From Bacteroidales bacterium (lineage in GTDB: Bacteria; Bacteroidota; Bacteroidia; Bacteroidales; VadinHA17): a DNA stretch of 58,646 bases. Below, one piece after another: positions 1 to 58,646 of this stretch (its first letter is position 1; each line of letters opens with the position of its first letter). The translations under genes and the position numbers were made by a program. The stretch covers positions 17,019 to 75,664 of the forward strand of contig JAWLFR010000002.1 of assembly GCA_041685495.1 (NCBI GenBank), in the 5' to 3' direction. A model generated the notes under the pieces. The model was not told where the DNA came from. It made no database searches and was given only the letters and a program-made list of their open reading frames with translations.

Positions 1-1467
1 CCGCGGTTAATAGAGGCTTTAATACCTATCATGCTGTTAATTATCCTGCTGACACTCAATGTCAGGTTCTTTGGTGACGACACCCTGTCAGGAGCCAACC
101 AGATAGCTCTTATACTGTCAGCTACCGTGGCCGGACTGATAGCGGTAAGACTGGGACATAAGTGGAAATCGGTCAGAAAGTCAATAGTGGACAGCATAGG
201 ATCGGCCATGCCCTCCATACTGATACTTTTTCTTATCGGCTCCCTGGCCGGAACATGGATGATCAGCGGTGTGGTGCCCATGCTGATATATTACGGCCTC
301 AAGATACTCAACCCCACTATCTTTCTGGTTGCCAGTGTTATAATATGCGCCATTGTGTCGCTGTCCACCGGCAGTTCATGGTCCACTGTGGCAACCATAG
401 GTATAGCCCTGCTGGGCATAGGCACCACCCTGGGTTTTAATAAGGGTCTTGTTGCCGGCGCCATACTGTCCGGAGCTTATTTCGGAGATAAGATGTCGCC
501 CTTATCAGACACCACCAACCTGGCACCTGCCATGGCAGGCACCGACCTGTTCACTCATATACGGTATATGATCTATACCACAGGGCCCAGTATTATCATA
601 ACCCTTATCATCTTCCTGATCATTGGCTTTACCGGCAAGATGGAATCAAATGCCACAGATATAGAAACGGTGATGACATCCATAGACAATAAGTTCGATG
701 TTAACCCCATATTGCTGGTAGTCCCGGCTTTCCTTATATTCATAATAATAAAAAAGGTGCCGCCGCTGCCCGCCCTTATTGCAGGAACACTGGCAGGCGC
801 TGTTTTTGCCGTTATCATGCAACCCGACGTGGTACGCGAGGTAGCCGGTATTGAAGGCAGCTATGTCAAGCAGTCCTATATCAGTGTTATGCGCACCATG
901 TTTGGCAGTGTGGCTGTTGTCACCGATAACAGCTCGGTCAATGAGCTGCTGTCTACCGGCGGCATGGCGGGCATGCTCAACACCATATGGCTTATTATCA
1001 CAGCCATGGTCTTTGGCGGGGTGATGGAATCGGCGGGTATGCTGCTTAAGATAACAGGATATATCATGAGGGTGGTGCATAATGCAGGCAGTCTGGTGGC
1101 TGCTACCGCCGGCACATGCCTTTTCTTCAATGTTACGGCCTCCGACCAGTACCTGGCTATTGTTGTACCGGGACGCATGTTTTCGAAGATCTACCGCGAT
1201 ATGGACCTGAAGCCGGAGGTGTTAAGCCGTACCCTGGAAGACTCCGGTACGGTTACCTCGGTGCTTATACCCTGGAATACCTGCGGGGCTACACAGGCCG
1301 GGGTACTGGGCGTATCCACCTTCACCTACGCCCCTTACTGCTTCTTTAATATCATCAGTCCTTTTATGAGCATCTTTATGGCTGCCTTTAATATCAAGAT
1401 CCGCAGGATAAGCGATGACAGGAAAGCAGGTAAGATACATTCGGAAGATGACAGAAGGGATATCTGA
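1..1467 (+). CDS. nhaC: Na+/H+ antiporter NhaC family, 5'-partial
   Basis: The reading frame is open to the window edge: codons PRLIEALIPI precede the first ATG at 31. Multi-pass hydrophobic protein with NhaC-like motifs (GSLAGTWMISGVVP, STGSSWSTVATIG, YFGDKMSPLSDTTN). Confidence 0.85.
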   Translation, partial: PRLIEALIPIMLLIILLTLNVRFFGDDTLSGANQIALILSATVAGLIAVRLGHKWKSVRKSIVDSIGSAMPSILILFLIGSLAGTWMISGVVPMLIYYGLKILNPTIFLVASVIICAIVSLSTGSSWSTVATIGIALLGIGTTLGFNKGLVAGAILSGAYFGDKMSPLSDTTNLAPAMAGTDLFTHIRYMIYTTGPSIIITLIIFLIIGFTGKMESNATDIETVMTSIDNKFDVNPILLVVPAFLIFIIIKKVPPLPALIAGTLAGAVFAVIMQPDVVREVAGIEGSYVKQSYISVMRTMFGSVAVVTDNSSVNELLSTGGMAGMLNTIWLIITAMVFGGVMESAGMLLKITGYIMRVVHNAGSLVAATAGTCLFFNVTASDQYLAIVVPGRMFSKIYRDMDLKPEVLSRTLEDSGTVTSVLIPWNTCGATQAGVLGVSTFTYAPYCFFNIISPFMSIFMAAFNIKIRRISDDRKAGKIHSEDDRRDI

Positions 1468-1543
1468 TCATTCTGCTGGCTGAATGCTGTCATTCATCGC
1501 TAAGGCAGGGGTCAGAATCCCGCAGCAATTGAATCCCGGCAGG

Positions 1544-3991
1544 CTATGCCAGGAAGTCAGGATACTTATCAGGATAAGCCTCCCTTATCATATTGTAAAC
1601 AACATCAAATATATCCTCTGCTGATGGCTTTGACAGGTAGTCACCGTCTGTTGTATAGGCCGGCCTGTGTTCTTTGGCGCTGAGTGTAGCCGGTTTACTG
1701 TCGAGATAAAACCACCCGTTCTGCTTCTCCAGCACCTCCTGCATCATATAGGCCGTTGTACCACCCGGCACATCTTCATCCAGGAACAGTATCCTGCCTG
1801 TTTTTTTCAACGATTCTTTTATTATACCATTGATGTCAAAGGGCAATAATGTCTGCACATCAATCAGTTCAACCGATATATCATGGTCACGAAGATGCTT
1901 AACAGCTTCCATGGCCACCTTTAGAGTAGAGCCGTATGACACCACTGTTATATCCTCACCCCCGGTCAGTATCTCGGGCACTCCCAGTGGTATTTTATAT
2001 TCGCCCGGGTTATCCGGTTTCCTTTCTTTCTGCCTGTAACCGTTCAGGGGTTCAACCACTATACCCGGATCCTGTGCTGCCAGCAGGGTATTATAGAAGC
2101 CCGAGGCCCTGGTCATATCACGGGGCACGCATACCCACATACCTCTTACTGCATTAATAAGCATGGCCAGCGGCGAGCCGCTGTGCCATATCCCTTCAAG
2201 CCTGTGTCCGCGTGTGCTCACTATCAGAGGTGCCACCATATTACCTGCTGTACGGTAGTGTGTTGTAGCCACATCATCACTCATTCCCTGCAGGGCATAC
2301 AGCAGGTAGTCGAGATACTGTATCTCTGCTATGGGTCGCAGTCCGCGCAATGCCAGTCCCAGTCCCTGTCCCAGTATGGTAGCTTCCCTTATACCTGTAT
2401 CTGTAACCCTCAGCTCACCGAATGTTGACTGCAGTCCTTCATAGCTCTGGTTTACGCCCCCTATCTTACCTGCATCTTCACCGAAGGTAAGGAGCAGGGG
2501 GTTTTTGGCGAACAGCACCTCGTAATTGGCTTTCAGCACTTCGCGTCCGGGCACCTCCTGAGAGTCATCCGAATATTCCGGTTCAACGCCTTCCACTTTC
2601 AGGGCCGACGTTTTTGTTTCGTTATACAGGTAGGTATTATACCTCTGGTAGCCGTCCTGCCTGTTCCTTTTCAGCCATGCCTGCAGGTCATCCTTCAGGC
2701 TGTCCTTCTTTTTGCAGTTGGCGCATACATTACGAATGATACGCCGTGCAGCCACAAAATTATCCTTACGTATGGGGTGCATCACTTTCTCCAGCTCACC
2801 AATAATATTTTCCACAGTGTCTTCCTTGCCCTTACTATCGCAGCTGCAGTCTTTCTCCCTGACCAGTTTCACCAGGGCATCCCTCTCTATCTTTATAGGT
2901 TCCTGGAAAGCGTTCCATGCTTTCTTGCGGGCAGCTTTGGCTTCCGCATCTGCCTCTTTCTCTATCTTCTCCAGCTCCTCTTCTCCGGCTATCCCCTCTG
3001 CCAGTATCCATTCCTTCATCTTTTTTATGGGGTCATTGTCTTTCTCCCACTGCAGCCTCTCCTCATCCTTATATCTCTCATGCGAGCCTGATGTTGAGTG
3101 TCCCAGCGGCTGTGTAACCTCTTCAATATGAAAAAGCACCGGAACATGCTCACGCCTGCATATTTCTATACCTTTCCTGTAGGTCTCAATAAGGCCGGGG
3201 TAATCCCATCCAGTTGCTTTGAATATCCTGATACCCTCACCCTTCTTCTTACTCTCGAAGCCTTTCAGTACCTCCGATATACTGCCTTTGGTTGTCTGGT
3301 ACTTTTTTGGCACCGATATACCATACCCGTCATCCCATACTGAAAGGGCCATTGGCACCTGCAGCACACCTGCTGCGTTCATTGTTTCCCAGAAATGCCC
3401 TTCAGAGGTACTGGCATCGCCTATTGACCCGAAGGCCACCTCATTACCTTTTATTGACAGCTTCTTATAATCAGCCAGATCTTTGTTCTCCCTGAACATC
3501 TTTGAGGCGTAGGCCAGTCCCAGCAGCCTGGGCATCTGCCCGGCCGTGGGCGATATGTCAGCAGAGGAATTCTTCAGCTTTGTAAGCTCTTTCCAGCTGC
3601 CATCCTTATTTATATTGGGTGTGGAGAAGTGGTTATTAAAAATCCTGCCCTCGTTGCCAGGGTTCAGTTCCGGATCGGGACTCCCATAGAGCTGGTGAAA
3701 AAATTCTTCGGCGTTGTACAGGTCCATGGCCATCATCCATGTCTGATCGCGATAATAACCTGAGCGCCAGTCGCCATCTTTGAACTCTTTGGCCAGTGCC
3801 AGCTGGGCTATCTCCTTACCATCACCGAATATGCCGAATTTAGCCTTTCCTGAAAGTACCTCACGACGGCCTATAACGCTTAAGTTCCTGCTGAGATTGG
3901 CCAGCCTGTAGTCTGCTAATACTTCTTTAGTGTTATACTTTTCCGACGTTTTCTTCTGTGTTTTCTTCTGTGTTTTTTCCTGCTTCTCCAT
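1544..3991 (-). CDS. TPP-dependent 2-oxoacid dehydrogenase E1 component, fused alpha/beta subunits
   Basis: 815-aa ORF. The N-terminal half looks like E1-alpha (GSIGDASTSEGHFWE, WDDGYGISVP). The C-terminal half looks like E1-beta/transketolase (TFGEDAGKIGGV, ITVVSYGST). This fused form is common in Bacteroidota. No E2/E3 genes are in the window. Confidence 0.8.
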   Translation of the reverse strand: MEKQEKTQKKTQKKTSEKYNTKEVLADYRLANLSRNLSVIGRREVLSGKAKFGIFGDGKEIAQLALAKEFKDGDWRSGYYRDQTWMMAMDLYNAEEFFHQLYGSPDPELNPGNEGRIFNNHFSTPNINKDGSWKELTKLKNSSADISPTAGQMPRLLGLAYASKMFRENKDLADYKKLSIKGNEVAFGSIGDASTSEGHFWETMNAAGVLQVPMALSVWDDGYGISVPKKYQTTKGSISEVLKGFESKKKGEGIRIFKATGWDYPGLIETYRKGIEICRREHVPVLFHIEEVTQPLGHSTSGSHERYKDEERLQWEKDNDPIKKMKEWILAEGIAGEEELEKIEKEADAEAKAARKKAWNAFQEPIKIERDALVKLVREKDCSCDSKGKEDTVENIIGELEKVMHPIRKDNFVAARRIIRNVCANCKKKDSLKDDLQAWLKRNRQDGYQRYNTYLYNETKTSALKVEGVEPEYSDDSQEVPGREVLKANYEVLFAKNPLLLTFGEDAGKIGGVNQSYEGLQSTFGELRVTDTGIREATILGQGLGLALRGLRPIAEIQYLDYLLYALQGMSDDVATTHYRTAGNMVAPLIVSTRGHRLEGIWHSGSPLAMLINAVRGMWVCVPRDMTRASGFYNTLLAAQDPGIVVEPLNGYRQKERKPDNPGEYKIPLGVPEILTGGEDITVVSYGSTLKVAMEAVKHLRDHDISVELIDVQTLLPFDINGIIKESLKKTGRILFLDEDVPGGTTAYMMQEVLEKQNGWFYLDSKPATLSAKEHRPAYTTDGDYLSKPSAEDIFDVVYNMIREAYPDKYPDFLA

Positions 3992-4147
3992 TGCTGTTTA
4001 TTTGTTCAGGTTTGCGGCTAATCTATTACGACAAACTATTTATGGAATAATAAAATTAACCCTTTTTTCAAAGTTTTAAAAAGTCTTTCTACTGGTAAAC
4101 AAAAATCAGGCCCTCTTGTTTTAAAGATGATAATCAAAATGTTTTAT

Positions 4148-4155
4148 TATATTTG
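4148..4155 (+). promoter_or_regulatory. Candidate Bacteroidota -7 promoter box (TAnnTTTG)
   Basis: TATATTTG lies 37 nt upstream of the ATG at 4192, in an AT-rich divergent intergenic region. This is a motif match only. Confidence 0.3.
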
Positions 4156-4191
4156 TAACCAATATTTTACAATTTAGGAATTTATCTCAAT

Positions 4192-4416
4192 ATGTTTATA
4201 AAATTACTGCTTTTAAGTTTTGTATTTGTTGTGATAGCCCTTATCGGACTGGCCGTCAAGATCCTTTTTACACGGGCCGGGCGCTTTCCCGAAACCCATG
4301 TTGGCCGTAATAAGGAGATGGCAAGGCGCGGTATCCGGTGTGCACAGAGCATTGATGTTGGCTGTCAGCCCACGGACGAGTTCCCTGGCTGCTCAAGCTG
4401 TGGCAGCATAAAATAG
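4192..4416 (+). CDS. Small single-pass Cys-rich membrane protein (possible NqrM-like maturation factor)
   Basis: 74 aa with an N-terminal TM helix (LLLLSFVFVVIALIGLAV) and a basic stretch. The tail carries four Cys (C-x10-C-x8-C-x2-C). It is convergent with apbE, 7 nt apart, at the nqr locus. Confidence 0.5.
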   Translation: MFIKLLLLSFVFVVIALIGLAVKILFTRAGRFPETHVGRNKEMARRGIRCAQSIDVGCQPTDEFPGCSSCGSIK

Positions 4417-4423
4417 ATCAGGT

Positions 4424-5437
4424 TTAATCAGACAGGTAGTCAATCATATCCTCGGTAAACCAGGTTCTGAATTCGCCGTCGCCGCCTGAATACACAAGGT
4501 AAGCCTCTATGTTTTCCACTCTTACTATCATTTCTTTAGCACCTTCGAGTCCAAGCACCATACATGATGTAGCCAGTGCGTCGGCCGTCATGCAGTCATC
4601 CGCTATAATAGTGGCACTCAGCAATTTATGCCTTACAGGATATCCTGTTTTAGGGTTTATGGTATGTGAATACTTAATACCGTCTTCTATATAATACTTC
4701 CTGTAATTGCCGGAGGTGGCCAGTGCCCTGTTCACCAGTTTAATATCAGCCTGCCTGTGCACACCCGGACTCATATTACCGTCTGTTGGTTTATCCAGAC
4801 CAATAAGCCAGGGCTCGTCATTAAGTTTTTTACCTTTTGTACGCACCTCGCCTCCCACCTCCACCAGGAAGCGGTCATATCCCATTGAACAGAGATAATC
4901 ATGTATTATATCAACGGTATATCCCTGGGCAATAGCATTCACATCAAGGCACATATCAGGATCGCTCTTCACCACCAGTCCTTTCTCTATCTTTATCTTA
5001 TCCATGCCTACAAGCTCCATAAGCCTGTTCTTGATACTCTCGTTAAAGCGTTTTGTGGCATCCGGTCCGAATCCCCATGCATTGATAAGCGGTGCAGCAG
5101 TTATGTCAAAGGCACCATCTGTCAGTTCCCATATCTCGTAAGACCTGTTAAAAACATTTATAAAGAGGCTATCCAGTTCCACTGCTTCATTCCTGTTTAC
5201 CAGTGATATGATGGAATGGGGGTTATATGTTGACAGTGAGCTATCGACATCGGCCAGCAGCCTGCCGATATCCTCCCTGAGCTCTGTAGTATCATCCGAT
5301 TTATCATGGTACCATATTACGGAATAGCCTGTACCCTGTGTCAGTCCCTGTATCCTGGACTGCACCTGTTCTCCCTTCTGACAGGAATATAAGAATGCAG
5401 TGAGCAATATGATCAATAATAAATACCTGTTATTCAT
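4424..5437 (-). CDS. apbE: FAD:protein FMN transferase ApbE (lipoprotein)
   Basis: Lipoprotein signal (LLTAFLYSCQ). ApbE motifs are present: AFDITAAPLINAWGFGP, AIAQGYTVD, ATSGNYRKY, HTINPKTGYP, CMTADALATS. It lies downstream of nqrF. Confidence 0.9.
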   Translation of the reverse strand: MNNRYLLLIILLTAFLYSCQKGEQVQSRIQGLTQGTGYSVIWYHDKSDDTTELREDIGRLLADVDSSLSTYNPHSIISLVNRNEAVELDSLFINVFNRSYEIWELTDGAFDITAAPLINAWGFGPDATKRFNESIKNRLMELVGMDKIKIEKGLVVKSDPDMCLDVNAIAQGYTVDIIHDYLCSMGYDRFLVEVGGEVRTKGKKLNDEPWLIGLDKPTDGNMSPGVHRQADIKLVNRALATSGNYRKYYIEDGIKYSHTINPKTGYPVRHKLLSATIIADDCMTADALATSCMVLGLEGAKEMIVRVENIEAYLVYSGGDGEFRTWFTEDMIDYLSD

Positions 5438-5714
5438 ATACTTAATATTTTTTTACTTACCCTGTGCCACTGCTCCGCCATAGCTGTACTCGCTAAGCCC
5501 GGAGTAAAACTTCGGGGAAGCGCTCGCGTAATTTATGACGAAATTAATAATATCTGAAAGAATATAAAATTAACTTTCCTGTAAAGAATAATATCATTCA
5601 TGGATTATTAGGTATAGTTAACCAAAATAATCTGCAAATGATAAAATAAAGTTATAGATTTGATTTTGAAGATTTGTTTTCATATTCCCCTTTCCCCTAT
5701 CTTCAAAGGATAAG

Positions 5715-5752
5715 TAAAAAAGGAGAGCTGTTCCCAACAGCTCTCCTTTTTG
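5715..5752 (-). terminator. Rho-independent (bidirectional-looking) terminator after nqrF
   Basis: A perfect 12-bp stem, AGGAGAGCTGTT (5721-5732) pairing with AACAGCTCTCCT (5736-5747), with a 3-nt loop. It is flanked by an A-run on one side and a T-run on the other, about 55 nt past the nqrF stop. Confidence 0.8.
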
Positions 5753-5806
5753 ATTTCTATCCTATCAGCTTCAGGCAGCTAAGCCTTTTTTATTTATTTG
5801 ATGCGT

Positions 5807-7060
5807 CTATCCTCCGAAATCATCAAATGCCACATTCTCATCGGGTATACCCAGGTCATACATGAGTTTAAGTACGGCATCATTCATCAGGGGAGGCCCG
5901 CAGAGATAATACTCTATCTCTTCAGGCTCATCCAGTTTACTGAGGTACTCATCATACAGCACCTTATGTATAAATCCTGTATATCCTTTCCAGTTATCTT
6001 CGGGCAGTGGTTCTGACAGTGCAAGGTTAAAGGTGAAGTTCGGGAATTTCTTTTCTATCGCCCTGAATTCTTCCTCGTAGAACACTTCGCGGCGCGACCG
6101 TGCACCGTACCAGTATGAAACCTTACGGTCTGTCTTCAGTGTATGGAAGAGATGGAATATATGGGATCTGAGCGGGGCCATACCGGCGCCACCTCCAATA
6201 TATATCATTTCATTATCGGTGTCTTTTATGTGGAAATCGCCATACGGACCTGATACCATCACCTTGTCACCGGGGTTACGCGTAAAAACATATGAGGAGC
6301 ATATACCCGGGGGTACATTCATCCACCTGTTTTTCTTCCTGTCCCACGGGGGTGTGGCAATACGTATATTCAGCATAATAATATTCCCTTCGGCAGGGTG
6401 ATTGGCCATTGAGTAGGCGCGTATTGTCTCTTCGCTGTTTTTCAGCTTAAGGTCCCACATCTTGAACTTATCCCATTCATCCTTGAATTCCTCGTTTACC
6501 TGTATATCCTTGAAAGAGACATCAAATTCAGGTACATCTATCTGAATATATTCACCGGGCCTGAAGTCCATGCTTTCGCCTTCCGGCAGCTTAACAACGA
6601 ATTCCTTAATAAAGGAGGCCACATTATCATTGGATACCACCTCGCATTCCCATTTCTTAACACCCATCACCTCTTCAGGCACATGGATAACCATGTCTTC
6701 CCGTATCTTCACCTGGCAACCCAGCCGCCAGTTATTCTGCTGTTCTTTCCTGGTGAAAAAGCCTGTTTCTGTTGGCAGTATAGATCCTCCGCCCTCGAAT
6801 ATCTGGCATTTGCACTGCCCACAGGTACCACCTCCGCCGCATGCTGAGGGCAGGTATATGTCGTGGGCTGACAATGTTGCCATAACATTATTGCCCGGCG
6901 ACACTATCATCTCATCATCATTAACCTTGAGTTTTACATCGCCCTGCGGCACCAGTTTTTTTCTTGCATACAAAAGTATTATTACAAGCAGTAGTATAAC
7001 CAGCAGGAACACCAGTATACTTATTGCGATAACACCTATGGTGGATGTAGCTAATATCAT
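5807..7060 (-). CDS. nqrF: Na+-translocating NADH:quinone oxidoreductase subunit F
   Basis: N-terminal TM helix, 2Fe-2S ferredoxin motif CGGGGTCGQCKC, and an FAD/NADH-binding FNR-like C-terminal part (RAYSMAN, GGGAGMAP). Confidence 0.95.
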   Translation of the reverse strand: MILATSTIGVIAISILVFLLVILLLVIILLYARKKLVPQGDVKLKVNDDEMIVSPGNNVMATLSAHDIYLPSACGGGGTCGQCKCQIFEGGGSILPTETGFFTRKEQQNNWRLGCQVKIREDMVIHVPEEVMGVKKWECEVVSNDNVASFIKEFVVKLPEGESMDFRPGEYIQIDVPEFDVSFKDIQVNEEFKDEWDKFKMWDLKLKNSEETIRAYSMANHPAEGNIIMLNIRIATPPWDRKKNRWMNVPPGICSSYVFTRNPGDKVMVSGPYGDFHIKDTDNEMIYIGGGAGMAPLRSHIFHLFHTLKTDRKVSYWYGARSRREVFYEEEFRAIEKKFPNFTFNLALSEPLPEDNWKGYTGFIHKVLYDEYLSKLDEPEEIEYYLCGPPLMNDAVLKLMYDLGIPDENVAFDDFGG

Positions 7061-7072
7061 AATAATGCAATT

Positions 7073-7690
7073 TTACAGTTTAATACCCATAAAGCTCATG
7101 AAAGCAATACCCATAAGCCCGGTAATTATAAATGTTATACCCAGTCCCCTCAGCGGTGCCGGCACATTTGAATATTGTATCTTCTCTCTTATGGCTGCTA
7201 TTCCCGCTATAGCCAGCAGGAATCCAACCCCTGACCCGAAGCCGAACACTGTTGCTTCACCTATATTCACATATTCCCTTTCCACCATAAACAATGATCC
7301 TCCGAGTATGGCGCAGTTAACCGCAATAAGTGGAAGGAATATACCCAGTGATGAATACAGTGCCGGGCTGAATTTCTCAATAATCATTTCCACCAGCTGC
7401 ACCATTGATGCTATCACTGCGATAAACATAATGAAAGAGAGAAAGCTCAGGTTTATATCGCCCAGGCCCGGGCTCAGCCACGTGAGAGCTCCTTCCTTGA
7501 GCATGAAATTATAAATAAGATAATTGACGGGAACGGTTATTGTGAGAACAAACACAACGGCCATACCCAGTCCTACCGAAGTCTTTACTGTTTTTGACAC
7601 TGCCAGGTACGAGCACATACCCAGGAAGTATGCAAAAACCATATTATCAATAAAGACCGATCTTACGAATATATTAATTAGATTTTCCAT
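7073..7690 (-). CDS. nqrE: Na+-NQR subunit E
   Basis: 205-aa polytopic protein of the NqrE/RnfA family ([20 protein letters not shown]), in operon order. Confidence 0.95.
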
Positions 7691-7701
7691 AATAACCTGT
7701 T

Positions 7702-8358
7702 TTAGCTTTTATCAATCAGATCCCTGTTCCGGCTTCTCTGTATCCAGATAATTATGCCCACTGTTATCAGGGCCATAGGAGGCAGGATCATAAATCCGTT
7801 ATTCTCATAACCAATCTCATAGATTCCTATCTTCTCCATTACGGGATATCCGAAGACGGTTCCTGATCCCAGGAATTCCCTGAAGAATCCCACAACAATA
7901 AGTATCCATCCGTAACCGGCTGCATTACCCAGTCCATCAAGAAAGGAGGCCCAGGGCTTATTGGCCATGGCAAAACCTTCAAGACGGCCCATAATAATAC
8001 AATTGGTTATTATCAGTCCTACAAATACCGAAAGCTGCTTGCTCACTTCAAAGGCAAATGCTTTCAGCACCTGGTCGACCAGTACCACCATCATGGCAAT
8101 CACCACCAGCATAAATATTATCCTTATCCTCGGAGGCACTGCTTTCCTGAATAATGAAACTATAACGTTTGATACTGCCATCACTACCACAACGGATATG
8201 GCCATTACCACCGATGGTTTCAGTTTTGCTGTTACAGCCAGTGCCGAGCATATACCAAGCACCTGCACTGTTATAGGGTTATTGGGCCCCAGCGGTTCTC
8301 TCAGCAATTTCAGGTTTTTCGATGAGAACAAAGGTTCTCTTTCTTTTTTATCGCTCAT
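7702..8358 (-). CDS. nqrD: Na+-NQR subunit D
   Basis: 218-aa polytopic protein of the NqrD/RnfE family ([20 protein letters not shown]), in operon order. Confidence 0.95.
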
Positions 8359-8361
8359 ATC

Positions 8362-9063
8362 TTATTCGCTATTTTTTTTCAGGAATTCAACATAGTTAAC
8401 CAGGCCGCTATAAATCATGTCCTCCAGGGCCTTACTCGTAATAGTTCCGCCGGATACAGCATCAACAGCATGCGGATCACCCTCTTCGGCACCTCCTTTT
8501 TGGACGATAATGCCGACAAACTCATTATCTTCAAATAATTCTTTACCAACAAACTGGGCTTCAAACCAGCTTTCATTTATCTCAGCTCCGAGTCCGGGTG
8601 TCTCCGATGTATGATCGAAGGTAGCACCGTTTATTGTGCGCATATCTTCTTTAAGTGATATATAGCCATATATCGGTCCCCACAGCCCTTTTCCTTCCAG
8701 GGGCATTATATAGCTGCTGCTGCCATCATCGAGTGTTGCCACAAAAACGGGAAATACCTGTTCATCAAGGTCTTTTCTCTGTTCCTTTTTTACATCAACA
8801 ATAAACGGGTCAACGCCTTCCACCATCTCAGCTTCGGAGTTAAGGGCAAAAGACTCTGTTATATACTTGTCGTACAGCTCTTCAGCGGTTTCCGCGTTTG
8901 CCTGCACTCCCACTGAAGCCAGGATATTGCTCTTCTTCTCTATCTCCGCATTTCTTTCCTGCAGAGGCTGTAACAGCAGGGCGGCGGTAGAGAGTATTAA
9001 GGCGACAATGGCAACCATCCCTGTCGCAAAAAGGAATATATATCTGTTACTGAATTGTTTCAT
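8362..9063 (-). CDS. nqrC: Na+-NQR subunit C
   Basis: Single N-terminal TM helix. Carries an FMN-attachment-type motif, DAVSGGTITSKA, and sits between nqrB and nqrD. Confidence 0.9.
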   Translation of the reverse strand: MKQFSNRYIFLFATGMVAIVALILSTAALLLQPLQERNAEIEKKSNILASVGVQANAETAEELYDKYITESFALNSEAEMVEGVDPFIVDVKKEQRKDLDEQVFPVFVATLDDGSSSYIMPLEGKGLWGPIYGYISLKEDMRTINGATFDHTSETPGLGAEINESWFEAQFVGKELFEDNEFVGIIVQKGGAEEGDPHAVDAVSGGTITSKALEDMIYSGLVNYVEFLKKNSE

Positions 9064-9075
9064 TGCAAATATCTT

Positions 9076-10233
9076 TTAATTAGCGTTAGCCCTTTTTAAT
9101 CTTCTCTTGATGTTTGCCTGTATAATATAATAGTCGATCAGCGGCGCAAACACATTCATAAACAGTATTGCCAGCATCATCCCTTCCGGGAAGGCAGGGT
9201 TCAGCACTCTTATCAGCACTGCCAGTATACCTATCATCAAACCATATATCCATTTACCTGTCTCTGTCTGGCTTCCGCTCACAGGATCGGTAGCCATAAA
9301 TACGGCACCGAAAGCGAATCCACCCATTATAAGATGGTAGTAAGCGGGCAACTCCATATACGGATTAACAGCAAAGGCATTTAAAAGCAGGGCCATACCC
9401 ATTCCTCCTGCAAAGACGCTCAGGATGATCTTCCAGCTGCCCACACCGGTGAATATCAGGATGGCGGCTCCTATAAGGATGGCCAGGGTTGATGTTTCAC
9501 CAATAGATCCCGGGATGGTGCCTATAAACATTTCCATTGCTGAAGGCAGTCTTTCAACCTGGTGAAGTGCAGCCTCTGCAAGTGGTGTGGCACCGGAGAA
9601 AGTATCAGCCACTCCCTCACCTTTCACGAGGCCGGCTATCCATACCTGGTCGCCCGACATCCATTTGGGATAGCTGAAAAAGAGAAAAGCCCGGGCCACA
9701 AGTGCGGGGTTAAGGATATTCATACCGGTGCCCCCGAATACCTCCTTGCCTATTATCACGGCGAAGACAACTGCCAGGGCAAGCTGCCACAGGGGCACAT
9801 CCACCGGTACAATAAGAGGTATGAGCAGTCCGGTCACAAAATAGCCTTCATTGACTTCATGTCCTCTTATCTGGGCAAAGATTACTTCAACACCCAGTCC
9901 CACTATATAGCTTACAAGGAACAGCGGCAGGAATTTAAGAAACCCGAACCACACCATCTCCCAGAATCCGGCTTCCACGTTTATCGACTGGTAATGTTGC
10001 AGTCCGATATTATAGATACCAAAAAGCAATGCGGGTATGAGGGCTATCCAGACGGTTATCATTACCCTCTTCATATCAATGCCGTCGCGTATATGGGAAC
10101 CCCTGGAGGTCACCCTGTCAGGTACAAAGATCAGCACCTCTATGGCATCGAATAAGGCATGAAGTTTTTCAAACTTGCCACCCTCTTCGAAGTGAGGTTT
10201 AATCTTATCTATTTGCTTTCTTAATGCTTTCAT
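9076..10233 (-). CDS. nqrB: Na+-NQR subunit B
   Basis: 385-aa polytopic protein with the flavinylation-type motif FSGATPL. NqrB/RnfD family. Confidence 0.95.
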   Translation of the reverse strand: MKALRKQIDKIKPHFEEGGKFEKLHALFDAIEVLIFVPDRVTSRGSHIRDGIDMKRVMITVWIALIPALLFGIYNIGLQHYQSINVEAGFWEMVWFGFLKFLPLFLVSYIVGLGVEVIFAQIRGHEVNEGYFVTGLLIPLIVPVDVPLWQLALAVVFAVIIGKEVFGGTGMNILNPALVARAFLFFSYPKWMSGDQVWIAGLVKGEGVADTFSGATPLAEAALHQVERLPSAMEMFIGTIPGSIGETSTLAILIGAAILIFTGVGSWKIILSVFAGGMGMALLLNAFAVNPYMELPAYYHLIMGGFAFGAVFMATDPVSGSQTETGKWIYGLMIGILAVLIRVLNPAFPEGMMLAILFMNVFAPLIDYYIIQANIKRRLKRANAN

Positions 10234-10258
10234 TATTAAGATTATACTTTTTATAGTT

Positions 10259-11608
10259 TTAATTCATCTCCTTTTCCATCTGGTCCAGTCCCTTACGGAT
10301 GATAGACTGTATCTCGGTTTTTGACGGACAGACAAATTCGCAGAGGGCAAAATCCTCCTCGGCCACCTCATAGATGCCGAGCTGCTCCATACGGTCAATA
10401 TCCTCCACCATTATTGATTTGATCAGTTGCATAGGATAGATATCCATAGGCAGCACTCTTTCATATTCACCCGTAACAACCAGGGCCCTGTTGCCTCCGT
10501 GCATGTTTGTATCCAGGCGATATCTTTTACCGGGCATCAGCCAGGTAAGGAAAGTGCGTGAGAGGCTGAATTTATTCAGTCCGGGTAATATCCACCCCAA
10601 AAATTCATAATAGTCACCTTCCGGTATTACGGTGAGGGTTGAGTCATAATAACCAATAAAGCCGTCGGCCTGTATCTTATGCCCTGTCAACACATTTCCG
10701 CTGATATACCTTACATTATCGGACACTATATTATCCTTTATAATCTTGCTTATGCATGCCCCTGTACGTGTACGGTAGTACCTTGGCTTTTCCACTTCGG
10801 ACCCTGCCAGTGCCACTATCCTGTCAGGAGCATATTTACCCTCCCTGAAAAGACGGCCCATAGCAACTATGTCCTGCAGGTTAACATGCCATATCACCTC
10901 CCCTTTATTCACCGGGTCAATATGGTGCATCTGTATGCCAACATTACCTGAAGGGTGAGGTCCTTTAAAGTAGTTGATCTCCACCCCCGGTGTGCTTTTC
11001 AGCAGGCTGGAGGTAGATATGCTGTTAAGATTGAGGTGAACCTTCCCGTCTGTAAGCTTCTTCAGTACTTTTATCCCGGTAAGGTAATCCTCTTTTGGCA
11101 GCAGCCCTATTATATAATCCAGGTCAGCTGCCAGCGGTGCAGTGTCATAGCCACTGATAAAAATTGATTTAGGCTTATCTTCAGGCCTGGCCACTGTATT
11201 ATAAGGCCTCTGCCGCACTGCAGGCCACAGGCCTGATTCAAGCAGTTTCTTCTTAATGGCGTCGGTCTCAAGCTTAGCGGGATCAGCCTTGCCAAAATCA
11301 ACATAATCATCACCTTTGGTTTCCAGCACCACCTCAAGGATACGGCGTCTTTCACCCCTGACAACATCCAGCACAACCCCGCTGGCAGGGGCTGTATACT
11401 TTATGTCCTCATTTTTCTTATCAAAAAACAGTGTTGTACCTGCCTTAACCTCAGCGCCGGGCTTAACAGTCATCTTAGGAACGAGTCCAGGGAAGTCAAC
11501 AGGCTTAACAGCGTACCTGTCAGGCTTCTCCCAGGGTATCAGGATTTTGTCAGCCTTCCCTTTCATCCTGATATCAAGCCCCTTACGTAATTTTATTTGT
11601 TTGGACAT
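10259..11608 (-). CDS. nqrA: Na+-NQR subunit A
   Basis: 449-aa soluble subunit with a typical NqrA N-terminus (IKLRKGLDIRMKGKA...VKAGTTLFFDKK). First gene of the operon. Confidence 0.95.
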   Translation of the reverse strand: MSKQIKLRKGLDIRMKGKADKILIPWEKPDRYAVKPVDFPGLVPKMTVKPGAEVKAGTTLFFDKKNEDIKYTAPASGVVLDVVRGERRRILEVVLETKGDDYVDFGKADPAKLETDAIKKKLLESGLWPAVRQRPYNTVARPEDKPKSIFISGYDTAPLAADLDYIIGLLPKEDYLTGIKVLKKLTDGKVHLNLNSISTSSLLKSTPGVEINYFKGPHPSGNVGIQMHHIDPVNKGEVIWHVNLQDIVAMGRLFREGKYAPDRIVALAGSEVEKPRYYRTRTGACISKIIKDNIVSDNVRYISGNVLTGHKIQADGFIGYYDSTLTVIPEGDYYEFLGWILPGLNKFSLSRTFLTWLMPGKRYRLDTNMHGGNRALVVTGEYERVLPMDIYPMQLIKSIMVEDIDRMEQLGIYEVAEEDFALCEFVCPSKTEIQSIIRKGLDQMEKEMN

Positions 11609-11706
11609 ACAGACTTATTTATAATATTAAAAACAACGCGAAATTAGTTTAATGTTATTTATTTAACATAGAATAATGACAAATATCATAATTTCCCAGA
11701 CCGTGA

Positions 11707-11714
11707 CAAAAATA
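11707..11714 (-). promoter_or_regulatory. Candidate -7 promoter box (TAnnTTTG) upstream of nqrA
   Basis: The minus strand reads TATTTTTG about 100 nt upstream of the nqrA ATG. Motif match only. Confidence 0.25.
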
Positions 11715-11776
11715 CCCTGCAGCTCTATGGAAGCTACTGCTGTATAACATATAAATTATTGATACAGCCTGTATAA

Positions 11777-12808
11777 TTACATGAGTCGCCTGAACCTCTT
11801 ATCTGTCCAGTCAACTATTTCACCTGTTTCTGACAGGAAAAGAATAATACTGGTAAAGTGATCAACCAGGCCTGCCATATTAACAAAATCAAATAAACCC
11901 GCCTCATCAGCCGGGCTGTGTATATAATCGGCAAAGGTAGTAGTGGCAAAGGTAGCGCCGGGTATCCCGGCATATGTCTCCCCTTCCCTTTCTACCCTTG
12001 CAAAAGATGCATTGTCTGACATATAGAACAGCCTGTTGGCTATCTCTATGGTATCAATAAGATTGTAACTGCCTCCCTTTTCCATCTCCTTTATAATCTC
12101 ATCGAGATTTGAATAGTCGCATCCCGACATATAATAATTACCCCTTCCCAGAAATTCAGAATGACCTGTCATCTCAAAATTCATATTGACAAAAACATTT
12201 TCCAGCGGAAAAGGCGGGTTAGCGGCTATATGTCCGGATCCTTTCAGTCCCATCTCTTCAGCGCTGACAGCTGCAAAGATTATTGAGCGTCCGGGCTTAA
12301 GCTGCTTTTCTTGTATTGTTCGTGCAATACCCAGCAGGGTACATGTACCGGCAGCATTATCATCGGCACCGTTATATATTGAATCGCCGCTGACAGGCCT
12401 GCCCACACCTACATGGTCGAAGTGTGCCGTAATAAGTATGTATTCATCTTTCAGTGCGGGATTGTTGCCTTCCAGTATGCCAATAACATTCCTCTCACTG
12501 ATCTCTTCACCCGATCTTGTCTGAAATGCGTATTTATGAATAAAGCCCTCATGTCCTTTCAGAGGTATTAATCCCGACTCCTCATACTGCGCTGCTATCC
12601 AGCCTGCTGCCTGTGTCATCTCGGGCGATCCGCTGGCCCGGCCCCTCATCTCATCAGATGCAAGGTATGATACCCACTCTTGCAGCTGTGCTGCTGTGAC
12701 TGAATGTACAGGTGGGGATTGTGCATGTATGATGCCTGTTGCCAGGATTTGCATTGCTGACAGTGCAGTCAGCAGGACCAGTTTTGTATATATCTTTTTG
12801 GCTGTCAT
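11777..12808 (-). CDS. M28 family metallopeptidase (aminopeptidase-like), secreted
   Basis: Signal peptide. Zn-ligand-type motifs are present: HFDHVG, DDNAAGT, SAEEMGLKGS. Confidence 0.8.
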   Translation of the reverse strand: MTAKKIYTKLVLLTALSAMQILATGIIHAQSPPVHSVTAAQLQEWVSYLASDEMRGRASGSPEMTQAAGWIAAQYEESGLIPLKGHEGFIHKYAFQTRSGEEISERNVIGILEGNNPALKDEYILITAHFDHVGVGRPVSGDSIYNGADDNAAGTCTLLGIARTIQEKQLKPGRSIIFAAVSAEEMGLKGSGHIAANPPFPLENVFVNMNFEMTGHSEFLGRGNYYMSGCDYSNLDEIIKEMEKGGSYNLIDTIEIANRLFYMSDNASFARVEREGETYAGIPGATFATTTFADYIHSPADEAGLFDFVNMAGLVDHFTSIILFLSETGEIVDWTDKRFRRLM

Positions 12809-12824
12809 CTAATTAAAAACATTG

Positions 12825-13787
12825 TTACTTATTATATATATTCCTGTCTGCAAGCAAGGCAGCACATATTTTCACTATTTCCCTGCAATATGTAAAATTA
12901 CAATTATCTGTAATATCATTCAAGCTGTGATACGAAGAATCATCAGCATCCTTAAAGAAAAACAGGGCAGGATAGCCATATTCTGAAAAGGAAAAACTGT
13001 CGCTGTACCTGTTCAGGCTGTTATCAGTATAGGTGTCCAGCATTGTATGCCGGGCGGCCAGTCGCATCGCATCATCAGGCAGCGTGGCTGAGTTATCATA
13101 ATCCATTATATTAACCTTCCATGAAGCCATATCGGTCGATGGTTCGTAAGCAATCATATCATTATTAAGCATCATCTTTATCTTAGCCTGCTCCCGGGCT
13201 GCTTTTATGCAATAATCGCGGCTGCCGTACAATCCCAGTTCCTCAGCTGCAAAGGCAATAAAAAGTATTGACCCTTCCGGCCTGAAATTATTTTCCTTCA
13301 TCACCCTGGCCATCTCCAGGGCTGCGGCCACACCGCTTGCATTATCATTGGCCCCCGGTGCGGACGTAAAAGGGTCACTGTCGCTGCCACCCAGTATATT
13401 GTCATAATGTCCTCCCATAATGGATAATGAGTCGGGATAAAGGCTCCCTTCAAGCCTTGCTATTACATTATATTGCCATAAGCTGTAATAGTTATCGCGA
13501 TAGGTACTTTCAAGAAGAAAGGAGTCGAGCCGGGCCGATGCATAGCCAAAGCTGATAAACTTTTCCTGTATTGCTACTGCCACTTCCCGCCTGTTATCCG
13601 CAAGGCAGAATCTTGTTCCCATATCCTCCATCCATTCTACATACGAATGCAGACTGTCAGCACTGATATCTTCCGTAAGACCCTGTATCAGGGCTTCCTT
13701 TACCTCGGCAAGGGTGGGCTCCTTTGTGCATGACCCGAGACCTGCAATAAGAAATGCTATAAAAAGAAGGAAGAATACCCTTTTCAT
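12825..13787 (-). CDS. M28 family metallopeptidase, lipoprotein
   Basis: Motifs GGHYDN, NDNASGV and AAEELGLYGS. I place the start at internal Met36 (MKRVFFLLFIAFLIAGLGSC, a lipoprotein signal) rather than at the ORF-track start of 13892. Confidence 0.8.
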   Translation of the reverse strand: MKRVFFLLFIAFLIAGLGSCTKEPTLAEVKEALIQGLTEDISADSLHSYVEWMEDMGTRFCLADNRREVAVAIQEKFISFGYASARLDSFLLESTYRDNYYSLWQYNVIARLEGSLYPDSLSIMGGHYDNILGGSDSDPFTSAPGANDNASGVAAALEMARVMKENNFRPEGSILFIAFAAEELGLYGSRDYCIKAAREQAKIKMMLNNDMIAYEPSTDMASWKVNIMDYDNSATLPDDAMRLAARHTMLDTYTDNSLNRYSDSFSFSEYGYPALFFFKDADDSSYHSLNDITDNCNFTYCREIVKICAALLADRNIYNK

Positions 13788-13938
13788 CGGCTTCAGTCTT
13801 TTACAAAAAGTAAATATAAGTAATATGTTTTTTATGAAGGCACTGAAGAGGGAGATATCTGAATAATCGGGTAATATGCTCGCGTAATTCACGTTATATT
13901 TATAATTTAGTATCCTGATAAATTATATAAGTTCACAT

Positions 13939-15222
13939 ATGAATGCAGCCTGCATAAAGTTTTTTCTGCCTGTATTACTTTTGGTCCATACCGGTCAGAG
14001 TCACGGACAGGATATAAGTGATGATCCCGGTTACAGACAGGGTGATATCAAATCAGTGCGGCTGCACCGGGAAGAATGGAACCTGTCATACCCTGTCATC
14101 ACACTTGGATCCGGTGAAAAGCTGGTTTTACATTTCGATCTGCTCGGGGATAATGATGAAACATATTATTACACTTTCACGCATTGCGACAAGGACTGGA
14201 ATCCGAGTGGCGTGTTTGAATCTGAATACCTGCAGGGCTTTGTTGAAAACCGGGTAGAGGATTACGATATGTCGTTTAACACCACCGTTAACTACACACA
14301 CTATAGTTTGAGCTTTCCCAACAGTGATGTCTCATTTAAGATTTCAGGCAATTATATTATCAGTGTTTATCCTTTTGGCGAGCCGGACAGGCCCATTGTT
14401 ACAAAACGGTTTATGGTGAGTGAGGATGAGGCTTCGGTAGATGCCACGACTGTACGGTCTAAGCTGACGGATTTTTATTCTACCGGGCAGCAGCTTGATT
14501 TCAGCGTTGATCATTCCGGTCTCAAGCTGCAGAACCCATATAATTATGTTTACAGCACCATACTCAAAAACGGCAGGTGGGATAATGCCAGGACTAACCT
14601 GAAGCCTGCATTCACAGGCAATAACAGGCTTGATTATAACAGTCTTTCGGATATCGGCGTCTTCCCCGGAGGCAGCGAATACAGGTATTTTGATATCAGG
14701 AGCCTGCGCTACCAGACCGAATATGTCAGGAAAATTGAGAATATAAACGGCTATTACCACGTACTGTTAAAAGAATCGGATAACAGGGCTGCACGAGGGT
14801 ATTTCTATCACCAGGATTTTAACGGCAAGTACTATATAGATCACCAGGAAGGTATCGACCCGCATACTGATGCTGACTATGTTTACGTATATTTCACCCT
14901 TCCTTCTGCTTTTCCCCTGGACCGTGATGTGTATGTCTTTGGTGAGCTGACGGACTGGGAGTTCAGTGAAAAGAACCGGATGGCATACAATACGGAGACT
15001 CATAGCTATGAATGCCGCCTGCTGCTTAAGCAGGGGTGGTATAATTATATATATGCTGTACCGGATGACAGACCCGGGACCTCAGTCTTCAGTGAGTTTG
15101 AAGGCGATCATTATGAAACGGAGAATGATTATATCATACTGGTCTATTACAGGGATCCGGGCGGCAGGTATGACCGCCTTATCGGCCATCATATACTTAA
15201 CAACTCAGGCAACAGGCCTTAG
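13939..15222 (+). CDS. DUF5103 / type IX secretion plug-like protein
   Basis: Signal peptide. The motifs HFDLLGDNDETYYYTFTHCDKDWNPS and SGNYIISVY match my recollection of the DUF5103 (T9SS plug first-domain) family. This call is recall-based. Confidence 0.6.
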   Translation: MNAACIKFFLPVLLLVHTGQSHGQDISDDPGYRQGDIKSVRLHREEWNLSYPVITLGSGEKLVLHFDLLGDNDETYYYTFTHCDKDWNPSGVFESEYLQGFVENRVEDYDMSFNTTVNYTHYSLSFPNSDVSFKISGNYIISVYPFGEPDRPIVTKRFMVSEDEASVDATTVRSKLTDFYSTGQQLDFSVDHSGLKLQNPYNYVYSTILKNGRWDNARTNLKPAFTGNNRLDYNSLSDIGVFPGGSEYRYFDIRSLRYQTEYVRKIENINGYYHVLLKESDNRAARGYFYHQDFNGKYYIDHQEGIDPHTDADYVYVYFTLPSAFPLDRDVYVFGELTDWEFSEKNRMAYNTETHSYECRLLLKQGWYNYIYAVPDDRPGTSVFSEFEGDHYETENDYIILVYYRDPGGRYDRLIGHHILNNSGNRP

Positions 15223-15293
15223 TGGCTGTGCCCTGATGCTGAAAAGCCGGAAGTATGTACCTGCTGGCATTAGCTGATGGACCGTAAGCTTTC

Positions 15294-15806
15294 TTAATGC
15301 TTTTTATGAACATCAACACCATACTGCATATAGATCGTATGCTGCAGTGTTTTTAATATCTCCGTCATATATTCCCTTACTGCTTTCACTGAGCCAGGCA
15401 ATGTGTATACCAGGCAGTTGCCCATTATCCCCGCCACTGAACGGCTGAGCAGTGCATTCGGTTTTTCCGATCCGTACTTAAGCCTTATATGATCCATGAT
15501 ACCCGGTATCTCAATATTTATAAGGTCCTTAACCACATCAACGGTTATGTCCCTGGGTCCAATGCCCGTTCCGCCGGTGGTAATAATAATATTATTATCC
15601 TGCGAATACTCATTAAGCAGCTGCCTGAGCCGTGCCCTGTCATCCGGGATGATGACGGTTTCTGTTTCCAGACTCCAGCTTATATCACTGAAATATTCCT
15701 TCAGCATTTTTTCTGCCTCCGGACCGCTGAGGTCATCATATTCTCCTTCTGCCGCCCTGTCTGACAGGGTTATAACCAGCGCTTTGAATGTACCTGGTAG
15801 TTTCAT
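15294..15806 (-). CDS. MogA/MoaB family molybdenum cofactor biosynthesis protein
   Basis: 170 aa, with ITLSDRAAEGEYDDLSGP and TTGGTGIGPRDIT motifs. Confidence 0.85.
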   Translation of the reverse strand: MKLPGTFKALVITLSDRAAEGEYDDLSGPEAEKMLKEYFSDISWSLETETVIIPDDRARLRQLLNEYSQDNNIIITTGGTGIGPRDITVDVVKDLINIEIPGIMDHIRLKYGSEKPNALLSRSVAGIMGNCLVYTLPGSVKAVREYMTEILKTLQHTIYMQYGVDVHKKH

Positions 15807-15865
15807 TTGTTTAAAGTTTTACAAAATAATGATGGGGACACGGAACTGCCCGTTTGCCCGTTTCA

Positions 15866-16312
15866 CTATTCCTTTATTTTTTCGAGTAAGCGGATATTAT
15901 TAATTACCATCTCCTTATCTACCGCCTTACACATATCATATACGGTGAGGAGTGCAACGGACACAGCTGTGAGGGCTTCCATCTCAACGCCTGTCCTGGC
16001 CCTGCATCTTGCCTCACACTCCACATTAACACCCGAAGCTGCGAGGCTGGCTGTTACGCTTATTTTATTCAGCATTATATTATGGCAAAGGGGTACCAGT
16101 TCAGATGTTCTTTTTGCAGCCTGCACGCCAGCTATCTCAGCCACGGTAAGGACATCACCCTTCTTCATAGCATTATTTTTTATCAACTCTACCGTGGCAG
16201 CTGACAGCTGTATTGATCCGGCGGCCCTGGCCGTCCGGGTACTCTCAGGTTTGCCACCCACATCAACCATTCGTGCACGGCCCTCGTCATCGGTATGTGT
16301 CAGTTCCTTCAT
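15866..16312 (-). CDS. moaC: Cyclic pyranopterin monophosphate synthase MoaC
   Basis: 148 aa, with KGDVLTVAEIAGVQAAKRTSELVPLCHNI and EMEALTAVSVALLTVYDMCKA. Confidence 0.95.
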   Translation of the reverse strand: MKELTHTDDEGRARMVDVGGKPESTRTARAAGSIQLSAATVELIKNNAMKKGDVLTVAEIAGVQAAKRTSELVPLCHNIMLNKISVTASLAASGVNVECEARCRARTGVEMEALTAVSVALLTVYDMCKAVDKEMVINNIRLLEKIKE

Positions 16313-16374
16313 AATTACAAAATTAAGATAAAAGACAGAAAGTCAAAGTATAAATTATAAAGCAGAATAAAGCC

Positions 16375-17178
16375 TCAGCCCCCTATATTATAAAACTCAC
16401 CCTTATGGTTTACCGTTCCGCAGGCAGGTTTATTCTGAACAGCCATAGCCAGGGCTTTTTCAGCGCCCAGCTCCCTGACATCATATTCATGGTCGCTGAA
16501 GAGGCATGGTTTTACCTTTCCGCTGGCTGTAAGCCTGAGCCTGTTACAGACAGAACAGTTACCGCCATCACCACCCTCCACCACGGTGAAATCGCCCCGA
16601 CCAAGGTCCATCTGCCTTATATACCTTATCTCCAGTCCTTTCTTCCTGGCATAATCACTTACCATCCTGGCATCGGGCTCATCTTTTGATTCATTTACCA
16701 CACAGTTTATCTTAACAGGTGTGAGTTTGGCCGACAGAGCAGCATCAATACCCCTCTTCACCTTCTCCAGCTCTCCACCCCTTGTTATCCACCGGTATTT
16801 ATGCGGGTCCATTGTGTCAAGGCTTACATTCACCCTTTGCAATCCGGCCCCGGCCAGTGGCAGGGCATACTTATCCAGCAGGGTACCATTGGTGGTAAGG
16901 GACAGATCTTTCAGCCCTTTTATCCCTGCCAGCATACCAACCAGCACGGGCAGTTCCTTACGCACCAGCGGTTCACCTCCTGTCAGCCTCACCTTATCTA
17001 TTCCCTTTGCAACGGCAAGCCTGACGAAGTCTGCTATCTCATCATAGCTAAGGATATCCTTATGGCTCATAAGCTTTATACCTTCGGCTGGCATGCAGTA
17101 CCGGCACCGGAGGTTACACCTGTCGGTCACTGATATCCTGAGGTAATTTATCTTCCTGTTATATCTGTCGTACATCAA
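16375..17178 (-). CDS. moaA: GTP 3',8-cyclase MoaA (compact 267-aa form)
   Basis: Radical-SAM CNLRCRYC cluster motif, second cluster CSVCNRLRLTASGKVKPC, and a C-terminal GG. It is shorter than the roughly 330-aa enterobacterial MoaA. It overlaps the moeA stop by 20 nt. Confidence 0.9.
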   Translation of the reverse strand: MMYDRYNRKINYLRISVTDRCNLRCRYCMPAEGIKLMSHKDILSYDEIADFVRLAVAKGIDKVRLTGGEPLVRKELPVLVGMLAGIKGLKDLSLTTNGTLLDKYALPLAGAGLQRVNVSLDTMDPHKYRWITRGGELEKVKRGIDAALSAKLTPVKINCVVNESKDEPDARMVSDYARKKGLEIRYIRQMDLGRGDFTVVEGGDGGNCSVCNRLRLTASGKVKPCLFSDHEYDVRELGAEKALAMAVQNKPACGTVNHKGEFYNIGG

Positions 17179-18331
17179 CCTCTGCTCCTTTCTTTATTTC
17201 ACTAAGACCCACCGGCACCTGCATTATACCGTATGCTTCAGGCAGCGCATTTATATGTGCCGACCCGTGGTATTCAACAGGGGCCACTGTATCGTCGCTG
17301 TTTAAACGTACGGGCACCCATGCTGTCCGGCCGGCCCTTTTGCGCGAATAGTTCTTTCCCAGTATATGCCTTCTTGCCTGTCTGTCACCGGTTCCTCCCA
17401 TAGCGGCCGTCATCATTGGCCTTACAATAAGCTCAAACTGTATAAAGGAAGATACAGGGTTGCCGGGCAGACCGAAGACAAGTGCATCATCATGCAGACC
17501 GAAGGTGGTGGGCTTGCCCGGCTGCACTGCTATGCGGTCAAACAATATTTTAACCCCTGCCTTTTCGAGGACCGCAGGCACCATATCAAAGTCGCCCATC
17601 GACACCCCGCCCGTGAGCAGCACTATATCACATTCACCGATGGCCTTTGTGACAAGGCTGTATGTCTCATCTTCATTATCGGGAGCTATACCGTAATACA
17701 CAGCCTCACCTCCTGCCCTCATAACCTGTGCTGTCAGCTGGTAAGCATTGCTGTTACGTATCTGCGAGGCTCCCGGCTTCCTGCCGGGTTCCACCAGCTC
17801 GCTGCCCGTGCTTATTACTGCCACGGCGGGCCTGCGGCCTACAGCTACCTCAACGGCTCCCACCGTTGCCATCACTGCTATATCCTGAGGCCTGGCCATG
17901 GAGCCCGCCTTTAATACTGTATCTCCCCTGCGAATATCTTCGCCGTGCTTTGCTATATTATCTTTACCGGCTTTGCCTGTAAACCTCACCTTTCCGTCCT
18001 TCTCCTCTGCCTCCTCAACCATAAAGACCCAGTCAGTGCCTTCAGGCATGGCTGCTCCTGTCATTATCTTAACACATTCGCCCTCTTCCACTTTCCCGGA
18101 GGCAGGCACGCCTGCAGGAATAACTTCATTTATTACCAGCTCACGTCCGAGGTCAGCCTTACGGCATGCGTAGCCGTCAACAGCTGTTTTATTGAAAGGA
18201 GGCATATCAATATCACTGATAATATCCTTTGCCAGTACGCGTCCGGGTGACTCCATAAACGGTATATATTCGACTCCTGTATGCCGTACATATTTCCCTG
18301 TTATTGCTATTGCTTCTTCGAATGGTATCAT
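17159..18331 (-). CDS. moeA: Molybdopterin molybdenum/tungsten transferase MoeA
   Basis: 390 aa. Motifs: PFNKTAVDGYA, LLTGGVSMGDFD, PGKPTTFG, GLPGNPVSS. Confidence 0.9.
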   Translation of the reverse strand: MIPFEEAIAITGKYVRHTGVEYIPFMESPGRVLAKDIISDIDMPPFNKTAVDGYACRKADLGRELVINEVIPAGVPASGKVEEGECVKIMTGAAMPEGTDWVFMVEEAEEKDGKVRFTGKAGKDNIAKHGEDIRRGDTVLKAGSMARPQDIAVMATVGAVEVAVGRRPAVAVISTGSELVEPGRKPGASQIRNSNAYQLTAQVMRAGGEAVYYGIAPDNEDETYSLVTKAIGECDIVLLTGGVSMGDFDMVPAVLEKAGVKILFDRIAVQPGKPTTFGLHDDALVFGLPGNPVSSFIQFELIVRPMMTAAMGGTGDRQARRHILGKNYSRKRAGRTAWVPVRLNSDDTVAPVEYHGSAHINALPEAYGIMQVPVGLSEIKKGAEVDVRQI

Positions 18332-18347
18332 TTTTCAACACATGTTT

Positions 18348-19388
18348 TTATATTATCTGCAGCTCCCCGGGAGGAAAGCACAAAAATACATATTTATTTA
18401 CCGCGGGCGACAATTCCTTTATCTCTTTCCGGCTTATAAGGACATGGAATATATCACCGGCATCCACGAATACTTCGTAGCCGCTCTCCGCCCTGTTAAT
18501 CTCCATTATTCTGCCTTTAATACAATTATCACAGTTCTTTTGTTGCTCTCCTTTCAGGCTTATTGCATCACTTCTTATCATCAGCAGGCCCTCACCTGGA
18601 TATTGACCTTCGGGGAGACTGAATTTATTAAAATCAGTCTCAGCTATATACCTTTCGTCACCACCTTTTATCTTAACACTGCAGAAGTTCCGTATCCCTG
18701 CAAAGCGGGCCACAAAGCTGTTGACGGGTTTTGAGAACACCTCATCAGGCTCGCCTGTCTGCAACACCCTGCCGTTATGAATAACCCCCACCCTGCTTGC
18801 CAGCCGTATGGCCTCACTATAGTCATGTGTAACATGCAGTATGGTTATGCCCATGTCATTGATCTTACGCAACAGCCTTCTCACATCATCGCGCAGGGTA
18901 GCGTCAATAGAAGCCATGGGCTCATCAAGCAATATTATCTCCGGTGAAGTAACCAGTGTCCTGGCCACGGCAATACGCTGTCTTTCACCACCAGACAGAT
19001 CATTTGTTTTACGGTTCAGAAGATGTGAGATATTGACGTTATCGGCCATCTCCCTGACCATGACATCGCTTACAGACCTGCTTAATTTTCTTATTTTAAG
19101 CGAATAGGCAATATTGTCATATACCGTCAGATGGGGGAAGATTGCGAAATCCTGAAATACCATTCCCGTTTTGCGCTTCTGTATCTTCTCATTTGTTATA
19201 TCCTTGCCCTTAAGGTAAATGCTGCCTGTATCAGGAGATCTCAGTCCGGCTATAAGCTCCAGCAGCTGCGATTTGCCGGCACCGGAGCGACCGAGAAGCA
19301 CAAAGTACTCCCCGTTTTTTATATCCAGGTTGATATCCCTGAGTGCAAAATCACCGTATACCTTTGATATATTCTTCAGTTCAAGCAT
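18348..19388 (-). CDS. ABC transporter ATP-binding protein (molybdate/tungstate type, with C-terminal TOBE-like extension)
   Basis: Walker A GRSGAGKS, signature LSGGERQR, Walker B ILLDEP. The context is permease + WtpA-like binding protein + Moco genes. Confidence 0.85.
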   Translation of the reverse strand: MLELKNISKVYGDFALRDINLDIKNGEYFVLLGRSGAGKSQLLELIAGLRSPDTGSIYLKGKDITNEKIQKRKTGMVFQDFAIFPHLTVYDNIAYSLKIRKLSRSVSDVMVREMADNVNISHLLNRKTNDLSGGERQRIAVARTLVTSPEIILLDEPMASIDATLRDDVRRLLRKINDMGITILHVTHDYSEAIRLASRVGVIHNGRVLQTGEPDEVFSKPVNSFVARFAGIRNFCSVKIKGGDERYIAETDFNKFSLPEGQYPGEGLLMIRSDAISLKGEQQKNCDNCIKGRIMEINRAESGYEVFVDAGDIFHVLISRKEIKELSPAVNKYVFLCFPPGELQII

Positions 19389-19532
19389 TTACTTTTCCTT
19401 TGACGTAATCCTTATTCCAGGCATTTACCTTCCGTTTGACATAATCCTAATTTCATCCATTTACCTTCCGTTTGACGTAATCTTCTTTTCAGGCATTTAC
19501 CTTCCGTTAGAGTTAATCTTCTTTATGCTGCT
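19389..19532 (-). repeat. Four phased 36-nt tandem copies of the permease-stop/ATPase-start junction (TAAATG)
   Basis: Minus-strand units end in ...AACGGAAGGTAA, each followed directly by ATG. Unit boundaries are 19497, 19461, 19425 and 19389. The repeat creates three 11-codon mini-ORFs: MPEKKITSNGR, MDEIRIMSNGR and MPGIRITSKEK. Confidence 0.9.
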
Positions 19533-20306
19533 ATTGGCTTTATTTGATATTATCCTTATGGATATAAATATCAGCAGTGCCACAAGGATAAAAAACACCG
19601 AGACCGGCCTGGCATATGACAGTCCGAACTGGTTAAACCTCTCATAAATCAGCACGGGAGCCGTCATGGGGTGATATGCCACTATCACTATAGCCCCGAA
19701 CTCACTCATACCCCTTGCAAACATCATTATAAATCCGGATGCAATATTCCTCCATGTCAGGGGCAGTGATACGGTAAAAAACATTTTCACCGGTGATGCC
19801 CCAAGGTTCATGGCCGCTTTTTCCAGCCTTTCCGGGACAGCCTCAAAGCCATCCCTTGCAGCGTTTATCAGGAATGACAGGCTGACAAAAGCCATGGCCA
19901 GTGCTATGCCTGCGGGATTGCCAACAAGATTAAGTCCCACCGCATCAGCTGCCTTACCCAGCAGTCCATCCCGCGAGATAAAGCCCAGCAGGGCTATCCC
20001 CGCCGCCGAGTGGGGCAGCACCACCGGCAGATCTATCAGTCCCTGCACCATCCTTTTACCCGGAAAATCATACCTGGCCATAAGCCAGGCAAAGGGCACC
20101 GCCATAAAGGAAAAAACGAGTGTGGCCATGAAAGCCACCGACAGGGTCAGCCATACACTGGCCTGCACCTCATCATCCTTTACCGTCTCAAAAAAATCAG
20201 AGGCCGAGGTGTCAAGTACCATACCCAGCAATGGTGCAAGTATAAAAAGCAGCACCAGCGATGACAGTATGAGTATTATCCAGTGAAAAGGGCTGCGCTT
20301 ATCCAT
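19497..20306 (-). CDS. ABC transporter permease (molybdate/tungstate type)
   Basis: 269 aa with about 6 TM segments and a MetI-like core (LPVVLPHSAAGIALL). It sits between the binding-protein and ATPase genes. Confidence 0.85.
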   Translation of the reverse strand: MDKRSPFHWIILILSSLVLLFILAPLLGMVLDTSASDFFETVKDDEVQASVWLTLSVAFMATLVFSFMAVPFAWLMARYDFPGKRMVQGLIDLPVVLPHSAAGIALLGFISRDGLLGKAADAVGLNLVGNPAGIALAMAFVSLSFLINAARDGFEAVPERLEKAAMNLGASPVKMFFTVSLPLTWRNIASGFIMMFARGMSEFGAIVIVAYHPMTAPVLIYERFNQFGLSYARPVSVFFILVALLIFISIRIISNKANSSIKKINSNGR

Positions 20307-20410
20307 CTTTGGCTATCCATGTAAAATTATGACCGTCATAAACCTGTACGGTCATGTATAAATTTGCATGTCGCAAAAATAGAAATAATACCGGGAAATC
20401 CGATAGTTTA

Positions 20411-21376
20411 TCAGTCAAAGAATGCCTGCAGCTTTTCAGGCAATGATCTGGCCTCACCGGAAAGCTGTACCTCAAGGGGTGATTGTCCGTTTGCCTCCAG
20501 TAATAAACGGCCTTTCTCTCCGAGGAAATATTCAAGGAAAGTCGTGGCAGCCTCCCTGTTGGGTGCATCATAAGGCATTGTTATCCCGTATATCATACTG
20601 CTGCCGGAGATGCTTACTTTTTCACCCGGACTCTCACCTGTTATTTCCACGCTCACTGTATTATACAGGTCTTCGAATCCGGGATCTGAGAGGTTTATTT
20701 CAGCGGGCAGGCTGATATAATCGAGTCCGTGCTGCTCACATACTGATTTATACTGTATGATATAATCCAGTGCCCCTGTTTCCAGCAAGGCTACAAGATC
20801 AACCTCTTTGGGCCTTATCATATTGCGGTCTTTGGATGTTAGCCCCTCAGCGAGTCCCTTTTTTTCATAATAGCTTTCTGCCAGCTTAAACATCATGACC
20901 GAGCGGTATCCGCAGGGATCGGCATTGGGGTCGGCGCGACCATATACAACATTATCATCAGCCAGTATACCGTACCAGTTACCATCATTTATACTGTCCG
21001 AATATTCTGACCTGTCATTATATGCTATCACTATCTCATTGGTGGCAAACCATATGTTCCAGTCTGTATAGCCGGGCATAAGGAATTTTTCTATCACCTT
21101 ATAATCGGCCGAGGCCATTATATCACAGGGTTTCTTAAGCTCTGTTATTTTCCGTGCACATGCCACACTGCCTGCTCCTTCAAGCAATATATTAACATCC
21201 GGGTTAATCTCCATATACTCCCTGGCAGCATCTTTCATGGGAAGCGACAGGCTGCCGGCATGAAAGATTATTATCTCCTTCTCCTTCTTTTCCGCACATG
21301 ATGAGAGAAGAAAAAAGACCAGGATAAGAAACAACACTGATACCCTGTTACCTATTTTAATGATTTTTTGTCTCAT
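20411..21376 (-). CDS. Periplasmic tungstate/molybdate-binding lipoprotein, WtpA-like
   Basis: Lipoprotein signal (LLSSCAEKK). The IIIFHAGSLSLPM motif is typical of WtpA/ModA-class oxoanion-binding proteins. Metal specificity is not decidable from sequence. Confidence 0.75.
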   Translation of the reverse strand: MRQKIIKIGNRVSVLFLILVFFLLSSCAEKKEKEIIIFHAGSLSLPMKDAAREYMEINPDVNILLEGAGSVACARKITELKKPCDIMASADYKVIEKFLMPGYTDWNIWFATNEIVIAYNDRSEYSDSINDGNWYGILADDNVVYGRADPNADPCGYRSVMMFKLAESYYEKKGLAEGLTSKDRNMIRPKEVDLVALLETGALDYIIQYKSVCEQHGLDYISLPAEINLSDPGFEDLYNTVSVEITGESPGEKVSISGSSMIYGITMPYDAPNREAATTFLEYFLGEKGRLLLEANGQSPLEVQLSGEARSLPEKLQAFFD

Positions 21377-21380
21377 ACTG

Positions 21381-21788
21381 CTATTTCTTTTTCCCTTTTA
21401 TATCATCCGGCTTTTCATTTATACTCCAGAAAAATCTCCTGGTAACCTCCTTCATGGATGTATTAAACTGCTCTGTAAGCTCATTATATGCTTTAATAAG
21501 CTTACTGCCCTCATCACTCAGGTAGGTATGCCCGCCTTCGGCGCCACCTCGACTTTTACAGACAAGGTTAAAGCCCAGCTTTTCTTCCAGCTCCCTTACT
21601 ATACCCCATGCCTTGCGATAGCTCATACCTGTTTCAGAAGCGGCTGCAGCGAGTGACCCTGTTCTGTCGACCGCATCGAGCAGTCCAAAGCCTTCACGGT
21701 CCAGTATCTTTTCATCATCCACCGTCTCCAGGTTGATCTGGTACCTGAGAAAGACATCGTAATATTTCGAACCTTTGGGACCTGCCAT
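21381..21788 (-). CDS. ModE N-terminal-domain-like winged-HTH regulator (no Mop/TOBE domain)
   Basis: 135 aa. The segment LLDAVDRTGSLAAAASETGMSYRKAWGIVRELEEKLG matches the ModE/LysR-type HTH. The stop is 4 nt before the start of the binding-protein gene. Confidence 0.75.
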   Translation of the reverse strand: MAGPKGSKYYDVFLRYQINLETVDDEKILDREGFGLLDAVDRTGSLAAAASETGMSYRKAWGIVRELEEKLGFNLVCKSRGGAEGGHTYLSDEGSKLIKAYNELTEQFNTSMKEVTRRFFWSINEKPDDIKGKKK

Positions 21789-21816
21789 AGCTATTGGTTT
21801 AAAAGGGTTATCTGTA

Positions 21817-21917
21817 TTACTGTGAGGCCTTTCAGCATCCGCAGATTATTTACTAAGCTCTTTATAGCAATTTTACTGTGAGGCCCTACATCATCCGCAG
21901 ATTTATTTTACTGCCTG
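21817..21917. repeat. Imperfect direct repeat (31-nt core, 56-bp period) upstream of the ModE-like gene
   Basis: TTACTGTGAGGCCtTtCAgCATCCGCAGATT (21817-) and TTACTGTGAGGCCcTaCAtCATCCGCAGATT (21873-) agree at 28 of 31 positions. They fill the ppnP to modE-like intergenic region. Confidence 0.75.
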
Positions 21918-22199
21918 CTATTTATAAAGGCATTTATAGGCTGTGGGTTCCTCAACCCTTACCTTAAAGCTGCTGTCTTTTTCCACTATAAAAGTTTCTC
22001 CTGCCCCGTACTCCTTCCAGGTGCTGTCGCCCGGCAACTGCACGGTTAACATACCCGTGGTAACAGTCATATACTCAACCTTTGATGTGTTGAATTCATA
22101 TTCACCGGGGGCCATCACACCTATTGTGGCAACACCTTCAGCATTTTCAAGACCTATGGATTTTACTTTTCCGTCAAAATATTCGTTTACATTAAACAT
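21918..22199 (-). CDS. ppnP: Pyrimidine/purine nucleoside phosphorylase PpnP (UPF0345/DUF1255)
   Basis: 93 aa with the typical N-terminus MFNVNEYFDGKVKSIG and a cupin-like core. Confidence 0.9.
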   Translation of the reverse strand: MFNVNEYFDGKVKSIGLENAEGVATIGVMAPGEYEFNTSKVEYMTVTTGMLTVQLPGDSTWKEYGAGETFIVEKDSSFKVRVEEPTAYKCLYK

Positions 22200-22400
22200 A
22201 GTGATTCGGTTATATTATTAATACATAAATTCAGTCAGTACAAATGTACATTATTATTTAATTTTCAGAACAAATAACTGAGCTCCATCCTTATAAAACG
22301 GCCATAGTTCAGGTATCCTGTCATATCCGCTGAGGGTGTTCCGGCAAATACACCTGTCCCGGTAAACTCAGGCCGGTGGAGCACAGCTGCTGCTGCCTTA

Positions 22401-23501
22401 CTACTCAACAAGGATTATATAGGCCAGATTTGCACCTTTGAGGTGCCTGTCGGCAAAGAAATCAGCCCCGGGATGGACCTGGAAACGACCATCTTCATCG
22501 TCTCCTTCATCAAGGAGCATTACTTCGGCCATATCGGTCCGGTTCATCACTTCCGAAAGGGAAAAAACGGCACGGTAGGCATCTTTGGAGCCAATGGCAA
22601 TAAGTCCTTTTGCCAGATCCTGATCAGAAAAATCGTAATATTTCCTGAGTATCTCCGAAAGGGGCACTCCTGTGTACCTGCGCCGACCTTTAATTCCCTC
22701 GTGCGTTCCGAAAAAGATAAGGTCATGACTTAAAAATACATCACTTTCCGTCTCTGCATTATCGATTACAGCTTTTTTATTACCCGGACCATTAATTTCG
22801 ATCTCAGGTGAAAAAAGTGGGCGTATGCCTTTGTTTCCCGGGAAGCTGCGGGGAAATGACCGGATTATGATCTTTGAGGGTTTATCTATATTCCTTACAC
22901 TGACCATATCATTTGACGCCACCAGGCGTATATCATCCGGCAATGGCCATTCATCATCGCTTGAGGTAGGAAATACCGCCTGTACATGTGTGGCGAGGAT
23001 AATATCGTGATTATGGTTTGTATAGAAAAGCTCCCCCCAGCTGAAAACAGCCGACTCACCTTTGTCGTTCTCCACTATTACATAGAGGTCTGTATTCAGT
23101 CCGAATTCACCTCTATTATTCTTTGATACTATATAATCCTTAATAATATCCGAAAGGGAATAGCCTTTATACTGGAAAGCACCCTGGAATTCAGGATCAC
23201 GACCCCTGCGCCGCGGAAAATATTCCTTCACCACCACCGAGCGTTCCTCAAGCTCATGAACATATGCCTGTCCGGGATTAAGCAATTCGCCGGACACATA
23301 GGGCATTTTGCCATCCAGTTTTACAGCCCTCTCGTTATCAAAGGGATCATTATTATACCTGGCCCTGATAACAGGGTTATCCAGATAATTCTGCAGGTAC
23401 TCCTGCGTAATTGTTTCCCCTGATATCATATCCGGATCCTGCGCCCTGACTACTGACAGTGAAAGAAACATGATTAATAACAAAAAATATATTCTCATCA
23501 T
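22401..23501 (-). CDS. Secreted protein of unknown function with two internally repeated domains (SUOX/YedY-fold-like?)
   Basis: Signal peptide (LSLSVVRAQD). Two homologous units are visible: YKGYSLSDIIKDY...ESAVFSWGELF...DIRLVASND aligns with YTGVPLSEILRKY...YRAVFSLSEVM...RFQVHPGAD. Confidence 0.6.
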   Translation of the reverse strand: MMRIYFLLLIMFLSLSVVRAQDPDMISGETITQEYLQNYLDNPVIRARYNNDPFDNERAVKLDGKMPYVSGELLNPGQAYVHELEERSVVVKEYFPRRRGRDPEFQGAFQYKGYSLSDIIKDYIVSKNNRGEFGLNTDLYVIVENDKGESAVFSWGELFYTNHNHDIILATHVQAVFPTSSDDEWPLPDDIRLVASNDMVSVRNIDKPSKIIIRSFPRSFPGNKGIRPLFSPEIEINGPGNKKAVIDNAETESDVFLSHDLIFFGTHEGIKGRRRYTGVPLSEILRKYYDFSDQDLAKGLIAIGSKDAYRAVFSLSEVMNRTDMAEVMLLDEGDDEDGRFQVHPGADFFADRHLKGANLAYIILVE

Positions 23502-23509
23502 TTCTGTAT

Positions 23510-23542
23510 AAAAAATGGGTCACTGCCTGAGCAATGACCCAT
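23510..23542 (-). terminator. Rho-independent terminator after the AOR gene
   Basis: 8-bp stem ATGGGTCA/TGACCCAT (23515-23522 and 23535-23542) with a 12-nt loop. On the minus strand a T-run (23510-23515) follows. It ends 8 nt before the ATG at 23501. Confidence 0.65.
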
Positions 23543-23558
23543 CAGGATTACGTTTTTT

Positions 23559-25712
23559 TTACTGGTGATCTTTAACCACCTCAATCAGTTCAGGCAGGTC
23601 CATGCCTATCTTCTTAAGGAATTCTATTTTAGGTACACCATTGCTGTTCCATCCCCTTCGCTTATACACGGCATCAACAAGGCTTTCATACCTTTTCATC
23701 CTGTATTCCCTTGTGATAGCCAGCTTCTCCTCCACTGTTTTACCTTCGGGATCAACACCTATCAGCTCTTTCATCTGCGTATCATAGCGTTCGGCCCTTG
23801 ATTCGTATTCCTCCACTGTAACGGGACCAGCAGCGCGGTAAGGCTGGGCGTCAAATTCACGCGTACCGTATCCCCTCCTCAGGTTGAATATACGCTGGAA
23901 GTTATAAACACGCTCAGAGTCCTCTATCATACGGTGCTTATCGAAATCGCGTCCTGTTACCGCCTTATATATAGTCACATAGTTGTCCACATGCTCGGGC
24001 ACCTTGGCAGGTTCATCCGTTTCTGCATTATTCTCCGGTTCAACGTCATTCCAGGGAAGCTTACACAGCCCTACCAGACCGAACCATGTACGGAACATTG
24101 GGAAATAATGCAGGGCTTCGGCCTTATCTTCAAAGCTTGGAATCTGGTTATTGACCATATCCATAAAGATAAGCCATGCCTCATCGTGCTGAGGTCCTTT
24201 ATTGGTCATTGCAAAACCACCCTGCTGGGCGAGGGATTCCTTGGACATATATTCTGAATATTCAAGGCCCTTGTTTTCCATTGCTATATCATTAAGGAAA
24301 TCAGCATCACCCCAGCCTTTTTCGATGAACATTTCCTTCATCCTGCGAACACCCATTCCTGCTATCTTACCAAATCCTTCACCCCTGCTGACCATATGCA
24401 ACAGTTCCATGGCCGAGTCGGCATTACCGAAATTAAGTTTGAGTCCGCCCGTTCTCTCCTCATTAAGCACTCCGTTCTCAAAGCATTCCATCATAAAAGC
24501 CATGCTTGTGGCCCATGTAATAGTACATATGCCGTAGGTATCGCAATAGAAATTAGCTTCAATAATATAATCGCTGTTGAATATGCCGCAGTTAGAGCCC
24601 AGTCCGCCCGCATTCTCATATTCGGGTCCGTCAACAATCACTTTCTGACCCTGGTAGGGACCCGTCCTTACCTCATAATTATCGACTCCTTTGGCGCAGG
24701 ACATATTGCAGCCTATCCAGCATCCGTCAGGTACACCCTGCGTAAACCTCTTCTTCCATTCATGGGAATCGATGTTTCCGGCATCGGGGTGACTCCCAAA
24801 CTGGTAATTATTAGTAGGAAGCAGGTCATGGTCATTCATTATCTCCATAAGGTGAGCCGTACCAACTTCTGTCATCCTGGCCTGCTCATGGTCAAACTCC
24901 CTCATCTCACGGTTAAACCTCTTACCGCGTTCCCTTATTGCGTCAAGGTCAACAACATTATTCAGGTTACCTTTGACACCGGGTATCTTACAAACAAGGG
25001 CTTTGATCTTCTTGTCACGGAACACCGTGCCTATTCCACCCCTGCCGGCCTGCTTCAGCCTGACCACCTTTCTTTTGGGATCATAAAAACTGAAATTAAG
25101 CATGCCAATAAGTGAATTCTCAGCAGCTGAACCTGCAGATACCACGCCGATATTCCTTTTATCCTTCTCATCATCAGCATACATCTCTGTAAGCTGCTCG
25201 GCCAGCATATGGCTGTCTGTTTCTTCAGCCGGGGCCGCTATTATCTCAATTTTGTGATTAATGCCGTCGATATATATTATGACATCTTCCTCTGCCTTAC
25301 CCTGAAGCTCAAGGGCATCATAACCGGCAAACTTGAGGAAAGGACCGAAGAATCCACCCACATTACTGTCCATTACCGAATTCGTCTGCGGTGATATGGA
25401 TACCACCAGCGATTTACCGGTACCTGAATACTGTGTTATGCCACCTATGGGTCCGGATGAAATAACAATCTCGTTAGCAGGGTCATCCCATGGGGTTTGC
25501 GGCTCAGTGGCATCCCACAGAAGCCTGAGTCCATAACCCCTGCCGCCGATGAATTTTTCTTTCATCTGCTGCGGAACATCTTTTTCCTTAACCTCATTTT
25601 CTCCTACATTGACATAAAGAATCTTATCTGTATACCCTTTATCAAGTGGGGTCCAGTCATATTCAAACTCCTTAAGCAATTTGTGTTTTTCCTTAACTAC
25701 CTGAATGTCCAT
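23559..25712 (-). CDS. Aldehyde:ferredoxin oxidoreductase (AOR) family tungsto/molybdo-pterin enzyme, long (717 aa) form
   Basis: AOR N-terminal domain (KILYVNVGENEV...FIGGRGYGLRLLWD). Central and C-terminal motifs include RGGIGTVF and DGPEYENAGGLGSNCG. Confidence 0.9.
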   Translation of the reverse strand: MDIQVVKEKHKLLKEFEYDWTPLDKGYTDKILYVNVGENEVKEKDVPQQMKEKFIGGRGYGLRLLWDATEPQTPWDDPANEIVISSGPIGGITQYSGTGKSLVVSISPQTNSVMDSNVGGFFGPFLKFAGYDALELQGKAEEDVIIYIDGINHKIEIIAAPAEETDSHMLAEQLTEMYADDEKDKRNIGVVSAGSAAENSLIGMLNFSFYDPKRKVVRLKQAGRGGIGTVFRDKKIKALVCKIPGVKGNLNNVVDLDAIRERGKRFNREMREFDHEQARMTEVGTAHLMEIMNDHDLLPTNNYQFGSHPDAGNIDSHEWKKRFTQGVPDGCWIGCNMSCAKGVDNYEVRTGPYQGQKVIVDGPEYENAGGLGSNCGIFNSDYIIEANFYCDTYGICTITWATSMAFMMECFENGVLNEERTGGLKLNFGNADSAMELLHMVSRGEGFGKIAGMGVRRMKEMFIEKGWGDADFLNDIAMENKGLEYSEYMSKESLAQQGGFAMTNKGPQHDEAWLIFMDMVNNQIPSFEDKAEALHYFPMFRTWFGLVGLCKLPWNDVEPENNAETDEPAKVPEHVDNYVTIYKAVTGRDFDKHRMIEDSERVYNFQRIFNLRRGYGTREFDAQPYRAAGPVTVEEYESRAERYDTQMKELIGVDPEGKTVEEKLAITREYRMKRYESLVDAVYKRRGWNSNGVPKIEFLKKIGMDLPELIEVVKDHQ

Positions 25713-25886
25713 ATTTTATTTGATTTTAAAATTATTCTTTTATACATAATTAGTACCCTGACAAATTAGACCTTAAATATAGTCCATAAAATGACATATA
25801 TCAATATGTTAAAGATTGCATAACGTATTAAATTATTAATATTATATCTTATTACAATTATCATTTATTTACCGGCATAAATAATA

Positions 25887-25894
25887 TATTTTTG
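25887..25894 (+). promoter_or_regulatory. Candidate -7 promoter box (TAnnTTTG) for the DUF364-thiF-like-moaD-like operon
   Basis: TATTTTTG lies 18 nt upstream of the ATG at 25912, in a 199-bp AT-rich region divergent from AOR. Motif match only. Confidence 0.25.
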
Positions 25895-25911
25895 GAGTAA
25901 AGAAAAAGAAA

Positions 25912-26634
25912 ATGGAGGAGCCTTTAAAACATTTTTATTCACTTTTAGGGTTTGACAGGAAGAAGATACGTGAGTGGGCTATAGGTGAGAAATACCTTGC
26001 CGTAATGAATACAGGCGGAAATATAGGTGTATGCGCAACCCTGGGCACAGTAATGGATGATGGCCTTTTCAGGCACGGCGATCCTGATATCAGCAATCCC
26101 TGCCACAGGATCATACTCAATGCTTACTTTAATTCAATCTGTAATTACGAAAACATATATGATGAGAGGCGCGATATTTTTGACAGCATAGATTTCAGTC
26201 AACACAGGCGTATTGTGATGATTGGCTATTTCGAGAGCCTGTACAGGAAGTTCTCAGAAAAAAATATAGCTCTCGAAGTTTTTGACATACAGAAGGAAAG
26301 CCATATCCTGTCTGATATATCGGTCATGGAAAGATCACTGGCGGGTGCGGACAGTATAATTCTGACGGGTACAACAATTTTCAATAATACCTTCAATGAT
26401 ATAATATCCATAGCCCCGGCCGGATGCAATATCTTCCTGCTGGGACCCTCCAATATACTATCCGCAGAGATGTTCAGGTACCGCGGTATAAAAGTTGTTT
26501 TCGGATCGGTATTTGAAAGAAATGACAGCCGTGTGCTGGAGAAAATTGCAGAAGGCAGTGGAACACGTGGTTTCCTGCCTTACCTGCATAAAGTTTATAT
26601 TATTAATAAGGATTACAAAAATGAGATTCAGTGA
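25912..26634 (+). CDS. DUF4213/DUF364 'putative heavy-metal chelation' Rossmann-like protein
   Basis: 240 aa. N-terminal part KYLAVMNTGGNIGVCATL. Rossmann-like part RIVMIGYF...ADSIILTGTTIFNNTF...IFLLGPS. The family assignment is recall-based. Confidence 0.7.
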   Translation: MEEPLKHFYSLLGFDRKKIREWAIGEKYLAVMNTGGNIGVCATLGTVMDDGLFRHGDPDISNPCHRIILNAYFNSICNYENIYDERRDIFDSIDFSQHRRIVMIGYFESLYRKFSEKNIALEVFDIQKESHILSDISVMERSLAGADSIILTGTTIFNNTFNDIISIAPAGCNIFLLGPSNILSAEMFRYRGIKVVFGSVFERNDSRVLEKIAEGSGTRGFLPYLHKVYIINKDYKNEIQ

Positions 26635-27208
26635 GATAAGAGAACAGCTTTCGAAGTTCACCGTTGGGATAGCCGGCGCGGGCGGACTGGGATCGAACTG
26701 TGCCGTTGCCCTGGCTCGCACAGGTATAGGGAAACTGGTAATAGCCGATTATGACATTGTTGAGGCCGGGAACCTTAACAGGCAGTACTTTTTTATCCGG
26801 CAGGTGGGTATGAAAAAGACTGAGGCCCTGAAAGAGAACCTGCTGGATATCAATCCCTGCACCCTTGTTGAAACTCATGATACCTGGCTCAGTGAAGACA
26901 ATATCCCTGTTATCTTCGGTGAATGTGATATAATTGTTGAGGCATTTGACCGGCGGGAGATGAAGAAGATGCTTGCCGAAACGGTAATGAGCATATGGCC
27001 TGAGCGTCCGCTTATTATGGGATCAGGACTTGCAGGCTTCGGGGATAATAATGAACTGCGGGAGAGAAGGATGGGCGACACTCTCATCATATGCGGTGAT
27101 GAGCAGACGGAAGTGTCGGATGAGCTACCACCCCTGGGTCCGCGTGTTGCCATTGTAGCGAACATGCAGGCCAATGTGGTTGTTGAACTATTATTAAAAG
27201 GAAAATAA
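26621..27208 (+). CDS. Short ThiF/MoeB-type E1-like adenylyltransferase
   Basis: Start placed at ATG 26621 (MRFSEIREQL...), overlapping the upstream stop by 14 nt. Nucleotide-binding motif GIAGAGGLGSNCAVALARTG and DYDIVEAGNLNRQ. There is no rhodanese domain. Confidence 0.85.
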   Translation: MRFSEIREQLSKFTVGIAGAGGLGSNCAVALARTGIGKLVIADYDIVEAGNLNRQYFFIRQVGMKKTEALKENLLDINPCTLVETHDTWLSEDNIPVIFGECDIIVEAFDRREMKKMLAETVMSIWPERPLIMGSGLAGFGDNNELRERRMGDTLIICGDEQTEVSDELPPLGPRVAIVANMQANVVVELLLKGK

Positions 27209-27212
27209 GCGT

Positions 27213-27416
27213 ATGAAGATAACACTTAATAACAGGCCGGAAGAGTTTGACGGAGACAGTATGACTGTTACAGAAATGCTGGAGAGGAAAAAATTCAGCT
27301 TCAGAATGCGTATAATTAAGATCAATGGCAAACTGGTTAAAAAGCAGGACTATGATAAGGCCGTCATAAAGGACGGTGATGATGTGCAGATGCTGTACCT
27401 TATGAGCGGTGGCTGA
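27213..27416 (+). CDS. ThiS/MoaD-family ubiquitin-like sulfur carrier (C-terminal GG)
   Basis: 67 aa ending in ...LYLMSGG. It starts 4 nt after the E1-like gene. Confidence 0.8.
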   Translation: MKITLNNRPEEFDGDSMTVTEMLERKKFSFRMRIIKINGKLVKKQDYDKAVIKDGDDVQMLYLMSGG

Positions 27417-27455
27417 CAAATTGATTATCCGGAGTTTTTATTATAGGTTTGCAAT

Positions 27456-27800
27456 ATGAACGATCTTATCAGGGGTAATATAAATAAGATACCACCGGTA
27501 CTGCGAAACAGGTACTTCCTTACAGTGCTGGTCTTCCTGGTATGGATAATTCTTTTTGATAATAATAACCTTGTAAACAGGTACCGTTACATGAAGAACC
27601 TGCGTCAGCTGGAAAATGACAGGGAGTACTATATGGAAAGGATTGAAGAGGACAGCCGCAAGCTCAATGAGCTTAAAACCAGTGATGAGAACCTGGAGAA
27701 GTTTGCCCGGGAAGAATATTTCATGAAGAAGGATAATGAGGATATATATATTATCGTAGACGAGGACGGCAACAGGGTGGATGAGTTAAAAAAGAAATAA
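27456..27800 (+). CDS. FtsB/DivIC-family septum formation initiator
   Basis: 114 aa: one TM helix followed by a coiled coil (LRQLENDREYYMERIEEDSRKLNELK...EKFAREEYFMKK). Confidence 0.75.
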   Translation: MNDLIRGNINKIPPVLRNRYFLTVLVFLVWIILFDNNNLVNRYRYMKNLRQLENDREYYMERIEEDSRKLNELKTSDENLEKFAREEYFMKKDNEDIYIIVDEDGNRVDELKKK

Positions 27801-27835
27801 ACCGGCCTTAAGGGGATATCTCTCAGGGAGTACCT

Positions 27836-27944
27836 TTCAGGGGAACCGGCTTACAGAGGGATCAGCTTTCAAAAAATCAAACTTCAGGGGAACCGGCTTA
27901 CAGAGAGATCAGCTTTTAAAAAATCAAACTTCAGGGGATGACCG
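27836..27944. repeat. 47-bp tandem repeat (2.3 copies) duplicating the 3' end and stop codon of the GT2 gene
   Basis: Units at 27836-27882 and 27883-27929 differ at 2 of 47 positions, and a third partial copy starts at 27930. TCAAACTTCAGGGG (stop plus the last codons, reverse strand) occurs at both 27877 and 27924. Confidence 0.85.
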
Positions 27945-29195
27945 TTCCAGACGGCGGTATACAGCAAGCAGCTCTTTTGCTCCATGCGCTTTATGTTCCA
28001 CACCATTCAGCCGCAGCATAGCCCCGGCAGCCGGCACCACCGGCATCTTTTCATGGTAGCCCCGGGCATGAACAAAATTAAGGTACTTAACTATCCTGAA
28101 CATATTAAACCAGGTAAAGAAGCGCTTTGTGAAAGATTCCTCTGATGATGTGTTATTACGTATCAGCCTTAAGTTATCCGGCCAGGAATTCATAGTCAGG
28201 AATTCCTTCAGTCCCGGATTGAACCCGGACATCAGTTCACCGGCAGGTCTTATATCCTGGCTGTAATAATTCTTTATGCCGGCAAAGAATTGCCGCAACA
28301 CGGAAAAAGCATCAGGGTTATAGCTCATATAATCATTCATTTTTCCGGCAAGCATGCTGTTTATCACCGGACCGGTACCGAATGGCACTCTCAGCGAGGC
28401 CCTGGGGGAGGGCTTCACAACTGTTGTGTTAAGATAAAAATACCCGCCTGCCGGCACCAGTTTTTGAATAAAATAAAAATCTTCGGCTCCCTGCCTCTTG
28501 CTCATACCTCCTGCCCTGACATAATGCCTGGCTTTCACGGCAATAGCAGATCCCAGGGTATGAAAGACCCATGGATAGCCGGTATATTTCAGTGAGCGGT
28601 AATAATACCTGAGGTGCAGCTCATACTGCAGTATTGCCCTGTAAACACCTTCAGGCATATCTCCTTCCTGCGGATGTTCAAAATATACAGAGCATGCTTT
28701 ATGCTGATCATTTTTATACAGCCTTTCATACAGTTCAACAAGGTAATTCGCAGACACTGTGCAGTCGGCATCAAGTGACACTATCACGCCTTCAGGCTGA
28801 TCAATGCTGCTGAACCTTCTCACGGCCTCATCCATGGCCATCTTCCTTGCCATACCCACGCCCCATCCCGGCAGTGTCATCCTACCTGTATTATGCCATA
28901 GCAGCCTTATAAATGAATTATTATTTCGCCTCTTCCATTCAGAAAGGCCTGTGCATGTACGCTCATTCTGCTCCAGCTGTGCCGGAGTGGCATGGACGGG
29001 GGCATTAACAAGCACTATCAGTTCGACGCTGCAGGGAGGTTTTGTACAGTTAAGAAGGGAATCTATAGTGTTAATAATCCCGGCTTCATCAAAAGCCGGG
29101 ATTATAATTATTAGTGCGGTATCTTTTTCCGGTGTACCTGTAGACAAAGGTCTGCTTATTGCTTTGTCTTCAAGGTACCTGGATGCAAAATCCAT
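27924..29195 (-). CDS. Family 2 glycosyltransferase
   Basis: 423 aa. GT2 N-terminal signature IIIIPAFDEAGIINTIDSLL and a DxD-type segment VSLDADC. Confidence 0.75.
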   Translation of the reverse strand: MDFASRYLEDKAISRPLSTGTPEKDTALIIIIPAFDEAGIINTIDSLLNCTKPPCSVELIVLVNAPVHATPAQLEQNERTCTGLSEWKRRNNNSFIRLLWHNTGRMTLPGWGVGMARKMAMDEAVRRFSSIDQPEGVIVSLDADCTVSANYLVELYERLYKNDQHKACSVYFEHPQEGDMPEGVYRAILQYELHLRYYYRSLKYTGYPWVFHTLGSAIAVKARHYVRAGGMSKRQGAEDFYFIQKLVPAGGYFYLNTTVVKPSPRASLRVPFGTGPVINSMLAGKMNDYMSYNPDAFSVLRQFFAGIKNYYSQDIRPAGELMSGFNPGLKEFLTMNSWPDNLRLIRNNTSSEESFTKRFFTWFNMFRIVKYLNFVHARGYHEKMPVVPAAGAMLRLNGVEHKAHGAKELLAVYRRLERSSPEV

Positions 29196-29200
29196 TATTC

Positions 29201-29806
29201 TTAGTTCTTGTCCTCGCTGTATTTATGATTGAGGCCCAGAAGCACTTCCTCTGTTATATCAAGACTCTTATCAGCATACATCACAGGGTTACCAAAACTT
29301 TTACCCAGGATATAATCATAATCACTATCTTCTGTAAGCTCTTCCAGGTATTCATAGATATAATCAAGTATCTTACTGTTCATTACCCGTTCTTCCTCCA
29401 TCAGCTGGTTTTCGAGCTGACCGGCAAGGTTACGCAACTCCTGCTGCTGCTGGTATAACTCCTGCTCCATCTGCTGTGCTGTCGCCCTTGTAACCAGGCC
29501 TTTACGCACCTTATCCTCATAGTCCTGTGCACCTGATTCATATTGTCTGCCCCTGCTGTTAAGCTGGTTTTCAGATTCTTCCTGTTTGGCCATTAAATCT
29601 TCCCTGAGATCATAATACATATCGAAATTAAGTATTACAGAATCAATTTCCACAAAGGCTATATTTGCACCCGGTAAGCTCTCAACAGCTTCTTTAATCT
29701 CAGATTCCACTGCTTTATCTTTGGGTACGGCAAATTCCCACACAAACAAAAATGCCACTGCCAGGACTGACACTGCTCCCAGAATTAAAGGTAACTTCTT
29801 CATCAC
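29201..29806 (-). CDS. OmpH/Skp-like periplasmic chaperone family protein
   Basis: N-terminal TM/signal segment, then a long charged coiled-coil region (QQMEQELYQQQQELRNLAGQLENQL). It follows PorP/SprF. Confidence 0.65.
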   Translation of the reverse strand: MMKKLPLILGAVSVLAVAFLFVWEFAVPKDKAVESEIKEAVESLPGANIAFVEIDSVILNFDMYYDLREDLMAKQEESENQLNSRGRQYESGAQDYEDKVRKGLVTRATAQQMEQELYQQQQELRNLAGQLENQLMEEERVMNSKILDYIYEYLEELTEDSDYDYILGKSFGNPVMYADKSLDITEEVLLGLNHKYSEDKN

Positions 29807-29883
29807 TAATTATTAATTGGTTATATAATAAAAACAGGAAACAAATATAAACTAATTTAGCGAATTAAGAAAAAGGATTATTA

Positions 29884-30879
29884 TCAGAATTCGGGACAGG
29901 GGACGGCATGGAACATCCTCCTTCGGCCGGCAATTGTTGAGGTTAAGAACTCATATACCAGGGATATCTCATGTGATCCGCCTGTAGCCGCTATCAGGTT
30001 CGATATTGTAAAATCATAGCTATAGCCAATATGCATTTTTTCCGTTTTTATGCCGATAAGACCTATCACAGCATCCCCTGCCTGTGTTGTAACGAAAGGT
30101 ATCCCCCTGTACCAGAGGCCGAATATTATCGGGTCGCGGTAATAATACAATCCCATGTCAGACTGGAAAAAGCGGTCCTGGTACTTAATATTGCCGGCTA
30201 TTGAGATAACTTCCTGGTACCTGTTACGCAGCCTGCCCCGCCTGGCAACCTGGATTCCGCCGAAGACATTAACTTTCACCGGGACATGCGTTTCCCAATC
30301 GCCATAAAACGATTGTCGCGGTTTAAGCAGGTGATCAAAGGTAACCCCTGCCCATATACGGTCGTTAAAGGCCAGCACCGAGGTTGCAAAATCAACATCA
30401 GCCACTCCCTCAAAGGGAGGGGGATAGACTGAAGGCGTTGTGCCTCTGGCTGTTATCATGCTGGCCCATACAAGCTTCCCATAATTAAGACCAAGGTAGG
30501 TAAACTTAAAATTTATACCCGGCCTGATGTGCCAGTCGCGGTTCAACGGTATATCATATGAATAAACCAATCCTATATTGGTAGTGCTGAGGTCGCCCGA
30601 GCCGGCCACATCATAAGTAGCCAGTACACCTATGCCGGAGCGGAAATTAGGCATATACCTGTCATAGCTGAAACTGTAGGTATTAAACACACCTGTTACC
30701 GAAGGCCACTGGTTCCTGTAATTAATGGATATGCGGTTTTCCTCTATAGCCCCTGCAAATGAAGGGGCCAGGTACAGGGCATTAGCATAAAACTGTGAGA
30801 AATGGGGGTCCTGGCCTTTCAAACCTGCTGAAACAAGTATGCAAACGATTAAGATTGTATGCTTTATCTTTATTAACAA
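29884..30879 (-). CDS. PorP/SprF family type IX secretion system membrane protein
   Basis: Hallmark N-terminus after the signal peptide: QDPHFSQFYANALYLAPSFAG. A beta-barrel-like Y/G-rich sequence follows. The start must be TTG at 30879, because there is no in-frame ATG near the signal peptide. Confidence 0.85.
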   Translation of the reverse strand: MLIKIKHTILIVCILVSAGLKGQDPHFSQFYANALYLAPSFAGAIEENRISINYRNQWPSVTGVFNTYSFSYDRYMPNFRSGIGVLATYDVAGSGDLSTTNIGLVYSYDIPLNRDWHIRPGINFKFTYLGLNYGKLVWASMITARGTTPSVYPPPFEGVADVDFATSVLAFNDRIWAGVTFDHLLKPRQSFYGDWETHVPVKVNVFGGIQVARRGRLRNRYQEVISIAGNIKYQDRFFQSDMGLYYYRDPIIFGLWYRGIPFVTTQAGDAVIGLIGIKTEKMHIGYSYDFTISNLIAATGGSHEISLVYEFLTSTIAGRRRMFHAVPCPEF

Positions 30880-31053
30880 GTCTGATCTGTATTAAAGCTA
30901 TTGGTACGAAAATAACCATTTGTCCCGAAATATCTAACGTTTTATCACAATTTTAATTGTTTGTACAGAAGGAAAAGGTGAATTTTTGTCGAATGTTTAA
31001 AGATATAGGACTAATGACCGGTTTTATATGATAAGAATAAGTGCTGTTTTAAG

Positions 31054-32385
31054 CTACCATTTTGGCAGCAGGGTTACATCTCCTCCCTTAACAAAGGGCT
31101 CGCCATTTTTAAACATACCCCTTACTTTCCATATATAAACGCCTGGTTCGGCTTTCTGCCCTTTATAATATCCGTCCCAGCCAATATTCAGGTCATTGGT
31201 TTCAAACATCAGAACTCCCCTCCTGTTATAAATACTAAGGTGATAGGATGTAACACCTGAACATACCGGGTGGAACACCTGCTCCTGCTGATCGGTCCGT
31301 GCAGAATAATAACCTCCTGTGGGTCCGCCTTCATTCGGGACAAACACATTGGGAAATTTTATATAGCAGCTGTTATCATCAAAGGCATTCACCATTACCA
31401 TGCTATCCACGCAACCATGCCGGGATATAGCCTTCAGTGTTACAGAGTATGATCCGGGTTTATCATAAAAATGTGTTGGCTCAAATTCATCACTTACCTC
31501 TCCGTCTCCAAAATCCCATTCCCATTCCACAGCATTTTGTGAATAGTTATAAAAATGTATCTGCTCATCGGGGATAAAGGGATCTACGGAGCTGACCTCA
31601 AACCTTGCTTCCGGCACGGGATAAGCAGTAATGGTCCGCTTTTCTGCCACCCTTGATCCGTCCTTGCCGAAAACGATAAGGCTGACCTCATACCTGCCTT
31701 CCTCATCGAATATCCATACGGGATTCTCCCCGGTGCTGTGACCACCGTCTCCAAAGTCCCACAGACATGAGTCATAATTATGCGAGAGATTTTCAAAATA
31801 CACAGTCAGGGGCACGCAACCCTCTTCTGTATCAGGCTTAAAATCTGCCACAGGCGCCGGGGGACTCTTATCCTCCGCCTTAAGGATGCTGTCTGCTGAA
31901 GTCTTCTGAATGCCGGTATCTTTCTTTACCTTCTTCCTGTTCTCCTGACTGTCAGCATCCGGTTTTACAAGTTCTTTCTGCTCTGTTTCGACAACTGTTT
32001 CTTCTTCTTCTTCTTCTGCTACTGCGTCTTCCACTGTGCCTGTCTCTTTGTCTCCGGGAACACTATTTTCATGTGCTTTATCATCAGTCTCAACTTCAAC
32101 TGATTCAGGTTCATTAAATATATTTATAATAATGTCTTCAGCCGGCTTTTCAGGCTTGCTGCCACCGCCTGTAAGCAATGATACGCCAATAGCAGCTGCA
32201 GCGATAAGTCCCCCCAGGTAATAAATATTGAATGAACCGGGATTAAAACGCATGAACTCCCTGAAGCGCAGCTTTCCTGAAAGGGAAGACCACAGGCCCT
32301 TGCGGACAGGATATTCCCTGTTGCCGAGCTTTGCACTGTACAATTCTTCAATGCTTCTGTATGTCCCCTTATCTTTCAAATCCAA
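31054..32385 (-). CDS. Membrane-anchored PKD-repeat protein with T9SS type-B C-terminal sorting domain
   Basis: Two PKD-like repeats (FENLSHNYDSCLWDFGDGG; YNYSQNAVEWEWDFGDGE). The C-terminus matches the gliding-motility/type-B CTD (FPNVFVPNEGG...YHLSIYNRRGVLMFE...GWDGYYKGQKAEPGVYIWKV). There is one TM helix at about residues 55-72. The ORF-track start is TTG, 3 nt after the sigma-factor stop. An alternative ATG (Met45) lies at 32253. Confidence 0.8.
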   Translation of the reverse strand: MDLKDKGTYRSIEELYSAKLGNREYPVRKGLWSSLSGKLRFREFMRFNPGSFNIYYLGGLIAAAAIGVSLLTGGGSKPEKPAEDIIINIFNEPESVEVETDDKAHENSVPGDKETGTVEDAVAEEEEEETVVETEQKELVKPDADSQENRKKVKKDTGIQKTSADSILKAEDKSPPAPVADFKPDTEEGCVPLTVYFENLSHNYDSCLWDFGDGGHSTGENPVWIFDEEGRYEVSLIVFGKDGSRVAEKRTITAYPVPEARFEVSSVDPFIPDEQIHFYNYSQNAVEWEWDFGDGEVSDEFEPTHFYDKPGSYSVTLKAISRHGCVDSMVMVNAFDDNSCYIKFPNVFVPNEGGPTGGYYSARTDQQEQVFHPVCSGVTSYHLSIYNRRGVLMFETNDLNIGWDGYYKGQKAEPGVYIWKVRGMFKNGEPFVKGGDVTLLPKW

Positions 32386-32388
32386 TAC

Positions 32389-32934
32389 TTATTTATATGT
32401 CTCCAGTTTTTTCCTTATAAAAGACTTAGCTCTTGAATACTGCGACTTGGATGTGTTTACATCTATTTCCAGCATTTCTGCTATCTCTTTATGTTTATAA
32501 CCTTCAATTGCATAAAGGTTAAATATCATCTTGTAACCCGGTGGCAGCTGATCCAGCACTGTCTGCAATTCACCGGCAGTAAACCTCGAATCAGGGATAT
32601 TACTTTCTCCTGCTTCAGAGGTATATAACTCTTCAATCTCTACATAATGCTTATGCTTGAGATTCTTATGATAATGTGTGATGGCCGTATTAATAACTAT
32701 ACGCCTCATCCAGCCTATAAAAGAACCTTCTCCGCTGAAATCCTTAATATTAAGGTATACCTTAAGCAAACTCTCCTGGAGAATATCCTCTGCTTCCGGA
32801 ACATCCGTGGCATACCTTATACATATACCCATCAGCATGCCCGAGTATTTCTCAAAGAGCAACTTCTGGGAACGCCTGTCATGTTTCAGACATCCCTGTA
32901 GTATTTGCCGGTCACTTATCATTACGGAGACCAT
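32389..32934 (-). CDS. ECF-type RNA polymerase sigma-70 factor
   Basis: 181 aa. Region 2 (LFEKYSGMLMGICIRY...AEDILQESLLKVY...FIGWMRRIVINTAI) and region 4 (PGYKMIFNLYAIEGYKHKEIAEMLEIDVNTSKSQYSRAK). Confidence 0.9.
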   Translation of the reverse strand: MVSVMISDRQILQGCLKHDRRSQKLLFEKYSGMLMGICIRYATDVPEAEDILQESLLKVYLNIKDFSGEGSFIGWMRRIVINTAITHYHKNLKHKHYVEIEELYTSEAGESNIPDSRFTAGELQTVLDQLPPGYKMIFNLYAIEGYKHKEIAEMLEIDVNTSKSQYSRAKSFIRKKLETYK

Positions 32935-33170
32935 TTTGTAGACTTGACATTATAAATAATGGTTGCACAAAATAATAAACTGTTTAAAACAATTAAAGAT
33001 ACAAACAATAATTATCAGGCTGCTAAATGATATATACAGCTAATAATAAAAAAAGTTCCATTTTTATGTACTAAATCATATTTAATTAATAATAAAGCTT
33101 ATAAATTCGAAGCGGTAAAAAAAATTCGATTTCAGGTTTCTTAAAGAAAATAAATTTAAACTTAACTGAC

Positions 33171-34082
33171 ATGTTTAACAGATTAATAGCAAACATATTG
33201 CCATATTTCCCGAAGAAGTTTGTATGGCTGTTCTCCAAATCTTATGTATCGGGCGAGAGTGTTCATGATGCAATACGGGTTTCAAAGGGGTTCAATGAAC
33301 AGAATATGCTGGTCACACTGGATGTGCTTGGCGAATTCATAGAGACCCTGGAGGAAGCCGAAGCCAACAAACAGCAATATCTTGATCTTATTGACCTTGC
33401 CGAGAAAAACAAGATAGAAGGCAATTACTCGGTTAAGCCAACCAGTTTTGGTCTTTTAATAGACAAAGAGGCATGTTACGGCCATCTCAGGGATGTGGTT
33501 AAGAAAGCTGCTTATTATAATAACTTTGTCCGGATTGATATGGAAGATTCTTCCTGTGTTGACCTCGAGATAGAGGTATTCAGGAGGCTGAAGAAGGAAT
33601 TTCCCGCCAATGTAGGACTTGTTTTCCAGGCTTATATGAAAAGGACACTTGATGATATCAAAGGCCTGATGGACCTTAACTCCGAAGAAATACCAGTTAA
33701 TTACAGGTTATGCAAGGGTATATATGTGGAGCCTGCCGAGATAGCTTTCAAGAAATACGAGGTGGTCAATGAAAATTTCCTTAAGGATCTTGAATACATG
33801 TTTGCCAACAAGGTGTATGCTGCTATTGCCACGCACGACAAACCTCTTATCGAGGGATCCTACGAGCTGATAGAAAAATATAAAGTGCCAAAGGATATGT
33901 ATGAGTTCCAGATGCTCTACGGTGTAACACCCCGCCTAAGGCAGAGTATTGTTGATAAAGGACACAAGATGAGGATATATGTTCCTTTTGGCAAGGAATG
34001 GTTCGGTTACTCCACCAGGCGCCTTAAGGAAAACCCAAAGATGGCCTCGCATATCATCAAGGCTGTTTTCTATAAGGGCTAG
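33171..34082 (+). CDS. Proline dehydrogenase family protein
   Basis: 303 aa. Motifs: VTLDVLGEF, RIDMEDS, FQAYMKRT, RLCKGIY, ATHD, FQMLYGV, YVPFG..WFGYSTRRLKENP. Confidence 0.85.
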   Translation: MFNRLIANILPYFPKKFVWLFSKSYVSGESVHDAIRVSKGFNEQNMLVTLDVLGEFIETLEEAEANKQQYLDLIDLAEKNKIEGNYSVKPTSFGLLIDKEACYGHLRDVVKKAAYYNNFVRIDMEDSSCVDLEIEVFRRLKKEFPANVGLVFQAYMKRTLDDIKGLMDLNSEEIPVNYRLCKGIYVEPAEIAFKKYEVVNENFLKDLEYMFANKVYAAIATHDKPLIEGSYELIEKYKVPKDMYEFQMLYGVTPRLRQSIVDKGHKMRIYVPFGKEWFGYSTRRLKENPKMASHIIKAVFYKG

Positions 34083-34671
34083 ACAGGGGCAGAAATTCTC
34101 CGGGACCGATCACCATATCATCAAGGCTGCGTTTAGGTACATGGTGCACACCCTTTTCATCTCTCCAGTACTTTATATCATTATTCTGCAGCTCATCGAT
34201 AAGGACTTCCTCCCCTGGTTTACCCAGGGCTATTAAAAGCAGTATCTCGTATCGTTCCGGTATATTAAGATCCTTCCTCAGTTCCTTCCTCCTGATTGAG
34301 CCAATCATACAACCGCCCAGACCCTTTTCCACGGCGCCCAGCAGTATGCTCTGCGCTGCAATGCCATGGTCCACCCCGAAGGCAGCACTCAGCTCTTTGT
34401 CGCCCAGAATAATAATATACGCTGCCGGCCGTTCCCCCTCCTGCGGTCCGTCCCATCCTTCAAGATACCCGGCCCATATTGCTGAGGGGAACACTCTTTC
34501 ACAGTCGCCCGGACTGTTAATAATAACAAATTTCAGGGCCTGTTTATTCATACCTGAGGCTGACAGCCTTGCAAGGTCAATCATTTCCAGCAGCTGCGTA
34601 TCAGTGATCCTCTCATCCTGGCAAAAACGCCTGTAACTCCTGTTCTTCCTTACAAGCTCATGCAAACCCAT
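34057..34671 (-). CDS. Nitroreductase family protein
   Basis: RKNRSYRRF...ARLSASGMNKQALKF. Start placed at Met7 (ATG at 34671), 1 nt after the SOD stop. The 3' end overlaps the convergent proline dehydrogenase gene by 26 nt. Confidence 0.8.
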   Translation of the reverse strand: MGLHELVRKNRSYRRFCQDERITDTQLLEMIDLARLSASGMNKQALKFVIINSPGDCERVFPSAIWAGYLEGWDGPQEGERPAAYIIILGDKELSAAFGVDHGIAAQSILLGAVEKGLGGCMIGSIRRKELRKDLNIPERYEILLLIALGKPGEEVLIDELQNNDIKYWRDEKGVHHVPKRSLDDMVIGPGEFLPLSSPYRKQP

Positions 34672-34672
34672 A

Positions 34673-35248
34673 TTAATACCTTCCGGCAATAATATCCCAG
34701 TCCACTATCTCCCAGAAAGACTTGATATAGTCAGGCCTTTTATTCCTGTAGTCGATATAATAGGCGTGTTCCCACACATCGCAGGTAAGCAGGGGTTTTT
34801 GCCCGTCCTGCAAAGGATTTTCAGCATTTGACTTCTGCACTATTGAAAGGCTGCCGTTATTATTCTTAACCAGCCACACCCATCCCGAGCCAAACAATGT
34901 GGCACCGGCGGTACTGAACTCTTCTTTGAATTTTTCAAAGGAGCCGAAAGACGTTTTGATAGCCTCTGCCAGCTCACCCTTCGGTTCCCTGCTGCCCTCA
35001 GGTGAAAACCCTTCAAAATAGAAAGTATGGTTCCATATCTGGGCGGCATTATTAAAAATACCTCCCTCTGCATTCTTTATAATTGATTCCAGTCCGGCAT
35101 CTTCATACTGCGAACCGGGGATCAGGCCATTGAGCTTGTCAACATATGTGCTGTGGTGTTTACCATAATGGTATTCAATGGTCTCCTCACTGATATAAGG
35201 CTTAAGCGCATCCTTTTCATAAGGAAGTTTTGGTAATTCGTGCTTCAT
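34673..35248 (-). CDS. sodB: Fe-type superoxide dismutase
   Basis: LPKLPYEKDALKPYISEETIEYHYGKHH, AAQIWNHTFYF, DVWEHAYYIDYRN. Confidence 0.93.
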   Translation of the reverse strand: MKHELPKLPYEKDALKPYISEETIEYHYGKHHSTYVDKLNGLIPGSQYEDAGLESIIKNAEGGIFNNAAQIWNHTFYFEGFSPEGSREPKGELAEAIKTSFGSFEKFKEEFSTAGATLFGSGWVWLVKNNNGSLSIVQKSNAENPLQDGQKPLLTCDVWEHAYYIDYRNKRPDYIKSFWEIVDWDIIAGRY

Positions 35249-35491
35249 AACTTTAAATTTTTATTTATACAACTTTTCCAGTCCTGCTACCTACAGTCCT
35301 GTTACATTCTCATAAATATAAGAAATAATTAGCAGACATAAAAAGTAAACCTTTCAGACTGTTTGAGCGTCTGCCCGGTCTCACCGCCCTGTTTGTTTTT
35401 TCCCGGGGGTGACTATCTGAAAACACAGAAATGAGCCTGCTATCCAGGCAGGGACCGCTCAGCCTGTTTGCCGGTTGTCACAAACTGCAGC

Positions 35492-36331
35492 TCAATGAGT
35501 GCCGGCAAAAATATCCTCCCTGACGGCAGGTATAAGGCCGGTGGCCACGGCTTTCTCATACAGTATCTTCACTGCCGCCCTCCCCCTGTCACCAAGGTTA
35601 CGACTGAAATCATTAACATACAGATCGATATGTTTTTGCATGACATCCCTTTCCATGGAAGCAGCGTATTTTTTTATAAACTCGTATGATGATAATGGGT
35701 TATTATATGCATAATCAATGCTTGCGGCAAGTATATTATCCAGCTTAACGGCCATATCGGGACCCAGGCTTCTCTTTACGGCTATCCCGCCCAGGGGTAT
35801 CGGCATTGATGTCAGTTCCTGCCATGCTTCACCAAGGTCCCGTATCTTAACCAGGCCCCTGTCGCGATAGGTGAACCTGTTCTCATGTATCAGCAGTCCT
35901 CCTGCTGCCTCCCCTTTAAGCACAATATCTTCAATATCGGAAAAGAGATACTCTTCTTTCAATGTAAGGTTTGGATAGATAATGCCCATTAATAAATTGG
36001 CCGTTGTGTAAATTCCGGGTATCGCAATTCTTCGGCCAACTAGGTCAGAAGCGGGCATCTCGCTTCCGGCCACCAGGAGGGGACCGTTATTAAAGCCCAG
36101 GGCAGAGCCCGCATTAAGTAGTATATAGTCCTGGGACACATAAGCGTAGGCATGGTAACTTATCTTTGTTATATCAAGCTCCGCATTGAAGGCATGCCTG
36201 TTAAGCTCTTCAACATCTGTAAGTTTACAATCGAAGTCAATTTCACCTGTATCTGTCTTTCCATTGACCATTGCATCAAAAACAAAGGTGTCATTGGGAC
36301 AGGTTGATATTCCAAGGCTCAGTGTTCTCAT
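35492..36331 (-). CDS. mqnD: 1,4-dihydroxy-6-naphthoate synthase (futalosine pathway)
   Basis: Start placed at MRTLSLGISTCPNDTFVFDAM (Met17 of the ORF). Periplasmic-binding-protein-like fold motifs typical of MqnD (DITKISYHAYAYV). Confidence 0.85.
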   Translation of the reverse strand: MRTLSLGISTCPNDTFVFDAMVNGKTDTGEIDFDCKLTDVEELNRHAFNAELDITKISYHAYAYVSQDYILLNAGSALGFNNGPLLVAGSEMPASDLVGRRIAIPGIYTTANLLMGIIYPNLTLKEEYLFSDIEDIVLKGEAAGGLLIHENRFTYRDRGLVKIRDLGEAWQELTSMPIPLGGIAVKRSLGPDMAVKLDNILAASIDYAYNNPLSSYEFIKKYAASMERDVMQKHIDLYVNDFSRNLGDRGRAAVKILYEKAVATGLIPAVREDIFAGTH

Positions 36332-36449
36332 AGTATTTTTTTTGTATCCCCCGGCAGTTTCAGCACGACATATTATCATCCCGGCATAGCTGACTGCCTC
36401 TCTTATTATATTATCCTCTTTCGCGTACGGCTTAATCCCTTTCCCGGCA

Positions 36450-37121
36450 TCAAATTACCTGTGCCAGGATACGTCCGGCAGCCTTTCCCAGCTCCTCCAG
36501 GGCCAGGGGTATATCCCATTCAGACCTGTCCCTGGGCCCTACCATGTTTGATACAGACCTTATGCCTGCAAAGGGTATGCCCTCATTACTGCAAACATAA
36601 TATACAGCTGCGCCTTCCATAGTTTCAATATCAGCGTCAAAGACCGATAACAGCTCATCACGTTTCTCAGCTGACCCTGTTGCAGTACTCACCGTCACAG
36701 CTTTTACCCGCGGCATATCATCAGGCATCATATCTATTATATCCTTTCCCGGGCAATAGGGTCCTGAAGGGGTAAACTTATCATCAATACCTTCAATACC
36801 TGCCAGGTGCAGCGGTATAAACCTGTCACCGTCAGCCACACCCAGGTCGGCAAAACGGTCTTCTGCCGGCAGAAGGACGGTTCCGGGCGGATAATAATTC
36901 CGATAGCTGCCTGCTATACCTATATTAACAAGCAGGCGGGGAGTGTTGTTTCGCATCAGGTAATTCATTATGGCATAGCTTGTTGACACCGGCCCCACCC
37001 CTGTTATAAGCTTTTCCACACCTTCGGTTAATCCCGGTGTTGAACCAGTGCCACCGGCCACTATGCCAAGGCATTCCATTTCCTTTTCCGTTGCTGCAGT
37101 TATCAATACAATATTGCTCAT
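36450..37121 (-). CDS. mqnB: Futalosine hydrolase / MTA-SAH nucleosidase family
   Basis: 223 aa. PNP_UDP-type motifs: ITGVGPVSTSYA, NIGIAGSY, ETMEGAAV. Adjacent to mqnD. Confidence 0.75.
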   Translation of the reverse strand: MSNIVLITAATEKEMECLGIVAGGTGSTPGLTEGVEKLITGVGPVSTSYAIMNYLMRNNTPRLLVNIGIAGSYRNYYPPGTVLLPAEDRFADLGVADGDRFIPLHLAGIEGIDDKFTPSGPYCPGKDIIDMMPDDMPRVKAVTVSTATGSAEKRDELLSVFDADIETMEGAAVYYVCSNEGIPFAGIRSVSNMVGPRDRSEWDIPLALEELGKAAGRILAQVI

Positions 37122-37212
37122 CCGCCATAATTAATTCACAAGTAATGAATAAAGATATTGTTTTTCCGGATAAAAAAGGTAAAATTTGAGGCAAACAAAA
37201 ATGTGTTGTATC

Positions 37213-37623
37213 ATGGTTTATCTTACCAGAAGGGAAAGGTTCAGTGCCGCACACAGGATGTTCAGAACTGAGTTCAGCGATGAAAAGAACACCGAGCTGT
37301 ATGGACAGTGTTCAAACCCGGAGTGGCACGGGCATAATTACGAGCTGTATGTTACCATTAAGGGAGAGATTAACAGGGAGCTGGGATATGTGATGAACCT
37401 TAAAGATCTCAAAAAGATAATCCACGAATATGTTATTGAACCTCTTGACCACAAGAATATCAACACCCAGGTGGCGTTCATGAAGGGCAGGCTTGCATCA
37501 ACCGAGAATATTGCAATAGCCATATGGGAGGTTCTTGAGCCACGGATAAAGGAAGAAGGAGTGGAACTTCACTGTATAAAGATTACGGAGACAGAAAATA
37601 ATTTCATAGAATATTACGGATAA
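37213..37623 (+). CDS. queD: 6-carboxy-5,6,7,8-tetrahydropterin synthase / PTPS family
   Basis: RERFSAAHRM, CSNPEWHGHNY, LDHKNIN. Start placed at Met10 of the ORF. Confidence 0.85.
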   Translation: MVYLTRRERFSAAHRMFRTEFSDEKNTELYGQCSNPEWHGHNYELYVTIKGEINRELGYVMNLKDLKKIIHEYVIEPLDHKNINTQVAFMKGRLASTENIAIAIWEVLEPRIKEEGVELHCIKITETENNFIEYYG

Positions 37624-37634
37624 AAATTTAAATA

Positions 37635-38273
37635 ATGGAGATAATTAATAACGGCTCGGGTTTTCATGATGATGGTGGTTATACCAAAGTGGAAAAATGG
37701 GACGATAAGAAGACAGCGGATATGGCGGAGCTGTACCGCGGTATACTTGAAAACATAGGAGAAGACACGCAGAGAGAGGGACTGAGGGATACTCCCAAAA
37801 GGGTAGCCAAGGCCATGCAGTTTTTAACCCAGGGTTATAATCATGACCCGCATGAGATATTAAAAAGCGCCATGTTCAGGGAGGATTACCGTCAGATGGT
37901 AATAGTTAAGGATATAGAAATGTTTTCCCTCTGTGAGCATCATATGCTCCCTTTTTTTGGCAAGGCTCATGTGGCATATATACCGGATAAATATATCACC
38001 GGTCTTAGCAAGCTTGCAAGGGTTACCGAAGCTTATGCACGGCGTCTGCAGGTGCAGGAAAGGCTGACCACTGAGATAAGGGACTGCATACAGGAAACAC
38101 TGAACCCGCTGGGTGTGGCCGTTGTCATTGAAGCGCAGCATATGTGTATGCAGATAAGAGGTGTACAAAAGCAGCATTCGGTTACAACAACCTCTGCTTT
38201 CACCGGCTGCTTCCTTGAACATATACAGACACGTGAGGAATTTATTCATTTAATAGGACAAAATTTACATTAG
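37635..38273 (+). CDS. folE: GTP cyclohydrolase I
   Basis: [44 protein letters not shown]. Confidence 0.95.
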
Positions 38274-38274
38274 T

Positions 38275-39162
38275 ATGAAGGCATTTGTATTCCCCGGACA
38301 GGGAGCACAGTTCAGTGGTATGGGAAAAGACCTGTATGAGTCTAAAGATATATGCAGGGAGATGTTTGAGAAGGGAAATGAGATACTTGGTTTCAGGATA
38401 ACTGATATACTTTTCGATGGTACTGATGATGATCTTAAGCAGACAAAGGTAACACAACCTGCCATATTCCTTCATTCAACAATACTGGCCGAGGCCCTGG
38501 GCAGTGGCTTTGCCCCGGATATGGTTGCAGGCCATTCGCTGGGTGAGTTTTCAGCCCTTGTTGCAAACCGCTCGCTGTCTTTTGAAGACGGACTGGAGCT
38601 TGTATTCAAGAGAGCGCTTGCCATGCAGAAAGCCTGCGAAGCAAGGCCATCATCCATGGCAGCCATAATAGGACTGGATGATGCCATAGTGGAAAAAACA
38701 TGTGAGATGATTGATGATATTGTTGTTCCGGCCAATTATAACAGTCCGGGACAGGTAGTTATTTCAGGCACTGACAGTGGCATTGACAGGGCTATTGAAA
38801 TACTGAAAGAGAAGGGTGCCCGCAGGGCCGTTAAGCTGGCCGTGGGTGGGGCCTTCCATTCGCCGCTGATGGAGCCTGCCAGGATGGAGCTGGAACAGGC
38901 TATTAACGAGACAGAGTTTGCCAAACCCATATGCCCTGTATACCAGAATGTATCGGCCAGAGCTGTGGATGATCCCATAGATATAAAAGCCAACCTTATT
39001 GCCCAGCTCACTTCACCGGTATTATGGACACAGTCGGTGCTGAACATGATTAAAGACGGGGCTGATCATTTTACAGAAGTGGGTCCCGGCAATGTACTGC
39101 AGGGACTGATAAAGAAAGCAGACAGGAAGGTTGAGCTTGAATCAGCAAACAGCCTTGTCTAG
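38275..39162 (+). CDS. fabD: ACP S-malonyltransferase
   Basis: FPGQGAQ, GHSLGEFSAL, VISG, GAFHSPLM. Confidence 0.95.
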   Translation: MKAFVFPGQGAQFSGMGKDLYESKDICREMFEKGNEILGFRITDILFDGTDDDLKQTKVTQPAIFLHSTILAEALGSGFAPDMVAGHSLGEFSALVANRSLSFEDGLELVFKRALAMQKACEARPSSMAAIIGLDDAIVEKTCEMIDDIVVPANYNSPGQVVISGTDSGIDRAIEILKEKGARRAVKLAVGGAFHSPLMEPARMELEQAINETEFAKPICPVYQNVSARAVDDPIDIKANLIAQLTSPVLWTQSVLNMIKDGADHFTEVGPGNVLQGLIKKADRKVELESANSLV

Positions 39163-42100
39163 GTAATATATCCTTCTCCTTCCGCTTCAGCTTCTCCATC
39201 CTCTGCCTCTCCTTTACCTGGCTTGATGATAACACCTTTCTGTATGCGGCCATCTATCATTATACCCAGTGGCTTGCTGAACCTTACATGACGTATATAT
39301 TCATCCTGGTATACATGCTCTGTATTATTCAGGAAGTCAACATCATAATAACCCTCATTAATAAAGGGGTTAATAGTAAAATACCCTACCCTGAAGGAGG
39401 TGATATTCTGAAAGAAGTGTGTACCCTGGCTGGGATCTATCCGGTAATCAGGAAGTCCTGATTCAACTATAACCCTTGCCTGTGATATCTGCGGCCATTT
39501 GATGGGTATGCCTAACCAGGGGTCTGTTGAACCCCAGCGGCCGGGACCCACCAGTACATAATTCTTCAGACTCTTTACAAAATCATTATTGAGCTTTTCA
39601 AGCAGCACCGCTATCTTTTCATTATTGCTGGCCCTGAATGACTCCGGCTTAACATATATAAGGTCATAAATACCCCTTATAACCCCGTTCCCAAGGGCTG
39701 AATCAGACATAATAATTGTATCCTCCTTTTTAACATCTGTGATATTTATTTTCTGCGTCTGGTCGCCTTCCACAATAGGTCTTATCTGCAGAAAATTAAA
39801 GATATTAGGCAGACGGGCTTCTGTCTCAAGGTTAGCCGCAAACTCGATCTCTATAGGGTTGCCCATCTCTTTCTGTCCAAGCTCCAGCAGGAATTGCAGC
39901 ACCTCAGCCAGGGGAAAAGAGCTGTGTTTGAGTATATTGTCAAATGTTATTATACGCTTACCTTTATGTAGTATACCCGGCCTTATGACATTATTATGCA
40001 GGTCGTATGTTGACGCCACCTTTTTTAAAGTACTTTCACTTACCTCATCATTTATTTTAAGCTTCTTGATATTTACCCCGTCATCAACACTCGGAACAAA
40101 GCTGTCTGTGTCAAGGTCGAGGGCGTAATATACTTTTTGTGTCTCCTTCAGTGCAGATGCAGGGCTGCTGAGCTGTAATATCTTACCGGGATATTTAGGC
40201 GAGAAACGCAATGATACGCCCCCGTCAACTATCAGCTTACCCAGTCCCATTGCAATATTTGCAATGCCGTCTTCAGCTTTTTCGGAACCTATGGGGTAGA
40301 AATTAATTGAACGTGCCACACCCGATAAGGTAGGATAATAAATGTCGCCATGCTTATTGCCGCACACTTCCTGCAATATGATCCCCATTTTTTCCTCATC
40401 TATCACATTGGCTGTGGCGGTCATATAAGCCTTACTGCCCTTGTAAAAAACAGAAGCATATACCTCTTTTATTGCATCAGACAGCATTTTTACCATCACA
40501 GTGTTATCAGCCACACGTGGTATCATATAGGTGGAATATATACCTGCAAAAGGCTGGTAATGACTGTCTTCCAGTTTGCTTGATGAGCGCACTGCTATCG
40601 GCACCTGATTGGATACCGCCAGGAAGGCATAAAGATCCTGGTACACCCAGCCCGGCAGTTCGGCCTCCACAAACTTTTTCAGTATCTCATCATCCGGCAG
40701 GTCGCTTATTCCCACCTGGTAAAGGTTATTCCTTTCCATGTACTCATCGAACACATCGGTACTCAGCACTACGGTGCGGGGTATGGTTATCAGCAGTCCG
40801 GGATACTTATGAAACAGCTTATGTTTTTTTATTATGCTGTTAATAAATGCCAATCCCCGGGCCTTTCCCCCTATTGACCCTTCACCTATCCTGCTGAATA
40901 TCTGGTACTGGTCAAAGGTATTACGGTCAAATTTGGCTATCACCCCCCTGCCCTTGCCAAGTCTGAAACTGGATATTGCCACATATATGAACCTTCTCAT
41001 ATCTTCCATTGACTCAAAGTCGTCCATCCGGATAAACTTAAAAAGCTGTGCCACGGGAAACAATGCCCTTGCATTGAGCCACTTTGAGAAATGGTTACGC
41101 TCAGCATGGTAAATTAGTGATTTATCAGGCAGTGTCAGCAGTTTATTCTGGAAACTATGCAGGTCGGTAGCAATACCTATGGACTCCATGGTATCGGGAT
41201 TCCTGAATATAAAGGGCCCAAAAGCAAGGTTTTGTATAATAAAGTTCCTCAGCTCAATGGACAGGTTCTGTGAATATTTATTCAGGAAGCCCACCTCCAG
41301 TTCATCGGCTATCTTTTTAGACTCAGCATCCGACGACTGCAGGAGCAATGGCATATTGCTGTCGTCTTTCTTTATTATCCTGCACAGGTCAATGCCTGCA
41401 TCTGTTTTAAGTACACCGTCTTTTTTATAGGAGATATCAGATATCACTCCCAGAACATTATATTTATACTTTTCATATAGTGCCATGGCATCCTCAAAAT
41501 TGGTGGCCAGCAGTATTTTAGGCCTGCCTCTCATCTTAAGCATCTTCTGGTGCGGGTTAAGTGCCTCCTGCTGAAAATCCCTTGACTGCTTAAGAATAAT
41601 CTTGTACAGGTTGGGCAGGTAGGAAGACACATAGCGTATTGAATCTTCCACCAGTATAATAGCCTGTACGCCTACCACATCTATATCATACTCGGCATTC
41701 ATCCTGTCCTCCAGCAGCTTGATGACAGCCAGCAGCAGGCTGGCTTCGCCCAGCCAGCAGAATATATAATCGACGGCACTGACATCTTCTTTTTGCAGCC
41801 TCAGCGACACCTCGCGCGAGAAGTAGGTAAGGGCCACAATAGGTATGGATTCATATTTCTCCTTTATCTTACGGGCTATGGCAAAAACATCCTTTTCCCT
41901 GAAATTAAGCATTGATATAACAAGGTCTATCTGCTCTTCCTGAAGTATCTGCATTGCCTCATCCTCACTGTCTGTCTGTATAAAAGAGGGAGGATACCTG
42001 AGGTTGAGCGATACGTATTCATTGAATATCTGCTCATCTATACGGCCATCCTCTTCAAGCATATAGTTATCGTAATTACTGCATATAAGCAGAACCTTAT

Positions 42101-42185
42101 GTATGCGTTTTTGCATTAAAAGGTTAAAAGAAGTATCACTGAAGTCATACTTCTGCAATTCCATTATTCCTTCTACTATTGCCAT
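39159..42185 (-). CDS. Large REC-like x2 + PPDK_N-type ATP-grasp ('PEP/pyruvate-binding domain') protein, paralogue A
   Basis: 1008 aa. Receiver-like modules (KVLLICSNYD...DLVISML; AIILVEDS...GVISDIS). ATP-grasp motifs GSIGGKARGLAFIN, PIAVRSSSKLEDS, QPFAGIYSTY, IEIEFA...LQIRP. A C-terminal domain carries GPGRWGSTDPWLGIPIKWPQISQA...SQGTHFFQN, followed by an acidic G/E/A tail. No TSHAA-type swivel motif is present. Confidence 0.8.
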   Translation of the reverse strand: MAIVEGIMELQKYDFSDTSFNLLMQKRIHKVLLICSNYDNYMLEEDGRIDEQIFNEYVSLNLRYPPSFIQTDSEDEAMQILQEEQIDLVISMLNFREKDVFAIARKIKEKYESIPIVALTYFSREVSLRLQKEDVSAVDYIFCWLGEASLLLAVIKLLEDRMNAEYDIDVVGVQAIILVEDSIRYVSSYLPNLYKIILKQSRDFQQEALNPHQKMLKMRGRPKILLATNFEDAMALYEKYKYNVLGVISDISYKKDGVLKTDAGIDLCRIIKKDDSNMPLLLQSSDAESKKIADELEVGFLNKYSQNLSIELRNFIIQNLAFGPFIFRNPDTMESIGIATDLHSFQNKLLTLPDKSLIYHAERNHFSKWLNARALFPVAQLFKFIRMDDFESMEDMRRFIYVAISSFRLGKGRGVIAKFDRNTFDQYQIFSRIGEGSIGGKARGLAFINSIIKKHKLFHKYPGLLITIPRTVVLSTDVFDEYMERNNLYQVGISDLPDDEILKKFVEAELPGWVYQDLYAFLAVSNQVPIAVRSSSKLEDSHYQPFAGIYSTYMIPRVADNTVMVKMLSDAIKEVYASVFYKGSKAYMTATANVIDEEKMGIILQEVCGNKHGDIYYPTLSGVARSINFYPIGSEKAEDGIANIAMGLGKLIVDGGVSLRFSPKYPGKILQLSSPASALKETQKVYYALDLDTDSFVPSVDDGVNIKKLKINDEVSESTLKKVASTYDLHNNVIRPGILHKGKRIITFDNILKHSSFPLAEVLQFLLELGQKEMGNPIEIEFAANLETEARLPNIFNFLQIRPIVEGDQTQKINITDVKKEDTIIMSDSALGNGVIRGIYDLIYVKPESFRASNNEKIAVLLEKLNNDFVKSLKNYVLVGPGRWGSTDPWLGIPIKWPQISQARVIVESGLPDYRIDPSQGTHFFQNITSFRVGYFTINPFINEGYYDVDFLNNTEHVYQDEYIRHVRFSKPLGIMIDGRIQKGVIIKPGKGEAEDGEAEAEGEGYIT

Positions 42186-42187
42186 AA

Positions 42188-45100
42188 TTATTTACATTCT
42201 GTACATTCTATTACGGATACACGTTTCCTGCCGTCCATCCTGACCACCAGGGGCGACTCAAATTCGATGTGTTTAAAGAAGCGCCCGCTGCTGACAGGCT
42301 TCTGCCTGTTAAGCCTGTCCCAGTCGATAAACCCGTCACGTGATGCATGGTCTACAGACAGGTATCCCACATTCATTGATGTTACATTATGGAAAAAATG
42401 AGATCCCAGTGAAGCATCCAGGGGGAAGTCCGGGAGGCTGACCTCCACAATGACCCCGGCCTGTGATATCTGGGGCCATACCACAGGTATGCCAATAAAC
42501 CTGTCGCGGGTGCCCCACCTGCCTGGTCCAATCAGTATATATTTTTTCTTCTTTGCCAGCATTTTATCGTTTATGCTGTCTATCTCTCTTGCCATTTCCT
42601 CAGTCTGTGTATTATCGAATTTACCGGGATCAATATAAATAACATCATAAATATTATCTATCTTGCCGTTACCCATGCTTGTCTCGGATAAAAGCAGGCA
42701 TTTCTCCCTGTCAATCTTTTCCAGATTAATATTATAACCTGCCCCGCTGCCAACCAGTGGCTTCACCTGCAGCAGGTAAAAACTGGCCATTCCGTTTTTG
42801 TCACGCTTCAGGTCAACGGCATACTCTATCTCCACCGGTGTGCCGAAGGCTTCCTTCACCACATCAAGCACCGTCGCTATTGTTTCTGCCAGCGGTATAT
42901 AATTATACCTCAATATATTGGCAAAATTAATAACCCTGGGGCCATAGCTGTCCAGGCCGGACTCAATAGTGTCGTTATCAGGATTATAAACTGAAGCACA
43001 GTGCTTGAGCGTTCCATGTCTCTCCGCATCTGCTATCTCCAGTTTTACCAGGCCGGCATTTTCTCCTTCAAGCAGGTTTACATTCTCCTTCTTCATATCC
43101 ACCGCATAAAAATATACCTGGGTGTTTTTTGAAAGATCCTTCTGTGAGACTATCTCGAGGTCAGGATAAGCAGGAGAGAACCTGAAGGCTTTCTCCCCTT
43201 CCACAACATACTGTCCCAGTCCCACTGCCGCCACGACAAAGCCCTCTTCAGGCTTCATATGGGCAACAGGGTAAAAATTATATGACTGGGCGGTGCCGCT
43301 TATATGGGGATAGAAGGCGTCCTCGAACCTGTTACCGACCACCTCCTGCAGCACTATTGCCATCTTCTCCTGTTCAATCATATAATTAATAGCCTCAAAA
43401 TATGTGCGGGCACTCTTTGAATATATTGAAGCAAAGACCAGCTTAATAGCATCCATTACTATCTTCAGTCTCACATCAAAGTCAGAGTGGTTATTAGGCA
43501 GCAGGAATGTTCCGAATACACCCGAAAAAGGCTGGCTCATGGAATCTTCAAAGAGGCTTGAGGAGCGTACGGCTATGGGCCTGTCCATCAGCTTAAGGAA
43601 AGAGCGCAGCTTTTTCTCAAGGTTATATGACAGGTTGCTGGACAGGAATTTCCTCTTTAGCTTCTCATAGTCTTTCTCTTTCTTTATTATCTCGCCAAGC
43701 TTGTTTGTCTCGATAAAAAGGTCAAACTCATCGGTGCCGATAATTATTGTAACAGGACTTTTTATATTGATACCAGGTGTCAGTTTACCCAGCTCAAAGC
43801 CGTATATCAGAGTGTTGATAAAGGCCAGTCCCCTGCCCTTGCCTCCCAGCGAACCACTGGCAAGGCTCACCACATTTGTTTCATCTATAGCTGCCGAATC
43901 CACATAATTAACAACCTTGCCCTTGTCCAGCTCGCGCCTTCTTTTAGAAATAAGATCAAGCAGGAAGCTCCTTAGCTCTGACATATCATTGAAATCACTT
44001 ATCTTCATGGGGTTGATAATCTTGGCAATCTTAACTTCACCACGGGCCATAAGCCATAGCGAGAAGTGATTTTTCATTGCATGATAGACCAGTGAATCCT
44101 CCGGTATTGTCTTAAGGTATTGCTCAAATTCATTCATTGATTTGGCCACAGCTATCTGCCTTCCCATATTATCACGGTATACGAAATGACCGAATCCAAG
44201 GTAATAGTTAATAAATGATTTAAGATCCTGCAGCAGGCTCTGTGAATTTTTATTAATAAAGTTTGACTTGAGTGAATGGGCATATTTTGAGTTCTCAGGA
44301 TCAGATGACTGCAGTACTGTAGGCAGGTTGGGCAGCTCACTTTTCACATACTGGATAAGTTCATAACCGGCTTTATCATATGGTTTATTGTTTTTCGGGA
44401 ACCTCATATCTGAAATCACACACAGCATATTATCCTTATACTTCTCATACACCGTTATGGCCTCTTCGTAGGTTGTTGCCAGCAGTATCTTGGGCCTTGC
44501 CCTCATTTTAAGGACCTTATAGAGCTCGTCAGAGCTGACATCCTCTATCAGGTGCTTTGTTTGCTCCATCACCAGTGTATAAAGGGTAGGCAGGTAACTG
44601 GAGTAATACTCGGCAGAGTCTTCAACAAGCAGGATAACGCGGGTTACACCTTTCCTGGTATCATTTTCTACATTAACCCTGTCTTCAAGCAGCTTTACCA
44701 TGGCAAAGAAAACCCTTGACTCACCTGTCCATACAAAATAGTCATCAAAAGGGAAGCCTTTTTCTCTCTTCTCCTTTACAAACTCAACATCACCCGTACT
44801 GTTAAGAAGCAGAAAGGTAGGTATATACGGGTACTTCTGATTTATCCTCAGGCATAGCTTCATGGGATTTTCTTTCTCCACCCCCACCATAACAATGATA
44901 AGATCAAAATGCTTTGATCTGAGCCTGTTCATTGCTTCATCCAGTCCGGATACACCCGTCACCCTGGGCATGGAGGTAAGGTTAAGCTGGTGGTATTCAC
45001 CGAAGATATATTCCGAGAACCGTCCTTCGCCCTCTATTGAATAGGCATCATACAGGTTGGCCACCAGTAATATCTCCTTAACCTTAAAGGGCATAAGATC

Positions 45101-45634
45101 ATGGAAGATATCCCTCTCAGCATTATGTCTTTCAAGGAAGCGCTGCAGCAGTTGCCTGGATGATGTACCGGGCTCTATCTCATCTTCGAAAGTAGCCGTT
45201 TCGGTAATATCCATCATGTCCCTGGCAAGGATGCTGTTTATAAAACCTGTTATCAGGCTCGCCAGGTTTTCAATAAGGTCTTTTTCCTCCGGCAGGAAAG
45301 GCCCCGTATCATCATGTTCAAATTCACTGGTATAAAAAACCTCTATTGACCCCCTGGTATTATTGATGGTTGTAAACTGCCTTTTAAGCACCCAGCTTGT
45401 CTCCTCGAAATCAGATGTGGTAAAAACCTTATTGCCATATGTTATCCTTGCCACGGTGAACTGCGGATACTGCCATGCCGGCGGTAAGGTGTGGACTATC
45501 TTCTGCAGTGTCTCATCAATGGACTTTCCTTCTTTTATTATGGCTGTTGTACGGTTAATACATGCCAGTTCTTTCAGCCTTTCCTGCTGATCCTGCAAGA
45601 GTTTATTAAATCCGTTTTCCTGGGTCTTATCCAT
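42188..45634 (-). CDS. Paralogue B of the REC-like + ATP-grasp protein, with an extra N-terminal sensor-like module
   Basis: Start placed at MDKTQENG (ATG at 45634), because the upstream part of the ORF is the korB terminator. The N-terminal module reads LKELACINRT...PPAWQYPQ...GSIEVFY...GPFLPEEKDLIENLA. The rest is collinear with paralogue A (GSLGGKGRGLAFIN, PIAVRSSSLFEDS, GPGRWGTRD...GIPVVWPQISQA...GSHFFHN). The stop is 2 nt before the ATG of paralogue A. Confidence 0.8.
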   Translation of the reverse strand: MDKTQENGFNKLLQDQQERLKELACINRTTAIIKEGKSIDETLQKIVHTLPPAWQYPQFTVARITYGNKVFTTSDFEETSWVLKRQFTTINNTRGSIEVFYTSEFEHDDTGPFLPEEKDLIENLASLITGFINSILARDMMDITETATFEDEIEPGTSSRQLLQRFLERHNAERDIFHDLMPFKVKEILLVANLYDAYSIEGEGRFSEYIFGEYHQLNLTSMPRVTGVSGLDEAMNRLRSKHFDLIIVMVGVEKENPMKLCLRINQKYPYIPTFLLLNSTGDVEFVKEKREKGFPFDDYFVWTGESRVFFAMVKLLEDRVNVENDTRKGVTRVILLVEDSAEYYSSYLPTLYTLVMEQTKHLIEDVSSDELYKVLKMRARPKILLATTYEEAITVYEKYKDNMLCVISDMRFPKNNKPYDKAGYELIQYVKSELPNLPTVLQSSDPENSKYAHSLKSNFINKNSQSLLQDLKSFINYYLGFGHFVYRDNMGRQIAVAKSMNEFEQYLKTIPEDSLVYHAMKNHFSLWLMARGEVKIAKIINPMKISDFNDMSELRSFLLDLISKRRRELDKGKVVNYVDSAAIDETNVVSLASGSLGGKGRGLAFINTLIYGFELGKLTPGINIKSPVTIIIGTDEFDLFIETNKLGEIIKKEKDYEKLKRKFLSSNLSYNLEKKLRSFLKLMDRPIAVRSSSLFEDSMSQPFSGVFGTFLLPNNHSDFDVRLKIVMDAIKLVFASIYSKSARTYFEAINYMIEQEKMAIVLQEVVGNRFEDAFYPHISGTAQSYNFYPVAHMKPEEGFVVAAVGLGQYVVEGEKAFRFSPAYPDLEIVSQKDLSKNTQVYFYAVDMKKENVNLLEGENAGLVKLEIADAERHGTLKHCASVYNPDNDTIESGLDSYGPRVINFANILRYNYIPLAETIATVLDVVKEAFGTPVEIEYAVDLKRDKNGMASFYLLQVKPLVGSGAGYNINLEKIDREKCLLLSETSMGNGKIDNIYDVIYIDPGKFDNTQTEEMAREIDSINDKMLAKKKKYILIGPGRWGTRDRFIGIPVVWPQISQAGVIVEVSLPDFPLDASLGSHFFHNVTSMNVGYLSVDHASRDGFIDWDRLNRQKPVSSGRFFKHIEFESPLVVRMDGRKRVSVIECTECK

Positions 45635-45683
45635 ATAAGGGCAAGAGTTTTTAGAATCACTTAAATATACCTTTTTATCGAGT

Positions 45684-45711
45684 AAAAAAAAAGGTGTTCC
45701 GAAGAACACCT
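45684..45711 (-). terminator. Rho-independent terminator after korB
   Basis: 8-bp stem AGGTGTTC/GAACACCT (45692-45699 and 45704-45711) with a CGAA loop. On the minus strand a run of 8 T (45684-45691) follows. Confidence 0.8.
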
Positions 45712-45815
45712 GTTAATTATAATTGACACAAAAAGAAACCGCCCCAATATTTCTTATGAGGCAGCCTCCTTTTGATGATAAATACACTTATTTGTTTTCG
45801 GTTCCAATAAACAAA

Positions 45816-46832
45816 CTATTTCGACTCCCATGTGGATCCTGACCTGAGCAGGTCATCCACATTCTTAATCTTAGCATCTTCCTGCACCTTCTTAATCTGT
45901 CCTTTTACCGCCATATCGTATGTAGGGGCTGCCACACTGCGTATAATGCCCAGTGCAACAGGATAAGAGGGGTACTTCATATTGGCCAGCATGGTATGCA
46001 GACCGGGTGTATTATCTTCAGCATCATGTACCAGCAGGTCTTTCTCGCTGATACCATTACCTAGCTTAACAACTTTCAGCTTCAGACCCTCCAGCATAAG
46101 TCCCTTGTCATTATCCTTCCCGAATATCATAGGTTCGCCCTGCCTGAGTACGATTGTTGTATCTTCCCTTGTCTGGCGATCGCTCAACTCCTTATGCACG
46201 CCATCATTAAAGATAACACAGTTCTGCAGCACCTCAACAACAGATGTACCCTCAAAGAGGGCTGCCTGTTTGTATATCTCTGTCGACAGTTTAACATTTG
46301 TATCAATGGTACGGGCAAAGAACTTTCCTTTCGAGCCTATCACCAGTTCACCCGGCGAGAATGGTTCTTCCACGGTGCCGTATGGTGATGTTTTTGTCTG
46401 TGCTCCCTTCTGTGAAGTAGGAGAATACTGGCCTTTTGTCAGGCCATATATCTCATTATTAAAGAGTATGATATTAATATCCAGATTACGCCTTATGGTA
46501 TGAATAAAATGGTTGCCGCCGATAGCCATGGCATCACCATCACCTGTAATCTGCCATACACTCAGGTCCGGATTGGCTACTTTCACCCCCGAGGCTATGG
46601 CAGGGGCACGCCCGTGAATACCATGAAAGCCGTAAGTGCTGATATAATAAGGGAACCTGGAAGAGCAGCCTATACCGGATATAAAAGCAAATTTCTCTTT
46701 TGGTATATCCAGATCGGCCATAGCCCTGGTAATAGAACTCAGTATGGCATGGTCGCCACATCCGGGGCACCATCTTACCTCCTGGTCACTCTTAAAATCT
46801 TTTGGATTATAATCAAATTTATTTTCAGTCAT
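45816..46832 (-). CDS. korB: 2-oxoglutarate/2-oxoacid:ferredoxin oxidoreductase beta subunit (TPP-binding)
   Basis: RWCPGCGDH, GIGCSSR, GDGDAMAIGGNH, NNEIYGLTKGQ. Confidence 0.9.
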   Translation of the reverse strand: MTENKFDYNPKDFKSDQEVRWCPGCGDHAILSSITRAMADLDIPKEKFAFISGIGCSSRFPYYISTYGFHGIHGRAPAIASGVKVANPDLSVWQITGDGDAMAIGGNHFIHTIRRNLDINIILFNNEIYGLTKGQYSPTSQKGAQTKTSPYGTVEEPFSPGELVIGSKGKFFARTIDTNVKLSTEIYKQAALFEGTSVVEVLQNCVIFNDGVHKELSDRQTREDTTIVLRQGEPMIFGKDNDKGLMLEGLKLKVVKLGNGISEKDLLVHDAEDNTPGLHTMLANMKYPSYPVALGIIRSVAAPTYDMAVKGQIKKVQEDAKIKNVDDLLRSGSTWESK

Positions 46833-46835
46833 AAC

Positions 46836-48677
46836 TTATTCCTCCAGGATCTTTATGCATTGTTCTTCTATCTCTTTACATGTAAAAGGCAATCCCTGTA
46901 TCTTATTTATCTGTTTAAACTTAAAATCTTCGAACTCCATCTTCAGGTATTTAACAAACTGCCCGGCATTTAATTCGGCCACCACCAGCTTATCAAATTT
47001 CGAAAATATATGAGCTGTATTCTCCGGCAGCGGATTGATATAGTTAAAATGAGCCAGGCTCACCTTCTTTCCTTTTTTGCGCAGTTCACGCACCGCTGTC
47101 AGCAGGTGGCCGTATGTGCCTCCCCAGCCTATAAGCAGAAGGTCGCCCTCAATGTCACCATAGGTCTCAAGAGGAGGCACCTTACTGACCACAGCGGCCA
47201 CTTTACCAGCCCTCATCTTTACCATATGCTCATGATTTTCAGGTATGTACGACACAGTGCCCTTTACTGTTTTTTCCAGTCCGCCAATCCTGTGCTCCCT
47301 TCCTGCGGTACCGGGTACTGCCCATTTCCTTGCCAGTGTTTTTTCATCCCTTTCATATGGAAGATATTCATCATTACCCTCTTTCACCAGCGGCGGGTTT
47401 ATAGCGGGCAGTGAGCTCATGGAAGGTATCCGCCATGGCTCCGAGCCGTTGGCGAGAAAACCGTCTGTCAACAGTACTACCGGCACCATATGTTCAAGTG
47501 CTATCCTTGCTGCTTCAAAGGCATAATGGAAACAGTTGGACGGCGTACTTGCAGCTATCACTACGACGGGACATTCGCCGTTTCTGCCATAGAGTGCCTG
47601 GAGGAGATCAGCCTGTTCTGTCTTTGTCGGCAGACCGGTTGATGGCCCTCCCCTCTGTACATTAACAAGCACAAGAGGCAGCTCGGTCATAACAGCCAGG
47701 CCCAGGGCCTCGGATTTAAGTGCCAGTCCGGGTCCGGATGTGGATGTCACTGCCAGATCACCTGCAAAGCTGGCTCCTATGGCAGTACATATACCTGCTA
47801 TCTCGTCCTCTGCCTGGAAGCTTTTTACGCCCAGGTCCTTGCGCGCCGCAAGAGTCTCCAGTATTCCCGTAGCCGGGGTAATGGGATATGAGCCGATAAA
47901 AAGTTCCAGCCCGGCCTTCTCGGCTGCAGCCAGCAGTCCCCACGAGGTAGCGGTGTTACCGTCAATGGTACGGTACAGTCCCTTCTCAATATCGGCGGGA
48001 CTGACCTTATAAACAGGGCTCATAGCTTCAATTGTCTCACCGTAATGATAACCTGCCCTTAGAACGGCACTGTTAGCTTCTATGATCTTGGGTCTCTTAC
48101 TGAACTTACCCTTGAAATACTCTTCGGTATACTCCAGGTCGCGGCCAAACAGCCAGTACACCATTCCCAGGGCAAACATATTCTTTGTACGCAGCACCGT
48201 CTTGGGATCAAGACCATAATCTTTCAGTATTTCCTTAACCATAGTGCTTATGGGCGCGGAGATAACATTGTACTCGCTCAGCTCGTCTCCTGTCCTGGGA
48301 TCGCTCTCATACCCTGCCTTTTTGATGTTTTTATCGGTAAAATTATCTTCATCTATAATAATTGTACCGCCCTTACGGGTAAATTTCGCATTTGCCTTAA
48401 CTGCTGCCGGATTCATTGCAACCAGTACATCGGCATAATCACCGGGGGTAAACACCTCGGAGTGCCCCACGTGAACCTGGAATCCTGATACCCCTCCAAC
48501 CGTACCCTGGGGTGCCCGGATCTCTGCAGGATAATCCGGGAAGGTAGAAAGGTCATTACCAAAAAGTGCTGAAGTATTGGAAAATAATGTTCCGGTAAGC
48601 TGCATACCGTCACCTGAATCTCCCGAGAAACGTATTACTACTTCTTCCCGTTCGATGACTCGCTCACTCTTACTCAT
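46836..48677 (-). CDS. korA: 2-oxoglutarate/2-oxoacid:ferredoxin oxidoreductase alpha subunit
   Basis: 613 aa, fused gamma/alpha-type architecture (RFSGDSGDGMQLTG...; GSYPITPAT; TSGPGLALK). The stop is 3 nt before korB. Confidence 0.9.
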   Translation of the reverse strand: MSKSERVIEREEVVIRFSGDSGDGMQLTGTLFSNTSALFGNDLSTFPDYPAEIRAPQGTVGGVSGFQVHVGHSEVFTPGDYADVLVAMNPAAVKANAKFTRKGGTIIIDEDNFTDKNIKKAGYESDPRTGDELSEYNVISAPISTMVKEILKDYGLDPKTVLRTKNMFALGMVYWLFGRDLEYTEEYFKGKFSKRPKIIEANSAVLRAGYHYGETIEAMSPVYKVSPADIEKGLYRTIDGNTATSWGLLAAAEKAGLELFIGSYPITPATGILETLAARKDLGVKSFQAEDEIAGICTAIGASFAGDLAVTSTSGPGLALKSEALGLAVMTELPLVLVNVQRGGPSTGLPTKTEQADLLQALYGRNGECPVVVIAASTPSNCFHYAFEAARIALEHMVPVVLLTDGFLANGSEPWRIPSMSSLPAINPPLVKEGNDEYLPYERDEKTLARKWAVPGTAGREHRIGGLEKTVKGTVSYIPENHEHMVKMRAGKVAAVVSKVPPLETYGDIEGDLLLIGWGGTYGHLLTAVRELRKKGKKVSLAHFNYINPLPENTAHIFSKFDKLVVAELNAGQFVKYLKMEFEDFKFKQINKIQGLPFTCKEIEEQCIKILEE

Positions 48678-48981
48678 AATTTTTTTTTATAGAAATAGAT
48701 TTAAATCAAAGATACAATCAACATATTTATTATACTAAATGCAAGAACAAATTCGTAAAAATAAATGCATACGAATATTATAAATTAGCCATATGCATTG
48801 AAAAATTGTAAGTATTCTTTTTTTATGGTTTCGATGCTTAAAAAATTGCCCTGATTACTAATGCAAAATTAAGCAAATTCATTTGTGAAAATTCAAAAAA
48901 AACACTTTTTTGAACATGATTTTGGTCATGTTTTTCAGGATAACGAAATCAGGTGATAAATATTGATTATCCAGTAATATT

Positions 48982-49806
48982 CTATATCCACAGGTCTTTT
49001 ACCTCCAGGGAAACATCTTTCTCGAAAAACATACGGGCTATCTTGCCGAAGTATTCTGTGTAGTCAGACACATAGAATTTATCTGCTGGTTTTGCAGTTC
49101 CCGTATTAAGCAGCTTATTATCTTCAAGCATTCTTCTTAGCTCCAGGGCCACCACACGGGCTGAGTCAACAACCTCAATATCGAAATCATAGAACTTACT
49201 GATCTGGTTTCGTATAAGCGGGTAATGTGTGCATCCCAGCACCAGTGCTTCTAATCCGGAAAGCCTCCTGTCAGAGAGGTAAGTACGGATTATGGCATTT
49301 GATATATCATCAAAGATAAAGCCTTCTTCTATCATTGGCACCAGCAGCGGGGTAGCGAGCGACATCACCTCTGTACCCGGCATTTTGTCTTTAAATTCTG
49401 ACTCATAGGTGCCTGAACTGATAGTTCTTTTTGTTCCGATAACACCTACCCTTGAATATTCTTTTGATGCAATATAGTCTATAACCGGTCCGATAACATC
49501 CAGTATCAGCACCTTGTCTCCATACTCCTCCCGTAGCACCGAATAGGCTGAAGCAGAAGCCGAGTTACAGGCTACAAGGATAATCTTGGCCCCGTGCCCT
49601 ATCAGGAATTCCGTTATCTTACGGCTGTAATTAATAATGGCACCCTCTGACTTATCACCATATGGCAGGTGGGCCGTATCGCCGAAATACACCAGCTCCT
49701 CACCGGGAAGTATCTGTTTTATGGCATGTGCCACCGTAAGTCCGCCCACACCGGAGTCAAATATTCCGACAGGATTATTATTAGCAGGTTTATTCACTTT
49801 ATTCAT
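48982..49806 (-). CDS. murI: Glutamate racemase
   Basis: GIFDSGVGGLTV, VACNSASA, LGCTHYP. Confidence 0.95.
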   Translation of the reverse strand: MNKVNKPANNNPVGIFDSGVGGLTVAHAIKQILPGEELVYFGDTAHLPYGDKSEGAIINYSRKITEFLIGHGAKIILVACNSASASAYSVLREEYGDKVLILDVIGPVIDYIASKEYSRVGVIGTKRTISSGTYESEFKDKMPGTEVMSLATPLLVPMIEEGFIFDDISNAIIRTYLSDRRLSGLEALVLGCTHYPLIRNQISKFYDFDIEVVDSARVVALELRRMLEDNKLLNTGTAKPADKFYVSDYTEYFGKIARMFFEKDVSLEVKDLWI

Positions 49807-49810
49807 AACG

Positions 49811-49840
49811 AAAAAATGACCATCCGCAGGGGATGGTCAT
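49811..49840 (-). terminator. Rho-independent terminator between skp-like gene and murI
   Basis: 10-bp perfect stem ATGACCATCC/GGATGGTCAT (49816-49825 and 49831-49840) with a 5-nt loop. On the minus strand a T-run (49811-49815) follows. It ends 4 nt before the murI ATG. Confidence 0.75.
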
Positions 49841-49860
49841 CCGCATTATATCATTAATTT

Positions 49861-50379
49861 TTACTGTATACCCAGCTTAATTTTCACCTTTTCAAGTATA
49901 TTCTCACTTTTCTCTTCATCAAAATAGATTATCGGTCCGCGTGAAAGATCGAAAATATATGTGAAACCATTCTCCCGGGCCACACTGGCTATTGCCTTTT
50001 CTGCTCTTTCAATTATGGGTTGCATCAGCTGCTGCTGCTGCTGCTGCAGCTGCTGATCGGCATTCTGCGAAAAGTTGTTTATCCTCTCCTGAAGTCCCAT
50101 CAGCTCTTCCTCCTTGGTCTGGCGTACTATATCCGAAAGGTTTTCAACATTCTCAGTATAATCATTGAGCTTATTATTATATTCGACCTGCATTGCTTCC
50201 AGTGTATTCTGCAATTCGGTCTGCAGGGCCTGCATCTGGTCCACTATAGTGTCCCTTTCGGGCATTTGTGAGAATAGCTCATCAGAGTTTATATGTCCGA
50301 ATTTATAGTCTTGCGCTGTTGCATTCTGGCTGAATGATAAAATCATTATCATTGCCAGCAATCCAATTAGTTTCTTCAT
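49861..50379 (-). CDS. OmpH/Skp family periplasmic chaperone
   Basis: Signal peptide starting at MKKLIGLLAMIMILSF (Met9 of the ORF), then a coiled coil with a poly-Q tract. It lies downstream of bamA. Confidence 0.8.
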   Translation of the reverse strand: MKKLIGLLAMIMILSFSQNATAQDYKFGHINSDELFSQMPERDTIVDQMQALQTELQNTLEAMQVEYNNKLNDYTENVENLSDIVRQTKEEELMGLQERINNFSQNADQQLQQQQQQLMQPIIERAEKAIASVARENGFTYIFDLSRGPIIYFDEEKSENILEKVKIKLGIQ

Positions 50380-50418
50380 CGTTGTCATTTTTATATTTAA
50401 CATTGCAAATGTAATTAA

Positions 50419-50934
50419 TTAATTATTATAACCTAACTTTTCAAGCACTTCATCACTAAGATCATACCTCGGGTCTGTATACAGCATATTCATACCTGCA
50501 GAGGTATCAAATATCACTGCATAATTACCACTGGCAGCTATTTCTTTTACAGCATTATATATCTCGTCCTGTATTGGCTGCACCAGTTCCTGCCTCTTCT
50601 TATACAGTTCGCCCTCCACACCAAAATACCTGGTCTGGAGCTCCTTTGCTTCCTGCTCTTTATTTATGATCTCCTCTTCGCGACTGGTCTTTTCTTCGCG
50701 CGACAGCAGCACCACTTCATTCTGGTAATCCTTATACATCTGCTCCACCATCTCATAGGCATCGTTTATCTCCTTTTCCCATCCCTCTGACAGCTCATCC
50801 AGTCTTTCCTGGGCTGCCGCATAGCTGGGGATATTATTAAGGATATATTCGGTATCTACAAAAGCATATTTCTGTGCTGTGGCTGTGCCCGCCAGAAATA
50901 TCAAAGCCGTGAATAATAGTGTTATTTTTCTCAT
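50419..50934 (-). CDS. OmpH/Skp family periplasmic chaperone
   Basis: Signal peptide (LAGTATAQ), then a coiled-coil OmpH-like sequence. It lies immediately downstream of bamA. Confidence 0.8.
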   Translation of the reverse strand: MRKITLLFTALIFLAGTATAQKYAFVDTEYILNNIPSYAAAQERLDELSEGWEKEINDAYEMVEQMYKDYQNEVVLLSREEKTSREEEIINKEQEAKELQTRYFGVEGELYKKRQELVQPIQDEIYNAVKEIAASGNYAVIFDTSAGMNMLYTDPRYDLSDEVLEKLGYNN

Positions 50935-50953
50935 AACTGATAATTTTTAATTT

Positions 50954-53446
50954 CTAAAATTGCTGTCCCATTACAAAATGGAACTGATGACCATGTACAT
51001 CCTTTCCGGATACGGGGTCAAAACCATAAGCCCAGTCGATACCCAGCAGACCGAACATTGGAAGGTTGGCGCGTAAGCCCACCCCGGCTGACCGGTGCAC
51101 ATCGAAAGGGTTAAATTCTTTCAGTTCATACCAGGCCTTACCTGCTTCCATGAAGACAAGGCCGTATATTGTTGCCTGCGGGTTAAGAGTGATGGGGTAC
51201 CTCATTTCAAAGGTAAGCTTTGTATATACATTACCCGATGGAACTGAGTTGCCATTACTGACAACGTTGGGTGTAAGTGAACCGTTTTCATATCCCCGCA
51301 GCGCTATTACATCGCGTCCGTAAAAGCTATAGCCTGTCATACCGTCTCCTCCCAGGTAAAAATTCTCAAATGGTGAAGGACCTATATCATTGTTATAATG
51401 ACCCAGGTAACCAAAGGCAAACCTGGGTGCCAGTACAAACTTATCAAATACCTCATAATAATATTCACCCTTGAATGACCATTTATGGAACTCTATCCAT
51501 TTATATTTTTCCTGTTGTGTTGCATTGCTGTAGTCTTTTCCTGACAGCAGTGAGTAGGGAGGTGTAAGCTGCAGGGAAAGGTTAAAGGTGGATCCTCTTC
51601 TCGGATATATCTGGTTGGGTCCGCTGGAGAAGCGTGTCAGCCGCGTGGTAACCGACATAAGGTTAGACACACCGTTACGGAAGAGAAAGGAAAACTGGCT
51701 GTAATTATTCATATTATACCGCTGGTAGCTCAGTTCGGAATAAAGGCTGAAATAATTATCAGGGCGTTCCAGCCTTTTACCCAGGCCTACAGTGACTCCG
51801 TCAATTATCATGGACTGCCTGCTTTCCTCGCCTATCCTGCTGCCGTTGGTCATAAGGGAGCGGTGTGCCGACACATTGAAAGTATTTGGCTTTTTTCCTC
51901 CCAGCCATGGTTCAACGAAGGATATATTATAAGACTGGTATATCCGGCCATTAGACTGCGCCCTTATGCTCAGCGACTGTCCGTCGCCGCTGGGATACGG
52001 TCTCCAGTGCTCGGGCTTGAAAAAGTTCTTGATGGCAAAATTATTGAACCTCACACCTACGGTGCCCACCAGCATACCGGCACCCCAGCCGCCTGATATC
52101 TCAAACTGGTCATTGGCCGTTTCTTCAAGGGCATATTCGAGGTCCACAGTTCCTTCACCCGGGTTCATCAATGGCTGGGGGTTAATCTTTTCGGGGTCAA
52201 AATGACCCAGCACAGCCACCTGCCTGGCCGAACGCATAATGGCATCTTTACTGAACAGGTCGCCGGGCAGAGTATACAGCTCTCTTCTGACAACATGTTC
52301 ATTGGTTCGTGTATTACCTTTTATGATAACCTTGTTGAGTGTGGCCTGCTCACCCTCCTGTATGCGTACCTCAATGTCAATGGAGTCATTGCTTATATCT
52401 GTCTCAACAGGTATAAGGTTTGAGAACAGGTAACCGTTATTGAGGTAGAGTGAGGATACTGCATCCTCATCATAGCTCAGCCTTTCCTCCAGCAGGTTAC
52501 GGTTATACACATCCCCCTCGTTGATATTAAGCACTTCATCCAGCAGGCCCTGGGGATAGACACTGTTGCCAACCCATTCAATATCACCGAAGCGGTACTG
52601 CTCGCCTTCATCCACCATTATAGCCATCAGAACCCTGTCCTCTGACTCCTGCATGATGGTATCTTTTACTATTCTGAAATCACGAAAACCGTTCTCATTA
52701 TAGAAGTCAACCAGGCTCTGTTTATCCTCCTCGAACATATCATCAACATATTTGGATGCCTTGAAGATATTAAGGTTCTTTTTCTTGGTATTCTTCATTA
52801 CCCTGCGCAGCCTCTTATCATCAAAGGTCTCATTACCTTCAAACACTATATCACTTATCTTGACCCTCTCATTCTTATCAACATGGATATTGAGAATGAT
52901 ATTATTGGGGCTTTCAGGATCTGCTTTCTGTACCATCCGTACCTCTGTGTTCAGAAACCCTTTCTCCACGAAATGATCACGTATGATTGAACGCGTGTTT
53001 GAAAGAACATGATCAGTGAGCTGACTTCCGCTTACCAGACTTATCTTGTCAGTTATATTCTGTATTTCGTTCTTCTTCAGACCATGGTACTCAACAGATG
53101 ATATTCTTGCCCTTTCAGCCAGCTGTATCTCCAGGAATATTGTATCCGACCGTGTATCCGTTGCCTTTATTTTAACATCTGAAAAGAGGCCCTGCTTCCA
53201 CAGTTTCTCCACTGCCTGTGTTATTGCATCGCCCGGCACAAGTATCCTTGAATATTTCCTAATACCTGAAAGTCCAACAATAGCATTGGTATCCAGATAC
53301 TTAACTCCTGTAACCTTAATATCACCCACCACATATTCTACCGGATCGGTATAGTCCACTATGCGTATACCTTCCTGAGCCTTTATATCAACTGTGTTCA
53401 GAAATAGAATGCCTGCAGCCAGTAATATCAAAAATCGTTTCAACAT
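50954..53446 (-). CDS. bamA: Outer membrane protein assembly factor BamA
   Basis: POTRA repeats followed by an Omp85 beta-barrel ending in ...HFVMGQQF. Start placed at MLKRFLILLAAG (ATG at 53446, 1 nt after the uppS stop). Upstream in-frame ATGs are also possible. Confidence 0.9.
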   Translation of the reverse strand: MLKRFLILLAAGILFLNTVDIKAQEGIRIVDYTDPVEYVVGDIKVTGVKYLDTNAIVGLSGIRKYSRILVPGDAITQAVEKLWKQGLFSDVKIKATDTRSDTIFLEIQLAERARISSVEYHGLKKNEIQNITDKISLVSGSQLTDHVLSNTRSIIRDHFVEKGFLNTEVRMVQKADPESPNNIILNIHVDKNERVKISDIVFEGNETFDDKRLRRVMKNTKKKNLNIFKASKYVDDMFEEDKQSLVDFYNENGFRDFRIVKDTIMQESEDRVLMAIMVDEGEQYRFGDIEWVGNSVYPQGLLDEVLNINEGDVYNRNLLEERLSYDEDAVSSLYLNNGYLFSNLIPVETDISNDSIDIEVRIQEGEQATLNKVIIKGNTRTNEHVVRRELYTLPGDLFSKDAIMRSARQVAVLGHFDPEKINPQPLMNPGEGTVDLEYALEETANDQFEISGGWGAGMLVGTVGVRFNNFAIKNFFKPEHWRPYPSGDGQSLSIRAQSNGRIYQSYNISFVEPWLGGKKPNTFNVSAHRSLMTNGSRIGEESRQSMIIDGVTVGLGKRLERPDNYFSLYSELSYQRYNMNNYSQFSFLFRNGVSNLMSVTTRLTRFSSGPNQIYPRRGSTFNLSLQLTPPYSLLSGKDYSNATQQEKYKWIEFHKWSFKGEYYYEVFDKFVLAPRFAFGYLGHYNNDIGPSPFENFYLGGDGMTGYSFYGRDVIALRGYENGSLTPNVVSNGNSVPSGNVYTKLTFEMRYPITLNPQATIYGLVFMEAGKAWYELKEFNPFDVHRSAGVGLRANLPMFGLLGIDWAYGFDPVSGKDVHGHQFHFVMGQQF

Positions 53447-53447
53447 A

Positions 53448-54206
53448 TTAATTTTCATTTTCATGCACCTGTTCACTTGTTTTTCCAAATCTTCTTTCTC
53501 TTTTCTGATACTCTACCAGGGCCTTATATAATTCCTCTTTACCAAAATCAGGCCAAAGTGTTTCGGTGAAATATAATTCACTGTAAGCAATCTGCCAGAG
53601 AAGGAAATTACTTATTCGTATTTCCCCGCTTGTCCTTATAAGCAGTTCGGGATCGGGAATGCCTTTTGTTGTCAGAAAATCCTCAAAAATCTTATCGTCA
53701 ATATTAGCCGGGTCAATCCTGCCTTCTTTTATTTTATACGCTATATCCCTAACGGCCTTAACCATTTCCCACCTTGAGCTGTAACTGAGGGCGACAATAA
53801 GGGTCATTCCTGTACAGCTTGAGGTCTTTTCCAGGGTTTCATCAAGGCTTTTTCTTACACCGGCCGACAGCCTGTCAATATCACCTATCACTTTCAATAT
53901 GATATTATTATCCACCAGTTTTTTTGTTTCACTGTTCAGTGAATTAACCATCAGCTCCATCAGGGCCTCCACCTCTTCCCATGGCCTGTTCCAGTTTTCT
54001 GTTGAAAAAGCGTAAAGGCTTATATGCCTGATACCCAACTCGGCAGCCGACTCAATTATTTCCCTGACCGAATCAACTCCTTTCTGATGCCCGTAAATAC
54101 GGTCCTTACCCCTTTGAACAGCCCATCTGCCGTTACCATCCATTATAATGGCAACATGTTGTGGCAAACGTTTCAGATCTATACTGTCCTTTAAAGACAT
54201 TTTCAA
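53448..54206 (-). CDS. uppS: Isoprenyl transferase (undecaprenyl diphosphate synthase)
   Basis: [39 protein letters not shown]. Confidence 0.95.
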
Positions 54207-54883
54207 TACTTTTTTCTTTTTCTCTCGTAATCATCATATGCCGGGCAGCTAAGCAAATTATGGAACATCTTCCATGTAACTGTCACTCCTGCAAACATAT
54301 ACCAGTCATTATTATGAGTCCAGGCATGATGACCAGGGTTAATATTGTCAATTAAGCCGTCAAAGTTATCATAAAATGTTTTACGAAACCCATATTCGAG
54401 CTCTAATCCTGTGTTTTTATAAATATTAACCTTAAAACCGACCGATACCGGTATGACAGCTGTGTATTTCTGAAATGCGACATCTGAAAAACATAATCCG
54501 CCCCCGAGGGCAAAATAAGGAGTATAATCCCACCATTTGCCCGTGGTGGTATATGGCAGGAAGTTGAATTCAAACTGGACCGCCCATTCAAGCAGGGATG
54601 ATTCAAACGACTGAGCCCTTGATTGCTGGTAGTCATTATCAAAGTCAAGGTCATTTCCCCGTATCTTCCCGTAGAAAACATTTGTTCGGATGGAGTGCCG
54701 GGGATGGAAGTTATAGCGGTAGATTACACCAAAGGAGGGTGAGGGAGCATAGAAATACTTTTCAGGATTAATGTCACCCATATAATATGATATCCCTCCG
54801 AAAACACCATAATCAGAATCTCTCTGGGCATTCAGGGGAATAACAAAAACCAGTAATAATACAAATAATATATACCTCTTCAT
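54203..54883 (-). CDS. Outer-membrane beta-barrel protein (DUF6089-like)
   Basis: Signal peptide (VIPLNAQ), alternating aromatic/Gly beta-strand pattern, conserved position upstream of uppS-bamA. The family name is recall-based. Confidence 0.6.
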
Positions 54884-54891
54884 CTATATGT

Positions 54892-55650
54892 TTATTCCTT
54901 ATATTCCTTTCTAAAAGACGGTAATCCTTTTTCCGTTGTTTTCAGTTTCTTTGTTAAAACGAAAGTCATAAAGTAATAAACGTCGTTGGAACTGGAATAT
55001 TGCGAGGTATAGCCATCAATATAATCAGAGCCTGTATATCGTAATCCAAGATCAAAACCTACCAGGGTATTGGGGCTTAAAAGGTAATTTACGCCAAAGC
55101 CCACTGGTATGGCCAGTGCCACCCCGGAATCTTTCTCTATCACTGTCGCCAGCTTATCATTGGGTTTAACCTTATAGATGGCTGACCCTATCCCGGTATA
55201 CACAAAGGCATCAAGCCTTGCAATAAATGAATGAAATACCTCATCACCTCTGACAAACCTGTAGCTGCTCTCTGCATCGTTCTTCAGAAAATAATATTCA
55301 GCCGTAAGCATAGGCTCGAACAGTGATGTGGACGATTCGTAAGCTCTTTCCACATTGCTCCCTTTTGTGTCAGCTGCATGCAGGTACCCATAATTAAGAC
55401 TAAAACTGACAGCCAGATTTTCCTTAACACGGTATCTCATACCCCCCTTTATATTAAAGCGGTTCTGGGCAATAGTGAAATCTTTCAGACCCAGAAGGTT
55501 ATCGCCCGGACTGTATCCCCCGATATCACCAAAAACCTGGGAGGTGCCGAATCCGCCAAAAATCTCATACCTGCGGAGTTTCCAGAGCTGTCCGCTCGCC
55601 AACGGAGATAAAAAAACAATCACAAAGAGAAGCAGGAAAACCCGTTTCAT
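54892..55650 (-). CDS. Outer-membrane beta-barrel protein (porin-family/DUF6089-like paralogue)
   Basis: Signal peptide (LSPLASGQ) and a beta-barrel-like pattern. It is in tandem with the preceding gene. Confidence 0.6.
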   Translation of the reverse strand: MKRVFLLLFVIVFLSPLASGQLWKLRRYEIFGGFGTSQVFGDIGGYSPGDNLLGLKDFTIAQNRFNIKGGMRYRVKENLAVSFSLNYGYLHAADTKGSNVERAYESSTSLFEPMLTAEYYFLKNDAESSYRFVRGDEVFHSFIARLDAFVYTGIGSAIYKVKPNDKLATVIEKDSGVALAIPVGFGVNYLLSPNTLVGFDLGLRYTGSDYIDGYTSQYSSSNDVYYFMTFVLTKKLKTTEKGLPSFRKEYKE

Positions 55651-55709
55651 AATTTCCTTCTAATAAATAATTAAATACAAATATAATAATCCATACAGAA
55701 CAATCCTAA

Positions 55710-56573
55710 TCAATTTCTATGGTCGGCCCCCCACATCAATTTATTACGCAGGGTGCTGAAAAAGTCCTGACCCTCAACATTAATCGTTTTAATGGTATAT
55801 CCGGCCCTTGTAATAATCAGCTCACGGAAAAAGGGGAGGCGCACTGACCTGAAATCACAGGTAACAAGATACTCCGGGCTTCTTCCTTCAACCACAAGCC
55901 GCAGCCTGCTGTACCCGGGCAGAACTATAGGCCTGACACTCAATGTGTGTGGCGATAAGGGCGAAATAATAATACTCTCATCTGACGGCGATAATATAGG
56001 TCCGCCCGTACTCATATTATAGGCTGTTGAACCTGTAGCAGTGGATATTATAAGACCGTCTGCCCAGTAGGTATTAAGGTACAGGTCATCAACATACACC
56101 TTAACCATTATCATATTCAGGTCTGCCTTCTGCACTGTAATATCATTAAGCGCTACATTGGAGGTACCCATGGCTCCGAAAGGCTCTACAAGCTCAATAA
56201 GATAGCGGTTGATAAGGGTATATTCACTGCTGATTATTTTCTCCAGTGAACCTGCAATATCATCATGTATATTTGCCAGGAAGCCCATACGGCCAGCATT
56301 AACGCCTGCAATGGGTATGCCGGAATCACGCACCTGGAGCACCGATTCAAGGAAGGTTCCATCGCCTCCCACACTTAGCACCAGGTCCGGACGGATATTT
56401 TCATTATACAGGTTCCTGAACGTGCTCAAAGAATTATCGCCAACGGTCTTTGAAAGGTTTTCATGAAGTATAATATCTATATCATGACCGTCCAGCACCG
56501 ACAGGATATCCTCTATACAGGCAGCTGTTGTCTTACCGTTATCAGATCCGAAAATAGCAATCTTATTGAGCAT
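55710..56573 (-). CDS. nadK: NAD+ kinase
   Basis: VGGDGTFL, NDITV, DGLIISTATGSTAYNMSTGGPI. Confidence 0.9.
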   Translation of the reverse strand: MLNKIAIFGSDNGKTTAACIEDILSVLDGHDIDIILHENLSKTVGDNSLSTFRNLYNENIRPDLVLSVGGDGTFLESVLQVRDSGIPIAGVNAGRMGFLANIHDDIAGSLEKIISSEYTLINRYLIELVEPFGAMGTSNVALNDITVQKADLNMIMVKVYVDDLYLNTYWADGLIISTATGSTAYNMSTGGPILSPSDESIIISPLSPHTLSVRPIVLPGYSRLRLVVEGRSPEYLVTCDFRSVRLPFFRELIITRAGYTIKTINVEGQDFFSTLRNKLMWGADHRN

Positions 56574-56584
56574 TGGTAACAGGT

Positions 56585-57253
56585 TTAAATATCCAGGTAA
56601 CGCATAAATGAGTCAAAACGGTCAGAATAGAAGTTATCCATATCATCATCATCATCCCCGTGCCAGGCCGTAACCTCATACTCATAACGCTCAAATGTCC
56701 TTATTACAGGCATCAGGTTACCGGTATTCAGCTTAATGGTGAGCTCCATCCTGGTAGAGTCAGGATGTGATGATATATAGAGGTTAAGTATTTTTGCATT
56801 ATTGCTTTCAATGATCTGTGCAATCTGCGAAAGTGAATAATCATTCTGCAGTATATCAAGGACTATCATCCCTCCCGGCTCCTTGAGTGATGACATCTCT
56901 GCCAGCTTCTCTATCAGGCCGCTTACCAGTATGACACCCTTGTAATGATTTTTGTCATCAAGAACAGGTATTACTGTCAGTTTAAGTTTGGCCGCCAGGC
57001 TTATCACATCAAAAATATGCTGGTCAACCCTGACAAAGGGTTTCATTAATGACAGTTTATGGTTGCCTATGGCCTGTTCAGGATCATTCTGGTCATAAAT
57101 ATCAGCATCCGATATAAGTCCAAGAAATTCCATATTATTGACAATAGGCAGATGGGATATACGGAATACCTCCATCCAGTTAAGGGCATTCTGGCCTGTA
57201 TCAGAGGTTTTTAATTCAGGTACCTCTTCAGATATGAGTTCTTTTGCCAGCAT
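56585..57253 (-). CDS. CBS domain-containing protein
   Basis: 222 aa with tandem CBS-like units (HLPIVNNMEFLGLISDADI; VIPVLDDKNHYKGVILVSGL). It lies upstream of nadK and divergent from pdxJ. Confidence 0.8.
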   Translation of the reverse strand: MLAKELISEEVPELKTSDTGQNALNWMEVFRISHLPIVNNMEFLGLISDADIYDQNDPEQAIGNHKLSLMKPFVRVDQHIFDVISLAAKLKLTVIPVLDDKNHYKGVILVSGLIEKLAEMSSLKEPGGMIVLDILQNDYSLSQIAQIIESNNAKILNLYISSHPDSTRMELTIKLNTGNLMPVIRTFERYEYEVTAWHGDDDDDMDNFYSDRFDSFMRYLDI

Positions 57254-57364
57254 TTCAATTATTTCTCATTCTCATTATTAAGGACACAACTAAAGTAATG
57301 AAAAAAATATTTATTATTGTTTAATTCATTTCTTATATCAAAATTTGCATAAACAATTACAAAC

Positions 57365-58084
57365 ATGACAAGATTAAGTGTAAATATCAACAAAATTGCC
57401 ACTATAAGAAATGCAAGAGGGGGAGATATTCCTGATGTACACAGGGCGGCAATAGAATGTGAAAGCTACGGGGCTGAAGGCATAACGGTACATCCCCGCC
57501 CGGATGAGAGGCATATAACATATAATGATGTACGGACAATAAGGCCTGATATAAAAACCGAATTCAATATTGAAGGCTACCCTTCCGACAGCTTCATCAA
57601 ACTGGTGAGCGAGGTAAAGCCTCACCAGGTAACACTGGTACCAGACCCTCCTGATGCCATTACATCAAACGCAGGATGGGACACCATTAAGCAGGCGTCC
57701 TTCCTGAAAGATGTGATAGCTGTTTTTAAGGAGCTGGGCATACGTAGCTCTATTTTTATTGAAACAGATATAAGCACAATAGAGGCTGCAAAAGATACCG
57801 GCTGTGACAGGCTGGAGCTGTATACCGAACCCTATGCCACAGGCTACCCGGAAGATCCTGAAAAGGCCATAGCCCCCTTCGTTAAGGCGGCCGTGGCAGC
57901 GAGGAAACTGGGACTGGAACTTAATGCCGGTCACGATCTTAACCTGGAAAACCTTAAGTATTTCTCTGAAAATATACCCTGGCTGAAGGAGGTATCCATA
58001 GGACATGCACTGATATCCGATGCACTGTATTATGGTTTGCAAAATACAATAGGCATGTATAAAAGATTACTTGTAAGAGACTGA
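57365..58084 (+). CDS. pdxJ: Pyridoxine 5'-phosphate synthase
   Basis: [51 protein letters not shown]. Confidence 0.95.
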
Positions 58085-58173
58085 AAACATACAGGGGGTG
58101 GAGATTGTTGTAAGACTGAAAAAACAAGTATAACAGATTGTTGCGATACTGAAAAAGGCAAGGATAAGAGATT

Positions 58174-58646
58174 ATGGATTTATATTACAGGGAATATGGT
58201 GAGGGCTATCCTCTTATTATTCTGCATGGCCTGTACGGCTCGTCTGATAACTGGATATCCATTGCCGGGAAGCTGTCCGGAAGCTACAGGGTGATACTGC
58301 CGGACCTCAGGAATCACGGGCGCTCAGCCCATGACCCTGTGCACACTTATGAAGCAATGAGCAAAGACCTGTTTGAGCTGGCAGGCAGGCTGGACATTGA
58401 CAGATTCATCCTTGCCGGGCACAGCATGGGTGGCAAGACCGCCGCATATTTTGCCAGGCAATGGCCGGAAATGCTTGCCGGCCTGGTAGTGATAGATATA
58501 TCCCCCTTCAGGTCCGGTCCGGAGAAGGAAATAGCAGGCGGAATGCATGAGCTGATACTGAAAAAAATGGCTGAAACCGATCCCTCAGAAATAAAAGACA
58601 GGAAGGAAGCAGACCGTATGTTCAGGGATATAAGCCCTTCAGCAAA
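58174..58646 (+). CDS. Alpha/beta hydrolase fold protein, 3'-partial
   Basis: Not in the ORF track because the frame runs off the window. From the ATG at 58174 it reads MDLYYREYGEGYPLIILHGLYGSSDNW...LAGHSMGG (nucleophile elbow GHSMG) and continues open to position 58646. Confidence 0.8.
   Translation, partial: MDLYYREYGEGYPLIILHGLYGSSDNWISIAGKLSGSYRVILPDLRNHGRSAHDPVHTYEAMSKDLFELAGRLDIDRFILAGHSMGGKTAAYFARQWPEMLAGLVVIDISPFRSGPEKEIAGGMHELILKKMAETDPSEIKDRKEADRMFRDISPSA

Follow-up and report, generated by a model that had tools for sequence, protein, structure and literature searches.

To our knowledge, in all characterised enzymes with a PPDK_N ATP-grasp domain (PPDK, PpsA, rifampin phosphotransferase and glucan-water dikinase) a histidine on a tethered domain takes up phosphate from ATP and delivers it to the substrate. 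EI-Ntr (PtsP), a phospho-His phosphotransferase from the PEP-utilising superfamily that carries a GAF sensor domain at its N-terminus, reports nitrogen/2-oxoglutarate status; it uses PEP as donor, has a canonical swivel and TIM barrel, and hands its phosphate to NPr. In tandem-receiver regulators of the PleD type, one phosphorylatable and one acceptor-less adaptor receiver are followed by an enzyme domain, GGDEF. PpsA-like kinases carry a PPDK_N ATP-grasp without TIM barrel and phosphorylate or activate a substrate other than pyruvate; rifampin phosphotransferase (PMC4844700) is one of them.

In this work, we describe two adjoining genes, A and B, in a window of 58,646 nucleotides (the whole stretch of DNA that was analysed). 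They belong to an uncharacterised and very widespread protein family of Bacteroidota, with a shared order of pseudo-receiver, intact receiver, helical linker, PPDK_N ATP-grasp and a C-terminal domain of 185 aa. At least 7997 clusters at 90% identity make up the family, and its C-terminal domain alone accounts for 1657 clusters at 50% identity; with thousands of clusters, chance is ruled out as the source of what is seen in A and B. No characterised homologue was found in the full-text literature searched, Pfam, NCBIfam or PDB. The genes and their borders are as follows:

39159..42185, minus strand: gene A, 1008 aa from ATG, encoding pseudo-receiver, receiver, linker, PPDK_N ATP-grasp and C-terminal His domain (ORF, Pfam)
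42188..45634, minus strand: gene B, 1148 aa from ATG, paralogous to A and extended at its N-terminus by a GAF-like module
42183..42190, minus strand: A/B junction, made of the B stop, 2 nt and the A start (TAA TT ATG), a tight operon junction read from the sequence
45692..45711, minus strand: terminator-like hairpin AGGTGTTCTTCGGAACACC followed by T9, between the oxidoreductase beta subunit gene and B

An earlier note, made from the sequence, had taken A and B for paralogues, which BLASTP bears out (375/982 identities, 38%; 693 bits; E = 0). All four motif pairs quoted in it occur in the translations, the architecture that it described was confirmed, and its terminator upstream of B is present as hairpin and T9. 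The junction reads ...GAA TGT AAA TAA TT ATG GCA.... B may also be read from a GTG (42188..45709), but the ATG is the likelier start because the GTG sits within the hairpin (45711-45692). Orthologues of A share 73-95% identity. The two genes are not an obligate pair: in most genomes the A-type gene stands alone, and B lies beside A in only 16/80 loci.

The part in front of the ATP-grasp comprises the following segments:

41706..42104, minus strand: pseudo-receiver REC1 of A, residues 28-160 (Response_reg over residues 70-142 in Pfam; alignment to YycF)
41271..41672, minus strand: receiver REC2 of A, residues 172-305 (Pfam E = 3.5e-4 on the isolated segment; conservation in 126 sequences)
41436..41438, minus strand: codon of A Asp250, the predicted phospho-acceptor (Asp in 125/126 sequences)
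40878..41270, minus strand: linker of A, residues 306-436 (conserved F-G-x-F...YH...W-L...R motifs; DUF5752-like, the Pfam match being in paralogue B)
44681..45082, minus strand: pseudo-receiver REC1 of B, about residues 185-318 (alignment to A)
44243..44647, minus strand: receiver REC2 of B, about residues 330-464 (ED pair, acceptor Asp in VISDM, SS and K)
43853..44242, minus strand: linker of B (partial DUF5752 match, residues 497-570)

Response_reg matched A in two stretches (41.3 bits, cut-off 30.2) and B with 21.9 bits, under the same cut-off, and the PleD family of NCBIfam was weakly matched across both receivers. The degenerate state ascribed to the first receiver holds for REC1, where the missing part is the acceptor Asp: the equivalent residues of A, S91/M92, are never Asp in 126 sequences, and B-type proteins have Met at this position, preceded by V/L/I. 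REC2, on the other hand, keeps its complete catalytic set (E180 D181, D250, S284 S285 and K303 in A). This combination of one phosphorylatable and one acceptor-less receiver ahead of an enzyme domain resembles PleD-type regulators, but in A and B the pseudo-receiver comes first and the output is a dikinase-type ATP-grasp instead of GGDEF, a combination that we did not find on tandem-receiver regulators in the literature searched. DUF5752 matched the B linker with 23.3 bits on the whole protein and 30.4 bits on the isolated segment (Pfam cut-off 23). No histidine kinase gene adjoins A/B.

The putative output unit consists of the ATP-grasp and the C-terminal domain:

39771..40877, minus strand: PPDK_N ATP-grasp of A, residues 437-805 (Pfam match over residues 437-821, E = 4e-36)
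42749..43852, minus strand: PPDK_N ATP-grasp of B (Pfam match over residues 595-965, E = 9e-39)
39216..39770, minus strand: C-terminal 185-aa alpha/beta domain of A, with invariant LGNG, GxGRWG, D, E, S-x-G-x-H-F-F-x-N and Y
42203..42748, minus strand: C-terminal domain of B, with GPGRWG ... GSHFFHN
39417..39419, minus strand: codon of A His923, at the N-terminus of a predicted helix (117-125 of the AF2 model), candidate phospho-carrier

The ATP-grasp is homologous to that of PpsA and PPDK, and its motifs (Lys441 of GGK, Arg533 of VRSS with S534 S535, E779-x-E781 and Q800), counterparts of those of E. coli PpsA by motif comparison, are invariant in 126 sequences. Q-x-R (Q800/R802 in A) is replaced by Q-x-K in 14/14 B-type sequences, in which the remaining catalytic and receiver residues are invariant; since Lys stands for Arg in all of them, catalysis by B may differ from that by A. 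As in PpsA and PPDK, a conserved-His domain comes next on a flexible tether, here of about 20 residues, none of them conserved. That domain has 15 invariant residues including the His of G[TS]HFF, which, as the earlier note had it, never varies (126/126 sequences). Although its model is confident (AF2 pLDDT 93.2), the domain is as unmatched as had been stated: no Pfam or NCBIfam model recognises its approximately 185 aa, and neither a profile search of PDB nor Foldseek against PDB and BFVD gave a match. In PDB, where PPDK, PpsA, EI and RPH were included, the best Foldseek E was 0.014 with TM at most 0.27 to unrelated folds, and no chain of these four was in the top 50 hits.

The recurrent neighbour of the family in Bacteroidota is glutamate dehydrogenase. 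Its gene lies at most 3 kb away, in three arrangements, in 25/50 loci, a count limited to loci with adequate flanks. These loci span Flavobacteriales and several families of Bacteroidales, the arrangement was confirmed in a Phocaeicola that is very common in the gut, and the neighbouring dehydrogenases pass the NCBIfam GDH cut-offs. The other half of the loci lack gdh nearby; the window itself is one of these, and several Bacteroides species belong here too. The gdh neighbourhood points to control of nitrogen/carbon metabolism, and to a metabolic link with glutamate/nitrogen rather than the acyl metabolism proposed from fabD. The latter gene is convergent with A, their stop codons overlapping, and its link proved to be local synteny of close relatives (13 loci, always convergent). 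Upstream of B lies a further pair of genes:

45816..48677, minus strand: two-subunit 2-oxoacid:acceptor oxidoreductase genes (Pfam), upstream of B in 12-13 related loci

These had been called korAB. The general class stands (OAFO_sf of NCBIfam, 660 bits, cut-off 483), but no substrate-specific model passed, and the NCBIfam models do not assign the enzyme to 2-oxoglutarate.

We tentatively favour, at somewhat less than even confidence, a reading in which A and B are dikinase-type phosphotransferases gated by response-regulator domains and acting on the glutamate/2-oxoacid node, where the gene neighbourhood places the target. The input would be phosphorylation of the second receiver (Asp250 in A) by some histidine kinase. 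The first receiver would probably help in dimerisation or act as an adaptor, like its counterparts in other tandem-receiver regulators, and B may also sense a small molecule by means of the GAF-like module at its N-terminus. The ATP-grasp, tethered to the family-specific 185-aa domain, would form a self-sufficient two-domain unit acting as an ATP-driven phosphotransferase. ATP-grasp and C-terminal domain alone, with Met start and about 570 aa, were found in P0134, P0233, P0246 and P0263, and the same unit opens proteins of about 1600 aa as their first unit. As it occurs without receivers, the receivers are inputs and not an obligatory substrate. Because PPDK_N enzymes use a His on a tethered domain, the candidate phospho-carrier is the invariant His923, which lies next to the glycine-rich GxGRWG loop; the domain has no detectable kinship with phospho-His swivel domains, so the case for this role is one of analogy and conservation. 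The most likely target would be the control of glutamate dehydrogenase, either the enzyme itself or a governing metabolite. The likeness to EI-Ntr would be functional only, as the donor here would be ATP, and the swivel and TIM barrel are absent.

Several orthologues are publicly named phosphoenolpyruvate synthase or pyruvate phosphate dikinase, and PPDK_N is indeed present, yet that A and B are such ordinary enzymes is extremely improbable and was rejected on domain content. The ATP-grasp is followed by no more than 185 residues and preceded by two receivers and a linker, and neither PF00391 nor PF02896 matched A or B, also when the isolated C-terminal segments were searched at E <= 10. Pfam, profile-profile comparison and Foldseek agree that the PEP-utiliser swivel and the PEP/pyruvate TIM barrel are absent, so the label is wrong, as the earlier note had argued; NCBIfam PEP-synthase models gave 28-50 bits against cut-offs of 598-883 (TIGR01418, 28-40 against 740). 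A and B cannot make PEP. A swivel that has diverged strongly and gained insertions is a rather improbable identity for the C-terminal domain; the proteins would then be PpsA-like enzymes that lack the TIM barrel only. The domain does take the place that the swivel has in E. coli PpsA, right behind the ATP-grasp and a linker of about 25 residues, with a similar order of secondary structures, a His at a helix N-terminus and loose motifs seen by eye (G-x-G...V-Y-V, L-I-G...D-P-W, I-V-E and a final D-G-R-x-x-x-G-V). However, hhalign of its 133-sequence profile gave a probability of 0.7% against seven genuine swivel domains, in a different register, and 0.3% against PpsA alone; no swivel appeared in the PDB-sequence profile search, in Foldseek or as PF00391.

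Membership of the PpsA-like class of small-molecule kinases or ligases (rifampin phosphotransferase, flavonoid phosphate synthetase, PigC/RedH/HapC), with a substrate that has nothing to do with glutamate dehydrogenase held on the C-terminal domain and the gdh linkage reflecting shared regulation only, seems to us unlikely. These are TIM-barrel-free PPDK_N proteins and the nearest NCBIfam matches (PRK06241-type 'PEP synthase', PigC and RedH, E = 1e-13 to 6e-14), and the output unit also stands alone; but the matches are partial (about 140-190 ATP-grasp residues) and far under cut-offs (40-50 bits against 883-1350). Such kinases keep a canonical swivel His and a dedicated substrate-binding domain, both missing here, lack receiver or GAF inputs and belong to resistance or biosynthetic contexts, whereas A belongs to the conserved core genes and has housekeeping surroundings, outside such clusters. 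We likewise give little credence to a non-catalytic ATP-grasp that senses nucleotides (ATP/AMP, energy charge) and regulates by binding through a C-terminal protein-interaction module. The regulator-like architecture, with two receivers and a GAF-like module, and the absence of a recognisable acceptor or substrate-binding domain would suit it. Pure binding domains, though, usually relax catalytic positions, and here all 126 sequences preserve every catalytic residue of the ATP-grasp, with the Mg/phosphate ligands E-x-E and Q among them; the C-terminal domain keeps its His, Arg, Asp and Glu invariant in an active-site-like manner. That one gene is a decaying duplicate could be imagined from the tandem paralogy and the Lys of B, but is hardly credible: both ORFs are uninterrupted, B orthologues are kept in the 16 loci at 1400-2200 bits, and all 14 B-type sequences share the R-to-K change, with the other catalytic residues invariant. 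The decay that the earlier note had named as a refuting case thus applies to neither gene.

For the gated phosphotransferase that we favour, the remaining input would be the module found in B:

45185..45610, minus strand: small N-terminal GAF-like sensor module of B, residues 9-150 (helix, helix, four strands, long helix; AF2 pLDDT 90.8)

The first approximately 150 aa of B matched nothing in Pfam or NCBIfam, but the resemblance to sensor modules of histidine kinases was borne out by the predicted structure, the top Foldseek hits being GAF domains from sensor histidine kinases (TMq 0.60-0.65, prob 1.0). The module is also fused to Crp-type regulators (cNMP_binding and HTH_Crp_2) encoded between A and gdh, occurs in four copies in P0228 and takes an internal position in P0126, P0144 and P0166.

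The two genes discussed here lie on the minus strand:

39159..42185, minus strand: A, ORF of 1008 aa
42188..45634, minus strand: B, ORF of 1148 aa counted from its ATG

Our reading of the ORFs, their junction (TAA-TT-ATG) and a BLASTP comparison (982 residues aligned with 38% identity; 693 bits) confirmed that A and B are real, paralogous and 2 nt apart, as an earlier note on this DNA had held, and all the motif pairs quoted there were found in the translations. An alternative in-frame GTG for B, at 45709, would add 25 residues and falls inside a terminator-like hairpin. From this hairpin to the ATG of B about 56 nt are left (window 45635-45690, minus strand), and the sequence TATATTTA, about 35 nt upstream of the ATG, resembles TAnnTTTG, the -7 promoter element of Bacteroidetes; a sigma-70 promoter scan is uninformative for Bacteroidota. 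At the other end, fabD (plus strand) and A (minus strand) converge and overlap by 4 nt (window 39159-39162), and because their TAG stop codons share bases there is no space for a terminator between them.

A and B combine a response regulator that carries an enzymatic output, a PpsA-like ATP-grasp enzyme devoid of the TIM barrel and a C-terminal domain that we could not match. This anatomy agrees largely with that proposed from the sequence in the earlier note. The ATP-grasp domain (PPDK_N, PF01326) was found by Pfam in both proteins at near full profile coverage (A 437-821, E = 4e-36; B 595-965, E = 9e-39). As anticipated, the swivel domain PF00391 (GGxTSHAA) gave no Pfam match at E <= 10 on the isolated C-terminal segments of A and B, and the PEP/pyruvate TIM barrel PF02896 had no Pfam match in either protein, where just 185 residues follow the ATP-grasp domain. 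NCBIfam models of PEP synthase (TIGR01418, PRK06464 and PRK06241) scored 16-50 bits against cut-offs of 598-1063, and those of RPH, PigC and RedH 15-51 bits against 999-1350, matching the ATP-grasp domain alone; taken together, these matches span 100-340 ATP-grasp residues at 14-51 bits, with cut-offs of 598-1350. Searched against PDB sequences, A and B gave weak receiver matches only. They share with PEP synthase and PPDK the PPDK_N ATP-grasp domain but have no canonical swivel, no TIM barrel and no equivalog score, so that the label 'phosphoenolpyruvate synthase' is wrong, as the earlier note had argued; with the PpsA-like kinases RPH, PigC and RedH they have the ATP-grasp domain in common, but not the canonical swivel domain.

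Conservation was assessed in an alignment of 126 full-length relatives, of which 112 are A-type and 14 B-type; they came from the related loci and from a library of representatives at 50% identity. In the ATP-grasp domain K441 (GGK), R533-S-S (VRSS), E779-x-E781 and Q800 are invariant in 126 of 126 sequences, and the motifs of A correspond one-to-one to GGK, VRSS, D-I-E and Q-A-R-P of E. coli PpsA. A fixed difference separates the subfamilies at the R802 position of the Q-x-R-P motif, which is Arg in 112 of 112 A-type proteins but Lys in 14 of 14 B-type ones (LQVKPL in B, window about 42770). Given the domain content and the conservation, we rejected three readings: a true PpsA, a pseudogene and a secondary-metabolism enzyme.

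The receiver profile PF00072 reached 41.3 bits in A, over two stretches (cut-off 30.2), and 21.9 bits, under the cut-off, in B, which BLASTP aligns to A with 38% identity across both receiver modules. Isolated segments of A gave two receiver-like modules by Pfam (E = 2.5e-6 and 3.5e-4). Both modules claimed earlier were therefore found, but the first is more degenerate than the altered acidic pocket noticed at the time: its acceptor-Asp site holds S/T/C followed by M, which makes it a pseudo-receiver. The second keeps the complete catalytic set, namely E180/D181, D250 (125/126), S284/S285 and K303 (124/126), with D250 falling near position 52 of the PF00072 profile. Neither the window nor the related loci inspected have a histidine kinase gene next to the operon. 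The linker of B matches DUF5752 (PF19027) partially, over profile positions 20-108 of 208, with 23.3 bits for the whole protein and 30.4 for the isolated segment (cut-off 23); no Pfam match to DUF5752 was obtained in A.

In the scan of isolated segments the last ~200 residues of A and B had no Pfam match. Residues 806-990 of A, searched against 1.84 billion representatives, returned 1657 clusters at E <= 1e-3, of which 341 had E <= 1e-30, and an alignment of 46 diverse copies contains 15 invariant residues, located in the G-x-G of LGNG, Asn61, GxGRWG, Gly87, Glu103, S-x-G-x-H-F-F and Tyr130. The AlphaFold2 model is a confident alpha/beta fold (pLDDT 93.2, pTM 0.91), with the invariant His at the N-terminal end of a helix. 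The tether of ~20 residues that joins this domain to the ATP-grasp domain has zero conserved positions in the 126-sequence alignment.

Such a domain might be a diverged swivel phospho-His domain: it comes directly after the ATP-grasp domain, as in PpsA, its secondary-structure order is similar and there is a loose motif likeness. However, when Foldseek compared the C-domain model with the PDB, the best E was 0.014, TM did not exceed 0.27 and the top 50 contained no PPDK, PpsA, EI or RPH chain; there was no match in BFVD, and a profile search of PDB sequences retrieved nothing relevant. Direct hhalign comparison gave a probability of 0.3% with E. coli PpsA and of 0.7% with seven genuine swivel domains (E. 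coli ppsA, ptsI and PDB alignments). As all of these tests were negative, we keep the swivel reading only as a minor rival. The C-domain has no known relative as far as these tools see, which bears out the view that it is unmatched, and it may represent a new type of phospho-carrier. Two very well-studied modules, the receiver and the PPDK-type ATP-grasp, are united in proteins that end in a confidently folded domain without relatives.

The output unit, that is, the ATP-grasp and C-terminal domains, also occurs on its own, with its own Met start, in proteins of ~570 aa (P0134, P0233, P0246 and P0263 in our library). The ATP-grasp + GPGRWG/GTHFF unit is present twice in three larger proteins (P0126, P0144 and P0166; 1523-1654 aa), where the second unit has diverged to a 'GPGRWGSRGD ... 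SFGTHFFQD' type. These proteins also carry a copy of the N-terminal module of B at an internal position; P0166 has an NTP_transf_2 nucleotidyltransferase domain at its C-terminal end. That the unit is found alone and in other combinations indicates that it is the functional core, to which receivers and sensors are optional inputs, and this argues against the receiver as an obligatory phospho-acceptor.

The first ~170 residues of B had no Pfam match, including none to GAF families at E <= 10. The AlphaFold2 model of the N-terminal module of B (helix, helix, four strands, long helix; pLDDT 90.8) retrieved with Foldseek the GAF domains of sensor histidine kinases as top matches (6ob8, 3cit and 6oaq; TMq 0.60-0.65, prob 1.0, E 7e-3 to 2e-2), followed by phytochrome GAFs and the NifA GAF 8jrc. 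Overall TMq was 0.60-0.68 and prob about 1.0, but E values lay no lower than 7e-3 and ranged up to 0.1, and a full GAF domain is longer than this module; a GAF-like fold is a reasonable assignment from the predicted structure, statistically modest as it is. The module is mobile, being present in four tandem copies ahead of the receivers in P0228 (B-type, 1557 aa), after a PAS domain in the B orthologue of locus L011, and fused to a Crp/FNR-type regulator of ~374 aa in three loci:

L023, 8559-9683, minus strand: GAF-like module + cNMP_binding + HTH_Crp_2
L038, 8559-9680, minus strand: GAF-like module + cNMP_binding + HTH_Crp_2
L027, 2048-3166, minus strand: GAF-like module + cNMP_binding + HTH_Crp_2

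In L023 and L038 the gene for this fusion separates the A-type gene from a glutamate dehydrogenase gene (gdh), which supports the earlier suggestion that the N-terminus of B is a sensor module. A query with this module matched 52 proteins, all of them short. The one inspected, P0393, comes from an assembly full of frameshifts and represents part of a B orthologue; the remaining ones are probably fragments too, so that the query is uninformative on other architectures. A long contig syntenic with the window (L084, ena:ERZ25039539 contig_19746) has every gene fragmented, probably by long-read frameshift errors, and the breakage yields spurious 'hypothetical proteins' of 145-220 aa that are pieces of B orthologues.

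When one genome for each GTDB species was scanned, at least 596 stretches were confirmed among the 600 listed. At least about 600 species-level Bacteroidota genomes have the family as a conserved core gene. The best 79 loci of the scan are nearly all from Bacteroidota, with genera that include Bacteroides, Phocaeicola, Parabacteroides, Prevotella, Alloprevotella, Tannerella, Paludibacter, Lutibacter, Gillisia and Polaribacter. Public records call its members 'PEP/pyruvate-binding domain-containing protein', 'phosphoenolpyruvate synthase' or 'CheY-like chemotaxis protein'. The family is present in Phocaeicola, Bacteroides, Parabacteroides and Prevotella, genera that dominate the human gut, yet databases give it the name of a PEP synthase or of a CheY-like chemotaxis protein. 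Among the matches listed, a B-type gene occurs in 16 of 80 loci, always just upstream of A, and A is single elsewhere. We therefore regard the pair as a lineage-specific duplication and not as the obligate enzyme pair that had been envisaged.

Clustering of all neighbouring ORFs revealed one outstanding recurrent neighbour, a protein of ~445 aa found in 31 loci among the matches listed and scoring above the NCBIfam glutamate dehydrogenase cut-offs. Where at least 3 kb were available on both flanks, gdh lay at most 3 kb away in 25 of 50 loci among those matches. Three arrangements recur: gdh downstream of A in the same orientation (16 loci among the matches listed); gdh and A divergent, with 30-313 bp between them (Phocaeicola, Parabacteroides, Tannerella and Paludibacter); and A between two gdh genes, all three on one strand (Lutibacter, Polaribacter and other Flavobacteriaceae). 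The order in L011 is gdh <- -> B -> A -> gdh. A gut Phocaeicola whose protein occurs in 1446 index blocks of the collection has gdh 234 bp upstream of the A-type gene, in divergent orientation, and a further gdh, with a malic enzyme gene after it, 4.5 kb downstream. There is no gdh in the window, and in several loci of Bacteroides sensu stricto the A-type gene is not adjacent to one. The remaining recurrent neighbours (among them fabD, folE, PTPS and oxidoreductase genes) reach at most 13 loci each among the matches listed, all closely related, and the link to acyl metabolism drawn earlier from fabD is not sustained. The oxidoreductase upstream of B, previously called korAB, belongs by NCBIfam to the '2-oxoacid:acceptor oxidoreductase' subfamily but reaches no narrower model, so that the specific name is plausible, though unproven. 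The strong linkage with gdh offers a concrete and cheap hypothesis for the way in which Bacteroidota tune ammonia assimilation and their glutamate/2-oxoacid balance.

To our knowledge, all characterised PPDK_N enzymes pass phosphate from ATP to an enzyme His and then to a substrate, and we know of no PTS in Bacteroidota. By analogy with that chemistry, the output unit would be an ATP-driven phosphotransferase with His923 as candidate carrier. Phosphorylation of D250 may switch the predicted enzyme, perhaps via dimerisation, as modelled on tandem-receiver regulators, and in B the GAF-like domain would bring in an additional metabolite input. The gdh neighbourhood suggests a target within the glutamate/2-oxoacid node. 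The full scheme, in which the output unit is a new protein-directed dikinase under two-component control (in B also under that of a GAF-bound metabolite) that covalently toggles glutamate dehydrogenase, is in our judgment improbable. Still bolder would be a kinase-independent phosphorelay within one protein, the His domain feeding its own receiver. Rival explanations are that the output unit is a non-catalytic nucleotide sensor or an unrelated small-molecule kinase.

In the full-text literature we found no characterised member of the family, no description of a receiver combined with a PPDK-type ATP-grasp and none of post-translational regulation of GDH in Bacteroidota. The GDH of Bacteroides fragilis undergoes reversible inactivation in vivo. 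For Bacteroides thetaiotaomicron, the title of one study refers to 'trans-acting gene(s)' that affect GdhA activity (Baggio & Morrison, J Bacteriol 178:7212, 1996). In the Bacteroides-type loci readable here the A-type gene either has no gdh next to it or stands upstream of gdh in divergent orientation, so that its connection with the trans-acting gene(s) is possible, not probable. A fragment of ~3 kb is said to have been sufficient in the B. thetaiotaomicron work. No support emerged for the guess that the A-type gene is BT1972: BT1971 is a catalase, and BT1972 is unmentioned in the literature searched. If true, the dikinase reading would supply the missing machinery both for the trans-acting gene(s) and for the inactivation in B. 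fragilis.

As regards the rest of the window, no tRNA or Rfam matches were found within it. Within 35492-38273, menaquinone genes of the futalosine-pathway type (VitK2_biosynth and a PNP_UDP_1 nucleosidase) lie near a PTPS/QueD-like and GTP cyclohydrolase I pair directly upstream of fabD, and synteny of this block extends to close relatives (L001). The sole 2-kb bin with both skews clearly positive (26001-28000; GC +0.165, AT +0.099) coincides with plus-strand ORFs at 25912-27208, the rest of the window consisting mostly of minus-strand genes.
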